Positions 1 through 64,000 of a DNA stretch of 64,000 nucleotides are shown here, piece by piece. Origin of the DNA: a virus (Duplodnaviria; Heunggongvirae; Uroviricota; Caudoviricetes). Where the stretch lies: the IMG/VR virus record IMGVR_UViG_3300028042_000001, positions 92,944 through 156,943 of that record; one strand, written 5' to 3'. A model generated the notes under the pieces. That model saw nothing but the letters and a program-made list of their open reading frames with translations. It was not told the DNA's origin and did not search any database. The translations under genes were made by a program, and so were the position numbers. Numbering within the stretch: the first letter of the stretch is position 1; every line of letters starts with the position of its first letter.

Positions 1-33
1 AGAATCTCGGTTCGAGTCCGAGGTTGCCCACAA
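1..33 (+). tRNA. partial tRNA (3' end only, cut by window start)
   Basis: GGTTCGAGTCCGAGG T-arm followed by an acceptor 3' strand ending ..CCCACA; the 5' half lies outside the window. Confidence 0.45.
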
Positions 34-41
34 TTAAATAT

Positions 42-116
42 GCAGGGTGGAAGTAACGGTAACTTCACTTGTCTCATAAGCAAGAATATTGGCAGTTCGA
101 TTCTGCCCCCTGCGCA
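42..116 (+). tRNA. tRNA-Met/Ile2 (anticodon CAT)
   Basis: acceptor GCAGGG/CCCTGC, D-stem GAAG/CTTC, anticodon stem CTTGT/GCAAG with loop CTCATAA, T-arm GGCAGTTCGATTCTGCC. Confidence 0.65.
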
Positions 117-490
117 ATATTTTATAAAAGGAAATTTATTATGGATCTATGGATATGTGTTGTATGATGGGTTGTATTTGTGATATGTATTTTTATACAT
201 GCTTTAATCATGTGTATTATATTTGACAACTATAATATTAGTGATAATTATAGTGGTTGGATTATAGAATTTCCTAATAAATATAAACGGTTTTTTCTAT
301 TTATGATTGGTGGTGTTTTTTGTTGGGTTTATATTGGGGTTGATTATATTAGATATAAAGTTTCATGTAATATTTTTACAATAATATATAAATGGTTTGG
401 TACAAAATAATATATAAGGAGATATATATGTATAGTAACGGAGGAATTGGTTTTTTATAAGTAATTCAACTTAACTTATAGGAGACTAAA

Positions 491-850
491 ATGAGCAGAA
501 CGTACAGAAGAAGAAAGGGTGAAAAGCCTTCGTCTTGGATAACACATGAATATATATGTGTTGATGAATATACACGTAAAGATAAAGTTATTTTAATATC
601 ATGGATACGTGGATTGTGGAAAGATATTCCTAGAACTGGAAATGATTTAAAAAAACATCTTGCTATATATCATGCTGATGGTTATAGTCATATGAATCAT
701 GTTCCTTCTTGGTTTGTGAATCAGTATTTTACACGCAAGGATAGAGCAAAAGAAAGGCAAGAGCTTAAACGAATTATGAAACGTGGTGGTGAATATGATG
801 ATTATTCATTTCGACCATATAGAAGGGGTGCTCTTTGGGAATGGTGGTGA
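491..850 (+). CDS. hypothetical basic protein (119 aa)
   Basis: ORF with upstream GGAG; K/R-rich N-terminus; no recognisable motif. Confidence 0.4.
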   Translation: MSRTYRRRKGEKPSSWITHEYICVDEYTRKDKVILISWIRGLWKDIPRTGNDLKKHLAIYHADGYSHMNHVPSWFVNQYFTRKDRAKERQELKRIMKRGGEYDDYSFRPYRRGALWEWW

Positions 851-1192
851 ATACAAGGGTATTAAATTAAAGGAATAACGTTATGAAGCAGAAAGAGTTT
901 ATTGAATATATGATAAAAGAAGTTGATAAGTTTTCTGGTGAGATGGATGATTATGATGAGATGGACTTTGAAGAATGGTATGATCAATGGGATGCATTTA
1001 TGACCGATTGAATCATAAAGAACGTGTATATTGGGTGCTCCCATTAATCTTGCTATTAGAACGCTGGATATACATATGAATAGGTTGGCTACTCCAAAAA
1101 AAAAGTAGTCGTGAAATAGCATATAATAATACATATATTATATGGAATGATACTAACGTAATGGGTAAGACGGACACATAACCGTCAATAAT

Positions 1193-1266
1193 GGTCTTGT
1201 CATCCAACGGTTCGGATAGTAGGTTTTCAACCTAAAAATCGGAGTTCGATTCTCCGCAAGATCGCA
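1193..1266 (+). tRNA. tRNA-Glu (anticodon TTC)
   Basis: acceptor GGTCTTG/CAAGATC, anticodon loop TTTTCAA, T-arm GGAGTTCGATTCTCC. Confidence 0.65.
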
Positions 1267-1271
1267 TATAT

Positions 1272-1363
1272 TCTCTTGATAGCCTATTTCTGATCAGATG
1301 GGCGAGTAAAGTTCTCATAAAGGGACATTGGGTATTGTAGGTTCGAATCCTACCAAGAGAGCA
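1272..1363 (+). tRNA. atypical long tRNA-like element (92 nt)
   Basis: perfect 7-bp acceptor pairing TCTCTTG/CAAGAGA and canonical T-arm GTAGGTTCGAATCCTAC; the D and anticodon arms cannot be folded canonically. Confidence 0.35.
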
Positions 1364-1368
1364 AAAAT

Positions 1369-1443
1369 GCCTATTAAACATTTATTGGATGATGTCTGCT
1401 CTTGTAAAGCAGGGAAGGGAGATCGTTACTCTCAATAGGCTCA
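1369..1443 (+). tRNA. tRNA-Thr (anticodon TGT)
   Basis: acceptor GCCTATT/AATAGGC; anticodon stem CTGCT/AGCAG with loop CTTGTAA. Confidence 0.6.
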
Positions 1444-1513
1444 AGTACATTACGAACTTCTTGTTTGTATAAATACTATTATAGGTATTTACTTCACAAC
1501 AGGAGATTGGTAA

Positions 1514-2167
1514 ATGAGAAAAGGAATGAGTTGTTCTGAATCTGGTAAATTAGGAGCATTGAAATCAAAGGTCATACAAGAAACAAAGTTACAAGATAGA
1601 AAAGAAAATTATTACATGATACCAAAATTATGTGAGTATTGTGGTAATATAATAAAATATAAGAAAAGACATAATAGGTTCTGTAATAGATCATGTTCAG
1701 CTTCTTTTAATAATAAAGGAGTTAGGAGACATGGAAATTCAGATAATAACAAAAAAGAGAAGGTTTGTTTGTGGTGTGGTGGATCAGATTTCAGTAAAAA
1801 TTCTAAGAAATTTTGCTCTATGGAATGTCATCACAAATATGAATATTATATATTTATTAATAAATGGAAACTTGGTATTGATAATGGCAACAGAAAAAAT
1901 TGCATAGCAAACCAGATAAGAAGGTATTTATTTGATAAGTATAATAATAAATGTTCAAGGTGTGGATGGAAAGAGATAAATCCAATCACAAATAAAGTTC
2001 CTCTCGAAATAGAACATATTGATGGTAATCATAAAAATAATAATGAATATAATCTTGATTTGATATGTCCTAATTGCCATTCTTTAACACCAACATATAA
2101 ATTATTGAATAAAGGTAATGGACGTTATTATCGTAAAAAACGATATAATTCTGGAAAGAGTTATTAA
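1514..2167 (+). CDS. HNH endonuclease, Cys-rich, putative homing endonuclease
   Basis: C-terminal HNH motif EIEHIDGNHKNN..LICPNCH; multiple CxxC pairs; TATAAATA (T4 late-promoter-like) 39 nt upstream. Confidence 0.75.
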   Translation: MRKGMSCSESGKLGALKSKVIQETKLQDRKENYYMIPKLCEYCGNIIKYKKRHNRFCNRSCSASFNNKGVRRHGNSDNNKKEKVCLWCGGSDFSKNSKKFCSMECHHKYEYYIFINKWKLGIDNGNRKNCIANQIRRYLFDKYNNKCSRCGWKEINPITNKVPLEIEHIDGNHKNNNEYNLDLICPNCHSLTPTYKLLNKGNGRYYRKKRYNSGKSY

Positions 2168-2188
2168 ATTAAAACAAAGGAGATATAA

Positions 2189-2842
2189 ATGAAAGAAAAT
2201 TATTGTCATATAGTTGGAATTATTGATTGTTCTGGATCTATGGTTGGATTAGAAAATGATGTAATTGGTGGGTTTAATAAATTTGTTGATGATCAAAGAA
2301 AAGCAAAAGGTACAGCAACTATGTCTTTAATTCAATTTGATGATGGTTATTATTCAGATTTTGAATTTGTTAATATTAATGATGTTCCTGATTTAAATCG
2401 TGATACTTATATTCCTCGTGGTATGACTGCATTGTATGATGCTATTGGAAAAACTATTAATTCTACAGGAGAGGTTCTTAAAAATATGAATGAAAATGAT
2501 CGTCCTGATCGGGTTGTTGTTTTTATTCAAACTGATGGACAAGAAAATAGTTCTTTAGAATATAATGCAAATTCAATAAAGCAAATGATTAACAAACAAG
2601 AAGAAATGTATAATTGGTCTTTTGTTTTTCTTGGCGCTAATATTAATGCAAAAAGTACAGCTAATATTATTGGTATTGATAAAAAAATGTCAATGACTTT
2701 TGCCGCAAATAGTAAAGGAACAACTTCAGCGTTTAATTCTGTATCTGAGAATCTTTCTGCTGTTCGGTGTGGAACTAAATTAAATATGTGTTATGAGAGT
2801 AAAGATTATAGTGCTCAAGCTGATGCAGGTCTTCATATTTAA
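2189..2842 (+). CDS. von Willebrand factor type A (vWA) domain protein
   Basis: N-terminal MIDAS motif IIDCSGSM (DxSxS) and vWA-like length/layout; RBS AAGGAG. Confidence 0.6.
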   Translation: MKENYCHIVGIIDCSGSMVGLENDVIGGFNKFVDDQRKAKGTATMSLIQFDDGYYSDFEFVNINDVPDLNRDTYIPRGMTALYDAIGKTINSTGEVLKNMNENDRPDRVVVFIQTDGQENSSLEYNANSIKQMINKQEEMYNWSFVFLGANINAKSTANIIGIDKKMSMTFAANSKGTTSAFNSVSENLSAVRCGTKLNMCYESKDYSAQADAGLHI

Positions 2843-2927
2843 TATAAAAACCCTTGACATTCATTAAAAATATGATTATAGTATTTTTAATGAATAATGT
2901 ATATTAAATTTTGAGGAGGATTACATC

Positions 2928-3185
2928 ATGAAATACAATCAAATAGTTAATAAAATTCGTAGTGTTGTTTATAGTTGTGAAACTAATGAGCAATTAGATG
3001 TTGCTTGTAAATATTCATTTTTGTTAATTGATAATTATTTCATAATTAACAAAAATGATAATATTGATGAACGATATGATAAAATTTTTTTAAAGAATGA
3101 AATGTATAATTGGCTTAAATTTATTACTGTTAATAATAATAACATTAACAGTAGAATTATTGGTGTATGTGAAAAAGAAATATAA
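2928..3185 (+). CDS. hypothetical protein (85 aa)
   Basis: ORF with GAGGAGG RBS. Confidence 0.4.
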   Translation: MKYNQIVNKIRSVVYSCETNEQLDVACKYSFLLIDNYFIINKNDNIDERYDKIFLKNEMYNWLKFITVNNNNINSRIIGVCEKEI

Positions 3186-3193
3186 AAAAAAAT

Positions 3194-3268
3194 GGGGCAT
3201 TAGCCCACGCTGGTAGAGGCACAAGGTTTAAGCCCTTGATAGGATCGGTTCGACTCCGATATGCCCTA
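3194..3268 (+). tRNA. tRNA with anticodon TAA (Leu by standard code) but short variable arm
   Basis: acceptor GGGGCAT/ATGCCCT, anticodon stem CAAGG/CCTTG, loop TTTAAGC, T-arm ATCGGTTCGACTCCGAT; paralog of the tRNA at 15761. Confidence 0.6.
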
Positions 3269-3636
3269 ATTATATGCTGAAATTCCTTTGAATAGGTATG
3301 GATACATAATGGTTTGATTCCATGATTTCAGCTCCATTTTTTTGGATGTATAAATAATAATATGAAATCGTTTAGAGAGTTAAATAATAATGATGTTTGT
3401 GTAAATTGCAAACATTGGCTGAAATTAATGAAGCAACATTCTCATCGTAATACATGATATTGTAGAAAAATAGGAAACAAACCTTCTTTATTTGATAAAT
3501 GGGATGTTACTGATTTTGATAATACATGTATTGATTATAAAAGAAGGAAAAAAATAAAATGAAATTTTATAAACATAAACAGGAAAAATACAAAGGAATT
3601 TAGACCATACATACAATATCGGTCTATATTCACTAT

Positions 3637-3711
3637 GGATCGGTGGCGCAACTGGATTAGCGCATCAGGTTTTTACCCTGAATGTTGAGAGTTCGAATCT
3701 CTCTCGATCCA
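3637..3711 (+). tRNA. tRNA-Lys (anticodon TTT)
   Basis: acceptor GGATCGG/TCGATCC, anticodon stem CAGG/CCTG with loop TTTTTAC, T-arm GAGAGTTCGAATCTCTC. Confidence 0.75.
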
Positions 3712-3760
3712 CAATAATGAATGTTATGAAAAGCTTTAAAAAATGTAAAAAAATAAAAAT

Positions 3761-3837
3761 GCGGATTGATAAGTTAAGGGTTTTGACAAACAGTTTTCCA
3801 AACTGTAAATATGGAGTTCGACTCTCCCGATCCGCTC
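3761..3837 (+). tRNA. tRNA-Gly (anticodon TCC)
   Basis: acceptor GCGGATT/GATCCGC, anticodon stem ACAGT/ACTGT with loop TTTCCAA, T-arm GGAGTTCGACTCTCC. Confidence 0.7.
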
Positions 3838-4123
3838 AATAATGGAATTTATGAATTGGTTTAAGAGAATATTTCATATACATAAATGGTTTTTATTATC
3901 ATATGAATGGTGATGCTATGCGTATTTGTGTTAAGTGTGAATGTATTCAAATTAAGAATAACAATAAATGGAATAAGAAATGAAAGTATCAAGAAACAAC
4001 AATCATAGAAGTAACTCGTATATTATGGCTATTACGCCTGTATGTGTGTCTGTGCGCTTTTTTGATGCGTATCCTATAGTGAAAACTATGTAGCTCATTT
4101 CCTTTATATTAGGAAAACCTGAA

Positions 4124-4160
4124 GGGGGAAATGAGATTAAATCTTGTTTCCCCCTTTTTT
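4124..4160 (+). terminator. rho-independent terminator
   Basis: GGGGGAAA...TTTCCCCC hairpin followed by TTTTTT. Confidence 0.6.
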
Positions 4161-4261
4161 ATTGATCTTTGAAAATAGAATATTGAAAGTATGGTATATC
4201 CATAACTATCACTATACCAATAAGTATAAATATTAATATACTTATAAAATAGGAGATTGTA

Positions 4262-4867
4262 ATGGATATAACTATAGCTAATGTAAAAAGGTTAATTAAA
4301 GATGGATTTACACAGAAACAAATTGCAGAAGAATTTGATATTAGCCCATCTGGATTAAGATATTGGTTAAAAAAATATAATTTAAAAACTAATTATATGG
4401 TTGATAGAAGAACATGGACTGACGATATGCTTATTGAAGCAGTTTCTAAATCTATTAGTATAGCTGATGTTATACGAAATATTGGTTTATCATTAAGACC
4501 GGGGAATTATCCAACAATTAACAAAGTTATAAAACGCCTTGATCTTGATATATCACATTTTAAAGGAAAATCTCATGGTAATGGTGGTATTGTGTATGAG
4601 TTAGAAGATGTTATGATTAGAAATTCTCCATATTCAAGAACATCTTTAAAGAGGAGGTTGTTAAAATGTAATATGATAGAGAATATATGTGATATATGTG
4701 GTATTGGTGAATGGAATAATAAACCAATTGTGATGGTACTCGATCATATAAATGGAATTAATAATGATCATCGTAGAGAAAATTTGCGAATGATATGTCC
4801 TAATTGTAACAGCCAACAAAATACCTTTTGTCGTAGAAATAAAAATGGGGGTATAGCTCAGAGGTAG
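4262..4867 (+). CDS. HNH endonuclease with N-terminal HTH, putative homing endonuclease
   Basis: HTH-like FTQKQIAEEFDISPSGLRYWLKKY; HNH motif LDHINGINNDHRRENL..CPNCN; TATAAATA at 4225-4232 upstream; 3' end overlaps the next tRNA. Confidence 0.75.
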   Translation: MDITIANVKRLIKDGFTQKQIAEEFDISPSGLRYWLKKYNLKTNYMVDRRTWTDDMLIEAVSKSISIADVIRNIGLSLRPGNYPTINKVIKRLDLDISHFKGKSHGNGGIVYELEDVMIRNSPYSRTSLKRRLLKCNMIENICDICGIGEWNNKPIVMVLDHINGINNDHRRENLRMICPNCNSQQNTFCRRNKNGGIAQR

Positions 4868-4919
4868 AGCATTACCGTGAAATGGTATGTGTCGAAAGCT
4901 CGAAACTTTCTATCCCCAC
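4847..4919 (+). tRNA. tRNA-like (anticodon GAA, Phe?) with imperfect acceptor stem
   Basis: D-arm TAGCTCAGAGGTAGAGC, anticodon loop GTGAAAT, T-stem GAAAG/CTTTC; two mismatches at the base of the acceptor stem. Confidence 0.45.
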
Positions 4920-4927
4920 AAACATAT

Positions 4928-5011
4928 GGAGAGTTGGCAGAATGGCTATTGCACCCGGCTGTAACCCGGCAGTACCTTTTTAGGTTCTTGGTTCGAGTCC
5001 AAGGCTCTCCA
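4928..5011 (+). tRNA. tRNA-Tyr (anticodon GTA), long variable arm
   Basis: acceptor GGAGAGT/GCTCTCC, anticodon stem CCGG/CCGG with loop CTGTAAC, long variable arm, T-arm TTGGTTCGAGTCCAA. Confidence 0.65.
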
Positions 5012-5040
5012 CAATTTATAATATATATATAACAAAAGAC

Positions 5041-5068
5041 TTGACTTTAAATTTATATAGTGTATAGT
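5041..5068 (+). promoter_or_regulatory. sigma70-like promoter (TTGACT-16-TATAGT) with conserved leader, copy 1 of 3
   Basis: consensus-like -35/-10; followed by leader CATACTTGAGACAAACATTAATTATGGAGAACATAATG, which recurs at 53702 and 51799. Confidence 0.5.
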
Positions 5069-5108
5069 GTATTCATACTTGAGACAAACATTAATTATGG
5101 AGAACATA

Positions 5109-5471
5109 ATGACAATTGACGTAGAAAAATTTCTCAAAGAATATATGAATGAAATGGAAATTAGACTTAATCGATTAGAAAACAGCATTAAACCACGAGG
5201 AATTATATGTGGTCAGAATTGGATTGTTAGAGTTAAAGGTATTTGTGTTACTCCTGAATTTGATAAAGATGGTCAAACAACAGGTGTAGTTAAAAATAAT
5301 GATCCTGATCTTGTTATGAGATTTGTTCAAGAAGATGCTGAAATGCTTGCTTCTACAACAACTAACGGTGCTGGTGATAAAGGTGAATCTGTTATATGGG
5401 CAGATGCAGTAAGGGATTTAATTGAAGAACTTAAACCTCAACTTGAAATATTGAAGAATCGTAAAAAATAA
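5109..5471 (+). CDS. hypothetical protein (start chosen at second ATG, after GGAGA)
   Basis: ORF; RBS GGAGA lies 7 nt upstream of ATG 5109; the track start at 5067 is inside the conserved leader. Confidence 0.45.
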   Translation: MTIDVEKFLKEYMNEMEIRLNRLENSIKPRGIICGQNWIVRVKGICVTPEFDKDGQTTGVVKNNDPDLVMRFVQEDAEMLASTTTNGAGDKGESVIWADAVRDLIEELKPQLEILKNRKK

Positions 5472-5477
5472 ATAAAT

Positions 5478-5563
5478 GGATGCTGTCAGTAAGGTTAGAT
5501 GGTCTAACGGTTGGTTGTAACCCAACTCCCAAAGGGCATGAGGTTCGATTCCTCCGGTATCCA
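5478..5563 (+). tRNA. type II tRNA (apparent anticodon GTA; long variable arm)
   Basis: acceptor GGATGCT/GGTATCC (with G-U pairs), anticodon stem GTTGG/CCAAC with loop TTGTAAC, variable stem CCC/GGG, T-arm GAGGTTCGATTCCTC. Confidence 0.5.
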
Positions 5564-5918
5564 CAAAAATTGAGGTAGTATTATTATTATGTTTATACCA
5601 GATTGTATTATATATTCAGAAGTAAGACCGTCACCAATTATCACATATTATATCGTTGCTATGTTTGATCATAGTGGTGATTGTGATAAATGGCATTATA
5701 CTAATCCTGAAGTATGGGTATAAATTTAAAGAAGTAACGGATATATTATGAAATTAAAAAGATCAAAGATTAAAAAATTTCATGAAGGTGATGTGTATAA
5801 TTTCGTGAATGGTGTTGCAAAAGTTCCTAATATGTTTTTTGGTAGAGGTATAACAAGAGAACAAGCAACAGTATCATTAAAAGATTTTAATATTTTTATT
5901 AAAAAATAGATTATTTAT

Positions 5919-6095
5919 GCCACATTAGCTCAGTGGGTAGAGCGGTTGGAAAAGCGTCATAATTGATTTTTGTATTTAATATTGTATAATAGACTTAATT
6001 AATCCATTATACAATATGATTATAAGAATGATTGTACATAATTTCTTATAATGTTATTTAAATTAATTGCACAGGTTCGAATCCTGTATGTGGCT
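5919..6095 (+). tRNA. tRNA gene interrupted by ~110-nt AT-rich intervening sequence (possible intron)
   Basis: 5' part GCCACAT TA GCTCAGTGGGTAGAGC (acceptor plus D-arm); 3' part ACAGGTTCGAATCCTGT ATGTGGC, T-arm plus a perfectly complementary acceptor strand, about 130 nt downstream. Confidence 0.5.
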
Positions 6096-6216
6096 CATAG
6101 TATAAGTTGTCAAGTAGCTCTTGACTGATGTGGGAGTTTTTCAGTTCCTTCCTACAAAGAATATATAAGCGCTGATAATATTGCAATAATCGGTAATAAC
6201 TGACCAAATTTGTACA

Positions 6217-6292
6217 TCAGAATGTAGGCTAATGGTAAGCCCTTCCTCTTGGACAGGAAAAATTAGAGGTTCGAGTCCTCTCATTCTGACCA
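6217..6292 (+). tRNA. tRNA-Pro (anticodon TGG)
   Basis: acceptor TCAGAATG/CATTCTGA, anticodon stem TTCCT/AGGAA with loop CTTGGAC, T-arm AGAGGTTCGAGTCCTCT, CCA encoded. Confidence 0.75.
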
Positions 6293-6680
6293 TTTTTATT
6301 ATATTAAATAGATGATATCACAGTTGAGGGATATGAGAGTAGGATTTAATTCACAATCTCATTGAAATTACCTATGTATTACGAGGGTTGATCTCCTTAA
6401 TCTATTTGTTTTAGACCAATAATACTGATACGCAAGCGGTCTATTTAGTATAATATTTTTACTTGAATTAAAAATTAAAAAAAAAAGAGGATATTATGAA
6501 AATTTTTTGGAAAGTTGATGACGGATATGTTAATAATGTAGAGCATATGACTGAAATTCCTGATGAAGATTTGGAAGGAATGTCACCAGATGTTAGAAAA
6601 ATGGAAATTGATGAATGGGTTTCTGACGATTTCTCTCAAAATATTTCTTTTGAGATTATCAGAGAAGAATCATAATTAAT

Positions 6681-6856
6681 GTCCTTCGTTGGCTGTCGTA
6701 TGTGAATTTCCTTACAAGGAGCGCATATTAACCATGAATCGGATATGCGAAATTGTAAATACGGATCATGAACTGGTATTAACTTGATACCTGAAGATGG
6801 AACCCTGAAGCTACTGTAAGGGTAGATAAGGCAAGGTTCGATTCCTTGGAAGGGCA
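6681..6856 (+). other. tRNA-like element: T-arm plus acceptor 3' end, with complementary acceptor 5' strand 170 nt upstream (insertion or fragment)
   Basis: CAAGGTTCGATTCCTTG GAAGGGC A at 6832-6856 pairs with GTCCTTC at 6681-6687; intervening sequence has no canonical D/anticodon arms. Confidence 0.3.
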
Positions 6857-6880
6857 CATTTTAATTGACATTGCATGGGT

Positions 6881-6943
6881 ACAGGTGTACAATGAAAGCT
6901 CATATCTTTCATGTAGTGGGTTCGATACCCATACATGCAACCA
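6881..6943 (+). tRNA. tRNA-Met (anticodon CAT), compact D-arm
   Basis: acceptor TTGCATG/CATGCAA plus CCA; anticodon stem TGAAAG/CTTTCA with loop CTCATAT; T-arm GTGGGTTCGATACCCAT. Confidence 0.6.
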
Positions 6944-7026
6944 AAAATAATAATGATAATGTGAAAAAAAAAATGAATATATAATATTAGAAATGTTTAT
7001 AGTTGAAAAACCTGATCAGGAAATAT

Positions 7027-7100
7027 GGTCTTGTGGCTCATTGGTAGAGCGGTACGTTGTCAGCGTATTTTAAGAGGGTTCGATTCCCTTCAAGATCGCA
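7027..7100 (+). tRNA. tRNA-Asp (anticodon GTC)
   Basis: acceptor GGTCTTG/CAAGATC, D-arm GGCTCATTGGTAGAGC, anticodon loop TTGTCAG, T-arm GAGGGTTCGATTCCCTT. Confidence 0.75.
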
Positions 7101-7350
7101 TGAGGATTATTATTTAATTCTCTTTGATAGTAGGTACATACTGTTATTAATTTAACACCATGAACCGTGGGATGAAAAATATTCCCAAAAGTTTAGGGTA
7201 GAGAATGATCTTATTAACCATTTGATTATATCTATCCTTGGTGAAGATGCGAGAGTAGTAAGGTAGCTGTGGTGGTATATCTGAAATCAACCATTAGTAG
7301 CCTAAAAAATTATTGTTAGATTAATAACTATTCGATGAGTAGTTATTGAT

Positions 7351-7424
7351 GTGACAGTAGCTCAAAGGTTAGATCATGTGGCTGTGACCCACAAGATGAG
7401 GGTTCGATTCCCTCCTGTCACCCA
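7351..7424 (+). tRNA. tRNA-His (anticodon GTG)
   Basis: acceptor GTGACAG/CTGTCAC, D-arm TAGCTCAAAGGTTAGA, anticodon stem TGTGG/CCACA with loop CTGTGAC, T-arm GAGGGTTCGATTCCCTC, CCA. Confidence 0.75.
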
Positions 7425-7450
7425 TTTAAATTAAAAAGGATATATATTAT

Positions 7451-7771
7451 ATGAAAGTGATTGATGCAGGACATACATATTTACTTGATGATAACAAATC
7501 ACCAACAAATACTACAACATTAACATTTATGAAGGATGCTAAAATAAATGGAGATGGTTATGAAGGAACAACTAATCAGGAAGTTTTACGAGCATTAATA
7601 GATCGTATTAAATTTCTAGAAGGGCAAGTTCATCATAGATTTAATGATGATATTATTGGTCATCTTAGGATGGCATTGGTTCTTCATGAAGAACGACATT
7701 TAGAACGATTAGTAGAACGAGGAGAATCTATAGAAAATATTAAACCTAAAATTACTGGACATTTTGTATGA
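7451..7771 (+). CDS. hypothetical protein (106 aa)
   Basis: ORF with AAGGA RBS; ATGA overlap with the next gene. Confidence 0.45.
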   Translation: MKVIDAGHTYLLDDNKSPTNTTTLTFMKDAKINGDGYEGTTNQEVLRALIDRIKFLEGQVHHRFNDDIIGHLRMALVLHEERHLERLVERGESIENIKPKITGHFV

Positions 7772-8130
7772 ATAATAAGGAATTGTTATTTTCTATAACA
7801 AAGAAAGATTTTGATTTGTATTGGTTTTCTGGAACTGGTGCTGGTGGTCAAGGACGTAATAAGCTTCAGAACAGCCTTAGATTGTCTCATAGACCATCAG
7901 GAGCATCATCAACAGGGCAAAGTAGTAAAAGTAGAGTTGCTAATCAGAAAGAGGCATTTAAAGGTATTATGGAACATCCTAAGTTTAAGATGTGGTATAA
8001 TAAAAAAATTATGGAGTGCTTATATGAAGAAACAACTGAAGAAAAAATTAAAAAACAAATGATTCCTGATAATCTACGAATAGAAGGTAAAGATGATAAA
8101 GGTAGATGGAATAAAATTATAGAAGATTAG
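7768..8130 (+). CDS. ArfB/RF-1-domain-like GGQ-motif protein (putative peptidyl-tRNA hydrolase / ribosome rescue factor)
   Basis: FSGTGAGGQGRNKLQNSLRLSHRPSGASSTGQSSKSRVANQKEAF parallels the ArfB GGQ domain pattern (..GAGGQHVNKT.TAI.L.....Q.R....N), followed by a basic tail. Confidence 0.6.
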   Translation: MNNKELLFSITKKDFDLYWFSGTGAGGQGRNKLQNSLRLSHRPSGASSTGQSSKSRVANQKEAFKGIMEHPKFKMWYNKKIMECLYEETTEEKIKKQMIPDNLRIEGKDDKGRWNKIIED

Positions 8131-8193
8131 TCTAGGGGTTAAGGCATCTCGCTTACATCGAGAATAACACTGGTTCGAATCCAGTATCTTCTA
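8121..8193 (+). tRNA. tRNA-Val (anticodon TAC)
   Basis: acceptor AGAAGAT/ATCTTCT, anticodon stem TCTCG/CGAGA with loop CTTACAT, T-arm CTGGTTCGAATCCAG; 5' end overlaps the stop of the upstream CDS. Confidence 0.7.
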
Positions 8194-8201
8194 AATTATA
8201 T

Positions 8202-8423
8202 ATGGTGAATATTATGGCATTAGTTAATGGAAAGATTTTAAAAGGTGATGATTGTCCTTATAAGAATATTTGTGATTTTATGATAACTGCCTGTAATGGC
8301 GAAGGATGTCCATTTTTGTTTAAAGATAATCATTTTTGTGAGTTTTCTTGTGGTGCCTCTAGATTTTATGCTCTTATGGAAAAATCAGAAAAATCAGAAA
8401 AAAATAAATATAAGAGTAAATAA
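8202..8423 (+). CDS. hypothetical Cys-rich small protein
   Basis: ORF; several Cys residues, no recognisable motif; GAAAAATCA x2 repeat at 3' end. Confidence 0.4.
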   Translation: MVNIMALVNGKILKGDDCPYKNICDFMITACNGEGCPFLFKDNHFCEFSCGASRFYALMEKSEKSEKNKYKSK

Positions 8424-8443
8424 ATTAAAAGAGAGAATTTATT

Positions 8444-9454
8444 ATGAATTTTAGAAAATATAGTTCTATAGAAAATACATACAGAACAAAAACAATTAAT
8501 TATATTGTTGAATGTGGATATTCTTCTGGTATATGGGTTTCTTCTTTAAAAATTCATGGTGCTAATTATAGTTATTGGAGTGATGGTGATGTTGTAAAAA
8601 AAGCTAGAAAATCAGGATTTCTTGAAGGAGAATCATTTTATGGAGATTCAACATTTAATTATGATCAAAATATATTGAATATGTTTAACAATCTTAAAAA
8701 GCAAGGAGATTTTAGTACTCTTACTGTATATGGAGAAATATATGGAGGAATATACAATCATCCTAATGTAGAAGCTATTAAAAATGTTAAAAAAGTTCAG
8801 AAAGAGGTACAATATAGACCTGATGTTAATTTTATTGTTTTTGATATAAGAGTTGATGATATATTATTAGATCATTATACTGTTGTTGAATTATGTGATC
8901 AATTTGGATTTTTTCACGTACCTGTGTTGGGAATGGGATCTTTTTATGATTTAATGAAAACTCCTGTTGTATTTCCTGATCCTCTTGGTATAATGTTGGG
9001 TTATCCAAAGTTAGAAGATAATGATGCAGAAGGATGGGTGTTAAAACCTGTTATGCCAGAATTTTTTAATAATGGTTCAAGAGTTATTCTTAAAGGTAAA
9101 AATCCTTCCTTTTCTGAAAAAAATGGTGGAAAAAAAGGAAAAATTCATAATACAATAATTGAGATGTCAAAAGAAGGAGATTATATCAAAGAAGAATTAT
9201 TGTTATATATTAATGAAAACAGACTGAGAAATGTATTATCTCATGGGGAGATTTGTAAAATAACTCAAAAAGATTTTGGTAAATTATTAGGATTATTTTC
9301 TAAGGATATTTTTGTTGATTTTTTGAAAGATAATAAAGATAAATTTGATATTATTGATAAGAAAGAACAAATCACTATAAAGAGAATTATGAACAAAACT
9401 GCTGGTGATATTATCCGGTTAAATTTTCTAAATATTATAGATGGTGAATTTTAG
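8444..9454 (+). CDS. rnlB: RNA ligase 2 (T4 Rnl2-like)
   Basis: KYSSIEN N-terminus; nucleotidyltransferase motif I KIHGANYS (T4 Rnl2 KIHGTN); EGWVLKP..NNGSRVILKGKN.SFSEK and KDFGKLLGL blocks match T4 Rnl2 closely. Confidence 0.9.
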   Translation: MNFRKYSSIENTYRTKTINYIVECGYSSGIWVSSLKIHGANYSYWSDGDVVKKARKSGFLEGESFYGDSTFNYDQNILNMFNNLKKQGDFSTLTVYGEIYGGIYNHPNVEAIKNVKKVQKEVQYRPDVNFIVFDIRVDDILLDHYTVVELCDQFGFFHVPVLGMGSFYDLMKTPVVFPDPLGIMLGYPKLEDNDAEGWVLKPVMPEFFNNGSRVILKGKNPSFSEKNGGKKGKIHNTIIEMSKEGDYIKEELLLYINENRLRNVLSHGEICKITQKDFGKLLGLFSKDIFVDFLKDNKDKFDIIDKKEQITIKRIMNKTAGDIIRLNFLNIIDGEF

Positions 9455-9700
9455 ATGGATATTATAAAAACAGGAATTGATGTATTACTTGTTAGCTGTA
9501 TTAATGATAGTAATACATTAACTATAGGTGATGTTTATGAAGTTTTAATATATCAAAATATTCCTCTTGAAAATACATATACTATTGGTGTTATTAATGA
9601 TACTGGTATTTTTGCCAAATATGATGCTAAAACATTTTCTATGGTTTATATTAAACCTGATGTTATATTAAATGATCCTAAACCAGAAGGGCCATTATAA
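9455..9700 (+). CDS. hypothetical protein (81 aa)
   Basis: ORF abutting neighbours (TAGATG junction). Confidence 0.4.
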   Translation: MDIIKTGIDVLLVSCINDSNTLTIGDVYEVLIYQNIPLENTYTIGVINDTGIFAKYDAKTFSMVYIKPDVILNDPKPEGPL

Positions 9701-10168
9701 ATGTCTGCTATAGCTTTTTCTCAAAGTGCGTATGATGAATTTGATAGTAAAGGTAAAACCACAGTAAAACGGTTTTTTAAGTCAAAAGGATTTTTTTGTT
9801 ATCCTGATGATGAGGAACGAGGAATTGATCTTCATTTTTCAAAAAAAGATCATCCAGATATTTATATAGAAGTAGCGGTAAGACATTATTTTGATTGGCC
9901 GTTGTATGATTGGAAAATAAAAGCACCATGGGAAACAATTCATATTTTACGAAGAAAGGCTAAATATGGAAGACCTGAACCGTTTTGGTATGGCGATAAA
10001 GCATACTTATTCGAACTTAATAGAAGTATGGAACAAGCTTTTGTTATAAGACCTTGTGATTTACAAAAGAAATATTTAAAACTTCTAACTAATGTTCGTG
10101 GGAAGGAATGGATTTATGATATTCCTGTAGAAGAATTTAAAATATTTGATTTAAGAATGCATCAGTAG
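9701..10168 (+). CDS. hypothetical protein (155 aa)
   Basis: ORF; no recognisable motif. Confidence 0.45.
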   Translation: MSAIAFSQSAYDEFDSKGKTTVKRFFKSKGFFCYPDDEERGIDLHFSKKDHPDIYIEVAVRHYFDWPLYDWKIKAPWETIHILRRKAKYGRPEPFWYGDKAYLFELNRSMEQAFVIRPCDLQKKYLKLLTNVRGKEWIYDIPVEEFKIFDLRMHQ

Positions 10169-10234
10169 TCAAATTGGATTGGCACAAGATTACGAATCTT
10201 GATTGATGTGGGTTCGACTCCCATCTGGTGCTCA
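10159..10234 (+). tRNA. tRNA-Arg (anticodon ACG)
   Basis: acceptor GCATCAG/CTGGTGC, anticodon stem CAAGA/TCTTG with loop TTACGAA, T-arm TGGGTTCGACTCCCA. Confidence 0.6.
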
Positions 10235-10240
10235 AAATAT

Positions 10241-10316
10241 GCGTCTGTAGCTCAGTTGGAAGAGCACGAGATTTCTACTCTCGGTGTCGGAGGTTCGATC
10301 CCTCTCAGGCGTTCCA
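10241..10316 (+). tRNA. tRNA-Arg (anticodon TCT)
   Basis: acceptor GCGTCTG/CAGGCGT, D-arm TAGCTCAGTTGGAAGAGC, anticodon stem CGAGA/TCTCG with loop TTTCTAC, T-arm GGAGGTTCGATCCCTC, CCA. Confidence 0.75.
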
Positions 10317-10339
10317 TAATTAATATAAAGGAGGATGAT

Positions 10340-10840
10340 ATGGAAAGGGTGATAGTGTTAAATTATGATTATAGTTTTCTAAATGTTGTTTCTCCTGAAA
10401 AGGCTTTTTCTTATATAGCTCGTGGAAAGGTTATTGTTGAAAAAGTAGCGGATAAGGTCTTGACAACTGCTGAAAAATCATTTAAAATACCTGTAATTGT
10501 TCGGTTCTCTTATATGATAAGACAAATATATAAGAGAAAAATACCATGGAGTAAGCGTAATGTGTGTATCAGAGATAATTATACCTGTGCATACTGTGGT
10601 GTAAAAAGTGATATAATGACAGTTGATCATGTTATACCTAAAGCTCATGGAGGAAAAAACACTTTTGATAATTGTGTTGCATCATGTAAGAAATGTAATA
10701 ATAAAAAAGGTGATAAAACATGTAAAGAAATAGGAATGTTTCCTTCTCATAATAGAACACATCCTACTGTTTCTGACTTCATGCGATTATGGTATAAACA
10801 ATATAATGTAAATGATATTATAAAATCAATATGGGAGTGA
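10340..10840 (+). CDS. HNH endonuclease
   Basis: CAYCGVKSDIMTVDHVIPKAHGGKNTFDNCVASCKKCNNKKG HNH motif; RBS AAGGAGGA; the track ORF start at 10199 is translated tRNA sequence, so the start was moved to the ATG at 10340. Confidence 0.75.
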   Translation: MERVIVLNYDYSFLNVVSPEKAFSYIARGKVIVEKVADKVLTTAEKSFKIPVIVRFSYMIRQIYKRKIPWSKRNVCIRDNYTCAYCGVKSDIMTVDHVIPKAHGGKNTFDNCVASCKKCNNKKGDKTCKEIGMFPSHNRTHPTVSDFMRLWYKQYNVNDIIKSIWE

Positions 10841-10844
10841 TAAT

Positions 10845-11057
10845 ATGAGTACAACTGCATTAGATATACAAAAATTTAATTTATGCGAATATAAAGCTAG
10901 AGAAAATGATATTATTATTGATGTTAAATCTGAAGGATTTTTATTGACAAGAAGATCAGATTATTGTATACTTGGAAAAATCTTAACTGTAGAAGAGATG
11001 TATAGTTATTTTTGTGGTTATGAATCAGGATTAGATAAGGGGTTGTCTGATAGTTAA
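10845..11057 (+). CDS. hypothetical protein (70 aa)
   Basis: ORF only. Confidence 0.35.
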   Translation: MSTTALDIQKFNLCEYKARENDIIIDVKSEGFLLTRRSDYCILGKILTVEEMYSYFCGYESGLDKGLSDS

Positions 11058-11078
11058 ATATTAATACGAGGGTATATT

Positions 11079-11486
11079 ATGAATTTTAATCCATATGGTG
11101 TTTGGGAAGTTACTACAGAAGGTGATTGTGAAGGAAGAAGCATAACACATCTTGGTACATTTACGGGTTATTTTGATGTTATAGCTTTAAATCTTGCAAA
11201 ATCTTGTTATTATACTCTTGATTTTAAAAGAATTGATATTGGTAATAATTTAGTTCCTACAAAAAATGAAGTGTCTGTTCGTATTTGGGAAATGGGAAAC
11301 AATATTAAACAATACGAACAATTATTAACAGATCGTGATGTTTATATTAAAGAAAGTAAATTTTTTAAATCTGTTATTATTTGCACTAATAATCCTATAT
11401 CTGAGGAAGAAGCAGAAGCATTAAAAGCTAGAAACTTACTTATTGAAAAAGGCTTTGATGTTGAATCAATAAAAAAATATATATAG
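11079..11486 (+). CDS. hypothetical protein (135 aa)
   Basis: ORF with GAGGG RBS. Confidence 0.45.
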   Translation: MNFNPYGVWEVTTEGDCEGRSITHLGTFTGYFDVIALNLAKSCYYTLDFKRIDIGNNLVPTKNEVSVRIWEMGNNIKQYEQLLTDRDVYIKESKFFKSVIICTNNPISEEEAEALKARNLLIEKGFDVESIKKYI

Positions 11487-11491
11487 TATAT

Positions 11492-11563
11492 GTCTATGTT
11501 CGATGGTTCGGTGTGCTGTCTGCAAAATAGTAAATAAGGGTTCGATTCCCTTCATAGACTCCA
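11492..11563 (+). tRNA. tRNA-Cys? (anticodon GCA)
   Basis: acceptor GTCTATG/CATAGAC perfect; anticodon loop CTGCAAA with a G-U-containing stem; T-arm AAGGGTTCGATTCCCTT; CCA. Confidence 0.55.
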
Positions 11564-11567
11564 ACAT

Positions 11568-11664
11568 GGTATGTGCCGACCAAAGGTGGTCAGCAAGATT
11601 TGAAATCTTGTGGCATGTCTGATGAGGGCATGGGGTTCAATTCCTACACATACCGCATTAATTA
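11568..11664 (+). tRNA. tRNA-Ser (anticodon TGA), type II
   Basis: acceptor GGTATGTG/CACATACC, anticodon stem CAAGA/TCTTG with loop TTTGAAA, long variable arm GGCATG..CATGCC-like, T-arm GGGGTTCAATTCC. Confidence 0.75.
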
Positions 11665-11710
11665 AATATATAGTATATTTAATAATATATAATATAAAAA
11701 GGAGATTATT

Positions 11711-12157
11711 ATGAGGTATGAAGGATGTACAAGTGAAACAGATGCAATAGTAGAAGATATTACAAGAGAAGAATTTCCAAATCTTGATGGAGCAAATATT
11801 ATGATTGTTATGGATACCAAAAAAAAGGTATCTGGTGGTCGTTATGTTATTGCACGTATTAAGAAAATGAATGATGAATTAAAGTTTTTTACTGCTAACG
11901 ATTATGGTATTACATATGATTATGTAATGTTTATAGATAAAGTTATTTTTGATGAGCTTAATTATGATGATAAAAAAAGAATAATTTATCATGAATTATG
12001 TCATTGTGAAGTTGATCCTAGTAAAAATAATCCTTATGGGATAAAAGATCATGAAATTCAAGGATTCCATGATGAATTATCTTATAATGAAGATGATCCT
12101 AGATGGAATGAACGGGTTAGTGCTGTTGCTGAATCTATTTATGATGATGACGAATAA
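11711..12157 (+). CDS. hypothetical protein with HExxH motif (possible metallopeptidase-like)
   Basis: YHELCHCE contains HExxH; AAGGAG RBS; acidic C-terminus. Confidence 0.4.
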   Translation: MRYEGCTSETDAIVEDITREEFPNLDGANIMIVMDTKKKVSGGRYVIARIKKMNDELKFFTANDYGITYDYVMFIDKVIFDELNYDDKKRIIYHELCHCEVDPSKNNPYGIKDHEIQGFHDELSYNEDDPRWNERVSAVAESIYDDDE

Positions 12158-12182
12158 TATACAAAATAATACACATTAACTA

Positions 12183-12211
12183 TTGACTTTATATTTAATG
12201 TGTATTATAAT
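12183..12211 (+). promoter_or_regulatory. sigma70-like promoter TTGACT-17-TATAAT followed by inverted and direct repeats
   Basis: consensus -35/-10; downstream IR AATAACCATTAT/ATAATGGTTATT and direct repeat ATTATGGTAGTTAATGAT x2. Confidence 0.45.
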
Positions 12212-12316
12212 AACCATTATGGTAGTTAATGATTACTATAATGGTTATTATGGTAGTTAATGATCATGAAGCAGAAACACCAGAAGTACAAGAAGAAATA
12301 ATAAAATAAAAAATAT

Positions 12317-12390
12317 GGCTCGTTAGCTCATTGGAAGAGCGTTTGGCTGATCACCAAAAGAGATAGGATCGTTACCTGTACGAGCTACCA
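12317..12390 (+). tRNA. tRNA-Ile? (anticodon GAT)
   Basis: acceptor GGCTCGT/ACGAGCT, D-arm TAGCTCATTGGAAGAGC, anticodon stem TTTGG/CCAAA with loop CTGATCA, CCA; T-loop non-canonical. Confidence 0.55.
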
Positions 12391-12472
12391 CATAAAAATG
12401 AACCTCTATTTATATTTATACAAATGGAAATAGAGGTTCATAATATGATTAGTTATAAAAGAGTAAAAAAAT

Positions 12473-12560
12473 GACCATGGGTGGTTCGTCTAATTAGGGA
12501 GGACACTTACCCGTTATGTGGTTTGAAATATAGGTTCGATTCCTATACGATTCATGGTCA
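12473..12560 (+). tRNA. long tRNA-like element (88 nt)
   Basis: perfect acceptor pairing GACCATG/CATGGTC and T-arm ATAGGTTCGATTCCTAT; internal arms not resolvable by eye. Confidence 0.35.
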
Positions 12561-13051
12561 TTTTTTTATTACTAAGGATATATCATGATAAAACACATAA
12601 TTCTGCTGATGTGTTTGTGATGGATATTGCTCAAACATATGATGGATTAAAAGTTATAGAGTATAATACATTTAATTCTGCTGGATTATATGCCTGTGAT
12701 GTTGGTAATATAATTGATGGTATAAACAATTTCTTACAAGAACCATGTTGAGGTTCATTACCTCTTCATGAGAACGGACTATGCGTAAGTAGTCTTCCTA
12801 AGTGGTACGCAACCATGTAGGGCAAAATCAATAAGTCTTTTTGAAGGACATGTGTTGATGTTGTGGTGAAAATCCATATTACGATCCAATGGGGCTATAC
12901 TTGGGAGGACTGAATGGCTTGCAACCAATCGGGCAGGGTTCAATTCCCTGTAGTTCCACAATATATTTTTCAGCGATATCAGCCACTAAAGCTGATAACG
13001 GTGTTCTTAATCACTTAACAGAATGCGAAGGAGTAGTGACCGGACTGAAAC

Positions 13052-13125
13052 GCTACATGGTGAAATGTTATCACAAAGGGATATATGACCCTTAGTTTCA
13101 GGTTAAATTCCTGATGTAGCAACCA
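13052..13125 (+). tRNA. tRNA-like with apparent 8-nt anticodon loop (ATATATGA)
   Basis: acceptor GCTACAT/ATGTAGC, D-stem GTGA/TCAC, anticodon stem AAGGG/CCCTT enclosing 8 nt, T-arm TCAGGTTAAATTCCTGA. Confidence 0.4.
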
Positions 13126-13133
13126 TTTTTAAT

Positions 13134-13217
13134 GGAAGTATGGCAGAGTATGGTAATGTACCTGATTGCTAATCAGTGGTCAAGGAAACTTGCGTAGGTT
13201 CGAATCCTACTACTTCC
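13134..13217 (+). tRNA. tRNA-Ser (anticodon GCT), type II
   Basis: acceptor GGAAGTA/TACTTCC, D-arm TGGCAGAGTATGGTAATG, anticodon stem CTGA/TCAG with loop TTGCTAA, long variable arm, T-arm GTAGGTTCGAATCCTAC. Confidence 0.7.
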
Positions 13218-13272
13218 TCATATTATGATTATCATGTAGATAATATTAAATTAATTCAAAAGGAGAGTTATT

Positions 13273-13617
13273 ATGGAAGGAGTAGATTTCCCAAAAGTAA
13301 ATAAAGAAGAAGATCAAGGTCAAGGTCAAGAGGCATTTACAGTTTCTGCTGAAATGCTTTTAGCTCAAATTGTACAGGCTGTTGGGGAAGAATTTGTTAT
13401 TATTCCAACTTCAGGATGGCAAAAAATTGTTACTACTATTCAAGATTATTCTAAATCAGCACAAAATTCACTCACAAATGATGAAGATTTACTAAAAATT
13501 TTAGAAGGTCTTGGTATTCCTGTAATTCCTGTTAGTCTTGCACCAAAACAGGAAGAAAGCCTTATTATTATGCCAAATGATACACCTAAAGGCGAATCTA
13601 AAATAATTATTCCATAA
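13273..13617 (+). CDS. hypothetical protein (114 aa)
   Basis: ORF with AAGGAG RBS. Confidence 0.45.
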   Translation: MEGVDFPKVNKEEDQGQGQEAFTVSAEMLLAQIVQAVGEEFVIIPTSGWQKIVTTIQDYSKSAQNSLTNDEDLLKILEGLGIPVIPVSLAPKQEESLIIMPNDTPKGESKIIIP

Positions 13618-13664
13618 ATTATGTTTTATATGCGTTAATGAAATTTATAAAAAAAAGGTAAATA

Positions 13665-14603
13665 ATGAAAAGAAAAACACTTAAAGCAGTATTAAGAAAA
13701 AAGTTTGATCATTTTGTTAAATCTATAGAAGATGATAAAGTAAGGCAACTTGTAAATAATAATTCTATTATTACTGGTGGATGTATTGCTTCTATGTGGT
13801 TAAAAGAAAAAGTCAATGATTATGATATTTATTTTACAAATAAAGAAACTGTTTTAGCTGTATGTAATTATTATTGTGATAAATTTAATGACTATAATGG
13901 AACTCAAAAATTCTCTATTATTGATGGTACTATTCCTGTTGAAGATTATAAGATTGATGGTGTTTATGTAAGTCAATCTTGGTATGATAATAATGTTACA
14001 GAAGGACGTATAAAAATTAGAATAGAATCTGCTGGTATTGCATCAGTACCAGATATAGATTATGAAGATGCTGATTTTGATAATGATGATAATGATGATA
14101 ATGATGATGAAATTAATGTTGATGATACACAGGAACAATATAGACCTGTTTATATTTCTGCTAATGCTATTACTTTAGATAATGATATACAACTTATCAT
14201 TCGTTTTTTTGGTGATGCTAAAGAAATTCATTCTAATTATGATTTTGAACATTGTAAATGTTGGTGGTCTTCTGTAGATAATATATTAGAATGTCCTTCT
14301 AAATCATTAGAATGTTTGTTAGCACGAGATTTAGTATATTCTGGTAGTAAATATCCTTTAGCTTCTATTATAAGATCTCGGAAATTTATTAATAGGGGTT
14401 TTACTATTAATGCAGGTCAATATTTAAAAATGTGTATTGAACTTAATAGTTATGATCTTACAGATTTAAATGTCCTTGAAGATCAATTAACTGGTGTGGA
14501 TGCTTATTGGTTTTCTGAAATGCTTGCATGTGTTGATACTGATAAATTATCAACATCAGAAGATAATTCCTATATGTTTGAATTGATAAATAAGTTTTTT
14601 TAG
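13665..14603 (+). CDS. hypothetical protein with highly acidic tract
   Basis: 312-aa ORF; DIDYEDADFDNDDNDDNDDEINVDD acidic low-complexity region (GATGATAAT tandem codons). Confidence 0.5.
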   Translation: MKRKTLKAVLRKKFDHFVKSIEDDKVRQLVNNNSIITGGCIASMWLKEKVNDYDIYFTNKETVLAVCNYYCDKFNDYNGTQKFSIIDGTIPVEDYKIDGVYVSQSWYDNNVTEGRIKIRIESAGIASVPDIDYEDADFDNDDNDDNDDEINVDDTQEQYRPVYISANAITLDNDIQLIIRFFGDAKEIHSNYDFEHCKCWWSSVDNILECPSKSLECLLARDLVYSGSKYPLASIIRSRKFINRGFTINAGQYLKMCIELNSYDLTDLNVLEDQLTGVDAYWFSEMLACVDTDKLSTSEDNSYMFELINKFF

Positions 14604-14682
14604 CTTGACAAATATAATCTCATATTGTATGATAATTTATCAACAATACAAAATATTAATATTACAATATGAGAGGTTTATT

Positions 14683-15057
14683 ATGATTGAAGACTTAATA
14701 ATGGCTAAGAAATATATATCAAAAGCAAACAGAGCATCAAAAAAAGGATTAGATTTTACACTTACTTTTGCTCAATATAAAAGGTTGATGTCTAGAAAAA
14801 CTTGCGCTTATTCTGGTCTTAGATTTTCTGAAATTAATGAAAAACGTGCATGGAAAAATGAATGGTTAGGACTTACTCTTGATCGTATTGATAATAGTAA
14901 AGGATATATTCAAGGTAACGTGGTTCCTGTGTGTAATGGAGTTAATCAATTAAAAGGACAGTGGGAAAATCCTCTTCTTCCTTTTGATGAAAAAACAACT
15001 ATAAAAATCATTACAAAAATTATGTTAGCTAAGAATAATCTTGACATTCTTGATTAG
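14683..15057 (+). CDS. HNH-family endonuclease (LDRIDN..GN type)
   Basis: LTLDRIDNSKGYIQGNVVPVCNGVNQLKGQW motif; start moved to the ATG after GAGAGG RBS; TTGACA-17-TATGAT promoter at 14605. Confidence 0.6.
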   Translation: MIEDLIMAKKYISKANRASKKGLDFTLTFAQYKRLMSRKTCAYSGLRFSEINEKRAWKNEWLGLTLDRIDNSKGYIQGNVVPVCNGVNQLKGQWENPLLPFDEKTTIKIITKIMLAKNNLDILD

Positions 15058-15107
15058 ATCTGATATATTGTATTTATAAATCAGATTAATTCATCAAAAG
15101 GAATAAT

Positions 15108-15473
15108 ATGTCTCGTAAAATAAAGATTAATCAGGCAACAAGAAGAACTGCTCAAATTATTGTACAGAATATCTTAAAGCCTACTTATTTTAAAGAAGGT
15201 GTTCCTCTTGACGAAATAGCTGATGCTCTTAGAGATATGGGTATAACTATGATTATGGAGGATAACACTGAATGGTCTGGTTTTTTAGTAGGATCTACTG
15301 GTGAAGCTTTTATTCGTCTTGCTCCAACAACTACTTCTGTGTTTGGAAATAGTTGGTGTAATAAAAATATTATTTTTTACGAGCCATATGATAACACAGG
15401 GTTATTAATCACTTGGTATAAATGTGAATCTAGAAGATATGAAAAATTTGAAGTTATAGGCTATATTTCATAG
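15108..15473 (+). CDS. hypothetical protein (121 aa)
   Basis: ORF with AAAGGA RBS. Confidence 0.45.
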   Translation: MSRKIKINQATRRTAQIIVQNILKPTYFKEGVPLDEIADALRDMGITMIMEDNTEWSGFLVGSTGEAFIRLAPTTTSVFGNSWCNKNIIFYEPYDNTGLLITWYKCESRRYEKFEVIGYIS

Positions 15474-15528
15474 TATATAATAATATTAATAATGATAAAT
15501 AATTATCAAAAAAAAAAGGAGATTTATT

Positions 15529-15750
15529 ATGGCATTACTTAAAAAGAAGAAAAATTACGCTAAAGTTATGAGTTCTTTTACACAGGTTGTTACAGACCTT
15601 CAGGAAATTTCAGATCGAGAAGAATCTAATATAGAAGCTTTTATCGAAAAACGGAATGATATTAATAGTAAAATTGATACATCTGAGGCAGAAATGAAAA
15701 ATTGTAAAACTGCTATTGATAATGTTAGGAATATATTTCCTAATGTATAA
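15529..15750 (+). CDS. hypothetical protein (73 aa)
   Basis: ORF with AAGGAG RBS. Confidence 0.4.
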   Translation: MALLKKKKNYAKVMSSFTQVVTDLQEISDREESNIEAFIEKRNDINSKIDTSEAEMKNCKTAIDNVRNIFPNV

Positions 15751-15760
15751 CTAATAGAAA

Positions 15761-15835
15761 GGGGTATTACTCCACGCTGGTAGAGAGAATAGGCTTAGAC
15801 CCTATACAGGATCGGTTCGACTCCGATATACCCTA
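15761..15835 (+). tRNA. tRNA with anticodon TAG (Leu by standard code), short variable arm
   Basis: acceptor GGGGTAT/ATACCCT, anticodon stem ATAGG/CCTAT with loop CTTAGAC, T-arm ATCGGTTCGACTCCGAT identical to the tRNA at 3194. Confidence 0.6.
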
Positions 15836-15844
15836 AATTTTATT

Positions 15845-16072
15845 ATGATTTGTAATTCATGTTTCCATAATTGGAATGAAATAATAAAAATCCATCCGCA
15901 TTTTATGAATGATGATGGATTTCTTATTTATATATGTGATATATGTTATAGTGAAACCCAAAATCCCTTATCTGAGGATGATATTATATATAAACCCGAA
16001 ATAAAAAAATCCAATCATAACAAAGTTATATACAATCATATGATATGTTTAAATTATAAATATTTATATTGA
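15845..16072 (+). CDS. hypothetical Cys-rich protein (75 aa)
   Basis: ORF; CNSC..CDIC pattern. Confidence 0.35.
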   Translation: MICNSCFHNWNEIIKIHPHFMNDDGFLIYICDICYSETQNPLSEDDIIYKPEIKKSNHNKVIYNHMICLNYKYLY

Positions 16073-16132
16073 CATTTTTATTTATAAGTAGTATATTTTA
16101 TATAATATAATTTATTTCTAAAGGAGATTCAA

Positions 16133-16465
16133 ATGAAAACTACTGATATAAGATATTGTGTTGAATACACATATAATGGCCCTTCCAGTGATTTTTTTCC
16201 TATAAAATCAAAACGTTTTTTTACAAAACAAAATAATGTTTCTAAGTTTCTTATCGATATTAAAGAAAAAAAAGGTGATAATATTTATTGTTATAATCCT
16301 ATTGTATATATGTCTATATTTGAACGATGGGGTAATGCAACAGTTGATAGTATGGTTGAATCATATGAAAAATCATTAATTATTGAAGAAATTAATTTAA
16401 AAAAGAAAAAGCAACGTGCTCTTTCTAAATTATCAGAAGAAGATCGTAAAATATTATGCTTATAG
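16133..16465 (+). CDS. hypothetical protein (110 aa)
   Basis: ORF with AAGGAG RBS; TTGACA-17-TATATT promoter at 16069. Confidence 0.4.
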   Translation: MKTTDIRYCVEYTYNGPSSDFFPIKSKRFFTKQNNVSKFLIDIKEKKGDNIYCYNPIVYMSIFERWGNATVDSMVESYEKSLIIEEINLKKKKQRALSKLSEEDRKILCL

Positions 16466-16785
16466 GAGAAAATATGAAAAATTTATTTATTGCGTTACTG
16501 TTGGTAATTTGTACATGTTCTTTATCTGTTGCTGGTAATATTGCTACAGTATTAGTTCCTGCTGAATGTAAAACTATTCAAAGTGCAACATATTCATCAG
16601 GTGGTGGAAAAAAGATGGTGGTATATGCTAAAATTCATTGTATAATGGATGATGGATCTGATGTTTTATTTTTGGCATATAAAATTAGTGCATCTGGTAT
16701 GATGGGATTTGGAAGATGGACATTACCAGAAAGGATTAATATTATCAGATCTAATAAATTGAAAAATAAAGCAGAATGGAAATAA
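16456..16785 (+). CDS. small secreted protein (signal peptide)
   Basis: N-terminal MKNLFIALLLVICTCSLSVAG hydrophobic signal-like segment. Confidence 0.45.
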   Translation: MLIGENMKNLFIALLLVICTCSLSVAGNIATVLVPAECKTIQSATYSSGGGKKMVVYAKIHCIMDDGSDVLFLAYKISASGMMGFGRWTLPERINIIRSNKLKNKAEWK

Positions 16786-16795
16786 GAGGGATTTT

Positions 16796-17338
16796 ATGGG
16801 TAAATTATTTAGTCGTTTAGAATATGATCGTGATGTATTTTTAAAGAATAGGGATACTATAGCTCTTGCTACATGCAAACTTATTATTGGAGAAATTCAT
16901 CGTGATCCAAATAAAGATAGATCGGATAATAATGTTCTTAAAATATTAAAAGTATTAAGAAAAATGACATTAAAAAGTCCTATAAAAGATCCATTACTTA
17001 TTGATATGATTGATAAATATCTTCCTGCATTTATATCTAACATTGATGTTATACAATGGCTGAAATCTATTTATTCGTATGATGATATTTTGTCTATGAA
17101 TAAAAAGGCATATTCTATTATTGGAATAGCAAAACAACATTTTAAAGATAATGAAATAAATTCAAAATTTATTAAAGAATTTATTGATGATGTTTTGACT
17201 AAAGGAAAGGAATCATATAATAATGGTGGTGTTATTGTTCCTTATGAACTGAAATTAGATAGTGATATTGTAAATGAATTATTTAGTGCTACTCAATCTA
17301 AAAGAAAAGGAGTTAATATTAATGAAACATTCGATTGA
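16796..17338 (+). CDS. hypothetical protein (180 aa)
   Basis: ORF with GAGGG RBS. Confidence 0.45.
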   Translation: MGKLFSRLEYDRDVFLKNRDTIALATCKLIIGEIHRDPNKDRSDNNVLKILKVLRKMTLKSPIKDPLLIDMIDKYLPAFISNIDVIQWLKSIYSYDDILSMNKKAYSIIGIAKQHFKDNEINSKFIKEFIDDVLTKGKESYNNGGVIVPYELKLDSDIVNELFSATQSKRKGVNINETFD

Positions 17339-17612
17339 TAATGTAAATAAAAACGCTATCAATAATCTATTAAATAATCAAGTTGAGGATAATATAGTAA
17401 TTTACACATTATTAACTATGCTTGTCGGGTATATGGGTAAGGTTGTTTATTCTGATAAAGATGTTGAAAAACATAGAATGATTGTTAAAACTATTTTTTC
17501 TGATCATAATATTAATACTATTGATGATTTAAATAAAAGAATGAAAGAATGTGCAGAAGAAGTTAAAAAATGTAGATTAAATTCATTAAAACCATTAAAA
17601 GGAATACACTAA
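17322..17612 (+). CDS. hypothetical protein (start moved to the ATG after AAGGAG)
   Basis: ORF; RBS AAGGAG 12 nt upstream of ATG 17322. Confidence 0.4.
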   Translation: MKHSIDNVNKNAINNLLNNQVEDNIVIYTLLTMLVGYMGKVVYSDKDVEKHRMIVKTIFSDHNINTIDDLNKRMKECAEEVKKCRLNSLKPLKGIH

Positions 17613-20156
17613 TTGTATACATTTTGTAAAAAATATGGAAATAAAATATTTCTTAGAGAACATAATTCACCAGAACCATCATCAATAACGAAACACCATT
17701 GGAATTTATATTACGAATCACCTCATGGCAAATTTTCTTCTATTAATGGTAAATCGTTAAGAAGAGATACATTTTCTACTGTTAGAGAAGCTGTTAAAAA
17801 TCAGAAAGAAAATGAAAAATATGTTAATATTTATGGTGCTAAGACATTTGGTTATCAGTATATAAGAGATGTATTTCTTAATAGCCCTCCTATATCTCCT
17901 TTAGATTTGTATATTGCTAATATAGATATAGAAACTGGAAGAGATAAATATGGTTATTCTAGTGCAGAGGATGCTCGATGTCCTATTACATCTATAACTA
18001 TTCATGATATATCAAGAGATATATATACTGTTTGGGGGTATCATATTGATGGTTATGCTCCAAAAAAAGATAATGTTAGATATATTAATTGTAGTGATGA
18101 AAAACATATGCTTGATAAATTTACGGTTTTTTTAGCATGTAGGCATCCAGATGTTATTACTGGATGGAATGTAGAACAATATGATATTACTTATATTATT
18201 AATAGAGTACATAATATAATGCCTCATAGTGATGAGATTATAAAATCTTTATCACCTTTTGGTATTGTTAATGAAAAAGAATCTCGTGATGCTTTTGGTA
18301 ATTCTCACCAAATATATGATATTGTAGGTATATCTATATTAGATTATTTACATCTGTTTAAAAAATTCACATATAAAACACCAGAAAATTATAAATTAGA
18401 TACTATAGCTAATATGATTCTCGGTGATAAAAAAATTGATTATTCTGAATATGATAACCTTCAGGATTTGTATAATAGAAATTATGAATTATTTATTGAT
18501 TATAATATAAAAGATGTTGAAATTGTAACAAGACTTGATCATAAATTAAAATTATTTGATCTTATTTTATCTGTTGCTTATAAAGCAGGAATAAATTATA
18601 ATGATGTTGTTAGTCCAGTTACTACATGGGATATATTAATATATAATGCTGTTATGGATCAGAATATTGTTCCTTCTTGTCGTATGCCTTCCAGTGAATC
18701 TGGACATTATGTGGGTGCTTATGTAAAAGAACCTATTCCGGGTATGTATAAATGGATTATGTCTTGTGATCTTAATTCACTTTATCCTCATTTACAAATG
18801 GGTATTAATATATCTCCTGAAAAACGAATATCAGATAATGAATTACCAAAAGAATTATCTGATCTTCGCAGTATGTTAAATGGAACAATATCTGGTATTC
18901 AATTACTTCTTGATGAAAAATTGGATACATCTATTTTACAACATTATGATGTTACTCTTTCTCCTAATGGACAATTTTATAAAAGGGATGCTGATGGCTT
19001 TATTCCTGTTATATTAGAGGGGTTGTATGATGAAAGAAAGGCTGTAAAACGGTCTATGCTTGATGATAAACAAAAGATGGAAGATGATAATACTGTAGAT
19101 TTATCTGATCAAATATCACAAAAAAATACACTTCAAATGGCTCTTAAAATTCTTATGAATTCTGAATATGGAGCTATGGCTAATAAATATTTTAGATATT
19201 TTGACCTCAGAAATGCAGAAGCAGTAACATCTTCAGGCCAATTAGCTATTATGTGGGTAGCAAAACATCTTAATATATTTCTCAATTCTATGTTAGAAAC
19301 AGAAAATAATGATTATATTATTGCTATTGATACTGATAGTGTTTATCTTAATCTTGAATACCTTGTTGAAAAAGGAATACCTAAAGGAACATCTGATGAT
19401 AACAAAGTTGAAATTTTATCTAGATGGGCTACACAAGTACTTGAACCTAAAATAGATAAAATATATGATAATTTAGCTCAATATGTCAATGCTCATAAAC
19501 AAAAGATGGTTATGGCTCGTGAGGTAATAGCTAATAAAGGCTTCTGGACAGGCAAGAAGCGGTATGCATTGAACGTTTATGATAATGAGGGTGTTCGGTA
19601 TGCAAAACCTCATACAAAGATTATGGGGCTAGAGTGTGTTCGTTCTTCTGTTCCTGAATTTTGTAGAAATAATATAAAAGATGGTATTATTAATATATTA
19701 ACAAAAGATGAGAAAATGCTTCAAGAATTTGTTAATAATATTAATAATGATTTTTTAAAGCAAAAACCTGAAGATATATCGTTTCCAAGAGGTACTAACA
19801 ATATAGAAAAATGGATAGGGAGTGATGGATTTCCAAAAAAAGGATGTCCTATTCATGTGAGAGGGTGTATTGTATATAATAAATATCTTGATGATAATGG
19901 ATTTATTGATGAAAGAATAAAATCAGGAGATAAGATTAAATTTTGTAATCTAAAACAGCCTAATATATTTAGATCTTATGTTGTATCTTTTCCTCCTGCA
20001 ATGAATAAACATTTTTATGAAGAATTAGTTGAAAGTATTGATTATGATAAACAATGGGAAGGAACATTTTATAAACCAATAAATTCTATAATGGAATGTG
20101 TTGGGTGGAGTGCAGAAGCAATTAATAAAATAGAACAATTAGGAGAGGCGTATTAA
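17613..20156 (+). CDS. family B DNA polymerase (T4 gp43-like), TTG start
   Basis: exo motif ANIDIETG; polymerase motifs CDLNSLYPH (motif A), KILMNSEYGA (motif B), IAIDTDSVY (motif C); no intein or intron interruption. Confidence 0.9.
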   Translation: MYTFCKKYGNKIFLREHNSPEPSSITKHHWNLYYESPHGKFSSINGKSLRRDTFSTVREAVKNQKENEKYVNIYGAKTFGYQYIRDVFLNSPPISPLDLYIANIDIETGRDKYGYSSAEDARCPITSITIHDISRDIYTVWGYHIDGYAPKKDNVRYINCSDEKHMLDKFTVFLACRHPDVITGWNVEQYDITYIINRVHNIMPHSDEIIKSLSPFGIVNEKESRDAFGNSHQIYDIVGISILDYLHLFKKFTYKTPENYKLDTIANMILGDKKIDYSEYDNLQDLYNRNYELFIDYNIKDVEIVTRLDHKLKLFDLILSVAYKAGINYNDVVSPVTTWDILIYNAVMDQNIVPSCRMPSSESGHYVGAYVKEPIPGMYKWIMSCDLNSLYPHLQMGINISPEKRISDNELPKELSDLRSMLNGTISGIQLLLDEKLDTSILQHYDVTLSPNGQFYKRDADGFIPVILEGLYDERKAVKRSMLDDKQKMEDDNTVDLSDQISQKNTLQMALKILMNSEYGAMANKYFRYFDLRNAEAVTSSGQLAIMWVAKHLNIFLNSMLETENNDYIIAIDTDSVYLNLEYLVEKGIPKGTSDDNKVEILSRWATQVLEPKIDKIYDNLAQYVNAHKQKMVMAREVIANKGFWTGKKRYALNVYDNEGVRYAKPHTKIMGLECVRSSVPEFCRNNIKDGIINILTKDEKMLQEFVNNINNDFLKQKPEDISFPRGTNNIEKWIGSDGFPKKGCPIHVRGCIVYNKYLDDNGFIDERIKSGDKIKFCNLKQPNIFRSYVVSFPPAMNKHFYEELVESIDYDKQWEGTFYKPINSIMECVGWSAEAINKIEQLGEAY

Positions 20157-21247
20157 TGAGTGTATTAGATAGAGTATTAAAATCAATAAACAATCCATAT
20201 GCAACAATAGCAAAGGATGGTTTAATATGTGGTGATATTTCTGGATATATAGATACAGGAATTTATACATTAAATGGTCTTATTTCTGGGCAAATGATTG
20301 ATGGAGGATTCCCAAAAGGAAAAGTAGTTGCTCTTGCCGGAGAAAAAGGTACAGGAAAAACTTTTATATTACTTAATTCTTTAAGAAAATATCTTGATTC
20401 AAATTTAAAAGCAGAAGTAATTTTATTTGAATCTGAAGGTGCTCTTACTAAAGAATTATTAATAGATAGGGGAATAGATATTAATCGTGTTGCTATTATC
20501 CCTGTTGCTACTGTAGAAGAACTTCGATATCAATCTCTTGTTATATTAGAAACATTAGAAGAATATTTGTCTGAAACCGGAGAATATCCTGAAGTTGTAA
20601 TGTGTTTGGATTCTCTTGGTATGCTAGGAACAGAATTTGAGCAAAATACATCTAGAACTAATGATAATAAAGCTGATATGGGTAAAAGAGCGCAGTTAAT
20701 CAAATCTGTTTTTAGAAATATCACTCTCAAATTAAGTCTTTTACAAGTGTCTATGATTATTACTAATCATACATACAAAGGTATGGGAAAATATGATCCT
20801 ACTAAAATGGGTGGTGGTCAAGGATTAGAATTTGCCGCATCTATTATTATTTTCCTTAATAAATCTGCTGTTCGTGAGGATTCTCCGTCTGGAAAAGGAA
20901 AAGATAGAATTAAACATCTTATAGGAAATAATATTACTTTTATTGTGCATAAAGGTAGAATGACTATCGAAGGATCAAGAGCTATTTTAGGACTTGATTT
21001 TAAGAAAGGTATTGATCAATATGCAGGATTGCTTCCTCTGCTTATTTCTAGTGGTGTGTTTGAAAAGAAAGGATCATGGATTAGTCATAATGGTGATAAT
21101 ATAGCTCAAGGTGATAAACAATTTTATAAAAATATTGATGAAATTATTAATAATGATATAATTACAGAATTAGAACCATATATTGTAGAAAAGTTTTGTT
21201 ATGGAGTAGTTGATAAAAATCAAAATAAGGAATCTGAAGATGAATGA
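20156..21247 (+). CDS. uvsX: UvsX/RecA-family recombinase
   Basis: Walker A LAGEKGTGKTF; block VMCLDSLGMLG..RAQLIKSVFR..IITNHTYKGMGK..KMGGGQG parallels T4 UvsX (DSLGNLA..INHTY..MGGG). Confidence 0.85.
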   Translation: MSVLDRVLKSINNPYATIAKDGLICGDISGYIDTGIYTLNGLISGQMIDGGFPKGKVVALAGEKGTGKTFILLNSLRKYLDSNLKAEVILFESEGALTKELLIDRGIDINRVAIIPVATVEELRYQSLVILETLEEYLSETGEYPEVVMCLDSLGMLGTEFEQNTSRTNDNKADMGKRAQLIKSVFRNITLKLSLLQVSMIITNHTYKGMGKYDPTKMGGGQGLEFAASIIIFLNKSAVREDSPSGKGKDRIKHLIGNNITFIVHKGRMTIEGSRAILGLDFKKGIDQYAGLLPLLISSGVFEKKGSWISHNGDNIAQGDKQFYKNIDEIINNDIITELEPYIVEKFCYGVVDKNQNKESEDE

Positions 21248-21503
21248 AAATGATAAGATACCAATTAAAAACGAAAAAAATATAAATTATATTACAGTTC
21301 CAGATGGTGATTATGAAGGTGTTTCTTATAAGATTAATAACGTTGAAGTTATTGAAGATGAAAAGGGAAATTTTCTCAAATTTGATTATGATGTTAAAGG
21401 TCTTAATGAAGGAGACGAAAAAGAGTTTGAACATTACCTTGGAGATTTTATTATTAAATCTCTTGAAGATTTTTTAGAAACAAATAAAGGCAAAGAGATA
21501 TAA
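21240..21503 (+). CDS. hypothetical protein (start moved to internal ATG)
   Basis: AAGGA RBS 7 nt upstream of ATG 21240; overlaps the uvsX stop. Confidence 0.4.
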   Translation: MNENDKIPIKNEKNINYITVPDGDYEGVSYKINNVEVIEDEKGNFLKFDYDVKGLNEGDEKEFEHYLGDFIIKSLEDFLETNKGKEI

Positions 21504-21516
21504 TGGAATATAGACT

Positions 21517-22005
21517 TTAATAACTATAACATAAATGGTGATTATATTTTGTGCAAATTCTTTGTATATTAGATGTTAATATGTTGAAAAATAATCCTGC
21601 TTCTTTAGCAGAATAGAATATTTTTCCGTTTATTATCCATTTTTTTGAACATGGATTGTTTTTTCCTGTATGATATATAATCATCTTTTTGATAGTATTT
21701 GGAGAATGTTTTTTTCCTATTGCTTTAAGTCTTATTTTATTTTTGGTTTCTATAGAATGATGTTTTCCGTACATAGGATTTTCTTTACCACATGCATAAA
21801 ATGATAATTGACCAGATGACATATATTTCCATGCGAACTCACAACCAGAATCACCAGTAAGCATAAACAACCATTTATGAAGAGCAATATGATGTTTTAA
21901 TGAAACACGAATAATATTACAAGGATCATCAACAAATTCCTTTGATTTATGTTTTAATAAACAACGAGGGGTGATATGATGCTTGTGATAAATACATTTA
22001 GACAT
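21517..22005 (-). CDS. HNH homing endonuclease with NUMOD-like repeats (Mob-like); only minus-strand gene
   Basis: [32 protein letters not shown] core plus repeated NPMYGKHHS / [14 protein letters not shown]3-like motifs; inserted between uvsX and the helicase. Confidence 0.7.
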
Positions 22006-22106
22006 GAGCTTTCATCCAAAGAAAGTTTAATTTTAGAGAGGTATTTGAACTTGTAATTCTTATACCTCTTGTTATTATTTATACGTTTTAATTTAAAGGA
22101 GATACC

Positions 22107-23561
22107 TTGATACCAATTAGAATAGAAGAAGTAATCATCAACCAATTAATATATAATGAAGAATATTATAGAAAAGTATATCCTCATATAGAAAAAGATT
22201 ATTTTGGTGAGAGAATAGAATCTCTTTTATTTGAAGTAATTAAAGAATATGTTGATGAATATAAGGTGTCTCCATCTATAGATACAATATCACTTCTTAT
22301 CAATAAAAAAGATGGGATAAATGGAGACGAAATAGAAGAAATTAATGAATATATTAATGAGTTATTAACATCTCCTGCTAATTTTCCTAAAATTGATTCT
22401 ATCATAGATCAAACAGAGGATTTTTGTCAAGAAAAGTCTATGTATAATGCTATTGTTGATGCAATGGCTATTATTAATGGTGATGATACCAAACGGACTA
22501 AAAATACTATTCCTGAAATGATGAGAGATGCGTTAAAGGTTTCTTTTAATTCATCTATTGGTCTTGATTATTCAGAAGCAGAAGAGCGGTATGATAAACT
22601 GCATCAGCTTAGAAATAAATTAAAATTTGATATTGAAGCATTAAATATCATTACTAAAGGAGGTCTTGAAGATAAAACCCTTAATTGTGTTCTTGCTTCT
22701 ACAGGGGTAGGTAAGACTATTTTTATGTGCCATTGTGCCGCTTCTGCTCTTACTCAGGGAAAAAATGTTCTTTATATTACTATGGAAATGTCTGAAGAAA
22801 AGATTGCAGAACGTATTGATGCAAATCTTATGGATGTTGAAGTTGATGATTTTGAGCATATGGATAAAGATACTTTTGTTTCTAAATTCAAGAAAGTTGT
22901 TGATGGTAATGGATTTCTTAGCAAATTATTCGGTATAAAAAAGAAAAAGAAGTTAGGAAGATTATTTGTTAAAGAATATCCAACTGGTGCTGGTAATGCT
23001 GATCATTTTAGATTTCTTTTAGATGAATTACAACTCAAAAAAGGGTTTGTTCCTGATTTTATTGTAATTGATTATATTAATATTTGTTCATCTACTAGAA
23101 TTCTTCCCATGGCAGGATCATATGCATTTGTTAAATCTATTGCTGAAGAACTTCGTGGATTAGCTGTGGAATATAAACTTCCTATATTAACAGGAACACA
23201 AACAAACAGAGGAGGGTTTTCTAATTCTGATATTGATATGACTGATACTTCAGAATCTATCGGACTTCCACAAACATTAGATCTTTATATAGCTTTGATG
23301 TCTAATGATCAAATGGCTAAAGCTGGAAGAATTGCATTAAAACAGTTAAAAAATAGGTATAGAGATGAAAATAAGAATAGATATTTCTCTATTGGATTAG
23401 ATAAACCAAAAATGAGATTTTTTCATGTCGATGATTGGAATAAGAGTATGGATGACGAATCATCTCAAGAACTTAGACCTATAGAAGATGAAGATTTTGT
23501 AAATGTAGATACAAGTAATAAAATTAAAAAAACTAATAGATTTGAAGGAATTAATATATGA
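22107..23561 (+). CDS. replicative DNA helicase (T4 gp41 / DnaB-like), TTG start
   Basis: LNCVLASTGVGKTIFMC..GKNVLYITMEMSEEKIAERIDANLMDV matches the T4 gp41 Walker A / RecA-fold blocks; AAGGAG RBS. Confidence 0.85.
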   Translation: MIPIRIEEVIINQLIYNEEYYRKVYPHIEKDYFGERIESLLFEVIKEYVDEYKVSPSIDTISLLINKKDGINGDEIEEINEYINELLTSPANFPKIDSIIDQTEDFCQEKSMYNAIVDAMAIINGDDTKRTKNTIPEMMRDALKVSFNSSIGLDYSEAEERYDKLHQLRNKLKFDIEALNIITKGGLEDKTLNCVLASTGVGKTIFMCHCAASALTQGKNVLYITMEMSEEKIAERIDANLMDVEVDDFEHMDKDTFVSKFKKVVDGNGFLSKLFGIKKKKKLGRLFVKEYPTGAGNADHFRFLLDELQLKKGFVPDFIVIDYINICSSTRILPMAGSYAFVKSIAEELRGLAVEYKLPILTGTQTNRGGFSNSDIDMTDTSESIGLPQTLDLYIALMSNDQMAKAGRIALKQLKNRYRDENKNRYFSIGLDKPKMRFFHVDDWNKSMDDESSQELRPIEDEDFVNVDTSNKIKKTNRFEGINI

Positions 23562-23782
23562 ATAATATACAACATATAAAACCATTTTATGCTCCACCAG
23601 AAGTTCAAGATGATTTACGTGAAGATGGTTTAACGTTAATGGGAATTAATATATCAGGAAATTTTAAACATTATAATAAACGTCCTATGACTAAAAAAGA
23701 GATTGACAATATTATACAGATATTATATAATGTTCTTATTAATGAAAACAATTTATCAAGTGAATGGGATCAAACATCATAA
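23558..23782 (+). CDS. hypothetical protein (74 aa)
   Basis: ORF overlapping the helicase stop (ATGA). Confidence 0.35.
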   Translation: MNNIQHIKPFYAPPEVQDDLREDGLTLMGINISGNFKHYNKRPMTKKEIDNIIQILYNVLINENNLSSEWDQTS

Positions 23783-24651
23783 GGAGATATGTAATGATAG
23801 ATAAATGTATATATTGTATAGGAAACGATAAATATAATGAAATATCTGATGATTTATTGGTTAATTTCGGCCCTGCCGCTATATTTTGTCCTTATTGTGG
23901 TAGATGTTTAGAAAAAATAGATTATAAGAAGAAACAAAAACCTACAGTTAGATTAAGAGAAAATGGACTTGATACAGGAGAAACTGAAGAACATCATCCT
24001 GCATACGCTCAATTACAATTTTCTAGACAATCGGGAGGGTGTGATAATTTATATGGATCTGCTGTATCACATCAAGAAACAATTTCTATGCGTGTTAGTA
24101 GATCATATAAACATGTATCAAATTATTCTGAACGGTATTTTGCCGAACACACTCCTATTATTGAAATTAGGATGACTCATTCTCAGTTTTCACAGGCAAT
24201 AACTTCTATGAATATGGGTAGTGGTGTTCCTGTAACTCTTGAAATGTTAAAAGGTCAAAGATTTCCTAGATGTGAAGAAAAAACTGTTTCTGAAATAGCT
24301 AATGATGGATTAGATGAAACTTTTAATAATTTTGCTGATAAAATATCAAAAGGAGAACGTAGGCTTCATCAAATTATAGAAAAAAAGGGTACTATTCTAA
24401 AAAAAGAAAGAGAAGAAATTATCAATATATATAATATGTTGATGCAAGAGTTGAGAGATAATATACCATTTCTTCATAAGTGTATGGTTGAAGCTTATGA
24501 AAAAACTGCTCAAAGTTCTAAAGCGGATATAGAGGCATTTTATACGAATGCAATAATGCGGATGGGAGAAGAAGCAATAAATCATAAAAAAATAAATCAT
24601 ATATTAAATGATTCAGGAAGCCTTGATATTATTGATGTGGAGGAAATATGA
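23764..24651 (+). CDS. hypothetical protein with N-terminal zinc ribbon
   Basis: CIYCIGN..CPYCGRC pattern; 295 aa. Confidence 0.45.
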   Translation: MGSNIIRRYVMIDKCIYCIGNDKYNEISDDLLVNFGPAAIFCPYCGRCLEKIDYKKKQKPTVRLRENGLDTGETEEHHPAYAQLQFSRQSGGCDNLYGSAVSHQETISMRVSRSYKHVSNYSERYFAEHTPIIEIRMTHSQFSQAITSMNMGSGVPVTLEMLKGQRFPRCEEKTVSEIANDGLDETFNNFADKISKGERRLHQIIEKKGTILKKEREEIINIYNMLMQELRDNIPFLHKCMVEAYEKTAQSSKADIEAFYTNAIMRMGEEAINHKKINHILNDSGSLDIIDVEEI

Positions 24652-25385
24652 AATTAGCATTTGGTAGTGATTTCCATTTTGAGTTTTATCATAGTATAAT
24701 TGATGCAAAAAAAATGATATCAAAATGGAAATTTGATAAAGATACCGACATGATTGTTATAGCAGGAGATCTTCATGTTGGTGCTAAAAAAGTATTTAAA
24801 TTATTAACATTTATATATGATATACATAAAATTCCTATTATATATGTTCCCGGAAATCATGAATACTATAATTCATCATTTTATAGAGAAAATGATCATT
24901 TTTATAGAAAAGGTATAAGTCACGAAGGAAAATTTTATATTCTTTTACAAAATAGCGTATCATTTGGTGATAAGAAATTTTATGGATGTATGGGTAATAT
25001 TGATGGTTCTTATAAGCATATTTCTATAGATACTCATGGATCATTAAATGACTTCCATAAGATCAAAGACTTTAATAAACATGATGCTAAGGGAAGACGA
25101 GAATTTGATTTTTTGCTTAAAAATGTAGAAAAAGATTCTGTTGTTATTACTCACACCATGCCTTCACCTAAATGTATTTCAGAACGATATAAAGGGGATC
25201 ATTATAATCCTTGTTTTACTAATGATTGGTCTGAGATAATATACACAAATGAACCAAGAGTTTGGATTTGTGGTCATACTCATGATAGTGTTAATATACA
25301 AATTGATAATACTTTTGTTGTTGCTAATCCTTTTGGATATCCACATGAAAATGTTAATTGGGAATGGGTGAATATTCATGTGTGA
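24648..25385 (+). CDS. calcineurin-like metallophosphoesterase
   Basis: motifs GSDFHFE, AGDLHVG (GDxHG), PGNHEYY (GNHE), CGHTHD (GHTH). Confidence 0.75.
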   Translation: MKLAFGSDFHFEFYHSIIDAKKMISKWKFDKDTDMIVIAGDLHVGAKKVFKLLTFIYDIHKIPIIYVPGNHEYYNSSFYRENDHFYRKGISHEGKFYILLQNSVSFGDKKFYGCMGNIDGSYKHISIDTHGSLNDFHKIKDFNKHDAKGRREFDFLLKNVEKDSVVITHTMPSPKCISERYKGDHYNPCFTNDWSEIIYTNEPRVWICGHTHDSVNIQIDNTFVVANPFGYPHENVNWEWVNIHV

Positions 25386-25821
25386 TGACATATTAGAATT
25401 TCAGGGTGAATATAGATGGTTGTCTAATTTTTGGCCTGTAATTATACAATATGAAGGGTATAAATTTCCTTCTAATGAGCATTTTTATCAAGCTATGAAA
25501 TTTAAAGAAACTCGTTGGGATTTTTTTACTAAATGCAGAAATCCTAAAAAAGAAGCAAGGAAAATTCCCTATAATTATACACATAACCTATGGAATAAAT
25601 ATAAAGTTGGTATTATGTGGGCAGGACTTCATATTAAATTTCAAGATTATATATTAAAAGACAAATTATTAAATACTGGTAATGTTGAAATTGTTGAAGG
25701 TAATAGTTGGCATGATAATTTCTGGGGAAATTGTTTGTGTGATAAATGCAAGAATATTGATGGAGAAAATATTCTTGGAAAATATTTGATGTTGATAAGA
25801 GAGGAAATAAAAAATGGATAA
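25378..25821 (+). CDS. NADAR (YbiA/DUF1768) domain protein
   Basis: FQGEYRWLSNFWP..YKFPSNEHFYQAMKF signature of the NADAR family. Confidence 0.75.
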   Translation: MCDDILEFQGEYRWLSNFWPVIIQYEGYKFPSNEHFYQAMKFKETRWDFFTKCRNPKKEARKIPYNYTHNLWNKYKVGIMWAGLHIKFQDYILKDKLLNTGNVEIVEGNSWHDNFWGNCLCDKCKNIDGENILGKYLMLIREEIKNG

Positions 25822-26761
25822 TAAACGAAGATTTTTATTAACGCATTATGATCTTGATGGTGTTGCGGCTGATATTTTGATGTCTAACATGTATATGTTT
25901 GAAAAGAAGCATATGTGTGGCTACGCAAAAATAAAAGAGAAAATTGATAATGGAGAATTGAGTGGGTATGATTCTGGTGTTATTACTGATGTTAGTCTTG
26001 CACCAGAACAATTTTCTTTTATTTCTAAAGAATATAAAGATAAATTATTATATATTGATCATCATAAACCTAGTATTAATGCCGTTAGTAATAATGAATA
26101 TAAATCTACATGTGTTGTTGATACAACATTCAGTGCCTCTGGGTTGATATTTCAAACTTTTTTCAAGAAATTAAAAAAAGTTCCTCATGTTGTTGATTTT
26201 GTTATTGCAGTTGATGCTTATGATATGTGGAGAATAGATACCAATATAGATAATTTTAAGAAAGGGTATGATCTTAATGTTCTTTTTTGGAAATATGGAT
26301 ATTTTGATTTTTATGATCGTTTTTTTGATAATATGTCTTTTAACTTTTCAAGCACAGAAAAAAAATATATAAGTGATCATAAAAAAGAAAGAGATGATCA
26401 TATAATTCATTCTGATAAAACAGATTTCGGTAATAATTCTCTTTTGGTATTAGATGCTCCTGCTGATTATGTTAATGATTTTACTATTCAATTACCAGAT
26501 TATGATATATATTTTATGGTTTGTACGACTAGAGAAGGTACATTAACTCTTTCTATGAGATCCAAATTAAATGGAGTTGAAAGTGATCTTGGTAATGTAG
26601 CAAAAAATGCAAAAAATATGTTTGATTATATTATATCTGCTGGTGGTCATCCTAAAGCCGCTGGTATTGATTTTTTTGAAAATACATCTATTGATGATAT
26701 TCTTACTGTTGTTGAATATGTTAATGATACTATGGAAGCTAATGAGTTAATTCCATTTTGA
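25814..26761 (+). CDS. DHH/DHHA1 family phosphoesterase (NrnA-like)
   Basis: motif I THYDLDGVAAD, motif III IDHHKP, DHHA1 SAGGHPKAAG. Confidence 0.7.
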   Translation: MDNKRRFLLTHYDLDGVAADILMSNMYMFEKKHMCGYAKIKEKIDNGELSGYDSGVITDVSLAPEQFSFISKEYKDKLLYIDHHKPSINAVSNNEYKSTCVVDTTFSASGLIFQTFFKKLKKVPHVVDFVIAVDAYDMWRIDTNIDNFKKGYDLNVLFWKYGYFDFYDRFFDNMSFNFSSTEKKYISDHKKERDDHIIHSDKTDFGNNSLLVLDAPADYVNDFTIQLPDYDIYFMVCTTREGTLTLSMRSKLNGVESDLGNVAKNAKNMFDYIISAGGHPKAAGIDFFENTSIDDILTVVEYVNDTMEANELIPF

Positions 26762-27054
26762 ATAATCTTAATAAGAATCAAAAGAAATTTATTACTTATG
26801 CATTAAACCATTTTGGTGATGAATCTGATAATATACGATTAAAAGATTTAAATTCTTTTGCAAAAGATAATGATTTAATTCTTCCTACATCATTTTTAAA
26901 GAATCATTGCCGTAAAAATCAACAAACAAGAGGGTATTATGATTTGACTCTTGCAGGTATAAAACCAAAAATAAAATCAAAAGTAGAAGAATCATTATTG
27001 GAATTTAAAAGTTCAGAAAATGTGATTTTGGATACTTCAGCTTTTATTAAATAA
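26758..27054 (+). CDS. hypothetical protein (TTG start?)
   Basis: ORF only; followed by terminator. Confidence 0.3.
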   Translation: MNNLNKNQKKFITYALNHFGDESDNIRLKDLNSFAKDNDLILPTSFLKNHCRKNQQTRGYYDLTLAGIKPKIKSKVEESLLEFKSSENVILDTSAFIK

Positions 27055-27076
27055 AAAAAATAATTAATTATTTCAA

Positions 27077-27109
27077 GGGATATAGCATAAATGCTATATC
27101 CCTTTTTTT
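27077..27109 (+). terminator. rho-independent terminator
   Basis: GGGATATAGCAT..ATGCTATATCCC hairpin plus TTTTTTT. Confidence 0.65.
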
Positions 27110-27148
27110 GTTTGTTATAAATAATAGTATAAAATTAGAGGATAAAAT

Positions 27149-27376
27149 ATGTCAGTAGAAAAATCATATGAAGAATTTGTAATTATTCATGAAAAAAAGC
27201 TTATGTCTAAGGATGTTGATTCTGTAGAGAATGGCATTGTTAGTGTTATTAACAGAGCATCATCTATATTAGGAAATATAGATGATGGTGAGTTAGATAA
27301 AGTTAATGAATTGTTTGATAAAGGAATGTTATTATTAAAGAAAATACTTAACAAACATGATTTATATGAAATATGA
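27149..27376 (+). CDS. hypothetical protein (75 aa)
   Basis: ORF with GAGGA RBS. Confidence 0.35.
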   Translation: MSVEKSYEEFVIIHEKKLMSKDVDSVENGIVSVINRASSILGNIDDGELDKVNELFDKGMLLLKKILNKHDLYEI

Positions 27377-27888
27377 ATAAATTATTTAAAGAATTTATAT
27401 TAGAAATTGCTAGAATTGTTCGGTTTGATCAAGATATAGCAGATAATATACAAAAAACATACATATCTAAAAATTCAAAAAATGATAATAAAGATGTTTT
27501 GTTATTATATAATAAAATAAATAATATTGCTAAAAAATATAATGCTAAGATAGATAAAACATCTTTCATAGGTCATTTAAATGATAGAATAGTTGAACGT
27601 AATATTTCTTATGATGATATATTTAAATTATTTCTTAAAGTATCTAAACAAACATCATTTTTTGATGATTTATCAATCCAAAATAAAGGATATATAAATC
27701 ACCAACGAAGAAAATATGGCCCTCAAATTCTTTATCCTTCTAAAAATATACACATCGGAACAGAAATTACTAAAGAAAATGGAAAATATAATATAGTGGT
27801 TAGATCTGTAATGGGTAAATATAGTTCAGGAACTATAAAAAAATTAAAGAAATGGACACCAACACCAAAATTGTATTTTGTAAAATAA
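27373..27888 (+). CDS. hypothetical protein (171 aa)
   Basis: ORF, ATGA overlap with upstream gene. Confidence 0.4.
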   Translation: MNKLFKEFILEIARIVRFDQDIADNIQKTYISKNSKNDNKDVLLLYNKINNIAKKYNAKIDKTSFIGHLNDRIVERNISYDDIFKLFLKVSKQTSFFDDLSIQNKGYINHQRRKYGPQILYPSKNIHIGTEITKENGKYNIVVRSVMGKYSSGTIKKLKKWTPTPKLYFVK

Positions 27889-27889
27889 T

Positions 27890-28246
27890 ATGGATATATT
27901 AACAGAAGAAAATTATATAGGAGTTGCTATGCATCATTATGATAATATTCAATGTAATACTATTGAAGAATTTCAAAACGATATGTATAGGATTATTTGT
28001 ATAAAAAAATTAATAGACAGATATATATCTTCAGGAAACATAAATTTAAGACTTATACTAAACCATATAATTGTTATTAATAATTCTTTTGGAGAAATTA
28101 CATTTGAATTATTAAAACTAAGACTTGGAAATAAATATTATCCAGTGATCAAAGCGATTTTAGTATTTTTAAAATATATAGAGTCTGATATATGGAATGA
28201 AATACAAGAAGATTCTAAAATATTTAACGAACTTAGGAGATTATAA
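27890..28246 (+). CDS. hypothetical protein (118 aa)
   Basis: ORF. Confidence 0.4.
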   Translation: MDILTEENYIGVAMHHYDNIQCNTIEEFQNDMYRIICIKKLIDRYISSGNINLRLILNHIIVINNSFGEITFELLKLRLGNKYYPVIKAILVFLKYIESDIWNEIQEDSKIFNELRRL

Positions 28247-29019
28247 TGGCAGGGATAATTGATGCTATATATACATTTAGATTTTTAAAACTACTTTCTA
28301 CTAAATGGGAAAATACTGATGCTTTTAAGTTAGATATTATTGATAAAGATGGAAAACCCTTAAAGAAAAGTAAAGATTTAACAACAACAAAAGAGAAGAA
28401 ATCTTATACATCTTTTGTTCGTCTTGTTTTTAAATTGAAACGTTTAATGGGTACTATACCCGGAGGAAAATCAGCCGTTGCTCGTTATGGTGCGGCATTA
28501 GCATTATTAAAAGAACATAAAGAAGAGGTATGTCAAATGGGAATTAATTTCAACATCCTTACAGAAGGATTAAATAAATATATAAAAGAAGAGGTTTCTA
28601 CTGGAACTGGTGGTATAGAAGGAAAAGAACAACCTATCGGAAAAAAAGGCGAGATAAAAAAACGTAAAGATAATAAATCTAAACAAGAAGTGATAGATAA
28701 AGGAACAAAAGAATCTAATAAAAATGAAGAGACTAACTATTCATATCAAGTTATTGGAGACGTTGTTGTTCGTGTCGATGAATTAAAGCGTGTGGTAAAA
28801 AAACGAGTCCATGGAAATAAACGTCAAAAGAAACGAGAATATGTTCCTACTAAAAGAAGAACAAGAACTGGAAGAAAGAAACTTAGAGGAGGTCAAAAGG
28901 CGAAATGGAAGAGATCTCATAAGAAGGCATACAGAAAGGCTCATACAGGATCAGCGGCTCATAAAAGAAAACGATCTATGAAAAAGAGTAATAAATATAA
29001 TCATAGAGGAAAAAAATAA
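28246..29019 (+). CDS. hypothetical protein with extremely basic C-terminal tail
   Basis: C-terminal ~70 aa K/R-rich (KRQKKREYVPTKRRTRTGRKKLRGGQKAKWKRSHKK..). Confidence 0.45.
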   Translation: MAGIIDAIYTFRFLKLLSTKWENTDAFKLDIIDKDGKPLKKSKDLTTTKEKKSYTSFVRLVFKLKRLMGTIPGGKSAVARYGAALALLKEHKEEVCQMGINFNILTEGLNKYIKEEVSTGTGGIEGKEQPIGKKGEIKKRKDNKSKQEVIDKGTKESNKNEETNYSYQVIGDVVVRVDELKRVVKKRVHGNKRQKKREYVPTKRRTRTGRKKLRGGQKAKWKRSHKKAYRKAHTGSAAHKRKRSMKKSNKYNHRGKK

Positions 29020-29060
29020 TTGACATTTAATCGCTCATGATCTATAATTATAAGTTATGA
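29010..29060 (+). promoter_or_regulatory. sigma70-like promoter TTGACA-17-TATAAT embedded in a 14-bp-arm hairpin
   Basis: TTTAAATCGCTCAT / ATGAGCGATTTAAA inverted repeat flanks the -10 hexamer; immediately upstream of the primase gene. Confidence 0.5.
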
Positions 29061-30076
29061 GCGATTTAAACATAGACATTACATATATTGGAAGGTTATC
29101 TTCTAGAATTGATCAATTTAAAAAGGTTAGGAGAAATGTATGGAATGCCCGTTGTCCTATATGCGGAGATAGTAAAAAAAATAAATTCAAGAAAAGATTT
29201 TATATATTTCTTGACAAAGGCAAGTATTTCACTAAATGTCATAATTGCCCAGATGCTAATTATGAATTTTCTTTCTTTTTGAAAATTCATCACCCTGATT
29301 TATATAATGAATATCTTATTGAAAAATTACCCCAAAAAACATCATTAAAGAAAAATAGGTTTAAACATATAAAGGATATTGTTCCTAAAAAAATTCATTG
29401 TAATGGATTTGATTATAATAATTTAAAACGATTTAACGAATTAAATATATCACATCCTGCTAGAATTTATGTAGAAAAAAGAAAAATACCAAATAATTTA
29501 ATATATTATTGTGATAATTTTTCTTTATTTATAGATAGTTTAAATATAAATCATTATAAAATATCATACAAAAATTCAAATGAACCTAGAATAATCATTC
29601 CTTTTTATAGAGAAGATGGATTATCTACAGTATTTCAAGCAAGAGCATTTTCTAAACAAGAAGGACTTCGATATATAACTATTAAAGAAGATGATCAAGA
29701 GAGTAAAATATATGGTTTGGAAAGAATAGATAAGAGAAAGCCTGTATATTGCGTTGAGGGGCCGATTGATTCTGTTATGATACCAAACTGTATTGCTATG
29801 TCTGGAATATCCACAAGGCTTCCTGATGGTATAGATGAATATATATTTATATTTGATAATGAACCGAGGAATATTGATGTTGTTAAAAATATGAGAAAAC
29901 GATTAAGACAAGGACATAAAGTTGTTATAATGCCAGAAAGAATAAAATTTGATGATTTGAATGATATGAAAGTTAAAGGTGGTATGAGTTCAAAGAAAAT
30001 ACTTGACGTGATTAATTCAAACATATATAATGGTGATGTTGGTTATATGAAACTAAAAGAATGGAGCAGATTATGA
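29057..30076 (+). CDS. DNA primase (T4 gp61-like; Zn ribbon plus Toprim)
   Basis: RCPICGDSKKNKFKKRFY..CHNC zinc ribbon; EPRIIIPFY, RYITI, KIYGLERI, VYCVEGPIDSVMI, IFDNEPRN blocks parallel T4 gp61. Confidence 0.85.
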   Translation: MSDLNIDITYIGRLSSRIDQFKKVRRNVWNARCPICGDSKKNKFKKRFYIFLDKGKYFTKCHNCPDANYEFSFFLKIHHPDLYNEYLIEKLPQKTSLKKNRFKHIKDIVPKKIHCNGFDYNNLKRFNELNISHPARIYVEKRKIPNNLIYYCDNFSLFIDSLNINHYKISYKNSNEPRIIIPFYREDGLSTVFQARAFSKQEGLRYITIKEDDQESKIYGLERIDKRKPVYCVEGPIDSVMIPNCIAMSGISTRLPDGIDEYIFIFDNEPRNIDVVKNMRKRLRQGHKVVIMPERIKFDDLNDMKVKGGMSSKKILDVINSNIYNGDVGYMKLKEWSRL

Positions 30077-30321
30077 GAATTAAAATAAGAGCAAAAGATG
30101 TTATAAATGTTTGTGAAAAATATGAAGCATATATAGAACTTAATAATAAAAATGTTAAACGTATTATTAATAGTGATGATACGTTTAATGAAATTTGTTA
30201 TCTTTGCAAGGAATCTTTTTTTGTTAATATAAAACATATGGCAGAATATGCTGATAATTCTAATTTTCCGTATCTAATAATCAACCAAAAAGAATTCAAC
30301 AAAATGGAAAAATATTTATGA
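30061..30321 (+). CDS. hypothetical protein (86 aa)
   Basis: ORF. Confidence 0.35.
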   Translation: MEQIMRIKIRAKDVINVCEKYEAYIELNNKNVKRIINSDDTFNEICYLCKESFFVNIKHMAEYADNSNFPYLIINQKEFNKMEKYL

Positions 30322-31184
30322 TATTAAAAGACCAAGAAGTTAGAGTATGGGGCCAAACTCCATGTAGTAAAAAAGAATCTATTAATTGGATCGAAGCGGC
30401 AGGAAGAACTTGTTATAGATCTGAAGATAAAATAATTGATGGTTCTGGTATAAAATTTGTTAAAAATATATGGAAAAGAAACCATTATTCAGTTTTAGAA
30501 CATTCTAATATTGTTTTAAGAACACGTATAAAATCAAAATTTCCTAATATGGCATTAATAAAAGAGAAATCTGTTTTTGATTCTAAATATTTCTCTTTTT
30601 GTATTCATCATGATCATGTTTATATTTCTGGTAATTGGCGATCATGGATAGAATTTTATAAAGCTTTACGAGGTAATGATGATATAATGACAATCGATAA
30701 TATTATTGATTTTCTAGAATCAGAAACATATGAAGTAATAAAAGACAATCAATGTGTTCCTAATCAACTAAAAGCTATCACAGTAGAGTTTATTACTGAT
30801 AGAGCAGTTACACATGAATTAGTTAGACATAGGCCAGCAAGCTATTCCCAAGAGTCTCAGAGATATGTTCGTTATGGTGATATAACGTTTATCAAACCTT
30901 CATGGTTTGATAAAATCGAAGATGGTTCATATGAACGGGTTATTTTTAATAATTCATGTAAATCTATAGAAACGCAGTATAAAGGATTGCTTGCTATTGG
31001 TATGAAAGCAGAAGATGCTAGAGTTATTCTTCCAAACTGTACCGCTACAAAAATAATCATGACTGCTAGTATTCCTGAATGGAAACATGTATTTTTTCTT
31101 AGAACAAGCAAGGCGGCATACCCACAAATACGCAATATTATGATACCTGTTCAAGAAATATTTAATATTAATAAATGGATATAA
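30318..31184 (+). CDS. thyX: flavin-dependent thymidylate synthase ThyX
   Basis: ThyX signature VRHRPASYSQESQRY (RHRxxSxxxESxRY). Confidence 0.85.
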   Translation: MILKDQEVRVWGQTPCSKKESINWIEAAGRTCYRSEDKIIDGSGIKFVKNIWKRNHYSVLEHSNIVLRTRIKSKFPNMALIKEKSVFDSKYFSFCIHHDHVYISGNWRSWIEFYKALRGNDDIMTIDNIIDFLESETYEVIKDNQCVPNQLKAITVEFITDRAVTHELVRHRPASYSQESQRYVRYGDITFIKPSWFDKIEDGSYERVIFNNSCKSIETQYKGLLAIGMKAEDARVILPNCTATKIIMTASIPEWKHVFFLRTSKAAYPQIRNIMIPVQEIFNINKWI

Positions 31185-31185
31185 T

Positions 31186-31485
31186 ATGATTAATACAATT
31201 GTTTATTTAACTAATATAGCATGTGTTGGTATTGTTTTATTTATTTCTTTATGTGTTCTTATATGGTCTTTTATATGTTTGCATGAATATATAACTAATA
31301 GAATAAAAACAAAAAAAATAACAAAGATGAATACATCTTTTCATCTTAAATTTGACGAGATGAAAAGATATTGTGGTTCTGAATTTCCAATAGTCGAAGA
31401 TATATCATCATATATACATAATAATGCATTTGATATTGTAAATTTTAGAGATTTTTTACGAATAAAATATAAAAACAAGGAGTAA
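31186..31485 (+). CDS. small membrane protein
   Basis: N-terminal hydrophobic segment INTIVYLTNIACVGIVLFISLCVLIWSFICL. Confidence 0.4.
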   Translation: MINTIVYLTNIACVGIVLFISLCVLIWSFICLHEYITNRIKTKKITKMNTSFHLKFDEMKRYCGSEFPIVEDISSYIHNNAFDIVNFRDFLRIKYKNKE

Positions 31486-31487
31486 TA

Positions 31488-33434
31488 ATGGGATGTTTTG
31501 AAACAGACTTGCAACGATATATTCATATATCTAAATATGCAAGATGGATAGAAGAGGAAAATCGAAGAGAAACATGGGAAGAATCTGTGGGGAGATTTAT
31601 AGATTTCTGGGAAAATAAGAAAGTTGGTATAGGAAATGTGTCATTAATAGAAGATCCTGAAATTCTTGGAGATATTGAAAAAGCTATATTGAGATGTGAT
31701 ATAATGCCTTCTATGCGTGGTATGATGACTGCTGGAAAGGCTCTTGAACGGGATAATATTGCGCTTTATAATTGTACTGCAAGCGCTGTTATCCATCCTG
31801 CCATTTTTTCTGAGGCATTTTATATATTAATGAATGGTTGTGGTTTTGGTTTTTCTGTTGAAAGGCAATATATCAATGAATTGCCAGAAATTGCAGAAGA
31901 ATTGTTTGAAACAGAAACTACTTTAATCATTAGAGATTCAAAAATTGGATGGGCTACTGGATTGAAAGAATTGATTTCTATGTTATATAATGGACAAATT
32001 CCTAAATGGGATCTTTCTAAGGTTCGTCCTGCTGGTGCTCGTTTAAAAACCTTTGGTGGTAGAGCTTCTGGCCCTGAACCTCTTAATAAATTATTTATTC
32101 ATGTAGTATCATTATTTAAAAATGCTTCTGGAAGAAAATTAACTTCTATTGAATGTCATGATCTTATGTGTTATATTGCTGATACTGTTATTGTTGGATC
32201 TGTTCGTAGAGCGGCATTAATATCATTATCTAACCTTACTGATGATCGTATGAGAAGAGCAAAAGATGGACAATGGTGGATGGTTGCTCCTCATAGAGCA
32301 CTTGCTAATAATTCTGTATCATATACAGAAAAACCTGATCTAGATTCATTTTCGAAGGAGTGGAGAACTCTTTATAAAAGTAAATCAGGAGAAAGAGGTA
32401 TATGGAATAGTGAAGGTGCTAAAAAATTGTCAATAGAACAAGGAAGGCCAAATGCTGAAGATTATAATTTTATACCTAATCCTTGTGGAGAAGTATCTAT
32501 TCGTCATACCGGAGGCGTGTGTAATTTAACAGAAGTTATGATACGACCTAAAGATAGTCTTAATATGATAAAAAAGAAAATTAGACTTGCTACTATTATG
32601 GGAACTATTCAAGCAACATTAACTAATTTTCGTTTTTTGAGAAAGGTATGGAAAACAAATGCAGAAGAAGAGAGATTATTAGGTGTATCTTTGACAGGTA
32701 TTATGGATCATAAAATATTTAATAATCAATCATCTAAAAAAGAAATTAGTGATTGGTTTGGTATTGACTCTGATTTAGAAACAATACTTGATTATTTACG
32801 GGAATATTCACATAAAGTAAATAAACGATGGGCTAAAAAACTTAATATTAATAGTACAGGACATGTTTGTGTTATAAAACCATCAGGAACTGTTTCTATT
32901 TTGACAGGAACATCTTCTGGTATTCATCCTAGATATGGACAATATTATATAAGACGTGTAAGAAATGATAAAAAAGATCCTCTTTCTCAATTAATGATAT
33001 CAGAAGGTATTCCTTATGTTGATGAAGGAGATAAATATGTATTTTCTTTTTATGTCAAATCTCCTGATCATTCTGTAATTCAATGTGATATTGGAGCAAT
33101 GAAACAATTAGAAATATGGAAAATTTATAAAGAAAATTGGTGTGATGGTAATCCTTCTCAAACAATTTATTATAATGATGATGATTATTTCGCTATTGCT
33201 GATTGGTTGTGGAAAAATTGGGATGTTGTTGGAGGATTATCATTTTTCCCTTACACTGATGCATCTTATACTAATGCTCCTCTTGAAGAAATATCAGAAG
33301 AAATATATAATAAATCATTAGAAACATTTCCTAAAGATATAAATTGGGAAATGTTGTCTAATTTTGAACTGAAGGACAGTACAGAGTCTGCAATGACATT
33401 AGCATGTTCTGGAGATAATTGTTCGTTAGTATAA
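31488..33434 (+). CDS. nrdJ: ribonucleotide reductase, class II-like (NPCGE active site), single chain
   Basis: FIPNPCGEVSI catalytic Cys/Glu motif typical of class II RNR; 648 aa; no adjacent beta subunit gene. Confidence 0.75.
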   Translation: MGCFETDLQRYIHISKYARWIEEENRRETWEESVGRFIDFWENKKVGIGNVSLIEDPEILGDIEKAILRCDIMPSMRGMMTAGKALERDNIALYNCTASAVIHPAIFSEAFYILMNGCGFGFSVERQYINELPEIAEELFETETTLIIRDSKIGWATGLKELISMLYNGQIPKWDLSKVRPAGARLKTFGGRASGPEPLNKLFIHVVSLFKNASGRKLTSIECHDLMCYIADTVIVGSVRRAALISLSNLTDDRMRRAKDGQWWMVAPHRALANNSVSYTEKPDLDSFSKEWRTLYKSKSGERGIWNSEGAKKLSIEQGRPNAEDYNFIPNPCGEVSIRHTGGVCNLTEVMIRPKDSLNMIKKKIRLATIMGTIQATLTNFRFLRKVWKTNAEEERLLGVSLTGIMDHKIFNNQSSKKEISDWFGIDSDLETILDYLREYSHKVNKRWAKKLNINSTGHVCVIKPSGTVSILTGTSSGIHPRYGQYYIRRVRNDKKDPLSQLMISEGIPYVDEGDKYVFSFYVKSPDHSVIQCDIGAMKQLEIWKIYKENWCDGNPSQTIYYNDDDYFAIADWLWKNWDVVGGLSFFPYTDASYTNAPLEEISEEIYNKSLETFPKDINWEMLSNFELKDSTESAMTLACSGDNCSLV

Positions 33435-33894
33435 TACATAACATAATGGTATGATAAACGATATTATCATACCATTATTGTATATAAAATAAAATATAGG
33501 ATAAACAATGACATTAAAAATGTGTGAATATATTTCATATAAAAAATATATAATATATATTAAATCGTGGGATGAATGGCAAACAGCAATTCGTTCTCAT
33601 CTATTTAAAAACCCAATGAGAATAACATGAAAATAAATATAGAATGCCCAGAATGTGATGCAGTTTGTAATGTTAAACATGATATGGATGATGAATTATA
33701 CATAATTTCATTTTGTCCGTGTTGTGGATGTGATATAGAAGAAGATGATATGTATTATGCATATTATAATGAATAAATGATTTAGATATTGACTTTTATT
33801 TTAATATACACTATATTAAAATAAAATATTAAAAGGTTCTGATTGTATATATAATATTAGAACCTTTTAATATATATAAAAACGGAGATATAAA

Positions 33895-34704
33895 ATGAAA
33901 AATATTATTGGTATTATTTTAATAGGAGTATTTTGTTATTCCTCTTCTGCTGTTGCTTCAATAATGAATGATGATGGATGCCCTAAACAAACATGTGAGA
34001 CTATAGAAGTACATGAATCTCATACATACACAACAACAGAAGAGGTTGTTACTCATTATACATCTGAAGTTGTATCAGAATATCAAATTCAATGGGATAA
34101 TAATATTAATATTAATAATAGCGATAATAATAGCGATAATAATAGCGATAATAATAGCGATAATAATAGAAATAATAACAGTCGTTATAATGATATAAGA
34201 AGAACATGGAATAAAAACGGTACTTGTAGTGTTACTATGGATAGTAATCTGCATTCTGGCTGGCATAATAGATGGTCTTCTAATGATAATATCATAATTA
34301 GTAATATTAATGGTTTTACTCATTATGATATCAATGATATTAATGAATGCGCTTTTTATCTAAATGCGTTATCAACTAATAATAGAAGTGGTGGTAATAA
34401 TAGAAATGGTGGTAATAATAGAAATGGTGGTAATAATAGAAATGGTGGTAATAATAGTACCGGGTATTTATCACGAAATATATCATTCATTGATATATAT
34501 TCTACTAGCTTCTTTACAACATCACACACAGATTCTTATGATTATTTTTCTACTATATGTACTTATGATATAGATCCTTTCGAATGTCCTGAAAATAATT
34601 GTGAAGATGATAACTCCCCCGTACCTGAACCATCAACTATGTTACTATTTGGTGTTGGTATTTTCAGTATAGGATTATTTAACATAAAAAAAATAAAAAA
34701 ATAG
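33895..34704 (+). CDS. secreted tandem-repeat protein with PEP-CTERM-like C-terminal anchor
   Basis: signal peptide MKNIIGIILIGVFCYSSSAVASI; NSDN x4 (12-nt repeats) and RNGGNN x4 (18-nt repeats); C-terminus PVPEPSTMLLFGVGIFSIGLFNIKKIKK. Confidence 0.6.
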   Translation: MKNIIGIILIGVFCYSSSAVASIMNDDGCPKQTCETIEVHESHTYTTTEEVVTHYTSEVVSEYQIQWDNNININNSDNNSDNNSDNNSDNNRNNNSRYNDIRRTWNKNGTCSVTMDSNLHSGWHNRWSSNDNIIISNINGFTHYDINDINECAFYLNALSTNNRSGGNNRNGGNNRNGGNNRNGGNNSTGYLSRNISFIDIYSTSFFTTSHTDSYDYFSTICTYDIDPFECPENNCEDDNSPVPEPSTMLLFGVGIFSIGLFNIKKIKK

Positions 34705-34777
34705 TTGCTTTTTTTATATAGTCATGTTATATTCTTTTTATTGAATTGTATTTAACAATTATACATTAGAGGAAAAC

Positions 34778-35044
34778 ATGACTAATAAAAATAAAATCAA
34801 AATTTTAATAGAAATTGCTGAAGATAATAATGTTCTTGTTGAACGTGGTAATATGATTCGATGGGATGGATCTATTGGATCTCAATTTCGATATAATATC
34901 AAAAAGAATGTAATTCGTTTTGAATGTAGAAAATTATCATCTACATTATGGACACGTATTAGTTCTCATAGTATTAAAGATTTAAATATCAATTTATGGA
35001 CAGGGAATATGAACTTAGTCAATAAAAAACAAAATAGGTATTGA
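34778..35044 (+). CDS. hypothetical protein (88 aa)
   Basis: ORF with GAGGAAAA RBS. Confidence 0.35.
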   Translation: MTNKNKIKILIEIAEDNNVLVERGNMIRWDGSIGSQFRYNIKKNVIRFECRKLSSTLWTRISSHSIKDLNINLWTGNMNLVNKKQNRY

Positions 35045-35105
35045 CTTTTATTATAATATATTGTATATTAATTGAAAATAATAATAATAATAAAGGAGAA
35101 TTATT

Positions 35106-35339
35106 ATGAAAGATCTTGAAAATTTTAAATCAATAATTACTGAAGTTATTGAATGGGAAGAAGCTATTATTGATATGAATCAAAAAGGTATTAAAATTCC
35201 TAAAGTTTGTTCTCGTAAAATGCATGAATCTTTTGATGCCGCTCTTGAATGTATAGCTCATCTTAGGAATGAAGGTTTAGATAATATTGATTTAGCAGAA
35301 GTTGTTATCGAAATTATGAATATGAATATTAACAAATAA
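35106..35339 (+). CDS. hypothetical protein (77 aa)
   Basis: ORF with AAGGAG RBS. Confidence 0.35.
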   Translation: MKDLENFKSIITEVIEWEEAIIDMNQKGIKIPKVCSRKMHESFDAALECIAHLRNEGLDNIDLAEVVIEIMNMNINK

Positions 35340-35352
35340 GGATACCTATATC

Positions 35353-35613
35353 ATGGCACATTTTTATGGAAGTGTTCAAGGACATAAAGGATCAGTAACC
35401 CGTACTGGTTCAAAAAACTCTGGATATAATGCTACTGTTGCTTCTTGGGAAGGCGCTGTAACAGTTGTTGCTTGGTATAATGAAGAGAAAAATGAAGATT
35501 GGGTTACTGTCCGTTTAACTACATGGAAAGGTGCTGGTAAAGATGTTCCTTTGTATCGTGGCCCTGTTAATGGTAATGAATCGTCTAAATATATTCAAAA
35601 TGGAATTGAATGA
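35353..35613 (+). CDS. hypothetical protein (86 aa)
   Basis: ORF. Confidence 0.4.
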   Translation: MAHFYGSVQGHKGSVTRTGSKNSGYNATVASWEGAVTVVAWYNEEKNEDWVTVRLTTWKGAGKDVPLYRGPVNGNESSKYIQNGIE

Positions 35614-35660
35614 GATTTATAATGAAAACTAATATTTTAACAGCAAAAAATTATTAATGA

Positions 35661-35852
35661 ATGTCTAGTTTGTATCAAGGAGATCAAATGAAATTTACAG
35701 TAAAAAAATGTAATTGTGGTCGTGTTTGTAATCCTTTTCAATTGAGTATTGTTGATGATACTTGGTTAAAAAATAATATAGAATATTATCAATATAAATG
35801 TCCTCAATGCAGAAAAACTCATGTAATTGAGGTTGTGCATGAAGAAAAATAA
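35661..35852 (+). CDS. hypothetical zinc-ribbon protein
   Basis: CNCGRVC..CPQCRK. Confidence 0.35.
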   Translation: MSSLYQGDQMKFTVKKCNCGRVCNPFQLSIVDDTWLKNNIEYYQYKCPQCRKTHVIEVVHEEK

Positions 35853-36114
35853 ATTATTTAATATTAATAATAATGTATGGGTTAAACTTAATGATTATGG
35901 AATGTTAATTCATAAAAAACATTACAATAAATATAAAACAGAATATATTCCTCCTCATAAAGATGATGAAGGATGGAGTAAATTTCAATTATGGACTCTG
36001 ATGAGTATATATGGAAAATATATGTATAATGGTTGTAATATTCCATTCGAAACTGATATTTTGTTTAATGTACCACAAGAAAAAGATACAAATCTATTGA
36101 CATCTTATAAATAA
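35827..36114 (+). CDS. hypothetical protein (95 aa)
   Basis: ORF. Confidence 0.35.
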   Translation: MRLCMKKNKLFNINNNVWVKLNDYGMLIHKKHYNKYKTEYIPPHKDDEGWSKFQLWTLMSIYGKYMYNGCNIPFETDILFNVPQEKDTNLLTSYK

Positions 36115-36164
36115 TATGTTATAGTTTTTTATATTAATTGAAACTATAATTATAGAGGTTTATT

Positions 36165-37556
36165 ATGAATGAATTTTTAAATAAAGTACCACAAAAAGAA
36201 TCAATCATCTGGAAGACTTTAATCGATGCTGGATATCAAACATATCTAGTTGGTGGTGCTGTAAGAGATATTCTTTTGTGTGAATCTCCTAAAGATTTTG
36301 ATTTTGCTACAAAAGCAACGCCTTCTGATATTAGTAATGTTTTTGAAAACAGTAATTTTAAATTGGATTTTGTTGGAGCATCTTTCGGTGTTATGATGAT
36401 TGATGATATTGAGGTCGCTACTTTCCGAGGAGATCGGTATTTTGGTGGTGGAGACAAGGATGTAGAAATAACATATGTTGATAATATCGATGAAGATCTT
36501 TCTAGGAGGGACTTCACTATCAACGCAATGGCTATGTCTCCTAATGGAAATCTTATTGATCCTTTTGATGGAGAAGCTGATTTAATTAATCATGATTCTA
36601 TTATAATTCGGTTTGTTGGTAATCCTGAAGATCGGATTAATGAAGATCCAAACAGAATTATGAGAGCATTCCGGTTCTCTGCTAGGTTTGATGCTGATTT
36701 TGCTAGAACAACAGCAGTTGCGTTAAATAATAATATAGATAAAGTCAATATGATCGCTCCTGAACGTATTCGATTAGAAATAATTAAAACTTTAAAATCT
36801 ACTAAAGATTCTTCTATATTTTGGGAATTGCTTCGTAACAGTGGTGCTTTGGATATTATATTTCCTGAGATGGGCTATGGATGGAAACATGATCATGGTA
36901 ATCATCATCCAGAAGATGTATGGACTCATAATATGCTTGCTGGTGATTATATAAAAGGAGAAAGACCTTTGCTTAAATTAGCAGGATACCTTCATGATGT
37001 TGGAAAACCTGCGTCATATGATCCTGAAAAAAGAACATTTTATGAACATCATACTATGGGAGCTGATATTATTAGAGAAAGGCTTTCGTTATTGAAATTT
37101 TCTAATGAAGAGATTCGATATATTGTTAATCTTACATTGGTTCATATGGATGGAACACGAGGTATGTCTGATAAAGCTCGTAGGCGTTTAAAGAATAAAT
37201 TAGGTAGATATGATATTAATTGGGAAGAATATCTTACTATTCGTGTTGCTGATAGACATGCTAATCTTTCACGCCCCGATTTTACAGTAAAACAAATCAA
37301 TGATTATATTGAAATGTTTACAATAGATGAAGTTGTACCTATTAGTGTTAATTCTCTTGTATTGTCTGGTGGTCAGATTATAGATATATTTAACTTGACA
37401 CCATCTCCTATTGTTGGTAATATACAAAGAGAGTTGTTAAGATTAGTTGTAGAAAATGGTGATCAATTTAATACAATTCCTCGTCTTGTAGATCATATAA
37501 TGGATGTGTTTGATATTGAACCTGATTTTATAAAAGTTCAGAAATTAACAAAATAA
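36165..37556 (+). CDS. cca: tRNA nucleotidyltransferase (CCA-adding enzyme) with HD domain
   Basis: N-terminal polymerase-beta head LVGGAVRDILL..PKDFDFAT; C-terminal HD motif YLHDVGKP and HH pairs. Confidence 0.8.
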   Translation: MNEFLNKVPQKESIIWKTLIDAGYQTYLVGGAVRDILLCESPKDFDFATKATPSDISNVFENSNFKLDFVGASFGVMMIDDIEVATFRGDRYFGGGDKDVEITYVDNIDEDLSRRDFTINAMAMSPNGNLIDPFDGEADLINHDSIIIRFVGNPEDRINEDPNRIMRAFRFSARFDADFARTTAVALNNNIDKVNMIAPERIRLEIIKTLKSTKDSSIFWELLRNSGALDIIFPEMGYGWKHDHGNHHPEDVWTHNMLAGDYIKGERPLLKLAGYLHDVGKPASYDPEKRTFYEHHTMGADIIRERLSLLKFSNEEIRYIVNLTLVHMDGTRGMSDKARRRLKNKLGRYDINWEEYLTIRVADRHANLSRPDFTVKQINDYIEMFTIDEVVPISVNSLVLSGGQIIDIFNLTPSPIVGNIQRELLRLVVENGDQFNTIPRLVDHIMDVFDIEPDFIKVQKLTK

Positions 37557-37559
37557 CTA

Positions 37560-37600
37560 TTGACATAAGAGATTGTATATGTTATAATCTCTTATGTCAA
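37560..37600 (+). promoter_or_regulatory. sigma70 consensus promoter TTGACA-17-TATAAT embedded in a 15-bp-arm hairpin
   Basis: TTGACATAAGAGATT / AATCTCTTATGTCAA perfect inverted repeat spans -35 through -10; sits between the cca stop and the next ORF. Confidence 0.5.
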
Positions 37601-37623
37601 ATGTATTAAATTTGACATAAGAT

Positions 37624-37923
37624 GTGTTTATGAATAAATATACGTTAAGTAGTAATGAGTATAAGGAGTTTGTGAGGGATCATTTTTTTCGGCCATACCA
37701 AAACAGGATATCGAAAAGCGAGAAGCCATTAGCTTTTTCACAGAAAGACTATGACCTAATTCCTGATTATGTGGCAAGACACCCAGATTGGGCTGAAAAA
37801 GTCTTCAGACGAATATCTAACATATTCAAAACGATAGAAACTGGTGTTTTTCCTTCTGATTTATCAGCAATGGTTATAATGACAGAATGTGCAAAGCGTG
37901 GTGTGGTGATTGAATATACATAA
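37624..37923 (+). CDS. hypothetical protein (99 aa)
   Basis: ORF. Confidence 0.4.
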   Translation: MFMNKYTLSSNEYKEFVRDHFFRPYQNRISKSEKPLAFSQKDYDLIPDYVARHPDWAEKVFRRISNIFKTIETGVFPSDLSAMVIMTECAKRGVVIEYT

Positions 37924-37963
37924 CAATAACAATAACGTTATTATTAATTAAAGGAGATTTATT

Positions 37964-38230
37964 ATGGGAAATTTAGATAAAGAAGTAGGAAAGACTGTAG
38001 GTGGAAATCAATGGGTACGAGTAATTGGTACTCCTATTTCTGTTGAAGAAATGGCTCGACAAGATGCTAATGTATCTACTTTTAATCAGCCTGTATTTAC
38101 TACTGCTTGTGATAATGCTGGTATTAAAATTACCAAGCGACAAGCTTCTAAATGGAATAATAAAAAAGGAGCCGCATACAATTTTCGTAACAAGATTGAT
38201 ATGAATGGTTTTGTTGCTCCTGTTGTTTAG
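37964..38230 (+). CDS. hypothetical protein (88 aa)
   Basis: ORF with AAGGAG RBS. Confidence 0.4.
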   Translation: MGNLDKEVGKTVGGNQWVRVIGTPISVEEMARQDANVSTFNQPVFTTACDNAGIKITKRQASKWNNKKGAAYNFRNKIDMNGFVAPVV

Positions 38231-38373
38231 TACAAAACAAAAGCGTGAGATATCAAATGCAATTCAGGAAGTTTTAAGAAATACAAATCATCCTGAATTG
38301 CCTCATAGAGAGATACAATTTGATATACATATTAAAGGCGCTGAAAATTGGTCGTATGCTCATATAACTAATA

Positions 38374-38697
38374 ATGGATCTTGTGTTAAACCATCAGTTA
38401 ATGAATGGAATGAATATTAAGATAAAATGTGTAAAGGAATTTAATATGAAAAATAAAAGTTGGAAAGAACGGGCACTTGAATGTGTTAATGATTACCCTC
38501 ACAACACATTTAAAACAGAAGATGTTCGTGTATGGGCTTATGGACATGGATTAGAAAAACCTAAGAATTGTAGATCGTGGGGGGGAGTAATCCTAGAAGC
38601 AAAGAAGCGAGGAATGGTTAAAAGTGTTGGATTTATGTTGGTTGATAATCCTAAAGCACATAAAACCCCTGCATCAGTATGGAAACGTATTAATTAG
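38374..38697 (+). CDS. hypothetical protein
   Basis: ORF (true start may be an internal ATG). Confidence 0.35.
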   Translation: MDLVLNHQLMNGMNIKIKCVKEFNMKNKSWKERALECVNDYPHNTFKTEDVRVWAYGHGLEKPKNCRSWGGVILEAKKRGMVKSVGFMLVDNPKAHKTPASVWKRIN

Positions 38698-38729
38698 TGT
38701 AATAAAAATAAATTTAAAGGAGAATTATT

Positions 38730-39503
38730 ATGGGAAAAGGTAAATTGCATGAATTGTTGGCTGTAGAATCTGATTTGGAAGGACGTGCTCGAAATATTAT
38801 GAACGAAACACGCAAAGTATTTTCTGACAAGGCTGTTTTGTTTATGGGTGCGGTTCGTAGTTATAATCCATTTGTTGATGATGGTATTGATTATCCTTCT
38901 GAATATCAGGAGCTTACCTCTACTGTTGATGAAAAACTTTCTTATACAGGAAAAACAATTGTACAATATTATGATGCTTTGTTGCAAAAGGAAGCTACTA
39001 ATCAAGTAGCTAAAGCAGATCTTATTGTTGATGGTGTTGTTATTGCATCGAATTTACCTGCTACGTTCCTTTTAGGTATGGAATCACGTCTTCGTAAAGT
39101 ACGAGAGGTATATGAAAAAATTCCTACTTTGTCTATCGGTACTGAATGGCAAAAAGATGAATCAAAAGGAGAAGGTGTATGGTGTGTTGCACATCCTGAA
39201 GAGACTATGAAGACTGAAAAGACAGTCAAATCTAAAGTCCTTTATGATGCAAAGTTTCCTAAAGCAAATGAGGGCGGTCAATCAATCCCTGCTGTAATTG
39301 ATAAATGGACAGAAACAGTTAATGTTGGTAAATATACTAAACATGTTTGGTCTGGAATGGTTTCTCCTGCTCGTAAATCTGAATTGCTTGATCGTATTGA
39401 TACATTGCTTCGTGCTGTTAAAAAGGCTCGTCAAAGAGCAAATAGTACTGAAGTAGTAAAAGTTAATGTTGGTAAAGCGTTAATGGATTATATCAATGGG
39501 TAA
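38730..39503 (+). CDS. hypothetical protein (257 aa)
   Basis: ORF with AAGGAG RBS. Confidence 0.45.
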   Translation: MGKGKLHELLAVESDLEGRARNIMNETRKVFSDKAVLFMGAVRSYNPFVDDGIDYPSEYQELTSTVDEKLSYTGKTIVQYYDALLQKEATNQVAKADLIVDGVVIASNLPATFLLGMESRLRKVREVYEKIPTLSIGTEWQKDESKGEGVWCVAHPEETMKTEKTVKSKVLYDAKFPKANEGGQSIPAVIDKWTETVNVGKYTKHVWSGMVSPARKSELLDRIDTLLRAVKKARQRANSTEVVKVNVGKALMDYING

Positions 39504-39819
39504 AGTATTAACAAATTCTGAGGGAGAGATTATATCTCTCTCTCAGATTAAGGATATAGAATTTTCTTCATACGAAATGGATTCAGATGTTACTATAGGA
39601 GATTTTCTTACAGAATTATTAGCTACATTGTGGTCTGAAAAGGATGAATTTAGTGGAAAACATCCTTTTGGAAATTCTGGTTGGGAATATGATTTATATA
39701 GACCTCTTATAGAACATGGTATTATTGAAGGGAGTTTTGATGAATACGGTGATTTTGAAGATTTTGATCAGCGTCTTGCAGATAAAATAATACTTGACAT
39801 TATCCTTTTGGATTATTAA
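39496..39819 (+). CDS. hypothetical protein (107 aa)
   Basis: ORF overlapping the upstream stop. Confidence 0.4.
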   Translation: MGKVLTNSEGEIISLSQIKDIEFSSYEMDSDVTIGDFLTELLATLWSEKDEFSGKHPFGNSGWEYDLYRPLIEHGIIEGSFDEYGDFEDFDQRLADKIILDIILLDY

Positions 39820-39965
39820 AGTATATAAATAGAATTGATGAACAGTTTTAGTGTCTGGTGTTAGTTTAATAAAATACAACATGAATGTTGTATAATAAGT
39901 GTCAGTTTTTTGTTCATCCAGTTTTATGACAAATGTGTTTTATTAGTTATTATAAAATCCAAACA

Positions 39966-40058
39966 ATCGAAGGTCAAAGGTTCGATTCCTTTCCTGGCAT
40001 CTATGCTTATTAATATAGATGTGGTAATCATAGATGCCGGGTAGCTCAGTGGTAGAGT
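39966..40058 (+). other. tRNA-fragment mosaic: T-arm plus acceptor-3' segment placed upstream of its complementary acceptor-5' plus D-arm segment
   Basis: AAAGGTTCGATTCCTTT CCTGGCA (39976-39999) and TGCCGGG TA GCTCAGTGGTAGAG (40035-40057) are mutually complementary at the acceptor strands, separated by a 35-nt hairpin-forming spacer. Confidence 0.35.
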
Positions 40059-40124
40059 GTCATTATAAGAATGAGAATTTATAATAAAACGAACAAATAC
40101 GGAATAAGTCAAACACTACGATAG

Positions 40125-40186
40125 CTCAGTGGTAGAGCGCCTGTATATTAAACAGTATGTGGTAGGTTCAATTCCTACTCGTAAAT
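40125..40186 (+). tRNA. tRNA-like gene with imperfect acceptor stem and ambiguous anticodon loop
   Basis: D-arm TAGCTCAGTGGTAGAGC, T-arm GTAGGTTCAATTCCTAC, anticodon region CTGT ATATTAA ACAG; acceptor ACTACGA/TCGTAAA has two terminal mismatches. Confidence 0.4.
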
Positions 40187-40263
40187 GACTAGGGGAATAT
40201 GGAAGGATATCTGTATTCCCCATTTTTTTTATAAAAAATAGATAATAATGTTTGGAGTTATAA

Positions 40264-40596
40264 ATGAGATCAAATAAAAAACCTATTCCTACAGAGCCTT
40301 ATCCTCGTCTTATATGGTATCAAGAGAAAAAGCAACCATCAACACCCGAAGAGATTAAAATACTCACAGATAGATATTATGACGTTTCTTATAATAGATT
40401 AGAGAAGATTTTTCCTAATGCAGAACCTGATAGTCTTCATGAACTTGCTGTAGAAAAAGCTAAAGTTCTTGTTGAATGTGAGATTAATTTACCAACTATT
40501 ATGAAAAAAGTGTTAGTTGAATCAAAAAAAGAACATATTATTACTAAAGATATGTTAGAGAAGTCTGATAATTTCCTTCAATGGTATCAGGAGTAA
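40264..40596 (+). CDS. hypothetical protein (110 aa)
   Basis: ORF. Confidence 0.4.
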   Translation: MRSNKKPIPTEPYPRLIWYQEKKQPSTPEEIKILTDRYYDVSYNRLEKIFPNAEPDSLHELAVEKAKVLVECEINLPTIMKKVLVESKKEHIITKDMLEKSDNFLQWYQE

Positions 40597-40597
40597 T

Positions 40598-41251
40598 ATG
40601 CTACCTGATATATTAAAAGAAGTGCAACAAGTTTTACGAACAAACATTATAGTTCATTGTAAAGATCATAATGATGAAAGAGTTAATTCTAGTTTAACTG
40701 AAGAGCGTGTAATAAAATTATTAAAATCTAATTTTGATATTATTATTCCTTGTGTAAGATATTGGTATGATGTTATAATAATTGATGGTGATAAAAAATT
40801 ATATTGCAATATAAAATGTACAGTATCTTCTAAAAGAACGGCTGATAATGTAGGATCAATAAAAGGGTTATCTTATGCTGTTACAGGAAATATCCCTAAT
40901 AAAAGCAATGATATCCGTAAAATATATTCGTATATGATGAATAATTGTGCTGATACTGATGTTGATTATTATTTTATAATAGCGGATAAAAAAAATTCTA
41001 AATTATCATTTGTAACTTCGCTTAAATTATTAAATGAAGTTACAATGAATTATCATAACTTACCGTTTCAGTGTGTATGGCATAATAATAGAATATTGGT
41101 GGAAAAATCATATAAAGAATTTATTAATCAAGTAATGTTACCTGTTTTGACTGCTCATAAAAAAAGTAAAGATAATCATCAATTTATTATAGATGTAATA
41201 GAAAAAAATACTAATTTAGATTATGATAATAAATTAGTAAGCGTTGTGTAA
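40598..41251 (+). CDS. hypothetical protein (possible PD-(D/E)XK-like nuclease)
   Basis: YWYD..IIIDGDKKLYCNIKC resembles a D..(D/E)xK catalytic core, but weakly. Confidence 0.35.
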   Translation: MLPDILKEVQQVLRTNIIVHCKDHNDERVNSSLTEERVIKLLKSNFDIIIPCVRYWYDVIIIDGDKKLYCNIKCTVSSKRTADNVGSIKGLSYAVTGNIPNKSNDIRKIYSYMMNNCADTDVDYYFIIADKKNSKLSFVTSLKLLNEVTMNYHNLPFQCVWHNNRILVEKSYKEFINQVMLPVLTAHKKSKDNHQFIIDVIEKNTNLDYDNKLVSVV

Positions 41252-41491
41252 TTATTCTATTGACAAAATGTAATTATACTGTATAATGAATACATGTTTG
41301 ATATAATAATTAAATAATGATGTGGGTGTGTGTAATGAAAAAATATGATGAAGTAAAACTTATACCTAAATTCGAGAATGATATAATTTATATTGTTGCT
41401 GAAGTAATATATACTGGAATTATATCTCTTTTTCCTAAATCGGGTGGTTTTCTTGTTTCTGCTGATGTTAAAAATCTTATTAGGATATGAT

Positions 41492-41662
41492 ATGGAAATT
41501 TTATGTAATGAATGTTTTCAACCGTTGATAGTGCATGAATATGATATTGGAATTTATGTTGATACTTGTGATTGTCAGAAGGAAAAATATGAAATACTAG
41601 ATGAAGAATTATCTAACGAAATAGAAAATCTTCTTTCTGATTATGATATACTTCATAAATAG
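41492..41662 (+). CDS. hypothetical small Cys-rich protein
   Basis: CNEC..CDC pattern; TTGACA-16-TATAAT promoter at 41260. Confidence 0.3.
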   Translation: MEILCNECFQPLIVHEYDIGIYVDTCDCQKEKYEILDEELSNEIENLLSDYDILHK

Positions 41663-41698
41663 AAAACAATAAAAAAAAATTACAACTGAGAATATTAA

Positions 41699-42271
41699 AT
41701 GAAACCTACCGTACTAATTATTAACGGCCATCCACGAACAGGAAAAGATACGTTTTGTGATTTCGCAATACCATATTATAATTCTGTTAAATATAGTAGT
41801 GTTGATACTGTGAAAGAGATAGCAACTATTATGGGGTGGGATAAAACAAAAACCCCTCATAATAGAGAAATGTTGTCTTCTCTTAAAGATTTTACAACTA
41901 AATGGTTTGATATGAGTTTTAATGAAATGATTCGTCTTATCGATTATGAGAATGAATTTAATAAAAATCCTTTAGGCTCACTGATCATCAAAAATACAAC
42001 TGATTTTATATTTTTGATGATCAGAGAGCCTAAAGAAATCAAAAAAGTATGTGCGTGGTGTTTAGATAAAGAAATAGATTGTTATACTGTTTGTGTTACT
42101 CGAACAGGATCAGAAATTACTGAATTTAGTAATCATGCAGATCAACATGTTAATGAAATGGTATATGATGTATATATATCTAATAATTCGTCTATTGAAA
42201 AATTTAAATCTATTTCTGAACGGTTTTTTAATGATGTTTTGTCTGGTGAAATGAAAAAACAATTATTATAG
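41699..42271 (+). CDS. deoxynucleoside monophosphate kinase (T4 gp1-like)
   Basis: LIINGHPRTGKDTFCDFAIPYYNSVKYS parallels T4 gp1 N-terminus (LSGVKRSGKDTTADFI..YSAVKYQ). Confidence 0.65.
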   Translation: MKPTVLIINGHPRTGKDTFCDFAIPYYNSVKYSSVDTVKEIATIMGWDKTKTPHNREMLSSLKDFTTKWFDMSFNEMIRLIDYENEFNKNPLGSLIIKNTTDFIFLMIREPKEIKKVCAWCLDKEIDCYTVCVTRTGSEITEFSNHADQHVNEMVYDVYISNNSSIEKFKSISERFFNDVLSGEMKKQLL

Positions 42272-42279
42272 GAATTATT

Positions 42280-42591
42280 ATGAAAAAGATTATATTAACT
42301 ATTATGATTTTATTATTTATGCCTGTGGTATCTATTGCTGATGGATCATTTTATATAAGTTTTAATGATGGATATCATATTAATTCTGTTGGAGTTGGAT
42401 ATAGAAATACACAACATAGAGTTAGATATCATCATACATATGTACGGAATAATATACGATATTATAGGAATGGATATTCTCATATTCATAGGCAAGCAGG
42501 GAGGATATACGTTAATGATTATAATTGTGCTCCTGTTGTCGTTGTTCCTTCTGGAAGATATTATAATACATCAACATATTATCATTATTAA
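42280..42591 (+). CDS. small secreted Tyr/His/Arg-rich protein
   Basis: signal peptide MKKIILTIMILLFMPVVSIADG. Confidence 0.4.
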   Translation: MKKIILTIMILLFMPVVSIADGSFYISFNDGYHINSVGVGYRNTQHRVRYHHTYVRNNIRYYRNGYSHIHRQAGRIYVNDYNCAPVVVVPSGRYYNTSTYYHY

Positions 42592-42644
42592 TCAGCGCTT
42601 ATTTTCGGATAAGTAAATTATAAATCTCTAATAATGGAGAACAC

Positions 42645-42830
42645 ATGGAAAAAACATACAGGATCGGTAAAAAGTATGTGAAGGGTGATCGTAAAGGAAA
42701 GCGATTCACTGAAACTATTAATATTAAATCAGGGAAAACAATTCATAGTTTTCTTTGGGATCTTACTAATTCTTTCGATATGAATAGATGCACATATATC
42801 GTAGAATGGTATCGAGAAATATCTAATTAG
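42645..42830 (+). CDS. hypothetical protein (61 aa)
   Basis: ORF with GGAGA RBS. Confidence 0.3.
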   Translation: MEKTYRIGKKYVKGDRKGKRFTETINIKSGKTIHSFLWDLTNSFDMNRCTYIVEWYREISN

Positions 42831-42878
42831 ATATATTATTAATTGAGTCTCCTAAATAGTATCAAAGGAGACTCAATT

Positions 42879-43349
42879 ATGCATCAACTTAAACAAAGAG
42901 ATATACAATCTGTAAGAAGTAAAATATTAAAAGAAGACCAAGACGGTGTTTGTTTAATATGTGGCAACGAACCAAAGATTCCTTGTCTTGATCATAGTCA
43001 TAAAAAAAGAACAAAAGGTACAGGTTTAGTTAGAGGAGTTTTATGTTCATCTTGTAATATTTTTATAGCAAAATCAGAGAATAATTGTGTTCGGTATGGT
43101 ATTGCTCAAAAAGATCTTCCTAACATACTAAGAAAAACTGCTGATTATTTGGAAAGAGAACATTATCATTATATACATCCATCAGAAGCACCAAAACCAA
43201 AGAAACTAAAGAAACGTAGCTATAATGTGCTTAAAAAGGCGTATAAAGGACGTGCAAAGTTCCCACCATACCCAAAGTCGGGTAAGCTAACAAAACCTCT
43301 CAGAACGCTATATAAGACTTATAATATATTACCTTCATTTTATGCTTGA
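42879..43349 (+). CDS. endonuclease VII (T4 gp49-like Holliday junction resolvase)
   Basis: GVCLICGNEPKIPCLDHSHKKRTKGTGLVRGVLCSSCN matches the EndoVII Zn-binding/HNH-like core (CLICQ..HLDHDH..GKVRGLLCNLCN); start taken at ATG 42879 after the hairpin. Confidence 0.75.
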   Translation: MHQLKQRDIQSVRSKILKEDQDGVCLICGNEPKIPCLDHSHKKRTKGTGLVRGVLCSSCNIFIAKSENNCVRYGIAQKDLPNILRKTADYLEREHYHYIHPSEAPKPKKLKKRSYNVLKKAYKGRAKFPPYPKSGKLTKPLRTLYKTYNILPSFYA

Positions 43350-43419
43350 CATAAAAACATTAATCGGTTATATTCTTTTTTATTAAATAACGAATAAAAA
43401 AAAAAATAATGGAGAATTT

Positions 43420-43704
43420 GTGATGAAAACAAGGACAGCGGCTGTTGTTGTAAATCGGTTAAATAAAGCATTCCCTGATATCAAAGGTCTTAAAAAAATA
43501 TCAGAGACTAAAATTTTCCTTGGTGATGTAGCTGAAGGATTTGAAATTGATAATCTTCCTGCTTGTGATTATTATACTAATCTTGAAGGAAGTCATTATA
43601 CTTATGGAGTACATAATAAGTTATGGAATCTTGTTGTAGATTGTGGGTGGTTTGTTGAGTGTTATGATCCCGGAACATATTACGCATTTCCCGTATATGG
43701 ATAA
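43420..43704 (+). CDS. hypothetical protein (94 aa)
   Basis: ORF with GGAGAA RBS. Confidence 0.4.
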   Translation: MMKTRTAAVVVNRLNKAFPDIKGLKKISETKIFLGDVAEGFEIDNLPACDYYTNLEGSHYTYGVHNKLWNLVVDCGWFVECYDPGTYYAFPVYG

Positions 43705-43709
43705 TTATT

Positions 43710-44804
43710 ATGCATGTTATTGATTATTTAAAGGTAAATTCATTAGAAAAACTAAAAGATGAATTTGGAATTAAGGTTAGAGAATATAATAATGGTTTGG
43801 TTGTTTTGAATTATGATCAAATAAATTCACCAAAATATCATCCTATAATTAAAGAATGTAGAGGGTTGATTATAGATATAATTACATTAAAACCAGTATC
43901 TAGGACATTTAATAGATTTTTTAATCTTAATGAAAATGAGCGTGATAATTTTAATTCGTTTCGTCTTGAAAGAGTTGAAGAAAAAGCTGATGGATCTTTG
44001 ATATCTGTTTATTGGTATGATGATAAATGGAATATTGCTACAAGAGGAACAGCATATGCAGAAGGAGAAACTAATACTGGTATAACCTATCATCAGTTGT
44101 TTCTTAATATAATTGGTGTCCCTCTTGATGAATTTATGAAAGATCAATTTAGAAATGAATCATATACATTCGAATTATGTTCTGTATATAATAAAGTAGT
44201 AAAATTATATACAGAGCCTACTATTTACTTATTGAATGCTGTTGAGGTGATAACAGGTATTGAACGTAATAAAGATTCTCTCGATTGTATAGCGGATACT
44301 CTTAATGTAAAACGTCCTAATATATATAATATTGACTTTGCGAGTATTATTAGTTCTTTTGAACAATTCCCTGCAACAGAAGAGGGATATGTTCTTATTG
44401 ATATGGAAGGTAATCGAGTAAAGGTTAAAAATCCTGCATATGTTAATTTACATCATTTAAAAGGAAACGGGCCGTTATCCCCTAAAAGAATAACTAATGT
44501 TGTTTTTAGTGGGGAAACTGATGAAGTTCTTGAATATTTCCCAGAATATACTGAAATATTTGATCCTTATGAAAAATCATACAATCATTTGATAAAGGAA
44601 ATTAAATATGTTTTTTCTGAATTAACCCGGATGGCTTTGAATCAGAAAGATTATGCAGAAAGAGCTGTTAAATTTAATTATTCAGGAATTTTATTTTCAT
44701 TAAGAAAAGGATTGACATTAAAAGAATCTATTGGTAAAATAGGTATTGAAAGTAAGGTTGTCTTACTAGAACAGTTTTTAAAAATATATAACGGAGATTT
44801 ATAA
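43710..44804 (+). CDS. rnlA: RNA ligase 1 (T4 RnlA-like)
   Basis: nucleotidyltransferase motif I EEKADGSLIS (KxDGS), motif EGYVLID; 364 aa, size and layout of T4 Rnl1. Confidence 0.7.
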   Translation: MHVIDYLKVNSLEKLKDEFGIKVREYNNGLVVLNYDQINSPKYHPIIKECRGLIIDIITLKPVSRTFNRFFNLNENERDNFNSFRLERVEEKADGSLISVYWYDDKWNIATRGTAYAEGETNTGITYHQLFLNIIGVPLDEFMKDQFRNESYTFELCSVYNKVVKLYTEPTIYLLNAVEVITGIERNKDSLDCIADTLNVKRPNIYNIDFASIISSFEQFPATEEGYVLIDMEGNRVKVKNPAYVNLHHLKGNGPLSPKRITNVVFSGETDEVLEYFPEYTEIFDPYEKSYNHLIKEIKYVFSELTRMALNQKDYAERAVKFNYSGILFSLRKGLTLKESIGKIGIESKVVLLEQFLKIYNGDL

Positions 44805-45328
44805 TGGGTGTAAATAAAACAGAAGGTGTTGGTATTCAGTATTCAAATGAAGAAGTTCATCGATTTGCAATGGCTATGATTGATGGTATTTTTTCTGACT
44901 TAACAGGAGGTAATACAGAAACTGCAATTCCTGTAGTTAATGATAAACAACATACAGGAAATGTAAAAACCAAGAAGGAAACTTATAGTGAAAATATTCG
45001 ATTTTCGTATTATGGTTGTGTTGGGCAATGCACAAAACATAATGGTGTTTTTGTTATTGCTTCTAATGTCGATGTAGAATTAGGAGTTGTGTTTTATGGT
45101 ATTTCTTATTGCTCTCCTAAAGATGTTTATGATAAACATATAGGAAAATCATTAGCAATGGCTGATCTTGATGATTTAAAAAATGTTGAGCTTGCTGGTA
45201 AGAAGCATCATGAAATTAATGCTCGTATTTTTAGTGATATAATTGCTAATAATGATGCTCCTTCATGGGCTGTGGGTATGATTTCTCGTGAATTGATTAA
45301 TCATTTATCAGAGGCATTTAATGATTAA
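44804..45328 (+). CDS. hypothetical protein (174 aa)
   Basis: ORF overlapping rnlA stop. Confidence 0.4.
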   Translation: MGVNKTEGVGIQYSNEEVHRFAMAMIDGIFSDLTGGNTETAIPVVNDKQHTGNVKTKKETYSENIRFSYYGCVGQCTKHNGVFVIASNVDVELGVVFYGISYCSPKDVYDKHIGKSLAMADLDDLKNVELAGKKHHEINARIFSDIIANNDAPSWAVGMISRELINHLSEAFND

Positions 45329-45593
45329 CTCAAACACACGAAAGACAAATAATAATTTTATTAGTTTAGGAATTGTTATTTATGTTATTTCTATCATTTT
45401 TGGTTCTTATATTGGTATGTGGGTATGTTTTATTGGAGGGATTGTTAATATAATTGATGGATGGAATCATGATCCTGTTCAATCTATGGTAATCGCTATC
45501 GGTGTAGCTAAATTCTTCTTTTCTGGTGTTGTTGGTTGGGTTACTTTCTTTATTGGTATTGCTATTGGTAATGGTTTCATAAGAAAAGGATGA
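45321..45593 (+). CDS. small membrane protein (2-3 TM)
   Basis: hydrophobic segments IVIYVISIIFGSYIGMWVCFIGGIV and VIAIGVAKFFFSGVVGWVTFFIGIAIG. Confidence 0.4.
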   Translation: MINSNTRKTNNNFISLGIVIYVISIIFGSYIGMWVCFIGGIVNIIDGWNHDPVQSMVIAIGVAKFFFSGVVGWVTFFIGIAIGNGFIRKG

Positions 45594-45832
45594 TGATGCT
45601 TGAGTTATTCTTATTATTTATTGGTGTTGCTATTGCTGGATGGTTATCAGTTTCATATGCTATCCAGCAATACAAAACAATGAATATATACTTTCATGAA
45701 GGTATATACACAAAAGCAGTGTTTAGTTTTATGTGTATGATATGTTCTCCTATTATTTTTATTTTAGGAGTATTATTCGACCTTGTATTAATACAGATGT
45801 TTTTCATATTTACAACAGGACATTTATTCTAA
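45590..45832 (+). CDS. small membrane protein
   Basis: hydrophobic segments LELFLLFIGVAIAGWL and FSFMCMICSPIIFILGVLF. Confidence 0.4.
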   Translation: MMMLELFLLFIGVAIAGWLSVSYAIQQYKTMNIYFHEGIYTKAVFSFMCMICSPIIFILGVLFDLVLIQMFFIFTTGHLF

Positions 45833-46737
45833 TGATACTTTTAGATTATTCAGCAGTAGCTATCGCAAATATTATGTTTTCTATAAAAAGAGAAGGGGAG
45901 ATTCTTACTAATCCTTTCGCTCTTCATATGATTTTAAATTCTATAAGGAGAGCAAATAAACAATTTTCTTCTGAGTTTGGTTCTATGATTATTTGTTGTG
46001 ATGGAGGTAATAATTGGAGAAAACGTGTATTTCCTTTTTATAAATATAAACGAAAGAAAGACAAGAAAATGTCTGATGTTGATTGGGATCTTATATATGA
46101 ATGTCTTGATTTTGCTAAAAAAGAAATTAACGATGGATTTCCATATCAAGTAGTAGAAGACAATGAAGCAGAAGCAGATGATATTATTGGTATTCTTGCT
46201 AAACATTCTACTAATACAAAAGAGCATACTGTTGTTGTATCAAATGATAAGGATTTTGTTCAACGACATTCTGAATTTGTATGTCAGTGGAGGCCATGTG
46301 AGAAGGCATTTGTAAGAAATCCAGATCCTAAATTATTTCTTAAAGAACTTATCCTTAGAGGAGATTCTGATGATGGAGTTCCTAATATAAAATCACCAGA
46401 CAATATTTTTACACTTGATGGTGTTAAACAAAAATCTATGTTTAAAAAAGAGCTTGACATATGGCTTTATGATGATGATAATATGTTTTTAGAAGAATTG
46501 GATATTAAAATCGCAAAAACTTTCAAAAAAGGAGAAACTATTAATAGCATCCCTTCTAAAAATTTTGTAAGAAATAGACAATTGATTGATCTTGATTATA
46601 CACCTTCTCATATTAAAGATAGAATAATGAACAGTTTTAATAAAGGAACGAAGAAAGCTAATAAATCAAAAATGGTTAAGTTTTTCATGAAGAACAAATT
46701 AAGATTTCTTCAAGAAAGAATTAATGACTTTATGTAA
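45832..46737 (+). CDS. rnh: RNase H / 5'-3' exonuclease (T4 rnh-like, FEN family)
   Basis: HMILNSIRRANKQF, IICCDGGNNWRKRVFPFYKYKRKK, AEADDIIGIL, VVVSNDKDFVQ parallel T4 RNase H blocks (HLILNSIK..IDNAKSGYWRRDFAYYYKKNR..EADDHIAVL..ISSDGDFTQL); start uncertain. Confidence 0.8.
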   Translation: MILLDYSAVAIANIMFSIKREGEILTNPFALHMILNSIRRANKQFSSEFGSMIICCDGGNNWRKRVFPFYKYKRKKDKKMSDVDWDLIYECLDFAKKEINDGFPYQVVEDNEAEADDIIGILAKHSTNTKEHTVVVSNDKDFVQRHSEFVCQWRPCEKAFVRNPDPKLFLKELILRGDSDDGVPNIKSPDNIFTLDGVKQKSMFKKELDIWLYDDDNMFLEELDIKIAKTFKKGETINSIPSKNFVRNRQLIDLDYTPSHIKDRIMNSFNKGTKKANKSKMVKFFMKNKLRFLQERINDFM

Positions 46738-46746
46738 GGAGACATA

Positions 46747-47493
46747 ATGACAAAACAAACAGTATATTTCCCTGAAATATTTCAAATGGTTGGGGAAGCA
46801 GAAACACGAAAGGATAAAATTGCAGTATTACATAAGTATCAGCATGTTAAAGGGTTTTTCGATATTATCAAATTATCATATGATCCTAAATGTGAATGGG
46901 TTGTGTCTAGAGAAGATATCGAATATCTAAAATATCATGATATGGACATTCCTGATTATGATTTGGCTCCTACCACATTATTTCTTGAAGCTAGACGTAG
47001 ATTATATAATTTTACTAATGCAAGAAAGCCTAAATTTAAAAAAGAAAAGGTAAAAACTTTAATTGCTCGAATGTTTTCAGGTCTTTATCATGAAGAGATC
47101 GAATTATTTAAACAAATGGTTGATGGACGTATAGAAGAGAGAGGATTAACCGAAAACCTAGTAAGAGAAGCATTTCCGGGTTTGTTGAATGATATGGGAG
47201 ATGAATCTGTTGAGGAAACATCAAGATTAACAGAAGGAAATATGCTTTCTAATACAAAACCTCCTAGTGTTAATAAACATCCTTCTGAAGCTCCTCCTGC
47301 TCCAAAACCTAAATCTAAAGATAAGATTAAAAATAAAGTTTCTGTTAAAAAAAGTAAATTAGATTTAGTTAAAACTGAAATTCATGATTCTCTCAGACAA
47401 AAGAAATCAAAATCATCAATTGCAAAAGAATATAAGATTTCTATTTCTGGGTTTAATAATTGGTTGAAGAAAAATCCATTAGAGGAATCATAA
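46747..47493 (+). CDS. hypothetical protein (248 aa), basic C-terminal region
   Basis: ORF with AAGGAG RBS. Confidence 0.45.
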   Translation: MTKQTVYFPEIFQMVGEAETRKDKIAVLHKYQHVKGFFDIIKLSYDPKCEWVVSREDIEYLKYHDMDIPDYDLAPTTLFLEARRRLYNFTNARKPKFKKEKVKTLIARMFSGLYHEEIELFKQMVDGRIEERGLTENLVREAFPGLLNDMGDESVEETSRLTEGNMLSNTKPPSVNKHPSEAPPAPKPKSKDKIKNKVSVKKSKLDLVKTEIHDSLRQKKSKSSIAKEYKISISGFNNWLKKNPLEES

Positions 47494-47759
47494 TGCCATC
47501 ATATGAATTTTGTTGTGATAAATGTAAATATAATTTTTCTGTTGTAAATAAAATTATAAACAGAGATATTCCTTTATCAGAACCATGTCCTGCTTGTGGT
47601 ATAGATGAAAATATGATATATAGGGTTTTTTCGCATTCTGGTACTATTGGTATTGATACTCTTAAAGCTGATAGACGTATGGAACAATCAGGAGTTCAAC
47701 AAGCTCTTGAACGTATAAGGGATAGTCATAAAGACGCTGATATGAAATGGAAGGGGTAA
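47460..47759 (+). CDS. FmdB-family zinc-ribbon protein
   Basis: MPSYEFCCDKCKYNF..SEPCPACG. Confidence 0.55.
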   Translation: MVEEKSIRGIIMPSYEFCCDKCKYNFSVVNKIINRDIPLSEPCPACGIDENMIYRVFSHSGTIGIDTLKADRRMEQSGVQQALERIRDSHKDADMKWKG

Positions 47760-48161
47760 TATATTATATATTATGAATAAACCTATTGACAAACATAAAA
47801 AAATATGTTATTGTGGTGAATGTCTTCATTGTAGAGATGATTATGGAATTGTATTTTGTGATCATTTCTATGTTTGTATTGAAAAAGATGAAGATAATAA
47901 TTATATAAAATGTAAACAATGTATTAATAAAGGAGTTTTTTGACATGGGTAAAATTATTCTTATTGGTATTATTATTTTTTTTGTAATCATGACATATAA
48001 AGAATATAGAAAGTATAATAAATTTATGACAGCGGAGGATAAAAGAAGAAAAAGTAAAATAAATTTAGAAACTAAGATAATTGAAGTGGAGACAGTTATT
48101 TCTGATAAATGTATCAAAGAAATGTCTTCAAAAATTAATGATTTAAAAGGAGAATAATATA

Positions 48162-49505
48162 ATGATTGTTAGAAAAATTGCTGGTATGTTGAGAGTTGGT
48201 GGTATGATGAGAGTTGCTATTCCTGTAATGTTGCTTGTAGCTACTTTAATGATAGCTCCTATGATGGTTGGTGTTAATGATGCAGGACAGCGAACAGTGG
48301 TTCAATATCTTAATGGTACTATGACTGTTAAATTTGATGCTGGTTGGTATCCTAAATTGGCAGGAAAAACAATCGAATATAATGATTTTATCACATTCGA
48401 TTTTGATAGATCTAAAGCTGAAGGTGGTGTAGCCACACTAGATCAGGCAGGTATTTCAGTAAGATATCAGGATGGTGGTATGGGAACTGTTTTTGGTAAG
48501 GCTCGGTTTGCTCTTCCTAATGATGAACAAACTATGCTAGAACTTAATAAAGCATTTAGATCGCATTCTGGTCTTGCTAACAAACTCATTAAACCAGTTA
48601 CAGAAGAGGCTATGAACCTTACTGCTGGTTTAATGCGGTCTGAAGAAGCTTATGCTACAAAACGTGCTATTTTCACACAATTAGCAAAGTCTCAAGTAAA
48701 TAAAGGTAAATTCGAAACAAAACTTGAAACAACTTCTATAAAGGATGAAGCTACTGGAAAAACTGTATGGAAAGAAGTTCCTATTATTGCTCTTGATAAG
48801 AATAAAATGCCTATTCATATTTCTTCAGATCTTGTTGATTTTGGTCTTAGTCTTGCAAGTTTTCAACTAAATGATCCGGGATTCGAGAAATCAACAATGA
48901 AGCAAATCTCAGACAAGCGTGATGCTACTATGGCTATCATTACTGCTAAAGCTAATGCTGAACGAGCAAAGCAAGAGGCTATTACTGCTGAAGAAAAAGG
49001 TAAAGCTAATGTAATGACTGCTAAATATGAGCAAGAAGTAGAAAAAGAAAAAGCTGTTGTTGTTGCTGAAAGAGAAAGAAAAGTAGCTGTTATTGCGGCA
49101 AATCGTAAAGTTGAGGTTGCGGAACAAGCTAAACTCGAAGCTCTTGTTGTTGCAGAACGTAAAGTTGCTGTTGCAGAACAAGCTAAACTCGAAGCTGAAC
49201 AGAAGAAACTTATGGCTAAAGAGTATAAACAAGAACAAATACTTCGTGGTGAAGGTGATGGTGCTTATAAACGTCTTGTGATGCAAGCTGATGGTGCTCT
49301 TGAACAAAAGCTTGATGCTTATATTCAAGTACAGAACGCATATGCTAAAGAATTTGGTAAGCAAAAATGGGTTCCTGAAATTCAAATGGGTTCATCTGGT
49401 TCTGAAGGTGGAAATGAAGCGGCTAATTTGATTAATCTCCTTTCTGCTAAAGCTCTTACTGATCTTGGACTTGATCTTAAAGTGCCTAATATGGTAAAAC
49501 AATAA
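48162..49505 (+). CDS. SPFH/band-7 flotillin-like protein with EA-rich coiled coil
   Basis: N-terminal TM VAIPVMLLVATLMIAPMMVG; C-terminal AEQAKLEA / AERKVAV repeats typical of flotillin EA repeats; internal ~54-nt direct repeat at 49106-49200. Confidence 0.5.
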   Translation: MIVRKIAGMLRVGGMMRVAIPVMLLVATLMIAPMMVGVNDAGQRTVVQYLNGTMTVKFDAGWYPKLAGKTIEYNDFITFDFDRSKAEGGVATLDQAGISVRYQDGGMGTVFGKARFALPNDEQTMLELNKAFRSHSGLANKLIKPVTEEAMNLTAGLMRSEEAYATKRAIFTQLAKSQVNKGKFETKLETTSIKDEATGKTVWKEVPIIALDKNKMPIHISSDLVDFGLSLASFQLNDPGFEKSTMKQISDKRDATMAIITAKANAERAKQEAITAEEKGKANVMTAKYEQEVEKEKAVVVAERERKVAVIAANRKVEVAEQAKLEALVVAERKVAVAEQAKLEAEQKKLMAKEYKQEQILRGEGDGAYKRLVMQADGALEQKLDAYIQVQNAYAKEFGKQKWVPEIQMGSSGSEGGNEAANLINLLSAKALTDLGLDLKVPNMVKQ

Positions 49506-49536
49506 TATATAGTTAATTAGTAAATATGAGTATTTA

Positions 49537-49570
49537 AAAGGCAATCATTGTATAAGTGATTGCCTTTTTT
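49537..49570 (+). terminator. rho-independent terminator
   Basis: AAAGGCAATCA..TGATTGCCTTT hairpin plus TTTTT. Confidence 0.65.
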
Positions 49571-49593
49571 GTAGTATAACTAAAGGTGATATT

Positions 49594-49965
49594 ATGGCTG
49601 ATTTATGTAAGCAGTGTTCTATTGAGTGGTTTGGAGAAGATTGTGAAGATTTTGTATATGAAAGAAGCCTTAAACTTCCTGTGGGTATGGGATGGGGAGT
49701 TTTTTGTGAAAGTTGTGGTGTTATTTGTGTGAATGATCTTGGAGAATGTATAAGTAAAGATTGCCCTATCCATGGTGGTCTTTTACCAAATATATCAAAA
49801 GATGTCATAAGAGCTATACAGAAAGGAGATTTTGAAGATAATGAAACAATAGATACTGCTTGTGCAAAAAGATTATTGAATATATGTAAAGATTATGGTG
49901 GTGATGGAGTAGAGGCAACCAATTTTATTAAATTAGCATGTAGAAAAATAGGAGTTTATATATGA
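49594..49965 (+). CDS. hypothetical Cys-rich protein (123 aa)
   Basis: ORF with AAAGG RBS. Confidence 0.4.
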   Translation: MADLCKQCSIEWFGEDCEDFVYERSLKLPVGMGWGVFCESCGVICVNDLGECISKDCPIHGGLLPNISKDVIRAIQKGDFEDNETIDTACAKRLLNICKDYGGDGVEATNFIKLACRKIGVYI

Positions 49966-50010
49966 CTTTAAAAAAAAACTGATATAAAATCTAATACAAA
50001 AATTAGTGTA

Positions 50011-50298
50011 ATGAAAGCCCCTTGGTCATTTGGAGTTGATATCCTTATTACTCAAGGAAAATATGTTGTTACCGATGTTATTTTTAAAGAACGCAAAGAA
50101 GGTGATTATATAAATCCTTCATTCAATCTAGATTCTAATAATACTCAACAACTCATGGATCAATTATGGGTAGCTGGTTTCCGACCATCAGAAGGTAGTG
50201 GATCTGCTGGTGCGTTAAAAGCAACAGAGAATCATTTACAGGATATGAGGAATATTATTTTCAGTAGTATTGATTTTGTAAAGAAGGAAAAAAAATGA
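50011..50298 (+). CDS. hypothetical protein (95 aa)
   Basis: ORF. Confidence 0.4.
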   Translation: MKAPWSFGVDILITQGKYVVTDVIFKERKEGDYINPSFNLDSNNTQQLMDQLWVAGFRPSEGSGSAGALKATENHLQDMRNIIFSSIDFVKKEKK

Positions 50299-50454
50299 AA
50301 TCATTACATATTATATGCGCTAAGTGTGGGTCAGAAGAAATAGAAACATTAATAAGGACACCAAATACAGAAACGTGTGGAGTATGTTTTGTGTGTAGGG
50401 ATTGCTCTACTATGACATGGCCTGAAGAATTACAAGAATATTATAAGGAAAGAT

Positions 50455-50664
50455 ATGAAAAGAATAGATAATATAATGCAGTATTTTAAATATGATCATC
50501 TCCCTAAAGAATTACAGGAGGTTTCAAAACCCTGTGGTGATTTAGCAAAAGAAATTGATGAATATATGAATATCCATATATTTAGTGTTAATGAAGATGA
50601 ATGGTATGAGGGAATGCGAAAACTTCTTGAAGCAAAGGATTGTTTTGTCCGGGCAAAGGTATAA
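50455..50664 (+). CDS. hypothetical protein (69 aa)
   Basis: ORF. Confidence 0.35.
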   Translation: MKRIDNIMQYFKYDHLPKELQEVSKPCGDLAKEIDEYMNIHIFSVNEDEWYEGMRKLLEAKDCFVRAKV

Positions 50665-50870
50665 TTATGCCTTTATATGAATATAAATGTGATAATTGTG
50701 AATCTATATTTGAAAAAATTCAATCAATTTCTAATCGTAATATTCCTTTATCACAACCATGTCCAGAATGTAAAGAAATTGGATATATTATAAGTTTAAT
50801 GTCATCTGCTAATTTTAAAATTAATGGATATTCTGAAGCAAATGGGTATTCAAAACAAGGAAAAAAATAA
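50640..50870 (+). CDS. FmdB-family zinc-ribbon protein (paralog of 47460)
   Basis: MPLYEYKCDNCESIF..SQPCPECK. Confidence 0.5.
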   Translation: MFCPGKGIIMPLYEYKCDNCESIFEKIQSISNRNIPLSQPCPECKEIGYIISLMSSANFKINGYSEANGYSKQGKK

Positions 50871-51142
50871 TGTTTATTAATATAGAAATTGTTGTTGTTA
50901 TTATTATATTTATTATTATATTTATCATACATATGGGTAATAATATTAATATGCTTGTAGATATAGTTGAAAAACAAACAAAATCATTAACATTACTTAA
51001 TGATAGATTAAATAATCATAAACAACATATAAATTATATAGTAGAAAGTACTAAACCTATCATTAAATATATTTATATGTATGGTACAGATAAAGATATA
51101 AAAGATCTTAAACAAGCGTTGCAACGATGGGGTGATGAATAA
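50870..51142 (+). CDS. hypothetical membrane-anchored protein
   Basis: N-terminal hydrophobic INIEIVVVIIIFIIIFIIH. Confidence 0.35.
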   Translation: MFINIEIVVVIIIFIIIFIIHMGNNINMLVDIVEKQTKSLTLLNDRLNNHKQHINYIVESTKPIIKYIYMYGTDKDIKDLKQALQRWGDE

Positions 51143-51818
51143 TATGATGCACAAATTTAAACAGCATATTTATGATGATGTGGGGAGAATTTATGAATTT
51201 GATAATGGTAGTCGGTATTATAGTGTAACTACTGCATTGGGTGCTACAGGAGATAAAAGCTTCCTTGATGCATGGAAGAAACGATTAGGCAAGCAACGAG
51301 CAGAGGCAGAACTAAAATATGCCGGGGATATTGGTACTCAAATGCATGAATCTCTTGAATATTATCTTATATATAAAGAAGAGCCTGAAAATTATCCAAA
51401 TTCTGTTGTTAAAAATCTTTCTAAACAAATCATTCCATATCTTGATCGTAATGTTTCTGATGTTTTTGCTACAGAAAAGGTATTATATTCTAATAATCTT
51501 AAATTAGCTGGTACTGCTGATGGAATTGTTCATTATCGACTAAAATCAGGTATTTTTCCTGTTATTCTTGATTTTAAAACATCTAAAAAATTAAAACAAA
51601 TTAAATGGATGCATGATTATTTTCTTCAGTTGGCTATATATGCTATTATGATGGAAGAATTATATGGTCAGCCTATAAATTCTGGTGTATTATTATTTGC
51701 ATACAAACAAGTACGGAATATAAATAAAGAATTTATCGTTAATTTAACAAAGTATAAACAAATTGCTATAAAAAGAATAGAAATGTTTCATAAAATGATT
51801 GACATATCTGTTAAATAG
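51132..51818 (+). CDS. PD-(D/E)XK nuclease (RecB/Cas4/lambda-exo-like fold)
   Basis: motifs MHESLE, AGTADGIVHY, ILDFKTSKK (DxK), QLAIYAIM (QxxxY). Confidence 0.6.
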   Translation: MMNNMMHKFKQHIYDDVGRIYEFDNGSRYYSVTTALGATGDKSFLDAWKKRLGKQRAEAELKYAGDIGTQMHESLEYYLIYKEEPENYPNSVVKNLSKQIIPYLDRNVSDVFATEKVLYSNNLKLAGTADGIVHYRLKSGIFPVILDFKTSKKLKQIKWMHDYFLQLAIYAIMMEELYGQPINSGVLLFAYKQVRNINKEFIVNLTKYKQIAIKRIEMFHKMIDISVK

Positions 51819-51826
51819 TGTATAAT
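51799..51826 (+). promoter_or_regulatory. sigma70-like promoter TTGACA-16-TATAAT with conserved leader, copy 2 of 3
   Basis: followed by CATACTGATTGAGACATACATTTTATTATGGAGAACATTATGAC, homologous to the leaders at 5069 and 53730. Confidence 0.5.
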
Positions 51827-51870
51827 GATTACATACTGATTGAGACATACATTTTATTATGGAGAACATT

Positions 51871-52443
51871 ATGACTGATGAGCAGAAGATTAAGAGACTT
51901 GAAGAAATTCAAAAAACAATATTTGATCTAGCAGAAAAAGCAGAGAATGTTATAATTTCTTATGGATCTGCTAATGATGTTCGATCTGCTCTTCTTCAGA
52001 TCAGGAAAGAAAGTTTGAATTTATTTGAAGTTGTTTCTGATATTGAGATTGAATTTAATAATTCTAAAGAAGATCCTTCCAATGATGGTATAGTTCCTTT
52101 TGAAGAAGATGAATTAACGCCTCTAATTAAAGATCATACTTGTAGTAAAGATGATGATCGTGTTATTATATTTTTTACTGGTGCTAAGAAAATTAATAAA
52201 AAACATAATGAGAAGTTTTTCCCTAATGTTCCTCTTGATAAATTTCGTATGACTCAAGGAAAACGATATATTAAAGTAATTCGTGGTGGAAGTGTTCATT
52301 GTTTTATTGACCGCATCAATGGTGATGTATTAAAAGCGGCTTCGTGGAATGCTCCTGCAAAACATGCCCGTGGTAATATATGGGATGATGATAATGGTCT
52401 TAATTGTATGTCTGAATATGGTGCGGCTTACCTTAGAGGATGA
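51871..52443 (+). CDS. hypothetical protein
   Basis: ORF; start taken at the second ATG after GGAGA (alternative in-frame start at 51859). Confidence 0.45.
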   Translation: MTDEQKIKRLEEIQKTIFDLAEKAENVIISYGSANDVRSALLQIRKESLNLFEVVSDIEIEFNNSKEDPSNDGIVPFEEDELTPLIKDHTCSKDDDRVIIFFTGAKKINKKHNEKFFPNVPLDKFRMTQGKRYIKVIRGGSVHCFIDRINGDVLKAASWNAPAKHARGNIWDDDNGLNCMSEYGAAYLRG

Positions 52444-52955
52444 TATGACTATTATTATTAGTATAGGTGCGCCTAATCCTGTAATATATGATGTTTTTAA
52501 AGATGATGATCGTGTTATTATTGTTGATGATAACACGATTAAAGGAGAAGATATTGATATGATGAATGCAAGGATACATAAATTTGAATTGATTGATTAT
52601 GATTATGATTATTTTGAGAAATATACTGAATATGATTGGAACCAATTATCAAATGATGTAAATTCTATTAATATTTTATTAATTATATCAAAGATGTTTA
52701 TTTGTAAAATTTTTGTAACTTATTTTATTAGTTATTGGTGTTGTAATAAAATGATGTTTAGTGTTAGTGGGTATTTACCTAAAAAAATAAGGGAAAATAA
52801 AAAATGAAAAATGCACAACTTGTAATGGTGATTTTGTTGATAATTGAATTTTTTGCACATAATAATAGATTAAATAAATTTAATAGTAAAGGATCATCAG
52901 GAATAAATTTATTATCTTCTATTATAAGGATGTCTGTTATTATCGGTGTTCTTTA

Positions 52956-53234
52956 TTGGGGAAATTTCTGGATATGAAACATTTTAATTATGAATCAATA
53001 TGTAAAGAATTATTAAATCTTCTTATAATAAAAATAAGCGAGTCTTGTGATGATTGTGAATATCTTAATTATTCTACATCAGCTATAAGCTCTTATTGTG
53101 AAAGTTCATTAAGTCCTATGAATAATGGATTTATGGATGGAGAATATGGGTGTAAATATCATTCACAAATTATTAAATTAAAAAAAACATATTCAATTAT
53201 ATTGGATGAAACAAAACAGGAGAATAAATTATGA
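52956..53234 (+). CDS. hypothetical Cys-rich protein
   Basis: ORF. Confidence 0.35.
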   Translation: MGKFLDMKHFNYESICKELLNLLIIKISESCDDCEYLNYSTSAISSYCESSLSPMNNGFMDGEYGCKYHSQIIKLKKTYSIILDETKQENKL

Positions 53235-53318
53235 TCGATGATATAATTATGTATTGTGATGAATGTGGATGGGTTACTATTGATGCAGAAGATGTTCATA
53301 TTACCATGAATTTAAAAA

Positions 53319-53681
53319 ATGATAACGTTGAATATAATGATACATGTTCTAATGATGATTGTGATTGTAGATTATTTAATTCAAGGAGAGCACATGTATA
53401 ATGTTAATGAGGAAAATTATGATGATGGTGTTGATTTTGCAGATGGTGATTGGTCTGATGGATGGCATGAACGTTGCGGTAACACATTATTTAAAGAAAA
53501 ATCTATATACGCTTTAACATTTATGGAATTTAGAGATAAAGAATTTATTTGTATATTTAAAGATGGTGATTTTTCTCCATTAGCATCTATTCATGGTAAT
53601 TATGATGTTGTTTATCCTCCTCTTTTGCCCCTTTGTAATCAATTAAGGATAACATCAGTAAAGAAATATTCATGTGCATAA
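53319..53681 (+). CDS. hypothetical protein
   Basis: ORF; true start probably at the internal ATG near 53394 after GGAGAG. Confidence 0.35.
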   Translation: MITLNIMIHVLMMIVIVDYLIQGEHMYNVNEENYDDGVDFADGDWSDGWHERCGNTLFKEKSIYALTFMEFRDKEFICIFKDGDFSPLASIHGNYDVVYPPLLPLCNQLRITSVKKYSCA

Positions 53682-53701
53682 TTAATTAATAAATAATGTG
53701 C

Positions 53702-53729
53702 TTGACTTTTATGATAAGTAGTGTATAAT
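53702..53729 (+). promoter_or_regulatory. sigma70-like promoter TTGACT-16-TATAAT with conserved leader, copy 3 of 3
   Basis: followed by CATACTTGAGACAAACATTACTTATTATGGAGACTACATCATGA; here the first ATG opens a 5-codon mini-ORF overlapping the main start. Confidence 0.5.
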
Positions 53730-53774
53730 ATATCCATACTTGAGACAAACATTACTTATTATGGAGACTACATC

Positions 53775-55004
53775 ATGATCAATTCAGTTATTACTTCTTA
53801 TTACCTCGAATCATTTAAAACTGATCTTAAAATTGCATGTAAAAAGATGAAAGTTGATTATGATGTGGTTGTTGGAGAAAAACGTGTAATTGCTTCTATT
53901 CCTTATAATCAAGCAGATACTTCATCATTTTCTTCTTTTTATGATGTTTGGGGATATGATGTAGTTATCAATATTCATGATATTGATAAAATGACTGATA
54001 CTGGTTATGAATATCTTGGCTGTATTAAAGATGATGGATTATTGTCTGTTCATCCTAATGATAATGCTGATTTTGATATATCTTCTATGGATCAAATTAA
54101 AACCTTTCCTTGTGATCGTTGTGGTCGCAATCATTCTCGTAATATAATTCATGTTTTTCGTAAAGATGGTAAAGTTACCGTTTATGGATCTACATGTGCA
54201 AAAACTAAATTTGGTATTGATGTTAATGTTTTGATTGCTAAATTTAGTAAAATTAAAGAGCAATTTGGGTTTGCTGATTATGATGATATGGATACTTATG
54301 GTGGATTTGGTAAAGGATGGAAATTCATTAATGCAGATATCTTTATTCCTATGTCATATTATGAGATTGTAGAACATGGTTATGTATCTGCATCTAAAGT
54401 ATATGATGATGGATGTGGTATATCTACTGCTGAAACTGTTGAAAGTGATTATTTTCAAATGATTGATGGTAATAATACTATCAGAAAGGAATTTGATTGG
54501 AATACAAATAATATCGAATTTGATTTTGACGATTTTATGGTATGGGCGAAAGGATTTATCAATGATATGGATTCTAATGATTTTAAGTTCAATATGGAAG
54601 GTGCATTTACCTCTATAGAAGAAGGATATGTTCATCCTCGTACTAAAGGGTTTGTATCATATCTTGCATTTAAATTTTGGTATGACAATAAAAAAGTATG
54701 TATTCCTATAGATACTTTTAATGAAGATTATTCTGATATGCCTATTGGTTTTAAATTTAAGAATCTCACAGTAGAAATTATTAATGAATATACTTTTGAA
54801 GGAAATTATGGAACAACTCATATTTACACTATGAAAGGTGTTGATGATGGTGTAAAATATAAATGGTTTGCATCAAAAGAATTAGATACTAATTATATTC
54901 ATATACTAACATCAGGCACTGTTAAGGATCATGAAAATGATGTTCGTTATGGTAAATCATGTGTTATTACTCGATGCAGAGCAAAAGCTATAGTAGAGGA
55001 CTGA
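53775..55004 (+). CDS. hypothetical protein (410 aa) with CxxC..C Zn-binding patch
   Basis: ORF; CDRCGRNHSRN..CAKT; start set at the ATG after GGAGA. Confidence 0.45.
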   Translation: MINSVITSYYLESFKTDLKIACKKMKVDYDVVVGEKRVIASIPYNQADTSSFSSFYDVWGYDVVINIHDIDKMTDTGYEYLGCIKDDGLLSVHPNDNADFDISSMDQIKTFPCDRCGRNHSRNIIHVFRKDGKVTVYGSTCAKTKFGIDVNVLIAKFSKIKEQFGFADYDDMDTYGGFGKGWKFINADIFIPMSYYEIVEHGYVSASKVYDDGCGISTAETVESDYFQMIDGNNTIRKEFDWNTNNIEFDFDDFMVWAKGFINDMDSNDFKFNMEGAFTSIEEGYVHPRTKGFVSYLAFKFWYDNKKVCIPIDTFNEDYSDMPIGFKFKNLTVEIINEYTFEGNYGTTHIYTMKGVDDGVKYKWFASKELDTNYIHILTSGTVKDHENDVRYGKSCVITRCRAKAIVED

Positions 55005-55005
55005 T

Positions 55006-55263
55006 ATGGCAGATATAAAAATAACATCTCCTGATAAAAAGCAAATAATGGTTAGAAAAGTGCATGATATACAGGAAGAATTGTATGAAATGCTACCTCC
55101 TGATACAAATGTTATCAGAGAGACTATACATGATAGAAAATGGGAAGATGCAGAAAGTCTTATATCCGATTATATGAACACTTTACACTGGAAGATTCAA
55201 TCACTTAAAGAATCTAGAAAGATGATAAAACGTATTATAAGTCAAAATAAAGGATTATTATAA
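55006..55263 (+). CDS. hypothetical protein
   Basis: ORF. Confidence 0.35.
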   Translation: MADIKITSPDKKQIMVRKVHDIQEELYEMLPPDTNVIRETIHDRKWEDAESLISDYMNTLHWKIQSLKESRKMIKRIISQNKGLL

Positions 55264-55586
55264 TGTATTATTTTGATAATAAAAGACAAACTGGCCGCAC
55301 CACAAGAATGATTGATGACGCATTAGAATCATTTATGGATGGGTGGGATATTATTATAACAGCATTTACATTAAGTTATTCTCTTGATATTCAAAATTTG
55401 ATGTGTTATAAAATGGAAGCATATGGTATTAAATTTAATGCGTCAAAATATATTATTAATGTTTGTGGTCGTGAAATGATATTTACTAGACATATTGAAA
55501 ATATCAATTATGTCCGGGAATGTCATTATATAAAACATAATAAAACTTATTTATTATTCGAGGATCATTATAATGGTAAAATGTAA
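55263..55586 (+). CDS. hypothetical protein
   Basis: ORF. Confidence 0.35.
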   Translation: MYYFDNKRQTGRTTRMIDDALESFMDGWDIIITAFTLSYSLDIQNLMCYKMEAYGIKFNASKYIINVCGREMIFTRHIENINYVRECHYIKHNKTYLLFEDHYNGKM

Positions 55587-55830
55587 TTATAGTCGTGGAT
55601 GGGCAGGTAATTGTACTAATAGTAGAAATAATACATCACCATATTGTGATGCACATGATGGCGTTCCTTGTGTGTCCTGTGGAGAACAAGCAACACACGA
55701 ATGTTCAGAAGAAACAAAACAATTTTTGAGAGATGATTTGATTCAATATGTTATGAAAGAAGGTAGAGGCCATTTTAATGCTAAAAATGTTAAAGAAATT
55801 ATTGATTGTATATTCGAGAATAATAAATGA
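55573..55830 (+). CDS. hypothetical Cys-rich protein
   Basis: ORF. Confidence 0.35.
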   Translation: MVKCNYSRGWAGNCTNSRNNTSPYCDAHDGVPCVSCGEQATHECSEETKQFLRDDLIQYVMKEGRGHFNAKNVKEIIDCIFENNK

Positions 55831-56075
55831 TACTTAAAACAAAATATAGTATTGATGATAATGTTATATTTCAAACACAATCATCAGGAAAACCCTTGAC
55901 AGGATGGATACATCATGTTAAGATGCAGGTGTTCAAAGTAGAAACTAAAGGTAATGTAAGAATGTGTAATCATACTATCATTATATATTATCAAATAAAA
56001 GATACATTAGGAAGAATTTGGATTGCTCTTGAAGAAGATATTAAAGGGTTAAGAAGAGATTTAATAAAATTATAA
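55827..56075 (+). CDS. hypothetical protein
   Basis: ORF. Confidence 0.35.
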   Translation: MILKTKYSIDDNVIFQTQSSGKPLTGWIHHVKMQVFKVETKGNVRMCNHTIIIYYQIKDTLGRIWIALEEDIKGLRRDLIKL

Positions 56076-56090
56076 CAGAGGAAATTTATT

Positions 56091-56444
56091 ATGAGTGTAA
56101 TGAAACCAACAGCAGGAGAAGTATCATCTCTTAAAGGTACTGAAATTATTTATGTGTTTGATGAATCTAATGGAGATATACTTAACGGAAAGGTGTGTAA
56201 AGCTTATGTAGCTCAATCTGATGTTGATAAAGGTATCACTATTATGGGCCATCTTCCTGATGATGGTGATGATGTGCCTGATTGTGTAATTCAATGTTGT
56301 AATTCTCATGGAAACCCTGATAGTGAGGATTATATAGAAATTCTTAATAAATACATCACATTAATAAAATCAGGAGTTTTTGAAGATAATACTGCTAGTG
56401 GTGGTGATGTATATTATATGAATGAATCTTGTGCTTTTAGTTAA
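56091..56444 (+). CDS. hypothetical protein
   Basis: ORF with GAGGAAA RBS. Confidence 0.4.
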   Translation: MSVMKPTAGEVSSLKGTEIIYVFDESNGDILNGKVCKAYVAQSDVDKGITIMGHLPDDGDDVPDCVIQCCNSHGNPDSEDYIEILNKYITLIKSGVFEDNTASGGDVYYMNESCAFS

Positions 56445-56476
56445 AAAAAAAATAATAACCTAAAAAAGGTAATATC

Positions 56477-56923
56477 ATGATTAAATTAAATAAACTCGAC
56501 AAACCTAATACCATCTACGCAGAAGTTATTGAAGATGGTGCTTTGACTCAATTTATAACTGCTATGGAACAACATTTTACTGTTCGTGGTGCGCTTATGC
56601 CTGATGCTCATTTAGGATATACTTTGCCTATTGGTGCTGTTATCGAAACTGAGGGTGTTGTATATCCTTCTTATGTTGGTTTTGATATTGGGTGTGGTGT
56701 GTGTGCTCTTCCTTTATCATGTAGAACTGGTGATATCAAACATAAAGCTCATCGAATTTATGAAATGATTAAACGTAATGTTCCTGTGGGATTTAATAAA
56801 CATAAAAACTCTGTTAAAGAGTCGTATAATTTTTTAGTAAATAAAGATAATTGTACTAAAACTATGCATGAAATTTATCATAATAAAAATGGTGATCTTC
56901 AGCTTGGTACTCTTGGGGGTGGT
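56477..56923 (+). CDS. rtcB: RtcB RNA ligase, exon 1
   Basis: RGALMPDAHLGYTLPIGAV, GFDIGCGV, ..LGTLGGG at exon end (conserved GTLGGGNHFIE is completed by exon 2); the ORF continues into the intron for 10 codons before a stop. Confidence 0.8.
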
Positions 56924-57991
56924 AAAATGACTGCTTCCAGCCCAAGAGGATAATCTAAATATACTGAAATCTCTTCTGATTGACTTGGAAATCCAGTAGC
57001 GAGGATGACAGGGGGCAAGCGTAAAGGTAGCCTGAGAGACTGAGTGAAGAGACTCAACAAAATGTGAGAAGCGACAGTCCGATCTACAGTATAACCTTAC
57101 GGGAAGCTGTAGAGACAACCAGAAATGAGTTGTCCGTTGTTTCAATGAAATGGTATCAAATATCCTGTTTGTATAAATAATATAAACAGGAGGATTTATG
57201 TTAGATAATATTTCAAACAATGATTTTAGTTATATCGTAGGATTTTTACAAGGTGATGGTAATTATTACAAACAATCAAGAAATCGGGGAAAAGTAACAA
57301 TAGAGTTATCTATTAGAGATAAAAATATTATAACCAAGATGATTGATAACCTCTCAGAATATAAATGTTATTATTCTGAGAGGAAAAGAAATACTAATTT
57401 TAAAGATTGTTTTGAATCTTGTAAATTAAGTATTTATGAAAAACGGTTCAGGGATGAAATAGAAAAATACATTCCTGAAGGAAACAAATCACATATTATA
57501 GAACCACCTTTAAAAGAAGATTGGTTTTCTTCGTTTGATTATTTAAGAGGAATATATGATGCTGATGGTAGTATTGGTATAACTGGTAATAATAGACCGT
57601 TTATATCATTATGTACTGATTCAAAACCGTTAAAACAGTTTGTAATAAGAATATTAAATGATAATATTGGTATTGTAAAACGCATAAATCGTAACAAAAG
57701 AGACAATATATATAATATTGTTTGTTACGATGAAGATGCTGTTAATTTTGCTGATTTATTATATAATAATTCTGATATGTATTTAGACAGAAAGTTTGTT
57801 AGTTATAAAAAAATACAATCATGGGTTAGAACCACACCAAAACGAAAGGGAACTAAGAAAACATGGTTGCCTATTGAAGATAAAATAATAATGAATAATG
57901 ATTATTCATTAGATGAAAAGGTTATCTTACTCAATCGTAGTAAAAGTTCTATCAAGACTAGAATATGGAGAAACAATAGTAACAAAACATG
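56924..57991 (+). mobile_element. group I intron in rtcB carrying a LAGLIDADG homing endonuclease gene
   Basis: exon 1 ends with U; P1-like pairing CTCTTGGG / CCCAAGAG across the 5' splice site; intron ends with G immediately before exon 2 codon AAT (N of NHFIE); locally GC-richer structured core 56950-57170. Confidence 0.7.
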
Positions 57992-57992
57992 A
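57198..57992 (+). CDS. LAGLIDADG homing endonuclease (double motif), intron-encoded
   Basis: YIVGFLQGDGNYY and YLRGIYDADGSIG motifs; TATAAATA at 57172-57179 with AGGAGG RBS; stop codon overlaps the 3' splice site. Confidence 0.75.
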   Translation: MLDNISNNDFSYIVGFLQGDGNYYKQSRNRGKVTIELSIRDKNIITKMIDNLSEYKCYYSERKRNTNFKDCFESCKLSIYEKRFRDEIEKYIPEGNKSHIIEPPLKEDWFSSFDYLRGIYDADGSIGITGNNRPFISLCTDSKPLKQFVIRILNDNIGIVKRINRNKRDNIYNIVCYDEDAVNFADLLYNNSDMYLDRKFVSYKKIQSWVRTTPKRKGTKKTWLPIEDKIIMNNDYSLDEKVILLNRSKSSIKTRIWRNNSNKT

Positions 57993-58681
57993 ATCATTTT
58001 ATTGAGATTGGTATTGATGATTATGATTGTCCTTGGATTATTATTCACTCTGGATCAAGAGGAGTTGGTCATGGATGTGCTACTCATTATATGAAAACTG
58101 CTCATCCTAATAATAAAGCAGGAGAAGGTCATTATGGATTCATGGTTGATTCTGATAATGGTAAAAATTATATAAAAGATCTTAATTTTTGTTTGGATTT
58201 TGCTTTATTGAATCGTAAAGTTATGTTGCGGTTAGTTGTTGATTCTATTAAACAACTTGGTATTGAATGTAGTGGTGATTGGGAAAATATGATTAACAGG
58301 AATCATAATCATGCAGAGTCTAAAGATGGTATTCATTGGATTCATCGTAAAGGTGCTACTCATGCAGAGAATGGTATGCTTGGAGTAATTCCGGGTAATA
58401 TGCGTGATGGTTCATTTATTGTAAGAGGACTTGGTAATGAAGATGCTTTATGTTCGTCATCTCATGGCGCTGGCCGGGTTCTTGGACGTAGAAAGGCTAA
58501 AGAGAATCTTGACCTTAATGAGTTCAAGGATACTATGGAAGGTATTGTTGCTAATGTGGATTCTGGTACTCTTGATGAATCTCCTATGGCTTATAAAAAT
58601 ATATTTGATGTAATGCGTCTTCAGGATGGTCTTGTTGATGTTATTACTCATATTAAACCTATTATTAATGTAAAAGGATAG
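57992..58681 (+). CDS. rtcB: RtcB RNA ligase, exon 2
   Basis: NHFIEIG, HSGSRGVGH, HNHA, SSSHGAGR blocks characteristic of RtcB C-terminal half. Confidence 0.8.
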   Translation, partial: NHFIEIGIDDYDCPWIIIHSGSRGVGHGCATHYMKTAHPNNKAGEGHYGFMVDSDNGKNYIKDLNFCLDFALLNRKVMLRLVVDSIKQLGIECSGDWENMINRNHNHAESKDGIHWIHRKGATHAENGMLGVIPGNMRDGSFIVRGLGNEDALCSSSHGAGRVLGRRKAKENLDLNEFKDTMEGIVANVDSGTLDESPMAYKNIFDVMRLQDGLVDVITHIKPIINVKG

Positions 58682-58832
58682 TTATGAATAAACATGAAGT
58701 TGTTGATAGAATTTTAAGTGTTGTTGTTATTGTTGTAGGAGGATATTTTCTTGCTAAAGGTACTCAATGGGAGATCGGGTTGGGTGCATCATTACTTACA
58801 TGGGCAGGTCTCCCATATAAAGGAGAAAAATA

Positions 58833-59300
58833 ATGTCAGATCAAACAGTTTATGTGGGAACTTATATTAAACTTATACTTAAACCTATGAATGAACCTAA
58901 AACAGTAAGATCATGTCCTAATCATCATGACGTATCTGAAGTGGATGATTGGAATTATTGTCCTGTATGTGGAGAGCGTATTGTTACTAAAACATATAAT
59001 GATATCATGTATCCAAGTAAAGATGATATATTTAATAATTCAAATGTAGAATCTGATGATATGCAATCTATCGACCTTATAGAATTGAATGGTGACGAGA
59101 TGATTCTTATTTCTAATATAGTTGATGATAAAACACATTCATATATTGATTTTGAAATGGGTGATGGTGAATATAAATTACATAAAAATACTCGTGTAGC
59201 ATTTATGAATATGTTTAATGATCAGATTCAATGTATTAAGGAAAGTGATTTGGTCTATGGAAGCAAAATTATGAGTGGTATTATTGTTTATTGGAAATGA
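58833..59300 (+). CDS. hypothetical zinc-ribbon protein (155 aa)
   Basis: CPNHH..CPVCGERI. Confidence 0.4.
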   Translation: MSDQTVYVGTYIKLILKPMNEPKTVRSCPNHHDVSEVDDWNYCPVCGERIVTKTYNDIMYPSKDDIFNNSNVESDDMQSIDLIELNGDEMILISNIVDDKTHSYIDFEMGDGEYKLHKNTRVAFMNMFNDQIQCIKESDLVYGSKIMSGIIVYWK

Positions 59301-59436
59301 TATTATTATAATCAGGACTTCTGCATATATCTATTATTTGTGAAAGTCCTGATTTAATTGTTCATATTCATGTATTAAAAACCATCAGTAACATTATACA
59401 AAACAGAACTAAAATATTTATTATACGGATATATAT

Positions 59437-59685
59437 ATGAAAAATAAAGATACTAAATTCCTTCTAAGTTGTAATGATGATAAGCACAATCAATTATGTT
59501 GTAATGATGAATATAAAATTGCCAAACGTTTAAAAAAGAAGGGATATATTAAAAAGATTGAATTCGATCTATTTGATAATGTTGCAACCAATCAGGGAGA
59601 TTTCTTTATTTGGTTATCGAAAAAAGGGATTAAAAAAGTAAAAGAATTGTATATAGAACTTGACATTAATAATAAAATACTGTAA
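59437..59685 (+). CDS. hypothetical protein
   Basis: ORF. Confidence 0.35.
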   Translation: MKNKDTKFLLSCNDDKHNQLCCNDEYKIAKRLKKKGYIKKIEFDLFDNVATNQGDFFIWLSKKGIKKVKELYIELDINNKIL

Positions 59686-59737
59686 AGTATGAGGGTGTAT
59701 ATAATATTTTATTATTATTAAAAAAAGGATAATACAA

Positions 59738-60025
59738 ATGGACATTAAAACAGCAAATGATGTATTTATGACGTTACATCCTCAACATAAAGCTATAGTT
59801 ATTGCAATTCTTAAAGATTGTAGAAAAAAATATATTGTTAGTAATATCAATGTAGATGTTCCTTATTTCTTTTGGAGTATTCATCGTCCTATGTTTGATG
59901 GTATAGATCCTTCAGAATTTTTAGATATTGAAGATCCTAAACAATTTGCTATTCAAGCTGTGTATTATATATCAAATCATATTATTAACGCTATCAAAGA
60001 GGAACGAAATAATGAAGCACAATAA
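59738..60025 (+). CDS. hypothetical protein
   Basis: ORF with AAAGGA RBS. Confidence 0.4.
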   Translation: MDIKTANDVFMTLHPQHKAIVIAILKDCRKKYIVSNINVDVPYFFWSIHRPMFDGIDPSEFLDIEDPKQFAIQAVYYISNHIINAIKEERNNEAQ

Positions 60026-60269
60026 TGTTAAAGTATTAAACGATCTTAATCTTAATCAATCATCAATGTATAATGAAATGATTATTGATTTTTTTAATGA
60101 TTATAACCCTGCCGGCCATCTTCGTTTTGGTCAGGCATTATATAATCATTTTTATGGTATAGTGTTTAATGGATCATATCCTGAGTTGTTTTATTGTGAA
60201 GATAATAATAAAGCTGGTGATATGTTCAGTACATGCCTTGTTGATTATGTAAAAGGTAAGGTTCAATGA
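60012..60269 (+). CDS. hypothetical protein (start moved to ATG 60012)
   Basis: GGAACGAAATA ATG context; overlaps upstream stop. Confidence 0.35.
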   Translation: MKHNNVKVLNDLNLNQSSMYNEMIIDFFNDYNPAGHLRFGQALYNHFYGIVFNGSYPELFYCEDNNKAGDMFSTCLVDYVKGKVQ

Positions 60270-60345
60270 AAGATATAGAATGTCCTTATTGTAAAAAAGG
60301 ACAAAGTATAAATCATGATGATGGTACAGTATGGGATAATATATA

Positions 60346-60567
60346 ATGAAAACATATGGTATATCAATAGATGCTGATAGGGTGGTGATAGATGATAAAA
60401 CAATCATGGTTGGATATATAGGATGGTGGAGTTCATTAGGCGTTAAAACATCTACACAATACACAAGAAAATCATATTATAAAGCTATATCAGATGCTAT
60501 ATCAGATGCTAAACAATACGCTACAGAAAATAGTATTGTTTTTATAAATGAAGGAGGAACATTATGA
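60346..60567 (+). CDS. hypothetical protein
   Basis: ORF. Confidence 0.35.
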   Translation: MKTYGISIDADRVVIDDKTIMVGYIGWWSSLGVKTSTQYTRKSYYKAISDAISDAKQYATENSIVFINEGGTL

Positions 60568-60764
60568 TTATATCAGAAACAATAAAGAAAGCAATATTAC
60601 ATGATGTTGAAAATTGGGGTGGTGCTCTTAATTCTGCCAGTTGGAAATATATAGACACTTATAGAGTAGTAATGAATGACAATGAAACATCAGAATTGTT
60701 TAATAATAACAAAATAATATTAAGAGAAGCAATAATTGAATATATTAATAAATTAGAGATTTGA
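60564..60764 (+). CDS. hypothetical protein
   Basis: ORF. Confidence 0.35.
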   Translation: MIISETIKKAILHDVENWGGALNSASWKYIDTYRVVMNDNETSELFNNNKIILREAIIEYINKLEI

Positions 60765-60765
60765 T

Positions 60766-60993
60766 ATGATGAAATTTCCTACATTATATACGATATCAGT
60801 AGTTAAACATAAAAACTCTATATCACAACCATTATCATCATCTTTATGTATAGATAAACTTATATCGTCTGTATGTATTCCGGGCATATCATGGACAATA
60901 ACATCACAATTATCAAACACAACAATAGTAAGAGAGACAAACCCGGATATATTCCCTTATTATATGATACATGAGGTTAATTTTATATTATGA
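60766..60993 (+). CDS. hypothetical protein
   Basis: ORF. Confidence 0.3.
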   Translation: MMKFPTLYTISVVKHKNSISQPLSSSLCIDKLISSVCIPGISWTITSQLSNTTIVRETNPDIFPYYMIHEVNFIL

Positions 60994-61217
60994 CAAAAGA
61001 TAAAATAATAGAAACTATATTTAAATATATTCCTTATTCAAATCAAATTACAAAGTTAAATACAACAACATCATCAAAAGTAAAATTTGAATGGAGAGGA
61101 TCATTATACGTTGTAGATCATAATGTAATGGTAGATGAACTAAAAGAAGGAATGCTTGTAAGGTCAGATAAAGCTATTCTAATATCAGAGATAATACAAC
61201 TAGGAGCACACCAATAA
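60990..61217 (+). CDS. hypothetical protein
   Basis: ORF. Confidence 0.35.
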   Translation: MTKDKIIETIFKYIPYSNQITKLNTTTSSKVKFEWRGSLYVVDHNVMVDELKEGMLVRSDKAILISEIIQLGAHQ

Positions 61218-61218
61218 T

Positions 61219-61656
61219 ATGAGTACTAATAATATATTCACAGGAACAGTTAAAGTAGAGGCATCAATAGCTTTAAAGGCCGCTCTTAAATGTATATGTT
61301 TTATAGAAAGAAAGAGATCTTATATATTTGAACAAAGAGTACAAGAGATATTAGATACTCCTCCAATAAGAAAATGGTATCATGATAATTATAAGATGAA
61401 TTGGAAACATATATCAAAATGGTTTAAATCTTATCAAATTGTAAATAATAGACAAGAAGCAATTAAATGGGCACATTATATGATAAAATGGTATCATCAT
61501 GTTCCATGGGTTACTTACAAATCAAACGAGTACGAATATTCATTATCTCTTATAAATTTACAACACAATGAATATATATACATTACTCCTCAACAAGGTA
61601 TGATAATCAATAGATATAATAACGGAGAATATAATGAAATGGACAACAAAGAATGA
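61219..61656 (+). CDS. hypothetical protein
   Basis: ORF. Confidence 0.4.
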   Translation: MSTNNIFTGTVKVEASIALKAALKCICFIERKRSYIFEQRVQEILDTPPIRKWYHDNYKMNWKHISKWFKSYQIVNNRQEAIKWAHYMIKWYHHVPWVTYKSNEYEYSLSLINLQHNEYIYITPQQGMIINRYNNGEYNEMDNKE

Positions 61657-61900
61657 CCTTTTTGGATGGGATTATGTTAGTGTATCTACTACTTATAGTG
61701 ATAGCATAGAAAGAGTATATCATCAAGATAACCAGTTGATGTCTCTTACTATTGGAACAACTGCTATAATTATACAAAACAGATTACCATTAGCAGGGAT
61801 AACAAATGGTCTGATGAAAATAAAACCACTAACTCCTAATATTATTAAGAGTGATGAGGAAATTCAAAAAGAAAAGGAAGGATTAAAAGAAAAGGAATAA
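61634..61900 (+). CDS. hypothetical protein ending inside a GLKEKE tandem repeat
   Basis: ORF; stop TAA lies inside an 18-nt tandem repeat that continues in frame. Confidence 0.4.
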   Translation: MKWTTKNDLFGWDYVSVSTTYSDSIERVYHQDNQLMSLTIGTTAIIIQNRLPLAGITNGLMKIKPLTPNIIKSDEEIQKEKEGLKEKE

Positions 61901-61950
61901 TTAAAAGAAAAGGAAGGATTAAAAGAAATAGAAGGATTAAAAGAAATAGA
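61857..61950 (+). repeat. 18-nt tandem repeat GAAGGATTAAAAGAAA(A/T)(G/A) x ~5
   Basis: direct reading; copy 2 carries GG>TA, which creates the TAA stop. Confidence 0.7.
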
Positions 61951-62079
61951 AGGAACCAACAAATGAAATTTTATAATATATGGAAGAATAAATGGAGAGC
62001 AACTGAAGTATGTGAAGAACAATATTCAGGGCCATGGGAAAACGGTAGAATTATATTTTCAACAAAACATTAAATCATT

Positions 62080-62508
62080 ATGACTACATTATTACCAAAC
62101 ACTATATTACCAGTATTAATAGGAACACGATGTAAAGAACCTTGCTCATTTGATCCAATGTGTAGATTATGGTTTGAATCTAAAGATAATCATACTACTG
62201 AAGATAGAGCATGGGGAATGATATATATGATGGAGGATATTAATTGTCCTTTATATAAATGTGATTCGTCCTTAAAAACTGATGATGAAATATATGTAAA
62301 ACTATCTCCTTTCTCTAATATTTATTCTCATTATCCCAAAGACCTTGTATTCGTCCTTTGTAACCATGATGAAAGAAGTAATATGTCTAATATCAAATAT
62401 AAGAAATACGAAGCGTGGGCGAGTATATGTGTCCCTTCTGACCATGTTATTTTATTTGAGGAAGAAGTCGAACCATGGATGTTGGAGTATCATAAACTTA
62501 AAGAATAG
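62080..62508 (+). CDS. hypothetical Cys-rich protein (142 aa)
   Basis: ORF. Confidence 0.4.
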   Translation: MTTLLPNTILPVLIGTRCKEPCSFDPMCRLWFESKDNHTTEDRAWGMIYMMEDINCPLYKCDSSLKTDDEIYVKLSPFSNIYSHYPKDLVFVLCNHDERSNMSNIKYKKYEAWASICVPSDHVILFEEEVEPWMLEYHKLKE

Positions 62509-62724
62509 AAATATAACAATTATGTAATAAATATGATATTTGTTACGATATAGTAATATTATTAATATATAGTGACAATAATTAAAAGACAAATATGTAA
62601 TAAATACGATATATACCATTTATTGATATTCATTTATTACAAATATGTTAGAATAGGGCCGAAATAAATACGATATTTTTGATATTTATTTTTCAATCAA
62701 TAACTTAGAGGAGATCCTTAAATT

Positions 62725-62970
62725 ATGATAAGAGAATGGTGTGATTCATGTGATAATGAAATAACTAATAAAACTCGTAAAGAAATCAATAATATACCAT
62801 GTCATATGTTTTCATTAAAAGGTAAATCAGGGTATCAAGACAGTGAAGGAATGCCCTCTTCAAGACGGTGTGATGGAGTAGTTTTATGTTCTAATTGTTG
62901 GAATAGAGGATGGTCAGCATTTCTTAATCAGTTGAATCTCCCTAAACATAATCATATAACATGGAAATAA
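62725..62970 (+). CDS. hypothetical Cys-rich protein
   Basis: ORF with GAGGAGA RBS. Confidence 0.4.
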   Translation: MIREWCDSCDNEITNKTRKEINNIPCHMFSLKGKSGYQDSEGMPSSRRCDGVVLCSNCWNRGWSAFLNQLNLPKHNHITWK

Positions 62971-63037
62971 CATGAAAAATAATGTATTTGAATGTAGAAA
63001 ACATAATATTCATATATCAAAAAATAGGGAATAATAT

Positions 63038-63313
63038 ATGAATAAGAAAATCAATAAGATAGACAAGTTCCATCATCATGAAGTTATTGATAGAGCAAAT
63101 ATGATATGTGATATTATTGATACTACATTAAGCAATCATCCTGCGTTAAGTTATATTATGCAGGAAAATATTGACAAAGCTATTGAATTGTTATATAATG
63201 TATCTAATAGAGCATGTGGAGAATATTGTAATAATTGTGGAAGTTTTGAAATAAACAATATTAATATTCATTTTAGTGTCTGTGAAGTTTGTAAGAATAT
63301 TCAGAGAAGATAA
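63038..63313 (+). CDS. hypothetical zinc-ribbon protein
   Basis: CGEYCNNCG..CEVCKN. Confidence 0.4.
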   Translation: MNKKINKIDKFHHHEVIDRANMICDIIDTTLSNHPALSYIMQENIDKAIELLYNVSNRACGEYCNNCGSFEINNINIHFSVCEVCKNIQRR

Positions 63314-63483
63314 TAATATATGGAAAGATTATATACAAAAGATGATTTATTATTAATACTCAACTACTTACGTGCTATTAATGATATAAATTCTCAACAT
63401 TATCGATCATTAAAAAATTCTAACATTAAAGATCTATCTCGATTTTTATATAATATAGGTATGATAAAAGGAATATTAGTATA

Positions 63484-63849
63484 ATGAATTTACATCAAAA
63501 ACATTTTAATGGATATGATTGGACAGAATTAGCTCGTGCATGGAATGTCTATATCCCTGATGATTTCTTTATGGGTATTGGTTTTTCATATGGGTTTCAT
63601 CCTACTTGTAAAGATTATGATCCTATTAAATGGATGATATATGGTGCTATAGAGGGATATGATGGAATAAAATCATCTAGAGTGATGTATAAGTTAGCTC
63701 AAGATTGTAGAGAATACCTTTCTTTATTGGGTAATGAGGATACATCTAATTCATATTCAGCTCCTGTATGGTTAGGAATGAGTAAAATAAAAGATGATTG
63801 GACACTTTTATGGTTTGTTTATGAAAATATAGGCTCTATGTGGGATTAA
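63484..63849 (+). CDS. hypothetical protein
   Basis: ORF. Confidence 0.4.
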   Translation: MNLHQKHFNGYDWTELARAWNVYIPDDFFMGIGFSYGFHPTCKDYDPIKWMIYGAIEGYDGIKSSRVMYKLAQDCREYLSLLGNEDTSNSYSAPVWLGMSKIKDDWTLLWFVYENIGSMWD

Positions 63850-63951
63850 TACCATTTTATCAATAATAATAAATTCAATGAGTTAGTATAACTTTCTCTA
63901 GGGGTAAGTATAAACAGTTATTTGTATTCAATTTTTGTAAGGAGGGGCTAT

Positions 63952-64000
63952 ATGTATTATTTATTGTTTCATATTTTCATGGCATTATTAGTATTATTTA
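63952..64000 (+). CDS. partial CDS (membrane protein N-terminus), runs off window
   Basis: AAGGAGGGG RBS then ATG; hydrophobic MYYLLFHIFMALLVLF. Confidence 0.35.
   Translation, partial: MYYLLFHIFMALLVLF

Follow-up and report, generated by a model that had tools for sequence, protein, structure and literature searches.

The window, by which we mean the whole 64-kb stretch of DNA analyzed here, contains on its (+) strand an ORF of 810 nt (positions 33895–34704) that encodes a protein of 269 aa with the C-terminus quoted in the preliminary description (PVPEPSTMLLFGVGIFSIGLFNIKKIKK). Its assignment as the coding sequence of a phage PEP-CTERM protein draws on the reading frame, on homologues, and on their alignment. 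A Shine-Dalgarno sequence (GGAG; 33884–33887, +), recognized by eye, lies 7 nt before the ATG. A hydropathy scan revealed only two hydrophobic segments in the protein, at aa 1–24 and aa 246–265, which fit a signal peptide and a C-terminal transmembrane (TM) helix, respectively. The N-terminal segment comprises K2, a hydrophobic core, and an AVA-S site, and a Sec signal peptide is predicted heuristically at aa 1–21 (33895–33957, +), with cleavage after AVA; by the same kind of heuristic, all 11 homologues (see below) possess an equivalent hydrophobic N-terminus with small residues at positions −3 and −1. The mature part of the protein contains seven cysteines, including those of a CPKQTC motif near its start (C29 and C34; 33979–33996, +), defined from the family alignment, and those of a CPENNC motif near its end (C231 and C236; 34585–34602, +), which was found by inspection and mirrors the N-terminal CPxxxC. 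A conserved core domain spans aa 96–162 (34180–34380, +) and includes the conserved residues C111 and C152, and the protein terminates in a PEP-CTERM sorting domain (aa 242–269; 34618–34701, +) composed of PVPEP, the TM helix STMLLFGVGIFSIGLF, and the basic stretch NIKKIKK.

The PEP-CTERM assignment was examined with curated models as well as by layout, for which we looked at the extreme C-terminus for a PEP motif, a hydrophobic span of ~13–20 residues, and a basic cluster. Specifically, the window protein scored 27.4 bits against PF07589 (gathering cut-off, 20.7) and 22.4 bits against TIGR02595 (cut-off, 16), the latter being the search that the preliminary description had suggested as a check on its claim of a PEP-CTERM sorting signal, and both models thus matched above their curated cut-offs. 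In the layout, P244-E245-P246 is followed by the hydrophobic span at residues 247–262 and by NIKKIKK at positions 263–269, after which comes the stop codon. The window protein, therefore, ends in a bona fide PEP-CTERM domain, and a survey of all six reading frames found no other such tail in the 64-kb window. Among the 12 family members, 11 scored above the cut-off of PF07589 and 10 above that of TIGR02595. The models of named PEP-CTERM subfamilies returned only 10–16 bits against cut-offs of 50–100, with matches confined to the tail, and the protein does not belong to the PepA (NF033554), THxN (NF038125), NF038129, EDSAP-1 (NF041538), or FxDxF (NF038126) subfamilies.

Relatives of the window protein proved to be few. 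A word-indexed search of 5.8 billion proteins returned one relative, P0001 (249 aa, encoded on a 152.6-kb contig), and an exhaustive HMMER search of 1.84 billion representative proteins recovered ~10 more full-length relatives (P0002 to P0011), which are 224–295 aa long and share 25–43% identity, for a total of about 11 homologues among the 1.84 billion representatives. A word-indexed search based on the whole family alignment was swamped by generic PEP-CTERM words and returned no relatives other than P0001 and P0010, and the core-only alignment retrieved nothing. Pattern scans of IMG/VR, JGI metagenome contigs, and 185,579 species genomes, for which we used alignment A4 (alignment A3 being too divergent for a pattern scan), revealed no relatives, and tblastn of the window protein against 50,697 GenBank phages gave no match. 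A tblastn search of the same 50,697 phages with the tail only also gave no match at E ≤ 10, which is a weak negative, as the low-complexity filter was on. PHROGs contain no family for the window protein, and the family profile matches a set of 111 bacterial PEP-CTERM proteins (described below) in the tail only, with no homology detected in the core. The family is rare and, within the searches made, restricted to phages.

The family alignment revealed a common order of parts: the predicted signal peptide, a CxxxxC motif, a long beta-prone segment, linker 1, the core, linker 2, a second beta-prone segment, and the PEP-CTERM tail. The core follows the pattern R-W--NGTC ... WH-RWS ... TY-IND--EC, and the invariant columns of the alignment are C34, P242, V243, P244, E245, L251, F252, and G255, with C29 being nearly invariant. 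The central reading of the preliminary description, a tandem-repeat phage protein with a putative signal peptide and a PEP-CTERM signal, holds, the motif being invariant across these divergent phage homologues. Mean pairwise identity reached 0.57 in the PEP motif and TM helix, in comparison with 0.28 in the core, 0.19–0.24 in the beta-prone segments, 0.18 in linker 2, and 0.07 in linker 1. Because identity in the PEP motif and TM helix is so much higher than in the core and the linkers, selection in these phages acts hardest on the sorting signal. Such conservation of the tail across divergent phages would be hard to explain unless the tail is recognized by something specific in the host, and this constraint is the strongest argument for the proteins being real exosortase substrates or ligands.

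Next to the conservation of the tail stands that of the core, and the two together bear on the possibility that the protein acts as an exosortase decoy or inhibitor, whose tail would saturate or block the enzyme. Host PEP-CTERM proteins would then go unsorted, and flocs or the biofilm matrix, for instance, might loosen and ease the spread of the phage. The far greater conservation of the tail than of the ectodomain, the fact that the tail is the sole part shared with bacterial proteins, and the apparent early expression of the gene (judged by its promoter; see below) are all compatible with a decoy. However, conservation also extends to the 67-aa core with its two cysteines and to the CxxxxC motif, and nothing suggests that the tail resists cleavage. 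Structure prediction is relevant here as well. The full-length AlphaFold2 model is poor (pLDDT, 58.8; pTM, 0.31) and displays long strands at residues 32–67 and 189–224, a confident core at residues 100–161, and disordered linkers. When modeled alone with an alignment of ten sequences, the core (aa 96–162) yielded a pLDDT of 91.5 and a pTM of 0.78, with a beta-beta-alpha-beta-beta-alpha fold and a likely disulfide between C111 and C152 in the model. The comparison of this fold with known structures gave no informative match, and no function can be read from it. A conserved core that folds confidently nonetheless points to a function of the ectodomain rather than to a bare decoy, and we regard the decoy explanation as improbable. 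From the full-length model, we infer that the two long strands may pair into a stalk that carries the core as a head.

The two tandem arrays of the window protein lie one in each linker. Tandem Repeats Finder identified a 12-nt unit repeated 5.5 times in linker 1 (array 1; 34113–34178, +; 96% matches; score, 118), which encodes four NSDN repeats plus partial units, and an 18-nt unit repeated 4.5 times in linker 2 (array 2; 34377–34457, +; 98% matches; score, 155), which encodes RSGGNN followed by three RNGGNN repeats. Both arrays are near-perfect and in frame and correspond to the two internal arrays noticed in the preliminary description, and both lie in segments predicted to be disordered (pLDDT < 50). 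Since the entire 64 kb contains only four arrays with a score of at least 70 and two of them sit in this gene, the repeats do not represent the background of a genome with 29% GC.

The preliminary description had also proposed a phase- or length-variable locus and a comparison of copy number among phage isolates. Such a comparison could be made with one near-identical genome, L001, which encodes P0001 and is colinear with the window over 20.7 kb at 99.99% identity. The differences over these 20.7 kb amount to one adjacent dinucleotide change (41639–41640) and two in-frame indels, and both indels are located in the PEP-CTERM gene, within which there is no other difference. L001 is shorter than the window by exactly two 12-nt units (24 nt) in array 1 and two 18-nt units (36 nt) in array 2. 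The proposal of length variation is, therefore, upheld, while that of phase variation is not: the units of 12 and 18 nt are multiples of three, and a change in their number would, therefore, vary the length of a linker without switching the gene on or off. We reserved the term phase-variable contingency locus for a gene whose expression is switched on or off by a change in copy number, which calls either for a unit length not divisible by 3 or for a location in a promoter, and the present locus has neither. By comparison, alleles that differ by whole units and are otherwise identical, as found in the two metagenome assemblies compared here, place the gene among length-variable tandem-repeat surface proteins.

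An assembly artefact at a locus without true length variation could in principle produce the same difference in copy number, given that both sequences are metagenome assemblies, that tandem repeats are prone to collapse, and that a single genome was available for comparison. However, the arrays measure 66 and 81 nt, which is less than the k of 141 suggested by a MEGAHIT-style contig name (k141_26344) and less than typical reads, and they should, therefore, be spanned, making a collapse unlikely. In addition, both changes take out whole units and keep the frame, and the linkers of the other family members vary in length (9–34 and 9–31 aa, respectively) and contain low-complexity repeats of their own that are unrelated to those of the window protein, e.g., GGGDN repeated four times in P0011 and RENRE-type repeats in P0004. 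We consider an artefact unlikely.

The window has a GC content of 29%, with all of its large ORFs on one strand, and contains 22 tRNA genes. The window encodes a T4 gp43-type DNA polymerase (phrog_262; E = 3.7e-265), UvsX, a DnaB-like helicase, and a primase, as well as a class II ribonucleotide reductase (RNR), a CCA-adding enzyme, Rnl1, Rnl2, a T4-type RNase H, and RtcB. The best matches to the polymerase come from cyanomyoviruses, at only ~41% identity, and megablast of 10 kb of the window against 50,697 GenBank phage records found no match at the DNA level. Judged on its T4-type replication and recombination core genes, the genome is that of a T4-like myovirus, and by sequence comparison it is a distant, uncultivated member of this group.

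The PEP-CTERM gene is flanked by two synteny anchors on the (+) strand. Upstream lies the gene for class II (B12-dependent) RNR (31488–33434), which is the same neighbor in L001, L002, and L009, and downstream lies the gene for the CCA-adding tRNA nucleotidyltransferase (36165–37556), followed by DUF7873 (38730–39503); the same downstream neighbors occur in L001, L007, L012, and L013. The shared order is ThyX, class II RNR, small ORFs, the PEP-CTERM gene, small ORFs, the CCA-adding enzyme, and DUF7873, and we found the synteny of the window at six loci (L001, L002, L007, L009, L012, and L013). P0010 occurs in a second type of phage-like context, with Tad6, SLT, dUTPase, a different RNR, and QueD, and P0007 in a third, on a 42.5-kb contig that encodes a family-A DNA polymerase, a PD-(D/E)XK nuclease, Thg1, a DNA methylase, an SNF2 helicase, and a DUF927 primase. 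Two further members reside on short contigs whose context is uninformative. All members with informative context are embedded in phage-like replication or nucleotide-metabolism modules, and no recognizably bacterial context was found among the loci of the family. The family contigs have GC contents of 28–47% and carry one copy of the gene each.

A consensus scan identified a sigma-70-type promoter (TTGACT-17-TATATT; 33789–33817, +) 78 nt upstream of the ATG. Promoters of the form TTGAC-N18-TATAWT occur 12 times in the window (0.39 expected), 11 of them on the coding strand, where sigma-70-type promoters are ~30-fold enriched. A copy of the promoter with 25 of 29 identical bases lies 1.25 kb downstream, after the next small ORF (35041–35069). 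The gene has a sigma-70-type promoter of its own, from which unmodified host RNA polymerase may transcribe it early. Between the promoter and the ribosome-binding site, folding and an inverted repeat revealed a stable stem-loop with an 18-bp stem (33826–33873, +; ΔG, −19.7 kcal/mol; z = −6.0 relative to shuffled sequences), which might act as a hairpin of the 5′ UTR or as an attenuator. In T4-like phages, PeSL cassettes consisting of a sigma-70 promoter and a stem-loop have been described around shuffled ORFans (PMC2839356 and PMC4122927). Similar to these, the present gene is a lineage-variable ORFan in a T4-like genome, with a consensus early promoter, a stable stem-loop, and a promoter copy downstream; unlike in PeSL cassettes, the stem-loop lies downstream of the promoter rather than upstream and lacks GGGG...CCCC. 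This position of the stem-loop rules out full PeSL membership, and we, therefore, call the locus PeSL-like only, a likeness that is read from sequence.

The location and the promoter of the gene also speak to whether the product might be a component of the virion or of the lysis machinery, spanin-like or tail-associated, instead of a modifier of the host surface. In favor of this, the product is an uncharacterized, membrane-targeted phage protein, and some relatives (P0003 and P0011) have a Cys right after the predicted signal cleavage site in a lipobox-like arrangement. The gene, however, is preceded by a sigma-70-type promoter and has early replication and nucleotide-metabolism genes as neighbors, not those of a late structural or lysis module; there is no PHROG match; and the combination of a predicted signal peptide with a PEP-CTERM tail is unlike that of i-spanins or o-spanins. 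A virion or lysis role is, therefore, highly improbable.

To obtain a host lead, the tail consensus P-V-P-E-P-[A/S]-T-M-L-L-F-G was back-translated into a degenerate DNA pattern, and this 12-mer was scanned against one genome per bacterial and archaeal species. PVPEP[A/S]TMLLFG was found at no fewer than 120 loci; among the 120 matches listed, 102 were titled Desulfobulbaceae, Desulfocapsaceae, Desulfobacula, Desulfobacteraceae, Thermodesulfobacteriota, or "delta-proteobacterium," a share that the order of the genomes may bias. All but one of the 111 translated matches (among those listed) were genuine C-terminal PEP-CTERM tails, and many of the matched bacterial proteins, again among the matches listed, were 190–280 aa in length. 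Two of the bacterial loci, L048 (from a Desulfocapsa sulfexigens metagenome-assembled genome [MAG]) and L082, encode a TIGR03013 XrtA/PEP-CTERM-system glycosyltransferase within 8 kb, with scores of 479 and 504 bits, respectively (cut-off, 393). The sample labels LASO19, REYS20, and TREM19 presumably denote seep and vent studies. Another locus, L105, comes from a Deltaproteobacteria MAG of metagenome Ga0226836, the same source as the phage member P0011. An Aquificaceae MAG has likewise been obtained from Ga0226836 (PMC8208693), in keeping with a hydrothermal origin of this metagenome.

The exact 12-mer was present in only 3 of 11 phage tails, and no taxon stood out when bacterial tails were ranked beyond the 12-mer. 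The GC content of the window phage (29%) compares with a median of 47% in the Desulfobacterota loci among the matches listed, and the near-complete set of 22 phage tRNAs would suit a phage much more AT-rich than its host. Alignment of the phage loci with the bacterial loci by blastn returned only tail-coding matches of 35–89 nt, which are uninformative on transfer because the loci were chosen by their tails; such a match is expected from this choice and is no evidence of recent gene transfer. We also considered Campylobacterota as hosts on account of the low GC content and the vent and seep samples and found no evidence for or against them. Taken as a lead and not as proof, the exact 12-mer suggests that some members of the family, at the least, probably have their hosts among Desulfobacterota (Desulfobulbales or Desulfobacterales). 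For the family, the chance of a Desulfobacterota host is, in our estimate, close to even or slightly lower, and it is lower again for this particular phage.

As the preliminary description proposed, the tail suggests that the host of the window phage may have an exosortase, and indirect support comes from bacteria with the identical 12-mer, some of which carry XrtA-system markers. Were the host to lack one, the product could be a plain tail-anchored periplasmic protein, such as an Imm- or Sp-like exclusion protein or a lysis regulator, and its PEP motif an unprocessed remnant. In line with this idea, the 64-kb window encodes no exosortase and no polytopic membrane ORF, and each phage locus carries one PEP-CTERM gene only. 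Yet PVPE is invariant, and the tail is 57% identical, in comparison with 7–28% elsewhere in the protein, across phages of 28–47% GC, which a simple TM anchor would not need; moreover, the phage tails agree with genuine PEP-CTERM tails of bacteria along an uninterrupted run of 12 residues. A plain tail anchor is, therefore, quite unlikely in our view.

Taken together, the gene probably encodes a phage-made substrate for the host exosortase that is displayed by, and alters the surface of, the infected cell. In this model, the protein would be made early from the sigma-70-type promoter by the host RNA polymerase and exported through Sec, with the C-terminal helix holding it in the inner membrane. 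The phage tail would mimic the tails of host proteins, and we infer that a host exosortase, possibly of the XrtA type, would cut the protein at its PEP motif and that the cut protein may then be passed to the cell envelope or the exopolysaccharide layer. There, the phage-specific head, borne on linkers of adjustable length, could alter the surface of the infected cell by masking or occupying a receptor or a matrix component, which would exclude superinfecting phages or keep progeny off infected cells and debris. By analogy with known phage proteins (see below), superinfection exclusion or receptor masking would be the most plausible role. The existence of a rare, phage-only family with an exosortase tail suggests that phages use the sorting machinery of their hosts to change the cell surface. 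A broader version, which we put forward tentatively and hold to be rather doubtful as a whole, is that a phage-specific family has evolved to plug into the exosortase pathway, with several unrelated lineages, T4-like and others, sharing the same head and a host-mimicking tail, the head being planted on the surface or in the matrix and the expanding and contracting linkers tuning its reach.

Many environmental Gram-negative bacteria sort proteins by exosortase, but the biochemistry of the process is poorly understood, and little is known of the acceptor and the fate of exosortase substrates. With its confidently folding 67-aa head, a compact, single-copy, phage-borne substrate would offer a tractable way to probe this pathway. 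In phage biology, exosortase would join the few host sorting systems, lipoprotein and Sec/TM signals among them, that phages exploit in remodeling the envelope of the infected cell. Furthermore, the mimicry of host tails suggests a new host-prediction signal for uncultivated phages of seep, vent, and sediment habitats. If the broader version outlined above holds true, the tail sequence would serve as a marker of the host lineage, here pointing to Desulfobacterota, and no T4-like phages before those described would have been assigned to hosts among the sulfate-reducing or sulfur-disproportionating bacteria that live at seeps and vents.

Among known systems, bacterial PEP-CTERM proteins are the closest in architecture, sharing a predicted signal peptide and a C-terminus made up of a PEP motif, a hydrophobic helix, and a basic cluster, and many of those in Desulfobacterota fall in the same size class (about 200–280 aa). 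The phage protein differs from them in being phage-encoded, in occurring as one copy per genome rather than as a paralogous set beside exopolysaccharide genes, and in having an ectodomain without a detectable bacterial homologue among the 111 PEP-CTERM proteins and, for the patterns tested, the 185,579 species genomes. The tail is a typical PEP-CTERM domain, while the ectodomain and the phage context are out of the ordinary. An example of a bacterial protein of this kind is the floc-forming PepA of Zoogloea resiniphila, an exosortase-sorted PEP-CTERM protein (Gao et al. 2018, cited in PMC12642866).

In the full-text literature, our searches turned up no account of tailed phages that encode exosortase substrates. 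Two passing mentions are related. TIGR03118 proteins with a "putative exosortase interaction domain" have been noted on viral contigs from Yellowstone hot springs, among genes attributed to horizontal transfer from cells (PMC11003980), and a PEP-CTERM domain has been noted in a virus-like integrative element of Dehalococcoides (bioRxiv 10.64898/2026.09.15.751708). The Yellowstone proteins resemble the present family in being of the PEP-CTERM type and located on viral metagenome contigs and thus provide a precedent for virus-borne genes; they represent, however, a different family with a bacterial ectodomain, and that source contains no analysis of conservation, synteny, or motifs.

In terms of the proposed role, the nearest counterparts of the protein are found among phages themselves. 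The T5 lipoprotein Llp, Imm and Sp of T4, and Ltp of TP-J34 are small, early, non-essential envelope proteins that act in superinfection exclusion or receptor masking. The present protein has no sequence or fold similarity to them, and, unlike these proteins, which rely on lipoprotein or plain TM signals, it would use an exosortase signal. What it would share with Llp, Imm, Sp, and Ltp, besides a small size and early expression, is a route to the infected-cell envelope through the export and sorting machinery of the host.

Comparison of the window with L001, the near-identical 152.6-kb contig that carries family member P0001, over the 20.7 kb that they share revealed that, outside repeats, the sole difference is an adjacent dinucleotide change, GA in the window (41639-41640) against AT in L001 (17685-17686). 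Other loci of the family displayed features of their own. Specifically, the class II ribonucleotide reductase (RNR) adjoining P0006 (L009 1143-4457) reaches 1104 aa and gives a faint match to intein splicing; the probable explanation is an nrdJ of a related vent phage that has an intein inserted in it. In P0003 and P0011 (L005 and L012), the first residue beyond the predicted cleavage site of the signal is a Cys (VIA|C and AIA|C), which is lipobox-like, and these members might be lipoproteins in addition to PEP-CTERM proteins. The phage contig with P0010 has a gene for a protein of the Tad6 family (anti-Thoeris type) at L003 651-1271, two genes upstream of that member.

Within the window, we found another strong tandem array at 61867-61954 (AAAAGAAAAGGAAGGATT, an 18-nt unit repeated 4.9 times, score 134), with which a small ORF (61634-61900), terminating in ...KEKEGLKEKE, overlaps at its 3′ end. 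The 447-aa protein encoded at 48162-49505, which combines an SPFH/Band 7 domain (phrog_11908) with a hydrophobic stretch at the N-terminus, is a further predicted membrane-associated phage protein. The window hosts 22 tRNA genes (41-15835, with small ORFs in between, and 40115-40186), among which anticodons for A/U-ending codons predominate; one ARAGORN call (13051-13125) has a 4-base anticodon, and the tRNA-Asn at 40115-40186 has an unusual ATT anticodon. The RtcB RNA ligase gene (56477-58681) proved to be interrupted, with a LAGLIDADG homing-endonuclease ORF (57198-57992) located between fragments for the N-terminal part (56477-56953, positions 14-93 of Pfam RtcB) and the C-terminal part (57989-58681, positions 154-426), probably reflecting an insertion of the intron or intein type.

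The early-promoter consensus is approximately 30-fold enriched in the window. Directly after the stop codon of the RNR gene, upstream of the PEP-CTERM gene, lies an inverted repeat with 28-nt arms (33430-33491) that is probably the RNR gene's terminator or a processing hairpin. Two sigma-70-type promoters (33789-33817 and 35041-35069), alike at 25 of 29 bases, flank the PEP-CTERM gene together with the next ORF (88 aa), and a highly stable stem-loop (33826-33873) comes after the first of them. These two promoter sites are cassettes similar to PeSLs, the sigma-70 promoter and stem-loop units found around ORFans in T4-like phages, and modular shuffling could take place through them.

Follow-up and report, generated by a model that had tools for sequence, protein, structure and literature searches.

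The region of interest occupies positions 56477-58681 of the window, by which we mean the whole stretch of viral DNA that was analysed, 64,000 nucleotides long (positions 92,944 to 156,943 of IMG/VR record IMGVR_UViG_3300028042_000001). The list of open reading frames (ORFs) confirms the two halves of an rtcB gene at 56477-56953 and 57989-58681, with an endonuclease ORF at 57198-57992 between them. Judged by its replication genes the phage is T4-like, and sequence comparison indicates that it is without a close cultured relative: a megablast search with the region found no match among 50,697 phage genomes, and its DNA polymerase is just 41% identical to the polymerases of cyanomyoviruses. The principal features are as follows.

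56477..56923, plus strand: rtcB exon 1, 149 codons, ending ...GTLGGG (ORF list, Pfam, tblastn)
56924..57991, plus strand: group I intron of 1068 nt, predicted to be self-splicing, beginning directly after U56923 and ending with G57991
57198..57992, plus strand: LAGLIDADG homing-endonuclease gene, 264 aa, in the P9.2 loop (Pfam, alignment A3)
57992..58681, plus strand: rtcB exon 2, 229 codons, with NHFIE at its start (Pfam, structure alignment)
56923/57992, plus strand: predicted ligated exon junction, ...GGGGGUGGU/AAUCAUUUU...

Both halves match the RtcB family PF01139, the first ORF covering Pfam positions 14-93 and the third positions 154-426, and the conserved blocks become contiguous once the insert is removed. 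Exon 1 ends with U56923, directly after the GTLGGG codons, and exon 2 begins with A57992; read-through of unspliced exon 1 would end at the stop codon TAA at 56951-56953. In tblastn searches, alignments of the window RtcB to other loci break at residue 149/150, and the spliced protein gives a single-piece, gapless alignment to uninterrupted phage RtcBs over 99% of its length (for example, 53% identity to the RtcB of Salmonella phage Arash over residues 3-378 of the spliced protein). The alignment to solved RtcB structures also spans the junction (GTLGGGNHFIEIG against GTLGSGNHFLEV), running through GTLGGGNHF. The His of the GGGNHF block aligns with His203 of P. horikoshii RtcB, which we take to be a metal ligand. 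The initial annotation placed the split at 56923/57992, between the GTLGGG and NHFIE codons, and proposed a comparison of the spliced ORF with RtcB; on both counts the ORFs, Pfam and the alignments are in agreement with it. Splice points shifted by -1, +1 or +2 would yield the same protein, but only at 56923/57992 are the splice-site U·G pair, the terminal G and the register of P10 (see below) all found. No spliced junction of the window phage, either as cDNA or as an intron-less allele, was found in the metagenome records searched.

Two rtcB halves separated by an endonuclease could also arise without RNA splicing, if invasion by the endonuclease had made two genes whose products assemble into an active ligase. 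There is a reported precedent in the NrdA of Aeromonas phage Aeh1, which is split by mobE (PMC3045599). Gene callers and GenBank annotators give the halves as separate coding sequences, and an ATG at 57989 is in frame with exon 2, so that separate translation would be possible on the window sequence alone. However, the alignment to solved structures places the break within the GGGNHF block and not between domains, and in the homologues the bases before the terminal G mostly form no start codon (AAG, CAG, CUG) and have no Shine-Dalgarno sequence. The RNA structure and the distribution of the element, described below, count further against such a split.

The boundaries of the intron are identical in eight homologous rtcB introns and in 19 of 26 metagenome loci, these 19 being the loci in which both splice sites were located. 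In all homologues a terminal G lies just before AAYCAYTT. The G+C content of the core of the insert (56925-57149) is 0.44-0.47, compared to approximately 0.23-0.35 in the flanks; the terminal G57991 and the GC-rich core are thus both as the initial annotation had them. The structural elements assigned to the intron are listed here from the 5' end.

56910..56948, plus strand: P1 hairpin, 56910-56923 with 56933-56948, interrupted by an AG bulge (56939-40) and a mismatch, U56920·U56936
56924..56932, plus strand: P10 guide AAAAUGACU, which is the P1 loop, pairing with the first 9 exon-2 bases (57992-58000), 8 of 9
56949..56969, plus strand: J1/3 linker, with no P2, holding AUAAUCUAAAUAUACUGAAA and the exon-1 read-through stop (alignment A2)
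56970..57134, plus strand: ribozyme core, P3 to P9.1 (covariation, pairing table)
56970-76/57046-52, plus strand: P3
56984-87/57009-12, plus strand: P4
56991-94/57003-06, plus strand: P5
57013-16/57030-33 plus 57019-20/57027-28, plus strand: P6
G57036 and 57038-41 with 57076-80, plus strand: P7, with A57037 bulged
57053-56/57065-68, plus strand: P8
57069-75, plus strand: J8/7
57084-89/57107-12, plus strand: P9
57114-19/57129-34, plus strand: P9.1, with loop CAGAAAUGA
57137..57143, plus strand: P9.2 5' strand, UUGUUUC, whose partner (57970-57976) is on the far side of the endonuclease ORF
57970..57976, plus strand: P9.2 3' strand, GAAACAA, within the endonuclease coding sequence
57979..57991, plus strand: 3'-terminal element GUAACAAAACAUG, consisting of the GUAACA motif, a spacer and the terminal G57991 (alignments A1, A2)

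The canonical order of helices is complete. Both the P4-P6 and the P3-P8 domains are present, and P7 crosses P3 to form a pseudoknot. A G-C pair in P7 beside the bulged base is found in 27 of 28 family members and in 8/8 rtcB introns; this pair, G57038-C57079, is presumed to be the guanosine-binding pair, and we take it to be equivalent to G264-C311 of Tetrahymena. The GUAACA motif is common to the whole intron family and stands before the 3' splice site of rtcB introns, and the 20-nt J1/3 motif AUAAUCUAAAUAUACUGAAA is invariant in, and specific to, the rtcB introns.

At the 5' splice site the initial annotation was partly right. Exon 1 does end in U, at 56923, but the guide pairing that was said to span the site, CUCUUGGG/CCCAAGAG (8 bp, 56910-17 with 56941-48), forms the proximal part of P1 and stops 6 nt short of the site, on its upstream side. 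It is the distal part of P1, GGUGGU/GCUUCC, that holds the splice-site pair U56923·G56933, and this wobble pair has a counterpart in 8/8 rtcB introns. P1 is 93% paired across the rtcB introns, with one pair altered on both strands (alignment pair 16-40, G-C to U·G in the homologous loci L064 and L067). P10 (helix 2 of the alignment) is in register with P1 and is 88% paired across the sequences, with one G-C compensatory change, in L068. Compensatory versions of P9.2 are seen in five loci (L068, L070, L076, L078 and L073).

Covariation was assessed at two levels. Among the 28 family members, 95.4% of the positions in 33 core pairs are paired, compared to 39-45% in slid controls, and 17 of the 33 pairs show a compensatory change, a value attained in 0 of 500 shuffles. 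In the same 28 sequences the closing pair of P7 covaries (A-U / G-C / U-A) next to the bulged base. P3 has 5-6 covarying pairs across the two alignments. When P1, P10, P9.1 and P9.2 are included, the eight rtcB introns have 72 pairs, of which 94.4% are paired (43-49% in slid controls) and 29 have a compensatory change. A profile built without the window matched positions 56965-57138 at E 1.7e-35, and the folding z-score of the ribozyme core is -3.8. These data bear directly on the split-gene alternative, since conservation of the approximately 220 nt of noncoding sequence between exon 1 and the endonuclease gene, which keeps the 72 pairs through 29 compensatory changes, far exceeds that of the host protein. 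We regard a split gene without RNA splicing as highly improbable.

The Rfam model Intron_gpI (RF00028), in contrast, gave no match in the window with E values of up to 10 allowed, and none on the homologue in Roseobacter phage CRP-118 or on the compact members of the family that were tried. It does score 71 bits (E 1e-17) on the intron that Bacillus phage 278BB001 carries at this very site of rtcB, and it also matches an unrelated neighbouring intron in L014. We read the miss as limited coverage by the model, and not as a missing fold. Taken as evidence against a group I intron, the silence of RF00028 is outweighed by the covariation and by the 71-bit match in 278BB001. An Rfam search was the check proposed in the initial annotation; because the model is blind to this intron family, that check would have led to a wrong rejection of the finding. 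The group I core goes undetected by Rfam, and is present by the P1-P10 structure, the P3/P7 pseudoknot and the covariation. A group II intron was considered and rejected: the ORF has no reverse transcriptase (Pfam finds LAGLIDADG domains only), and the terminal G follows a canonical group I core.

The endonuclease matches Pfam LAGLIDADG_3 with an E value of 2e-14. It has two motifs, GFLQGDG and RGIYDADGS, in which D20/G21 and D121/D123/G124 are invariant among 11 sequences, and a C-terminal domain with the conserved pattern W..ED...RS..S...R.WR. The sequence of the P9.2 3' strand, the GUAACA motif and the terminal G doubles as the last 6-7 codons and the stop; the stop codon, TGA at 57990-57992, lies across the 3' splice site, an overlap already recognised in the initial annotation. 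An exact-protein look-up gave no record for the window endonuclease, although an identical protein is listed from a 156,943-bp contig. There are more than 100 homologues of the endonuclease, and in 10/10 of those whose context was examined the gene lies inside or beside rtcB. A sequence search of the PDB with the endonuclease gave no match, and since no solved-structure relative is detectable by sequence, its specificity is deduced only from the genomic association. The target is likely to be a 20-30-bp site coding for GTLGGGNHF, as follows.

Intron-less rtcB junction: predicted cleavage target of the endonuclease, GGTACTCTTGGGGGTGGTAATCATTTTATTGAG
Intron-less rtcB junction: predicted target, second version, GGTACTCTTGGGGGTGGTAATCATTTTATTGAGATT

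Homing-endonuclease genes cycle through gain, decay and loss, and it could be argued on these grounds that the window copy is a decayed intron, with an inactive ribozyme or endonuclease and rtcB as a pseudogene. Every consensus helix is nevertheless intact in the window copy, the sole mismatch (the P1 U·U) being common to all eight sequences; both exons have full-length open frames with the conserved RtcB blocks; and the endonuclease ORF is full length and keeps all of the invariant family residues. Decay of this copy is thus very hard to credit.

Upstream of the endonuclease is a further structured element.

57163..57191, plus strand: hairpin of 12 bp, -21.1 kcal/mol, z -5.2 by folding, with TATAAATA at its top

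The 3' arm of this hairpin covers the first bases of the Shine-Dalgarno sequence GGAGG (57189-57193), and its outer stem pairs part of the endonuclease AUG. The motif TATAAATA, which the initial annotation had reported upstream of the endonuclease ORF, is indeed present at 57172-57179, 19 nt before the ATG. Both the hairpin and the motif are kept in L064; in L063 the hairpin is present without the consensus motif, which is also absent from the other homologues. The motif is not enriched in the A+T-rich window (21 matches against 29 expected), and 6-7 of its 10 plus-strand copies in the window lie just upstream of ORF starts. No homologues of gp55 or gp33 were found among the 20 window ORFs scanned. 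By analogy with T4 I-TevI (PMC2988022), it is plausible that TATAAATA is a late promoter of the endonuclease gene. What the intron has in common with those of T4 is a hairpin over the ribosome-binding site with a TATAAATA-type motif inside it.

Other comparisons with known systems are instructive. The T4-type phage endonuclease repertoire has hitherto been described as GIY-YIG and HNH (PMC2988022), whereas the window endonuclease is a LAGLIDADG enzyme. In both phages a group I intron lies in a gene of nucleic-acid metabolism, with the endonuclease ORF looped out. In T4 the group I introns are those of td (with I-TevI), nrdD/sunY (with I-TevII) and nrdB (with I-TevIII). The window intron differs in its host gene, rtcB, in having its ORF in L9.2, and in having a core without P2 that RF00028 does not recognise; blastn detects no similarity between the window core and the T4 introns.

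RtcB is among the frequent hosts of inteins (PMC4760082). The RtcB inteins of archaea and bacteria resemble the window element in being selfish, in often carrying a LAGLIDADG endonuclease, and in targeting the conserved core of the same protein. They differ in being in frame and spliced as protein. In the window, a stop codon and approximately 270 nt of noncoding structured RNA separate the parts, and removal must therefore occur at the RNA level; the endonuclease ORF that follows has its own ribosome-binding site. An intein was thus rejected as an explanation of the window sequence. One homologous locus, L078, combines the intron with a faint intein signal from Pfam in the N-terminal part.

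An intervening sequence in rtcB is also found in the Bacillus phages 278BB001, BSP36 and vB_BsuM-Goe17/20/27 (Herelleviridae), where the annotation is limited to 'RtcB N terminus / HTH homing endonuclease / RtcB C terminus'. The insertion point, GGG/NHF, is identical to that in the window, and the endonuclease is homologous (37% identity by alignment, 38-39% by tblastn). The ORF again follows P9.1, which has the CAGAAAUGA loop, P9.2 again extends over the ORF, and the intron ends in GUAACAG. The P3-P6 half, however, is of the classical type (AAUUGCGGGG / AAUCCGCAGCC), with 71 bits from RF00028; only J8/7-P9.1 aligns to the window family, and weakly (E approximately 0.001-0.01). These phages also differ in belonging to a family that infects Gram-positives. 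A literature search found no paper on a group I intron in a phage rtcB. The suggestion in the initial annotation that rtcB was not a known intron host thus stands as regards the literature, but not as regards GenBank, where the Bacillus phage genomes hold such cases unannotated.

The same P3-P9 core, with the GUAACA 3' motif and no P2, occurs in a compact intron family characterised by GAUUGACUUGGAA...GCAAGCGUAA and found in 60 IMG/VR loci and in CRP-118 (82% identity to the window over 78 nt). Members of this family lie in other host genes (ribonucleotide reductase, capsid-like and others) and are without the 20-nt J1/3 motif that marks the rtcB introns. Most have no ORF, or else a different ORF in the P8 region, which to the eye looks GIY-YIG-like.

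The rtcB site itself is polymorphic. It is uninterrupted, as ACTCTTGGKGGTGGT/AAYCAYTT, in 35 viral contigs; elsewhere it holds either an ORF-less intron of approximately 231-262 nt or an endonuclease-bearing one of approximately 960-1100 nt. The longest ORF-less version, 262 nt in L114, has a plain hairpin as P9.2. The J1/3 motif AUAAUCUAAAUAUACUGAAA retrieved 26 further rtcB introns from metagenome loci, and twelve ORF-less versions of 231-250 nt are found in metagenomes. The exons on either side of the junction are the same in L127 and L128, of which one has the endonuclease gene and the other lacks it. Interruption at the same point without an endonuclease is again not what a gene split by endonuclease invasion would give. 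In Kitasatospora a free-standing relative of the endonuclease lies beside an intact rtcB. All stages of the life cycle of a mobile intron appear to be caught at one site: empty, ORF-less, with endonuclease, and free-standing endonuclease. Endonuclease identity among the homologues is 42-64%. The intron cores, with a column identity of approximately 79%, are more alike than the host RtcBs (27-70% identity over exon 2), a contrast that points to horizontal spread. The window intron, judging from these loci, is a copy of a mobile element that is widespread, hitherto undescribed and invariably directed at the same rtcB codon boundary.

The initial annotation had a group I intron with a LAGLIDADG gene interrupting rtcB, and Pfam, the covariation and the junction alignments bear this out at the same position. 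What is observed is the continuity of the gene, a covarying ribozyme structure, the family to which the endonuclease belongs, and where and in which forms the element occurs; we put the probability that a mobile group I intron interrupts a single rtcB gene in the window at about 0.88. From its structure, the 5' part of the intron (56924-57143) would fold in the pre-mRNA into a compact P2-less group I ribozyme. Its guide would hold exon 1 via P1 (U56923·G56933) and, through the P1 loop, exon 2 via P10, and the long-range P9.2 would close over the insert of approximately 830 nt, so that the 3' end, GUAACA...G, comes to lie at the core. Joining of GGU/AAU by two guanosine-dependent transesterifications would then restore GGGNHF. 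The LAGLIDADG endonuclease, whose gene occupies the P9.2 loop, would cut intron-less rtcB at the same conserved sequence, and repair from the intron-bearing copy would spread the element, that is, homing. By analogy with T4 I-TevI, the hairpin over the ribosome-binding site would limit how much endonuclease is made from the long rtcB transcript, and late transcripts free of the inhibitory arm may begin from TATAAATA within the hairpin.

It is conceivable that splicing is not autonomous, a LAGLIDADG maturase or a host chaperone being needed, especially to close the 830-nt P9.2 loop, in which case the endonuclease would serve both splicing and mobility. The core is small and its periphery A+U-rich, and a LAGLIDADG maturase is a known activity for a bacterial group I intron, that of Thermotoga, to judge from its citation in PMC3984707. 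We consider this unlikely: ORF-less copies are common at the same site, so that the ribozyme presumably works without a protein in cis, and the hairpin apparently keeps ribosomes, and hence the protein, away during rtcB expression.

For the mobile group I intron in the window rtcB, the type of element is already known, and what is new is the host gene and the intron lineage. The gene rtcB, which encodes an RNA-repair and splicing ligase, joins the short list of phage group I intron hosts, and a LAGLIDADG enzyme is added to the repertoire of T4-type phages. Because the intron family escapes the Rfam model, genes of this kind enter the databases as two 'RtcB fragments' and a stray endonuclease, as in the five Bacillus phage genomes, and split rtcB genes would be miscounted in metagenomic gene catalogues. 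The endonuclease could offer a new specificity for the LAGLIDADG engineering toolbox.

More broadly, we lean slightly towards the view that the compact P2-less ribozymes are a cosmopolitan, uncatalogued lineage unseen by Rfam, one branch of which has joined with a dedicated LAGLIDADG lineage, specialised on a single rtcB codon boundary and moving between unrelated phage groups. On the same slight balance, these groups would be T4-like phages, those represented by contigs of 200-270 kb (maybe jumbo phages), and the Herelleviridae of Bacillus, in which the 5' half of the ribozyme has been swapped. The rtcB site provides a comparative system for homing cycles and for the origin of mobile introns, and if there is indeed such a specialised lineage, it would be a natural test system for how endonuclease genes and ribozymes unite.

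Three open reading frames (ORFs) are arranged head to tail across the rtcB region:

56477-56953, + strand, ORF 1, Pfam match to RtcB positions 14-93
57198-57992, + strand, ORF 2, Pfam match to LAGLIDADG_3
57989-58681, + strand, ORF 3, Pfam match to RtcB positions 154-426

Exon 1 up to U56923 reads ...GGT ACT CTT GGG GGT GGT and exon 2 from A57992 reads AAT CAT TTT ATT GAG, the two joining as GTLGGG|NHFIE. In tblastn the spliced 378-residue product matches uninterrupted phage RtcB proteins in one piece over 99% of its length, the top match being Salmonella phage Arash (53%). The alignment with solved RtcB structures is ungapped across the junction (window GTLGGGNHFIEIG, T. thermophilus GTLGSGNHFLEV, P. 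horikoshii GSLGSGNHFLEV). The proposal that rtcB is split at this point, and that the spliced frame is an RtcB, is thus borne out by the Pfam halves, the single-piece match and the structure alignments. Moving the junction by -1, +1 or +2 leaves the protein unchanged; a U-ended exon 1 with a G-ended insert is obtained only at 56923|57992.

G+C content rises to 44-47% in the 5' quarter of the insert (the window, about 30%), whose folding beats 200 of 200 shuffles (z -3.8). The Rfam group I model (Intron_gpI, RF00028) gave no match, including in a scan of 321 bases with E allowed up to 10. The initial annotation had offered the lack of a detectable core as grounds for dropping its idea, and on those grounds the Rfam null alone would have refuted it. 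The model is uninformative for this intron family; the core is supported by covariation. The sole blastn match (window 56967-57044, 82% identical) is to Roseobacter phage CRP-118, in a gap between two CDS labelled 'ribonucleotide reductase', and a search pattern taken from the core common to both (GATTGACTTGGAA N10-38 GCAAGCGTAA) recovered 60 loci from IMG/VR. The window without its ORF was aligned with 27 compact family members, giving a canonical core of P3, P4, P5, P6, P7, P8 and P9, in which P7 forms a pseudoknot with P3. Core pairing is 95.4%, against 39-45% with shifted partners, and both sides change in 17 of the 33 pairs, a value reached by none of 500 shuffles. The P7 closing pair beside the bulged base covaries (A-U in 19, G-C in 8, U-A in 1), and the G-C pair after it occupies the position of the guanosine-binding pair. 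Independently, RNAalifold found P3, P4, P5, P6, P8 and P9, and a profile HMM from which the window was left out has a single window match, at 56965-57138 (E 1.7e-35). The region around P7-P9 may resemble Twort-type introns. The observation is confirmed, and its interpretation as a group I intron with a LAGLIDADG endonuclease splitting rtcB is supported, with splicing and cleavage predicted.

In family members that interrupt ribonucleotide reductase genes (L002, L008, L019, L024, L038, L047, L058 and L060), an ORF beginning MIVYWIREK.HTDIYTEGYVGITKK... starts in the P8 region. This ORF looks like a GIY-YIG endonuclease, which would mean that one ribozyme family has gained different endonuclease types in different loops. 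A further locus, L014, holds tandem introns (781-1034 and 1108-1262) no more than about 100 nt apart. RF00028 recognises one of them (103 bits), and the next, cut by the locus end, belongs to the family that Rfam misses.

A second alignment, of eight rtcB introns of the window type with their ORFs removed, also takes in P1, P10, P9.1 and a long-range P9.2:

57137-57143 with 57970-57976, + strand, P9.2, long-range helix

Counting all 72 proposed pairs, 94.4% are paired, against 43-49% with shifted partners; compensatory change is seen in 29 pairs (0 of 500 shuffles). The splice-site U·G of P1 is invariant. In L064 and L067 a synonymous exon change from G to U is matched by C to G in the guide, and P10, in register with P1, shows an A-U to G-C change in L068. 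The 8-bp guide pairing first proposed across the 5' splice site does form part of P1, but only its outer part, the U·G being made by G56933. The strands of P9.2 are UUGUUUC/GAAACAA in the window, UUGUCUC/GAGACAA in L070 and UUGUUUUG/CAAAACAA in L068, and are unrelated in sequence yet complementary in L076, L078 and Bacillus phage 278BB001. In the 262-nt intron of L114 (11116-11377, ORF-less), P9.2 closes as a simple hairpin, with GUAACAAAUAACUG| after it.

Between P1 and P3 lies a 20-nt single-stranded segment, AUAAUCUAAAUAUACUGAAA (window 56949-56969), which is almost invariant across the rtcB introns (L063-L076, L114-L140) though the host proteins are <30% identical, and is absent from other members of the intron family. 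It provides an in-frame stop for read-through from exon 1; no pairing partner for it was found.

The same element occupies the same rtcB site elsewhere. The endonuclease has >100 homologues, and all ten whose context was examined are tied to rtcB. In seven metagenome loci (L063, L064, L065/66, L067, L068/69, L070/71 and L076/77) rtcB-N is followed by about 220-280 nt, then by the endonuclease and rtcB-C. The arrangement recurs in Bacillus phages BSP36 and 278BB001, whose annotation names the parts 'RtcB N terminus', 'HTH homing endonuclease' and 'RtcB C terminus' and has no intron feature. RF00028 recognises the 278BB001 insert (71 bits, E 1e-17), which interrupts at the identical point, GGG|NHF, and shares the CAGAAAUGA P9.1 loop with the window; in this insert, too, a helix closes over the ORF, and the 3' end is GUAACAG. 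A motif specific to rtcB introns recovered 26 more metagenome loci: exon 1 ends in ..LGGG in 23 of 23 with a located 5' splice site, and exon 2 starts with NHFIE in 19 of 19 with both sites found. Intron lengths in these 19 are 231-250 nt (12), 327 and 397 nt, and 963-1098 nt (5). The ribozyme is therefore complete in about 240 nt, and its L9.2 is where the endonuclease gene has been inserted.

Three further loci deserve mention. In L078 the N part of rtcB (775-1779, 334 aa) also shows a faint Pfam intein signal, so this gene may hold intein and intron together. The N part in L070 (370-1710, on a 270-kb contig) is apparently interrupted further, including by an ORF on the opposite strand. Kitasatospora sp. 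GCA_040303245.1 carries on its chromosome a free-standing homologue, 37% identical to the intron endonuclease (L074/L075; 2501-3307, + strand), convergent with an intact rtcB (3347-4540, - strand, 397 aa) 40 nt away; it may show this endonuclease lineage at a stage when it stands alone next to the gene it targets.

Both LAGLIDADG motifs are present in the endonuclease, their acidic residues invariant, and a C-terminal segment, W..ED...S......RS..S...R.WR, is conserved. The last codons past the conserved WR (NNSNKT-stop) simply translate the RNA that forms the 3' strand of P9.2, the GUAACA motif and the final G, and the L064 ORF ends earlier, within P9.2. For the protein, then, the overlap with the splice site is incidental.

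Expression of the endonuclease gene may be controlled by a hairpin, which we rate as real:

57163-57191, + strand, hairpin of 12 bp upstream of the endonuclease ORF, -21.1 kcal/mol, z -5.2

It masks the first bases of the Shine-Dalgarno GGAGG and, with its outer stem, part of the AUG; in other homologues, judged by eye, the Shine-Dalgarno also seems to pair with an upstream segment. The T4 late-promoter-like motif TATAAATA is at the top of the hairpin, and a transcript beginning a few bases downstream would be without the inhibitory arm. The same logic is documented for I-TevI, I-TevII, I-TevIII, segB and mobE (PMC2988022).

A late promoter is favoured by the T4-like character of the phage (gp43-, UvsX-, gp41- and gp61-like genes, Rnl1- and Rnl2-like ligases, CCA-adding enzyme), and by the position of 6-7 of the 10 plus-strand copies, 19-71 nt before Shine-Dalgarno-preceded ORF starts:

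1468, 4225, 16055, 27116, 36106 and 57172, + strand, TATAAATA before ORF starts

A late promoter is disfavoured by the lack of enrichment of the motif in the window (21 observed, 29 expected), by its absence from most homologous introns, and by gp55 and gp33 not being found among the ORFs scanned. The motif is in place as first noted, and the late promoter is a plausible but unproven candidate. The flanks at 1468 and 27116 (uuguuugUAUAAAUA) are similar to those before the endonuclease gene. In all rtcB introns CAAUGAAAUGGUA follows the P9.2 5' strand; in L065, L067 and L070 it is repeated right before the endonuclease Shine-Dalgarno, which can pair with an upstream AACCU(U/A)CUA. This suggests that phages without the TATAAATA hairpin mask the ribosome-binding site by a different solution.

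The 23-nt junction sequence is uninterrupted in 35 viral contigs. The host RtcB proteins are very divergent, with exon 2 identity to the window of 70% (L064), 41% (L076), 35% (278BB001), 32% (L068) and 27-30% (L065, L067, L070, L078); mean column identity in the alignment of eight rtcB introns is 79%, and endonucleases of metagenomic rtcB introns are 42-64% identical. In L127 and L128 an identical stretch of ten residues flanks the junction on each side, but the introns measure 1098 and 246 nt respectively, which suggests that the endonuclease gene was gained or lost recently. The pattern is that expected for horizontal spread by homing with cyclic gain and loss of this gene. Among metagenome rtcB introns (L114, L115-L140), ORF-less forms (231-262 nt) are commoner than endonuclease-bearing ones.

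The window's set of RNA-repair genes is unusually full, comprising an Rnl2-like ligase, a CCA-adding enzyme, an Rnl1-like ligase and RtcB (genes at 8444-9454, 36165-37556, 43710-44804 and 56477-58681), and rtcB neighbours in related loci include Thg1 (L070) and NADAR (L067). Small ORFs at 14605-15057 and 42843-43349, elsewhere in the replication module, match HNH/endonuclease VII-type PHROGs and are possible free-standing homing endonucleases.

The likeness to T4 td/nrdB/nrdD is one of functional arrangement, here moved to rtcB; the present element differs from those introns in that its core lacks P2 and its L9.2 carries a LAGLIDADG enzyme. Phage group I introns mostly carry GIY-YIG, HNH, PD-(D/E)xK or EDxHD enzymes (PMC3984707, a review of bacterial introns), and RtcB is a known intein host (PMC4760082). 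In the literature searched, no report of rtcB as host to a group I intron was found. What is new is the host gene and the lineage, the kind of mobile element being well known. Its greater value lies in documenting a blind spot of annotation, and in offering a natural system, with several states, for the evolution of introns and endonucleases.
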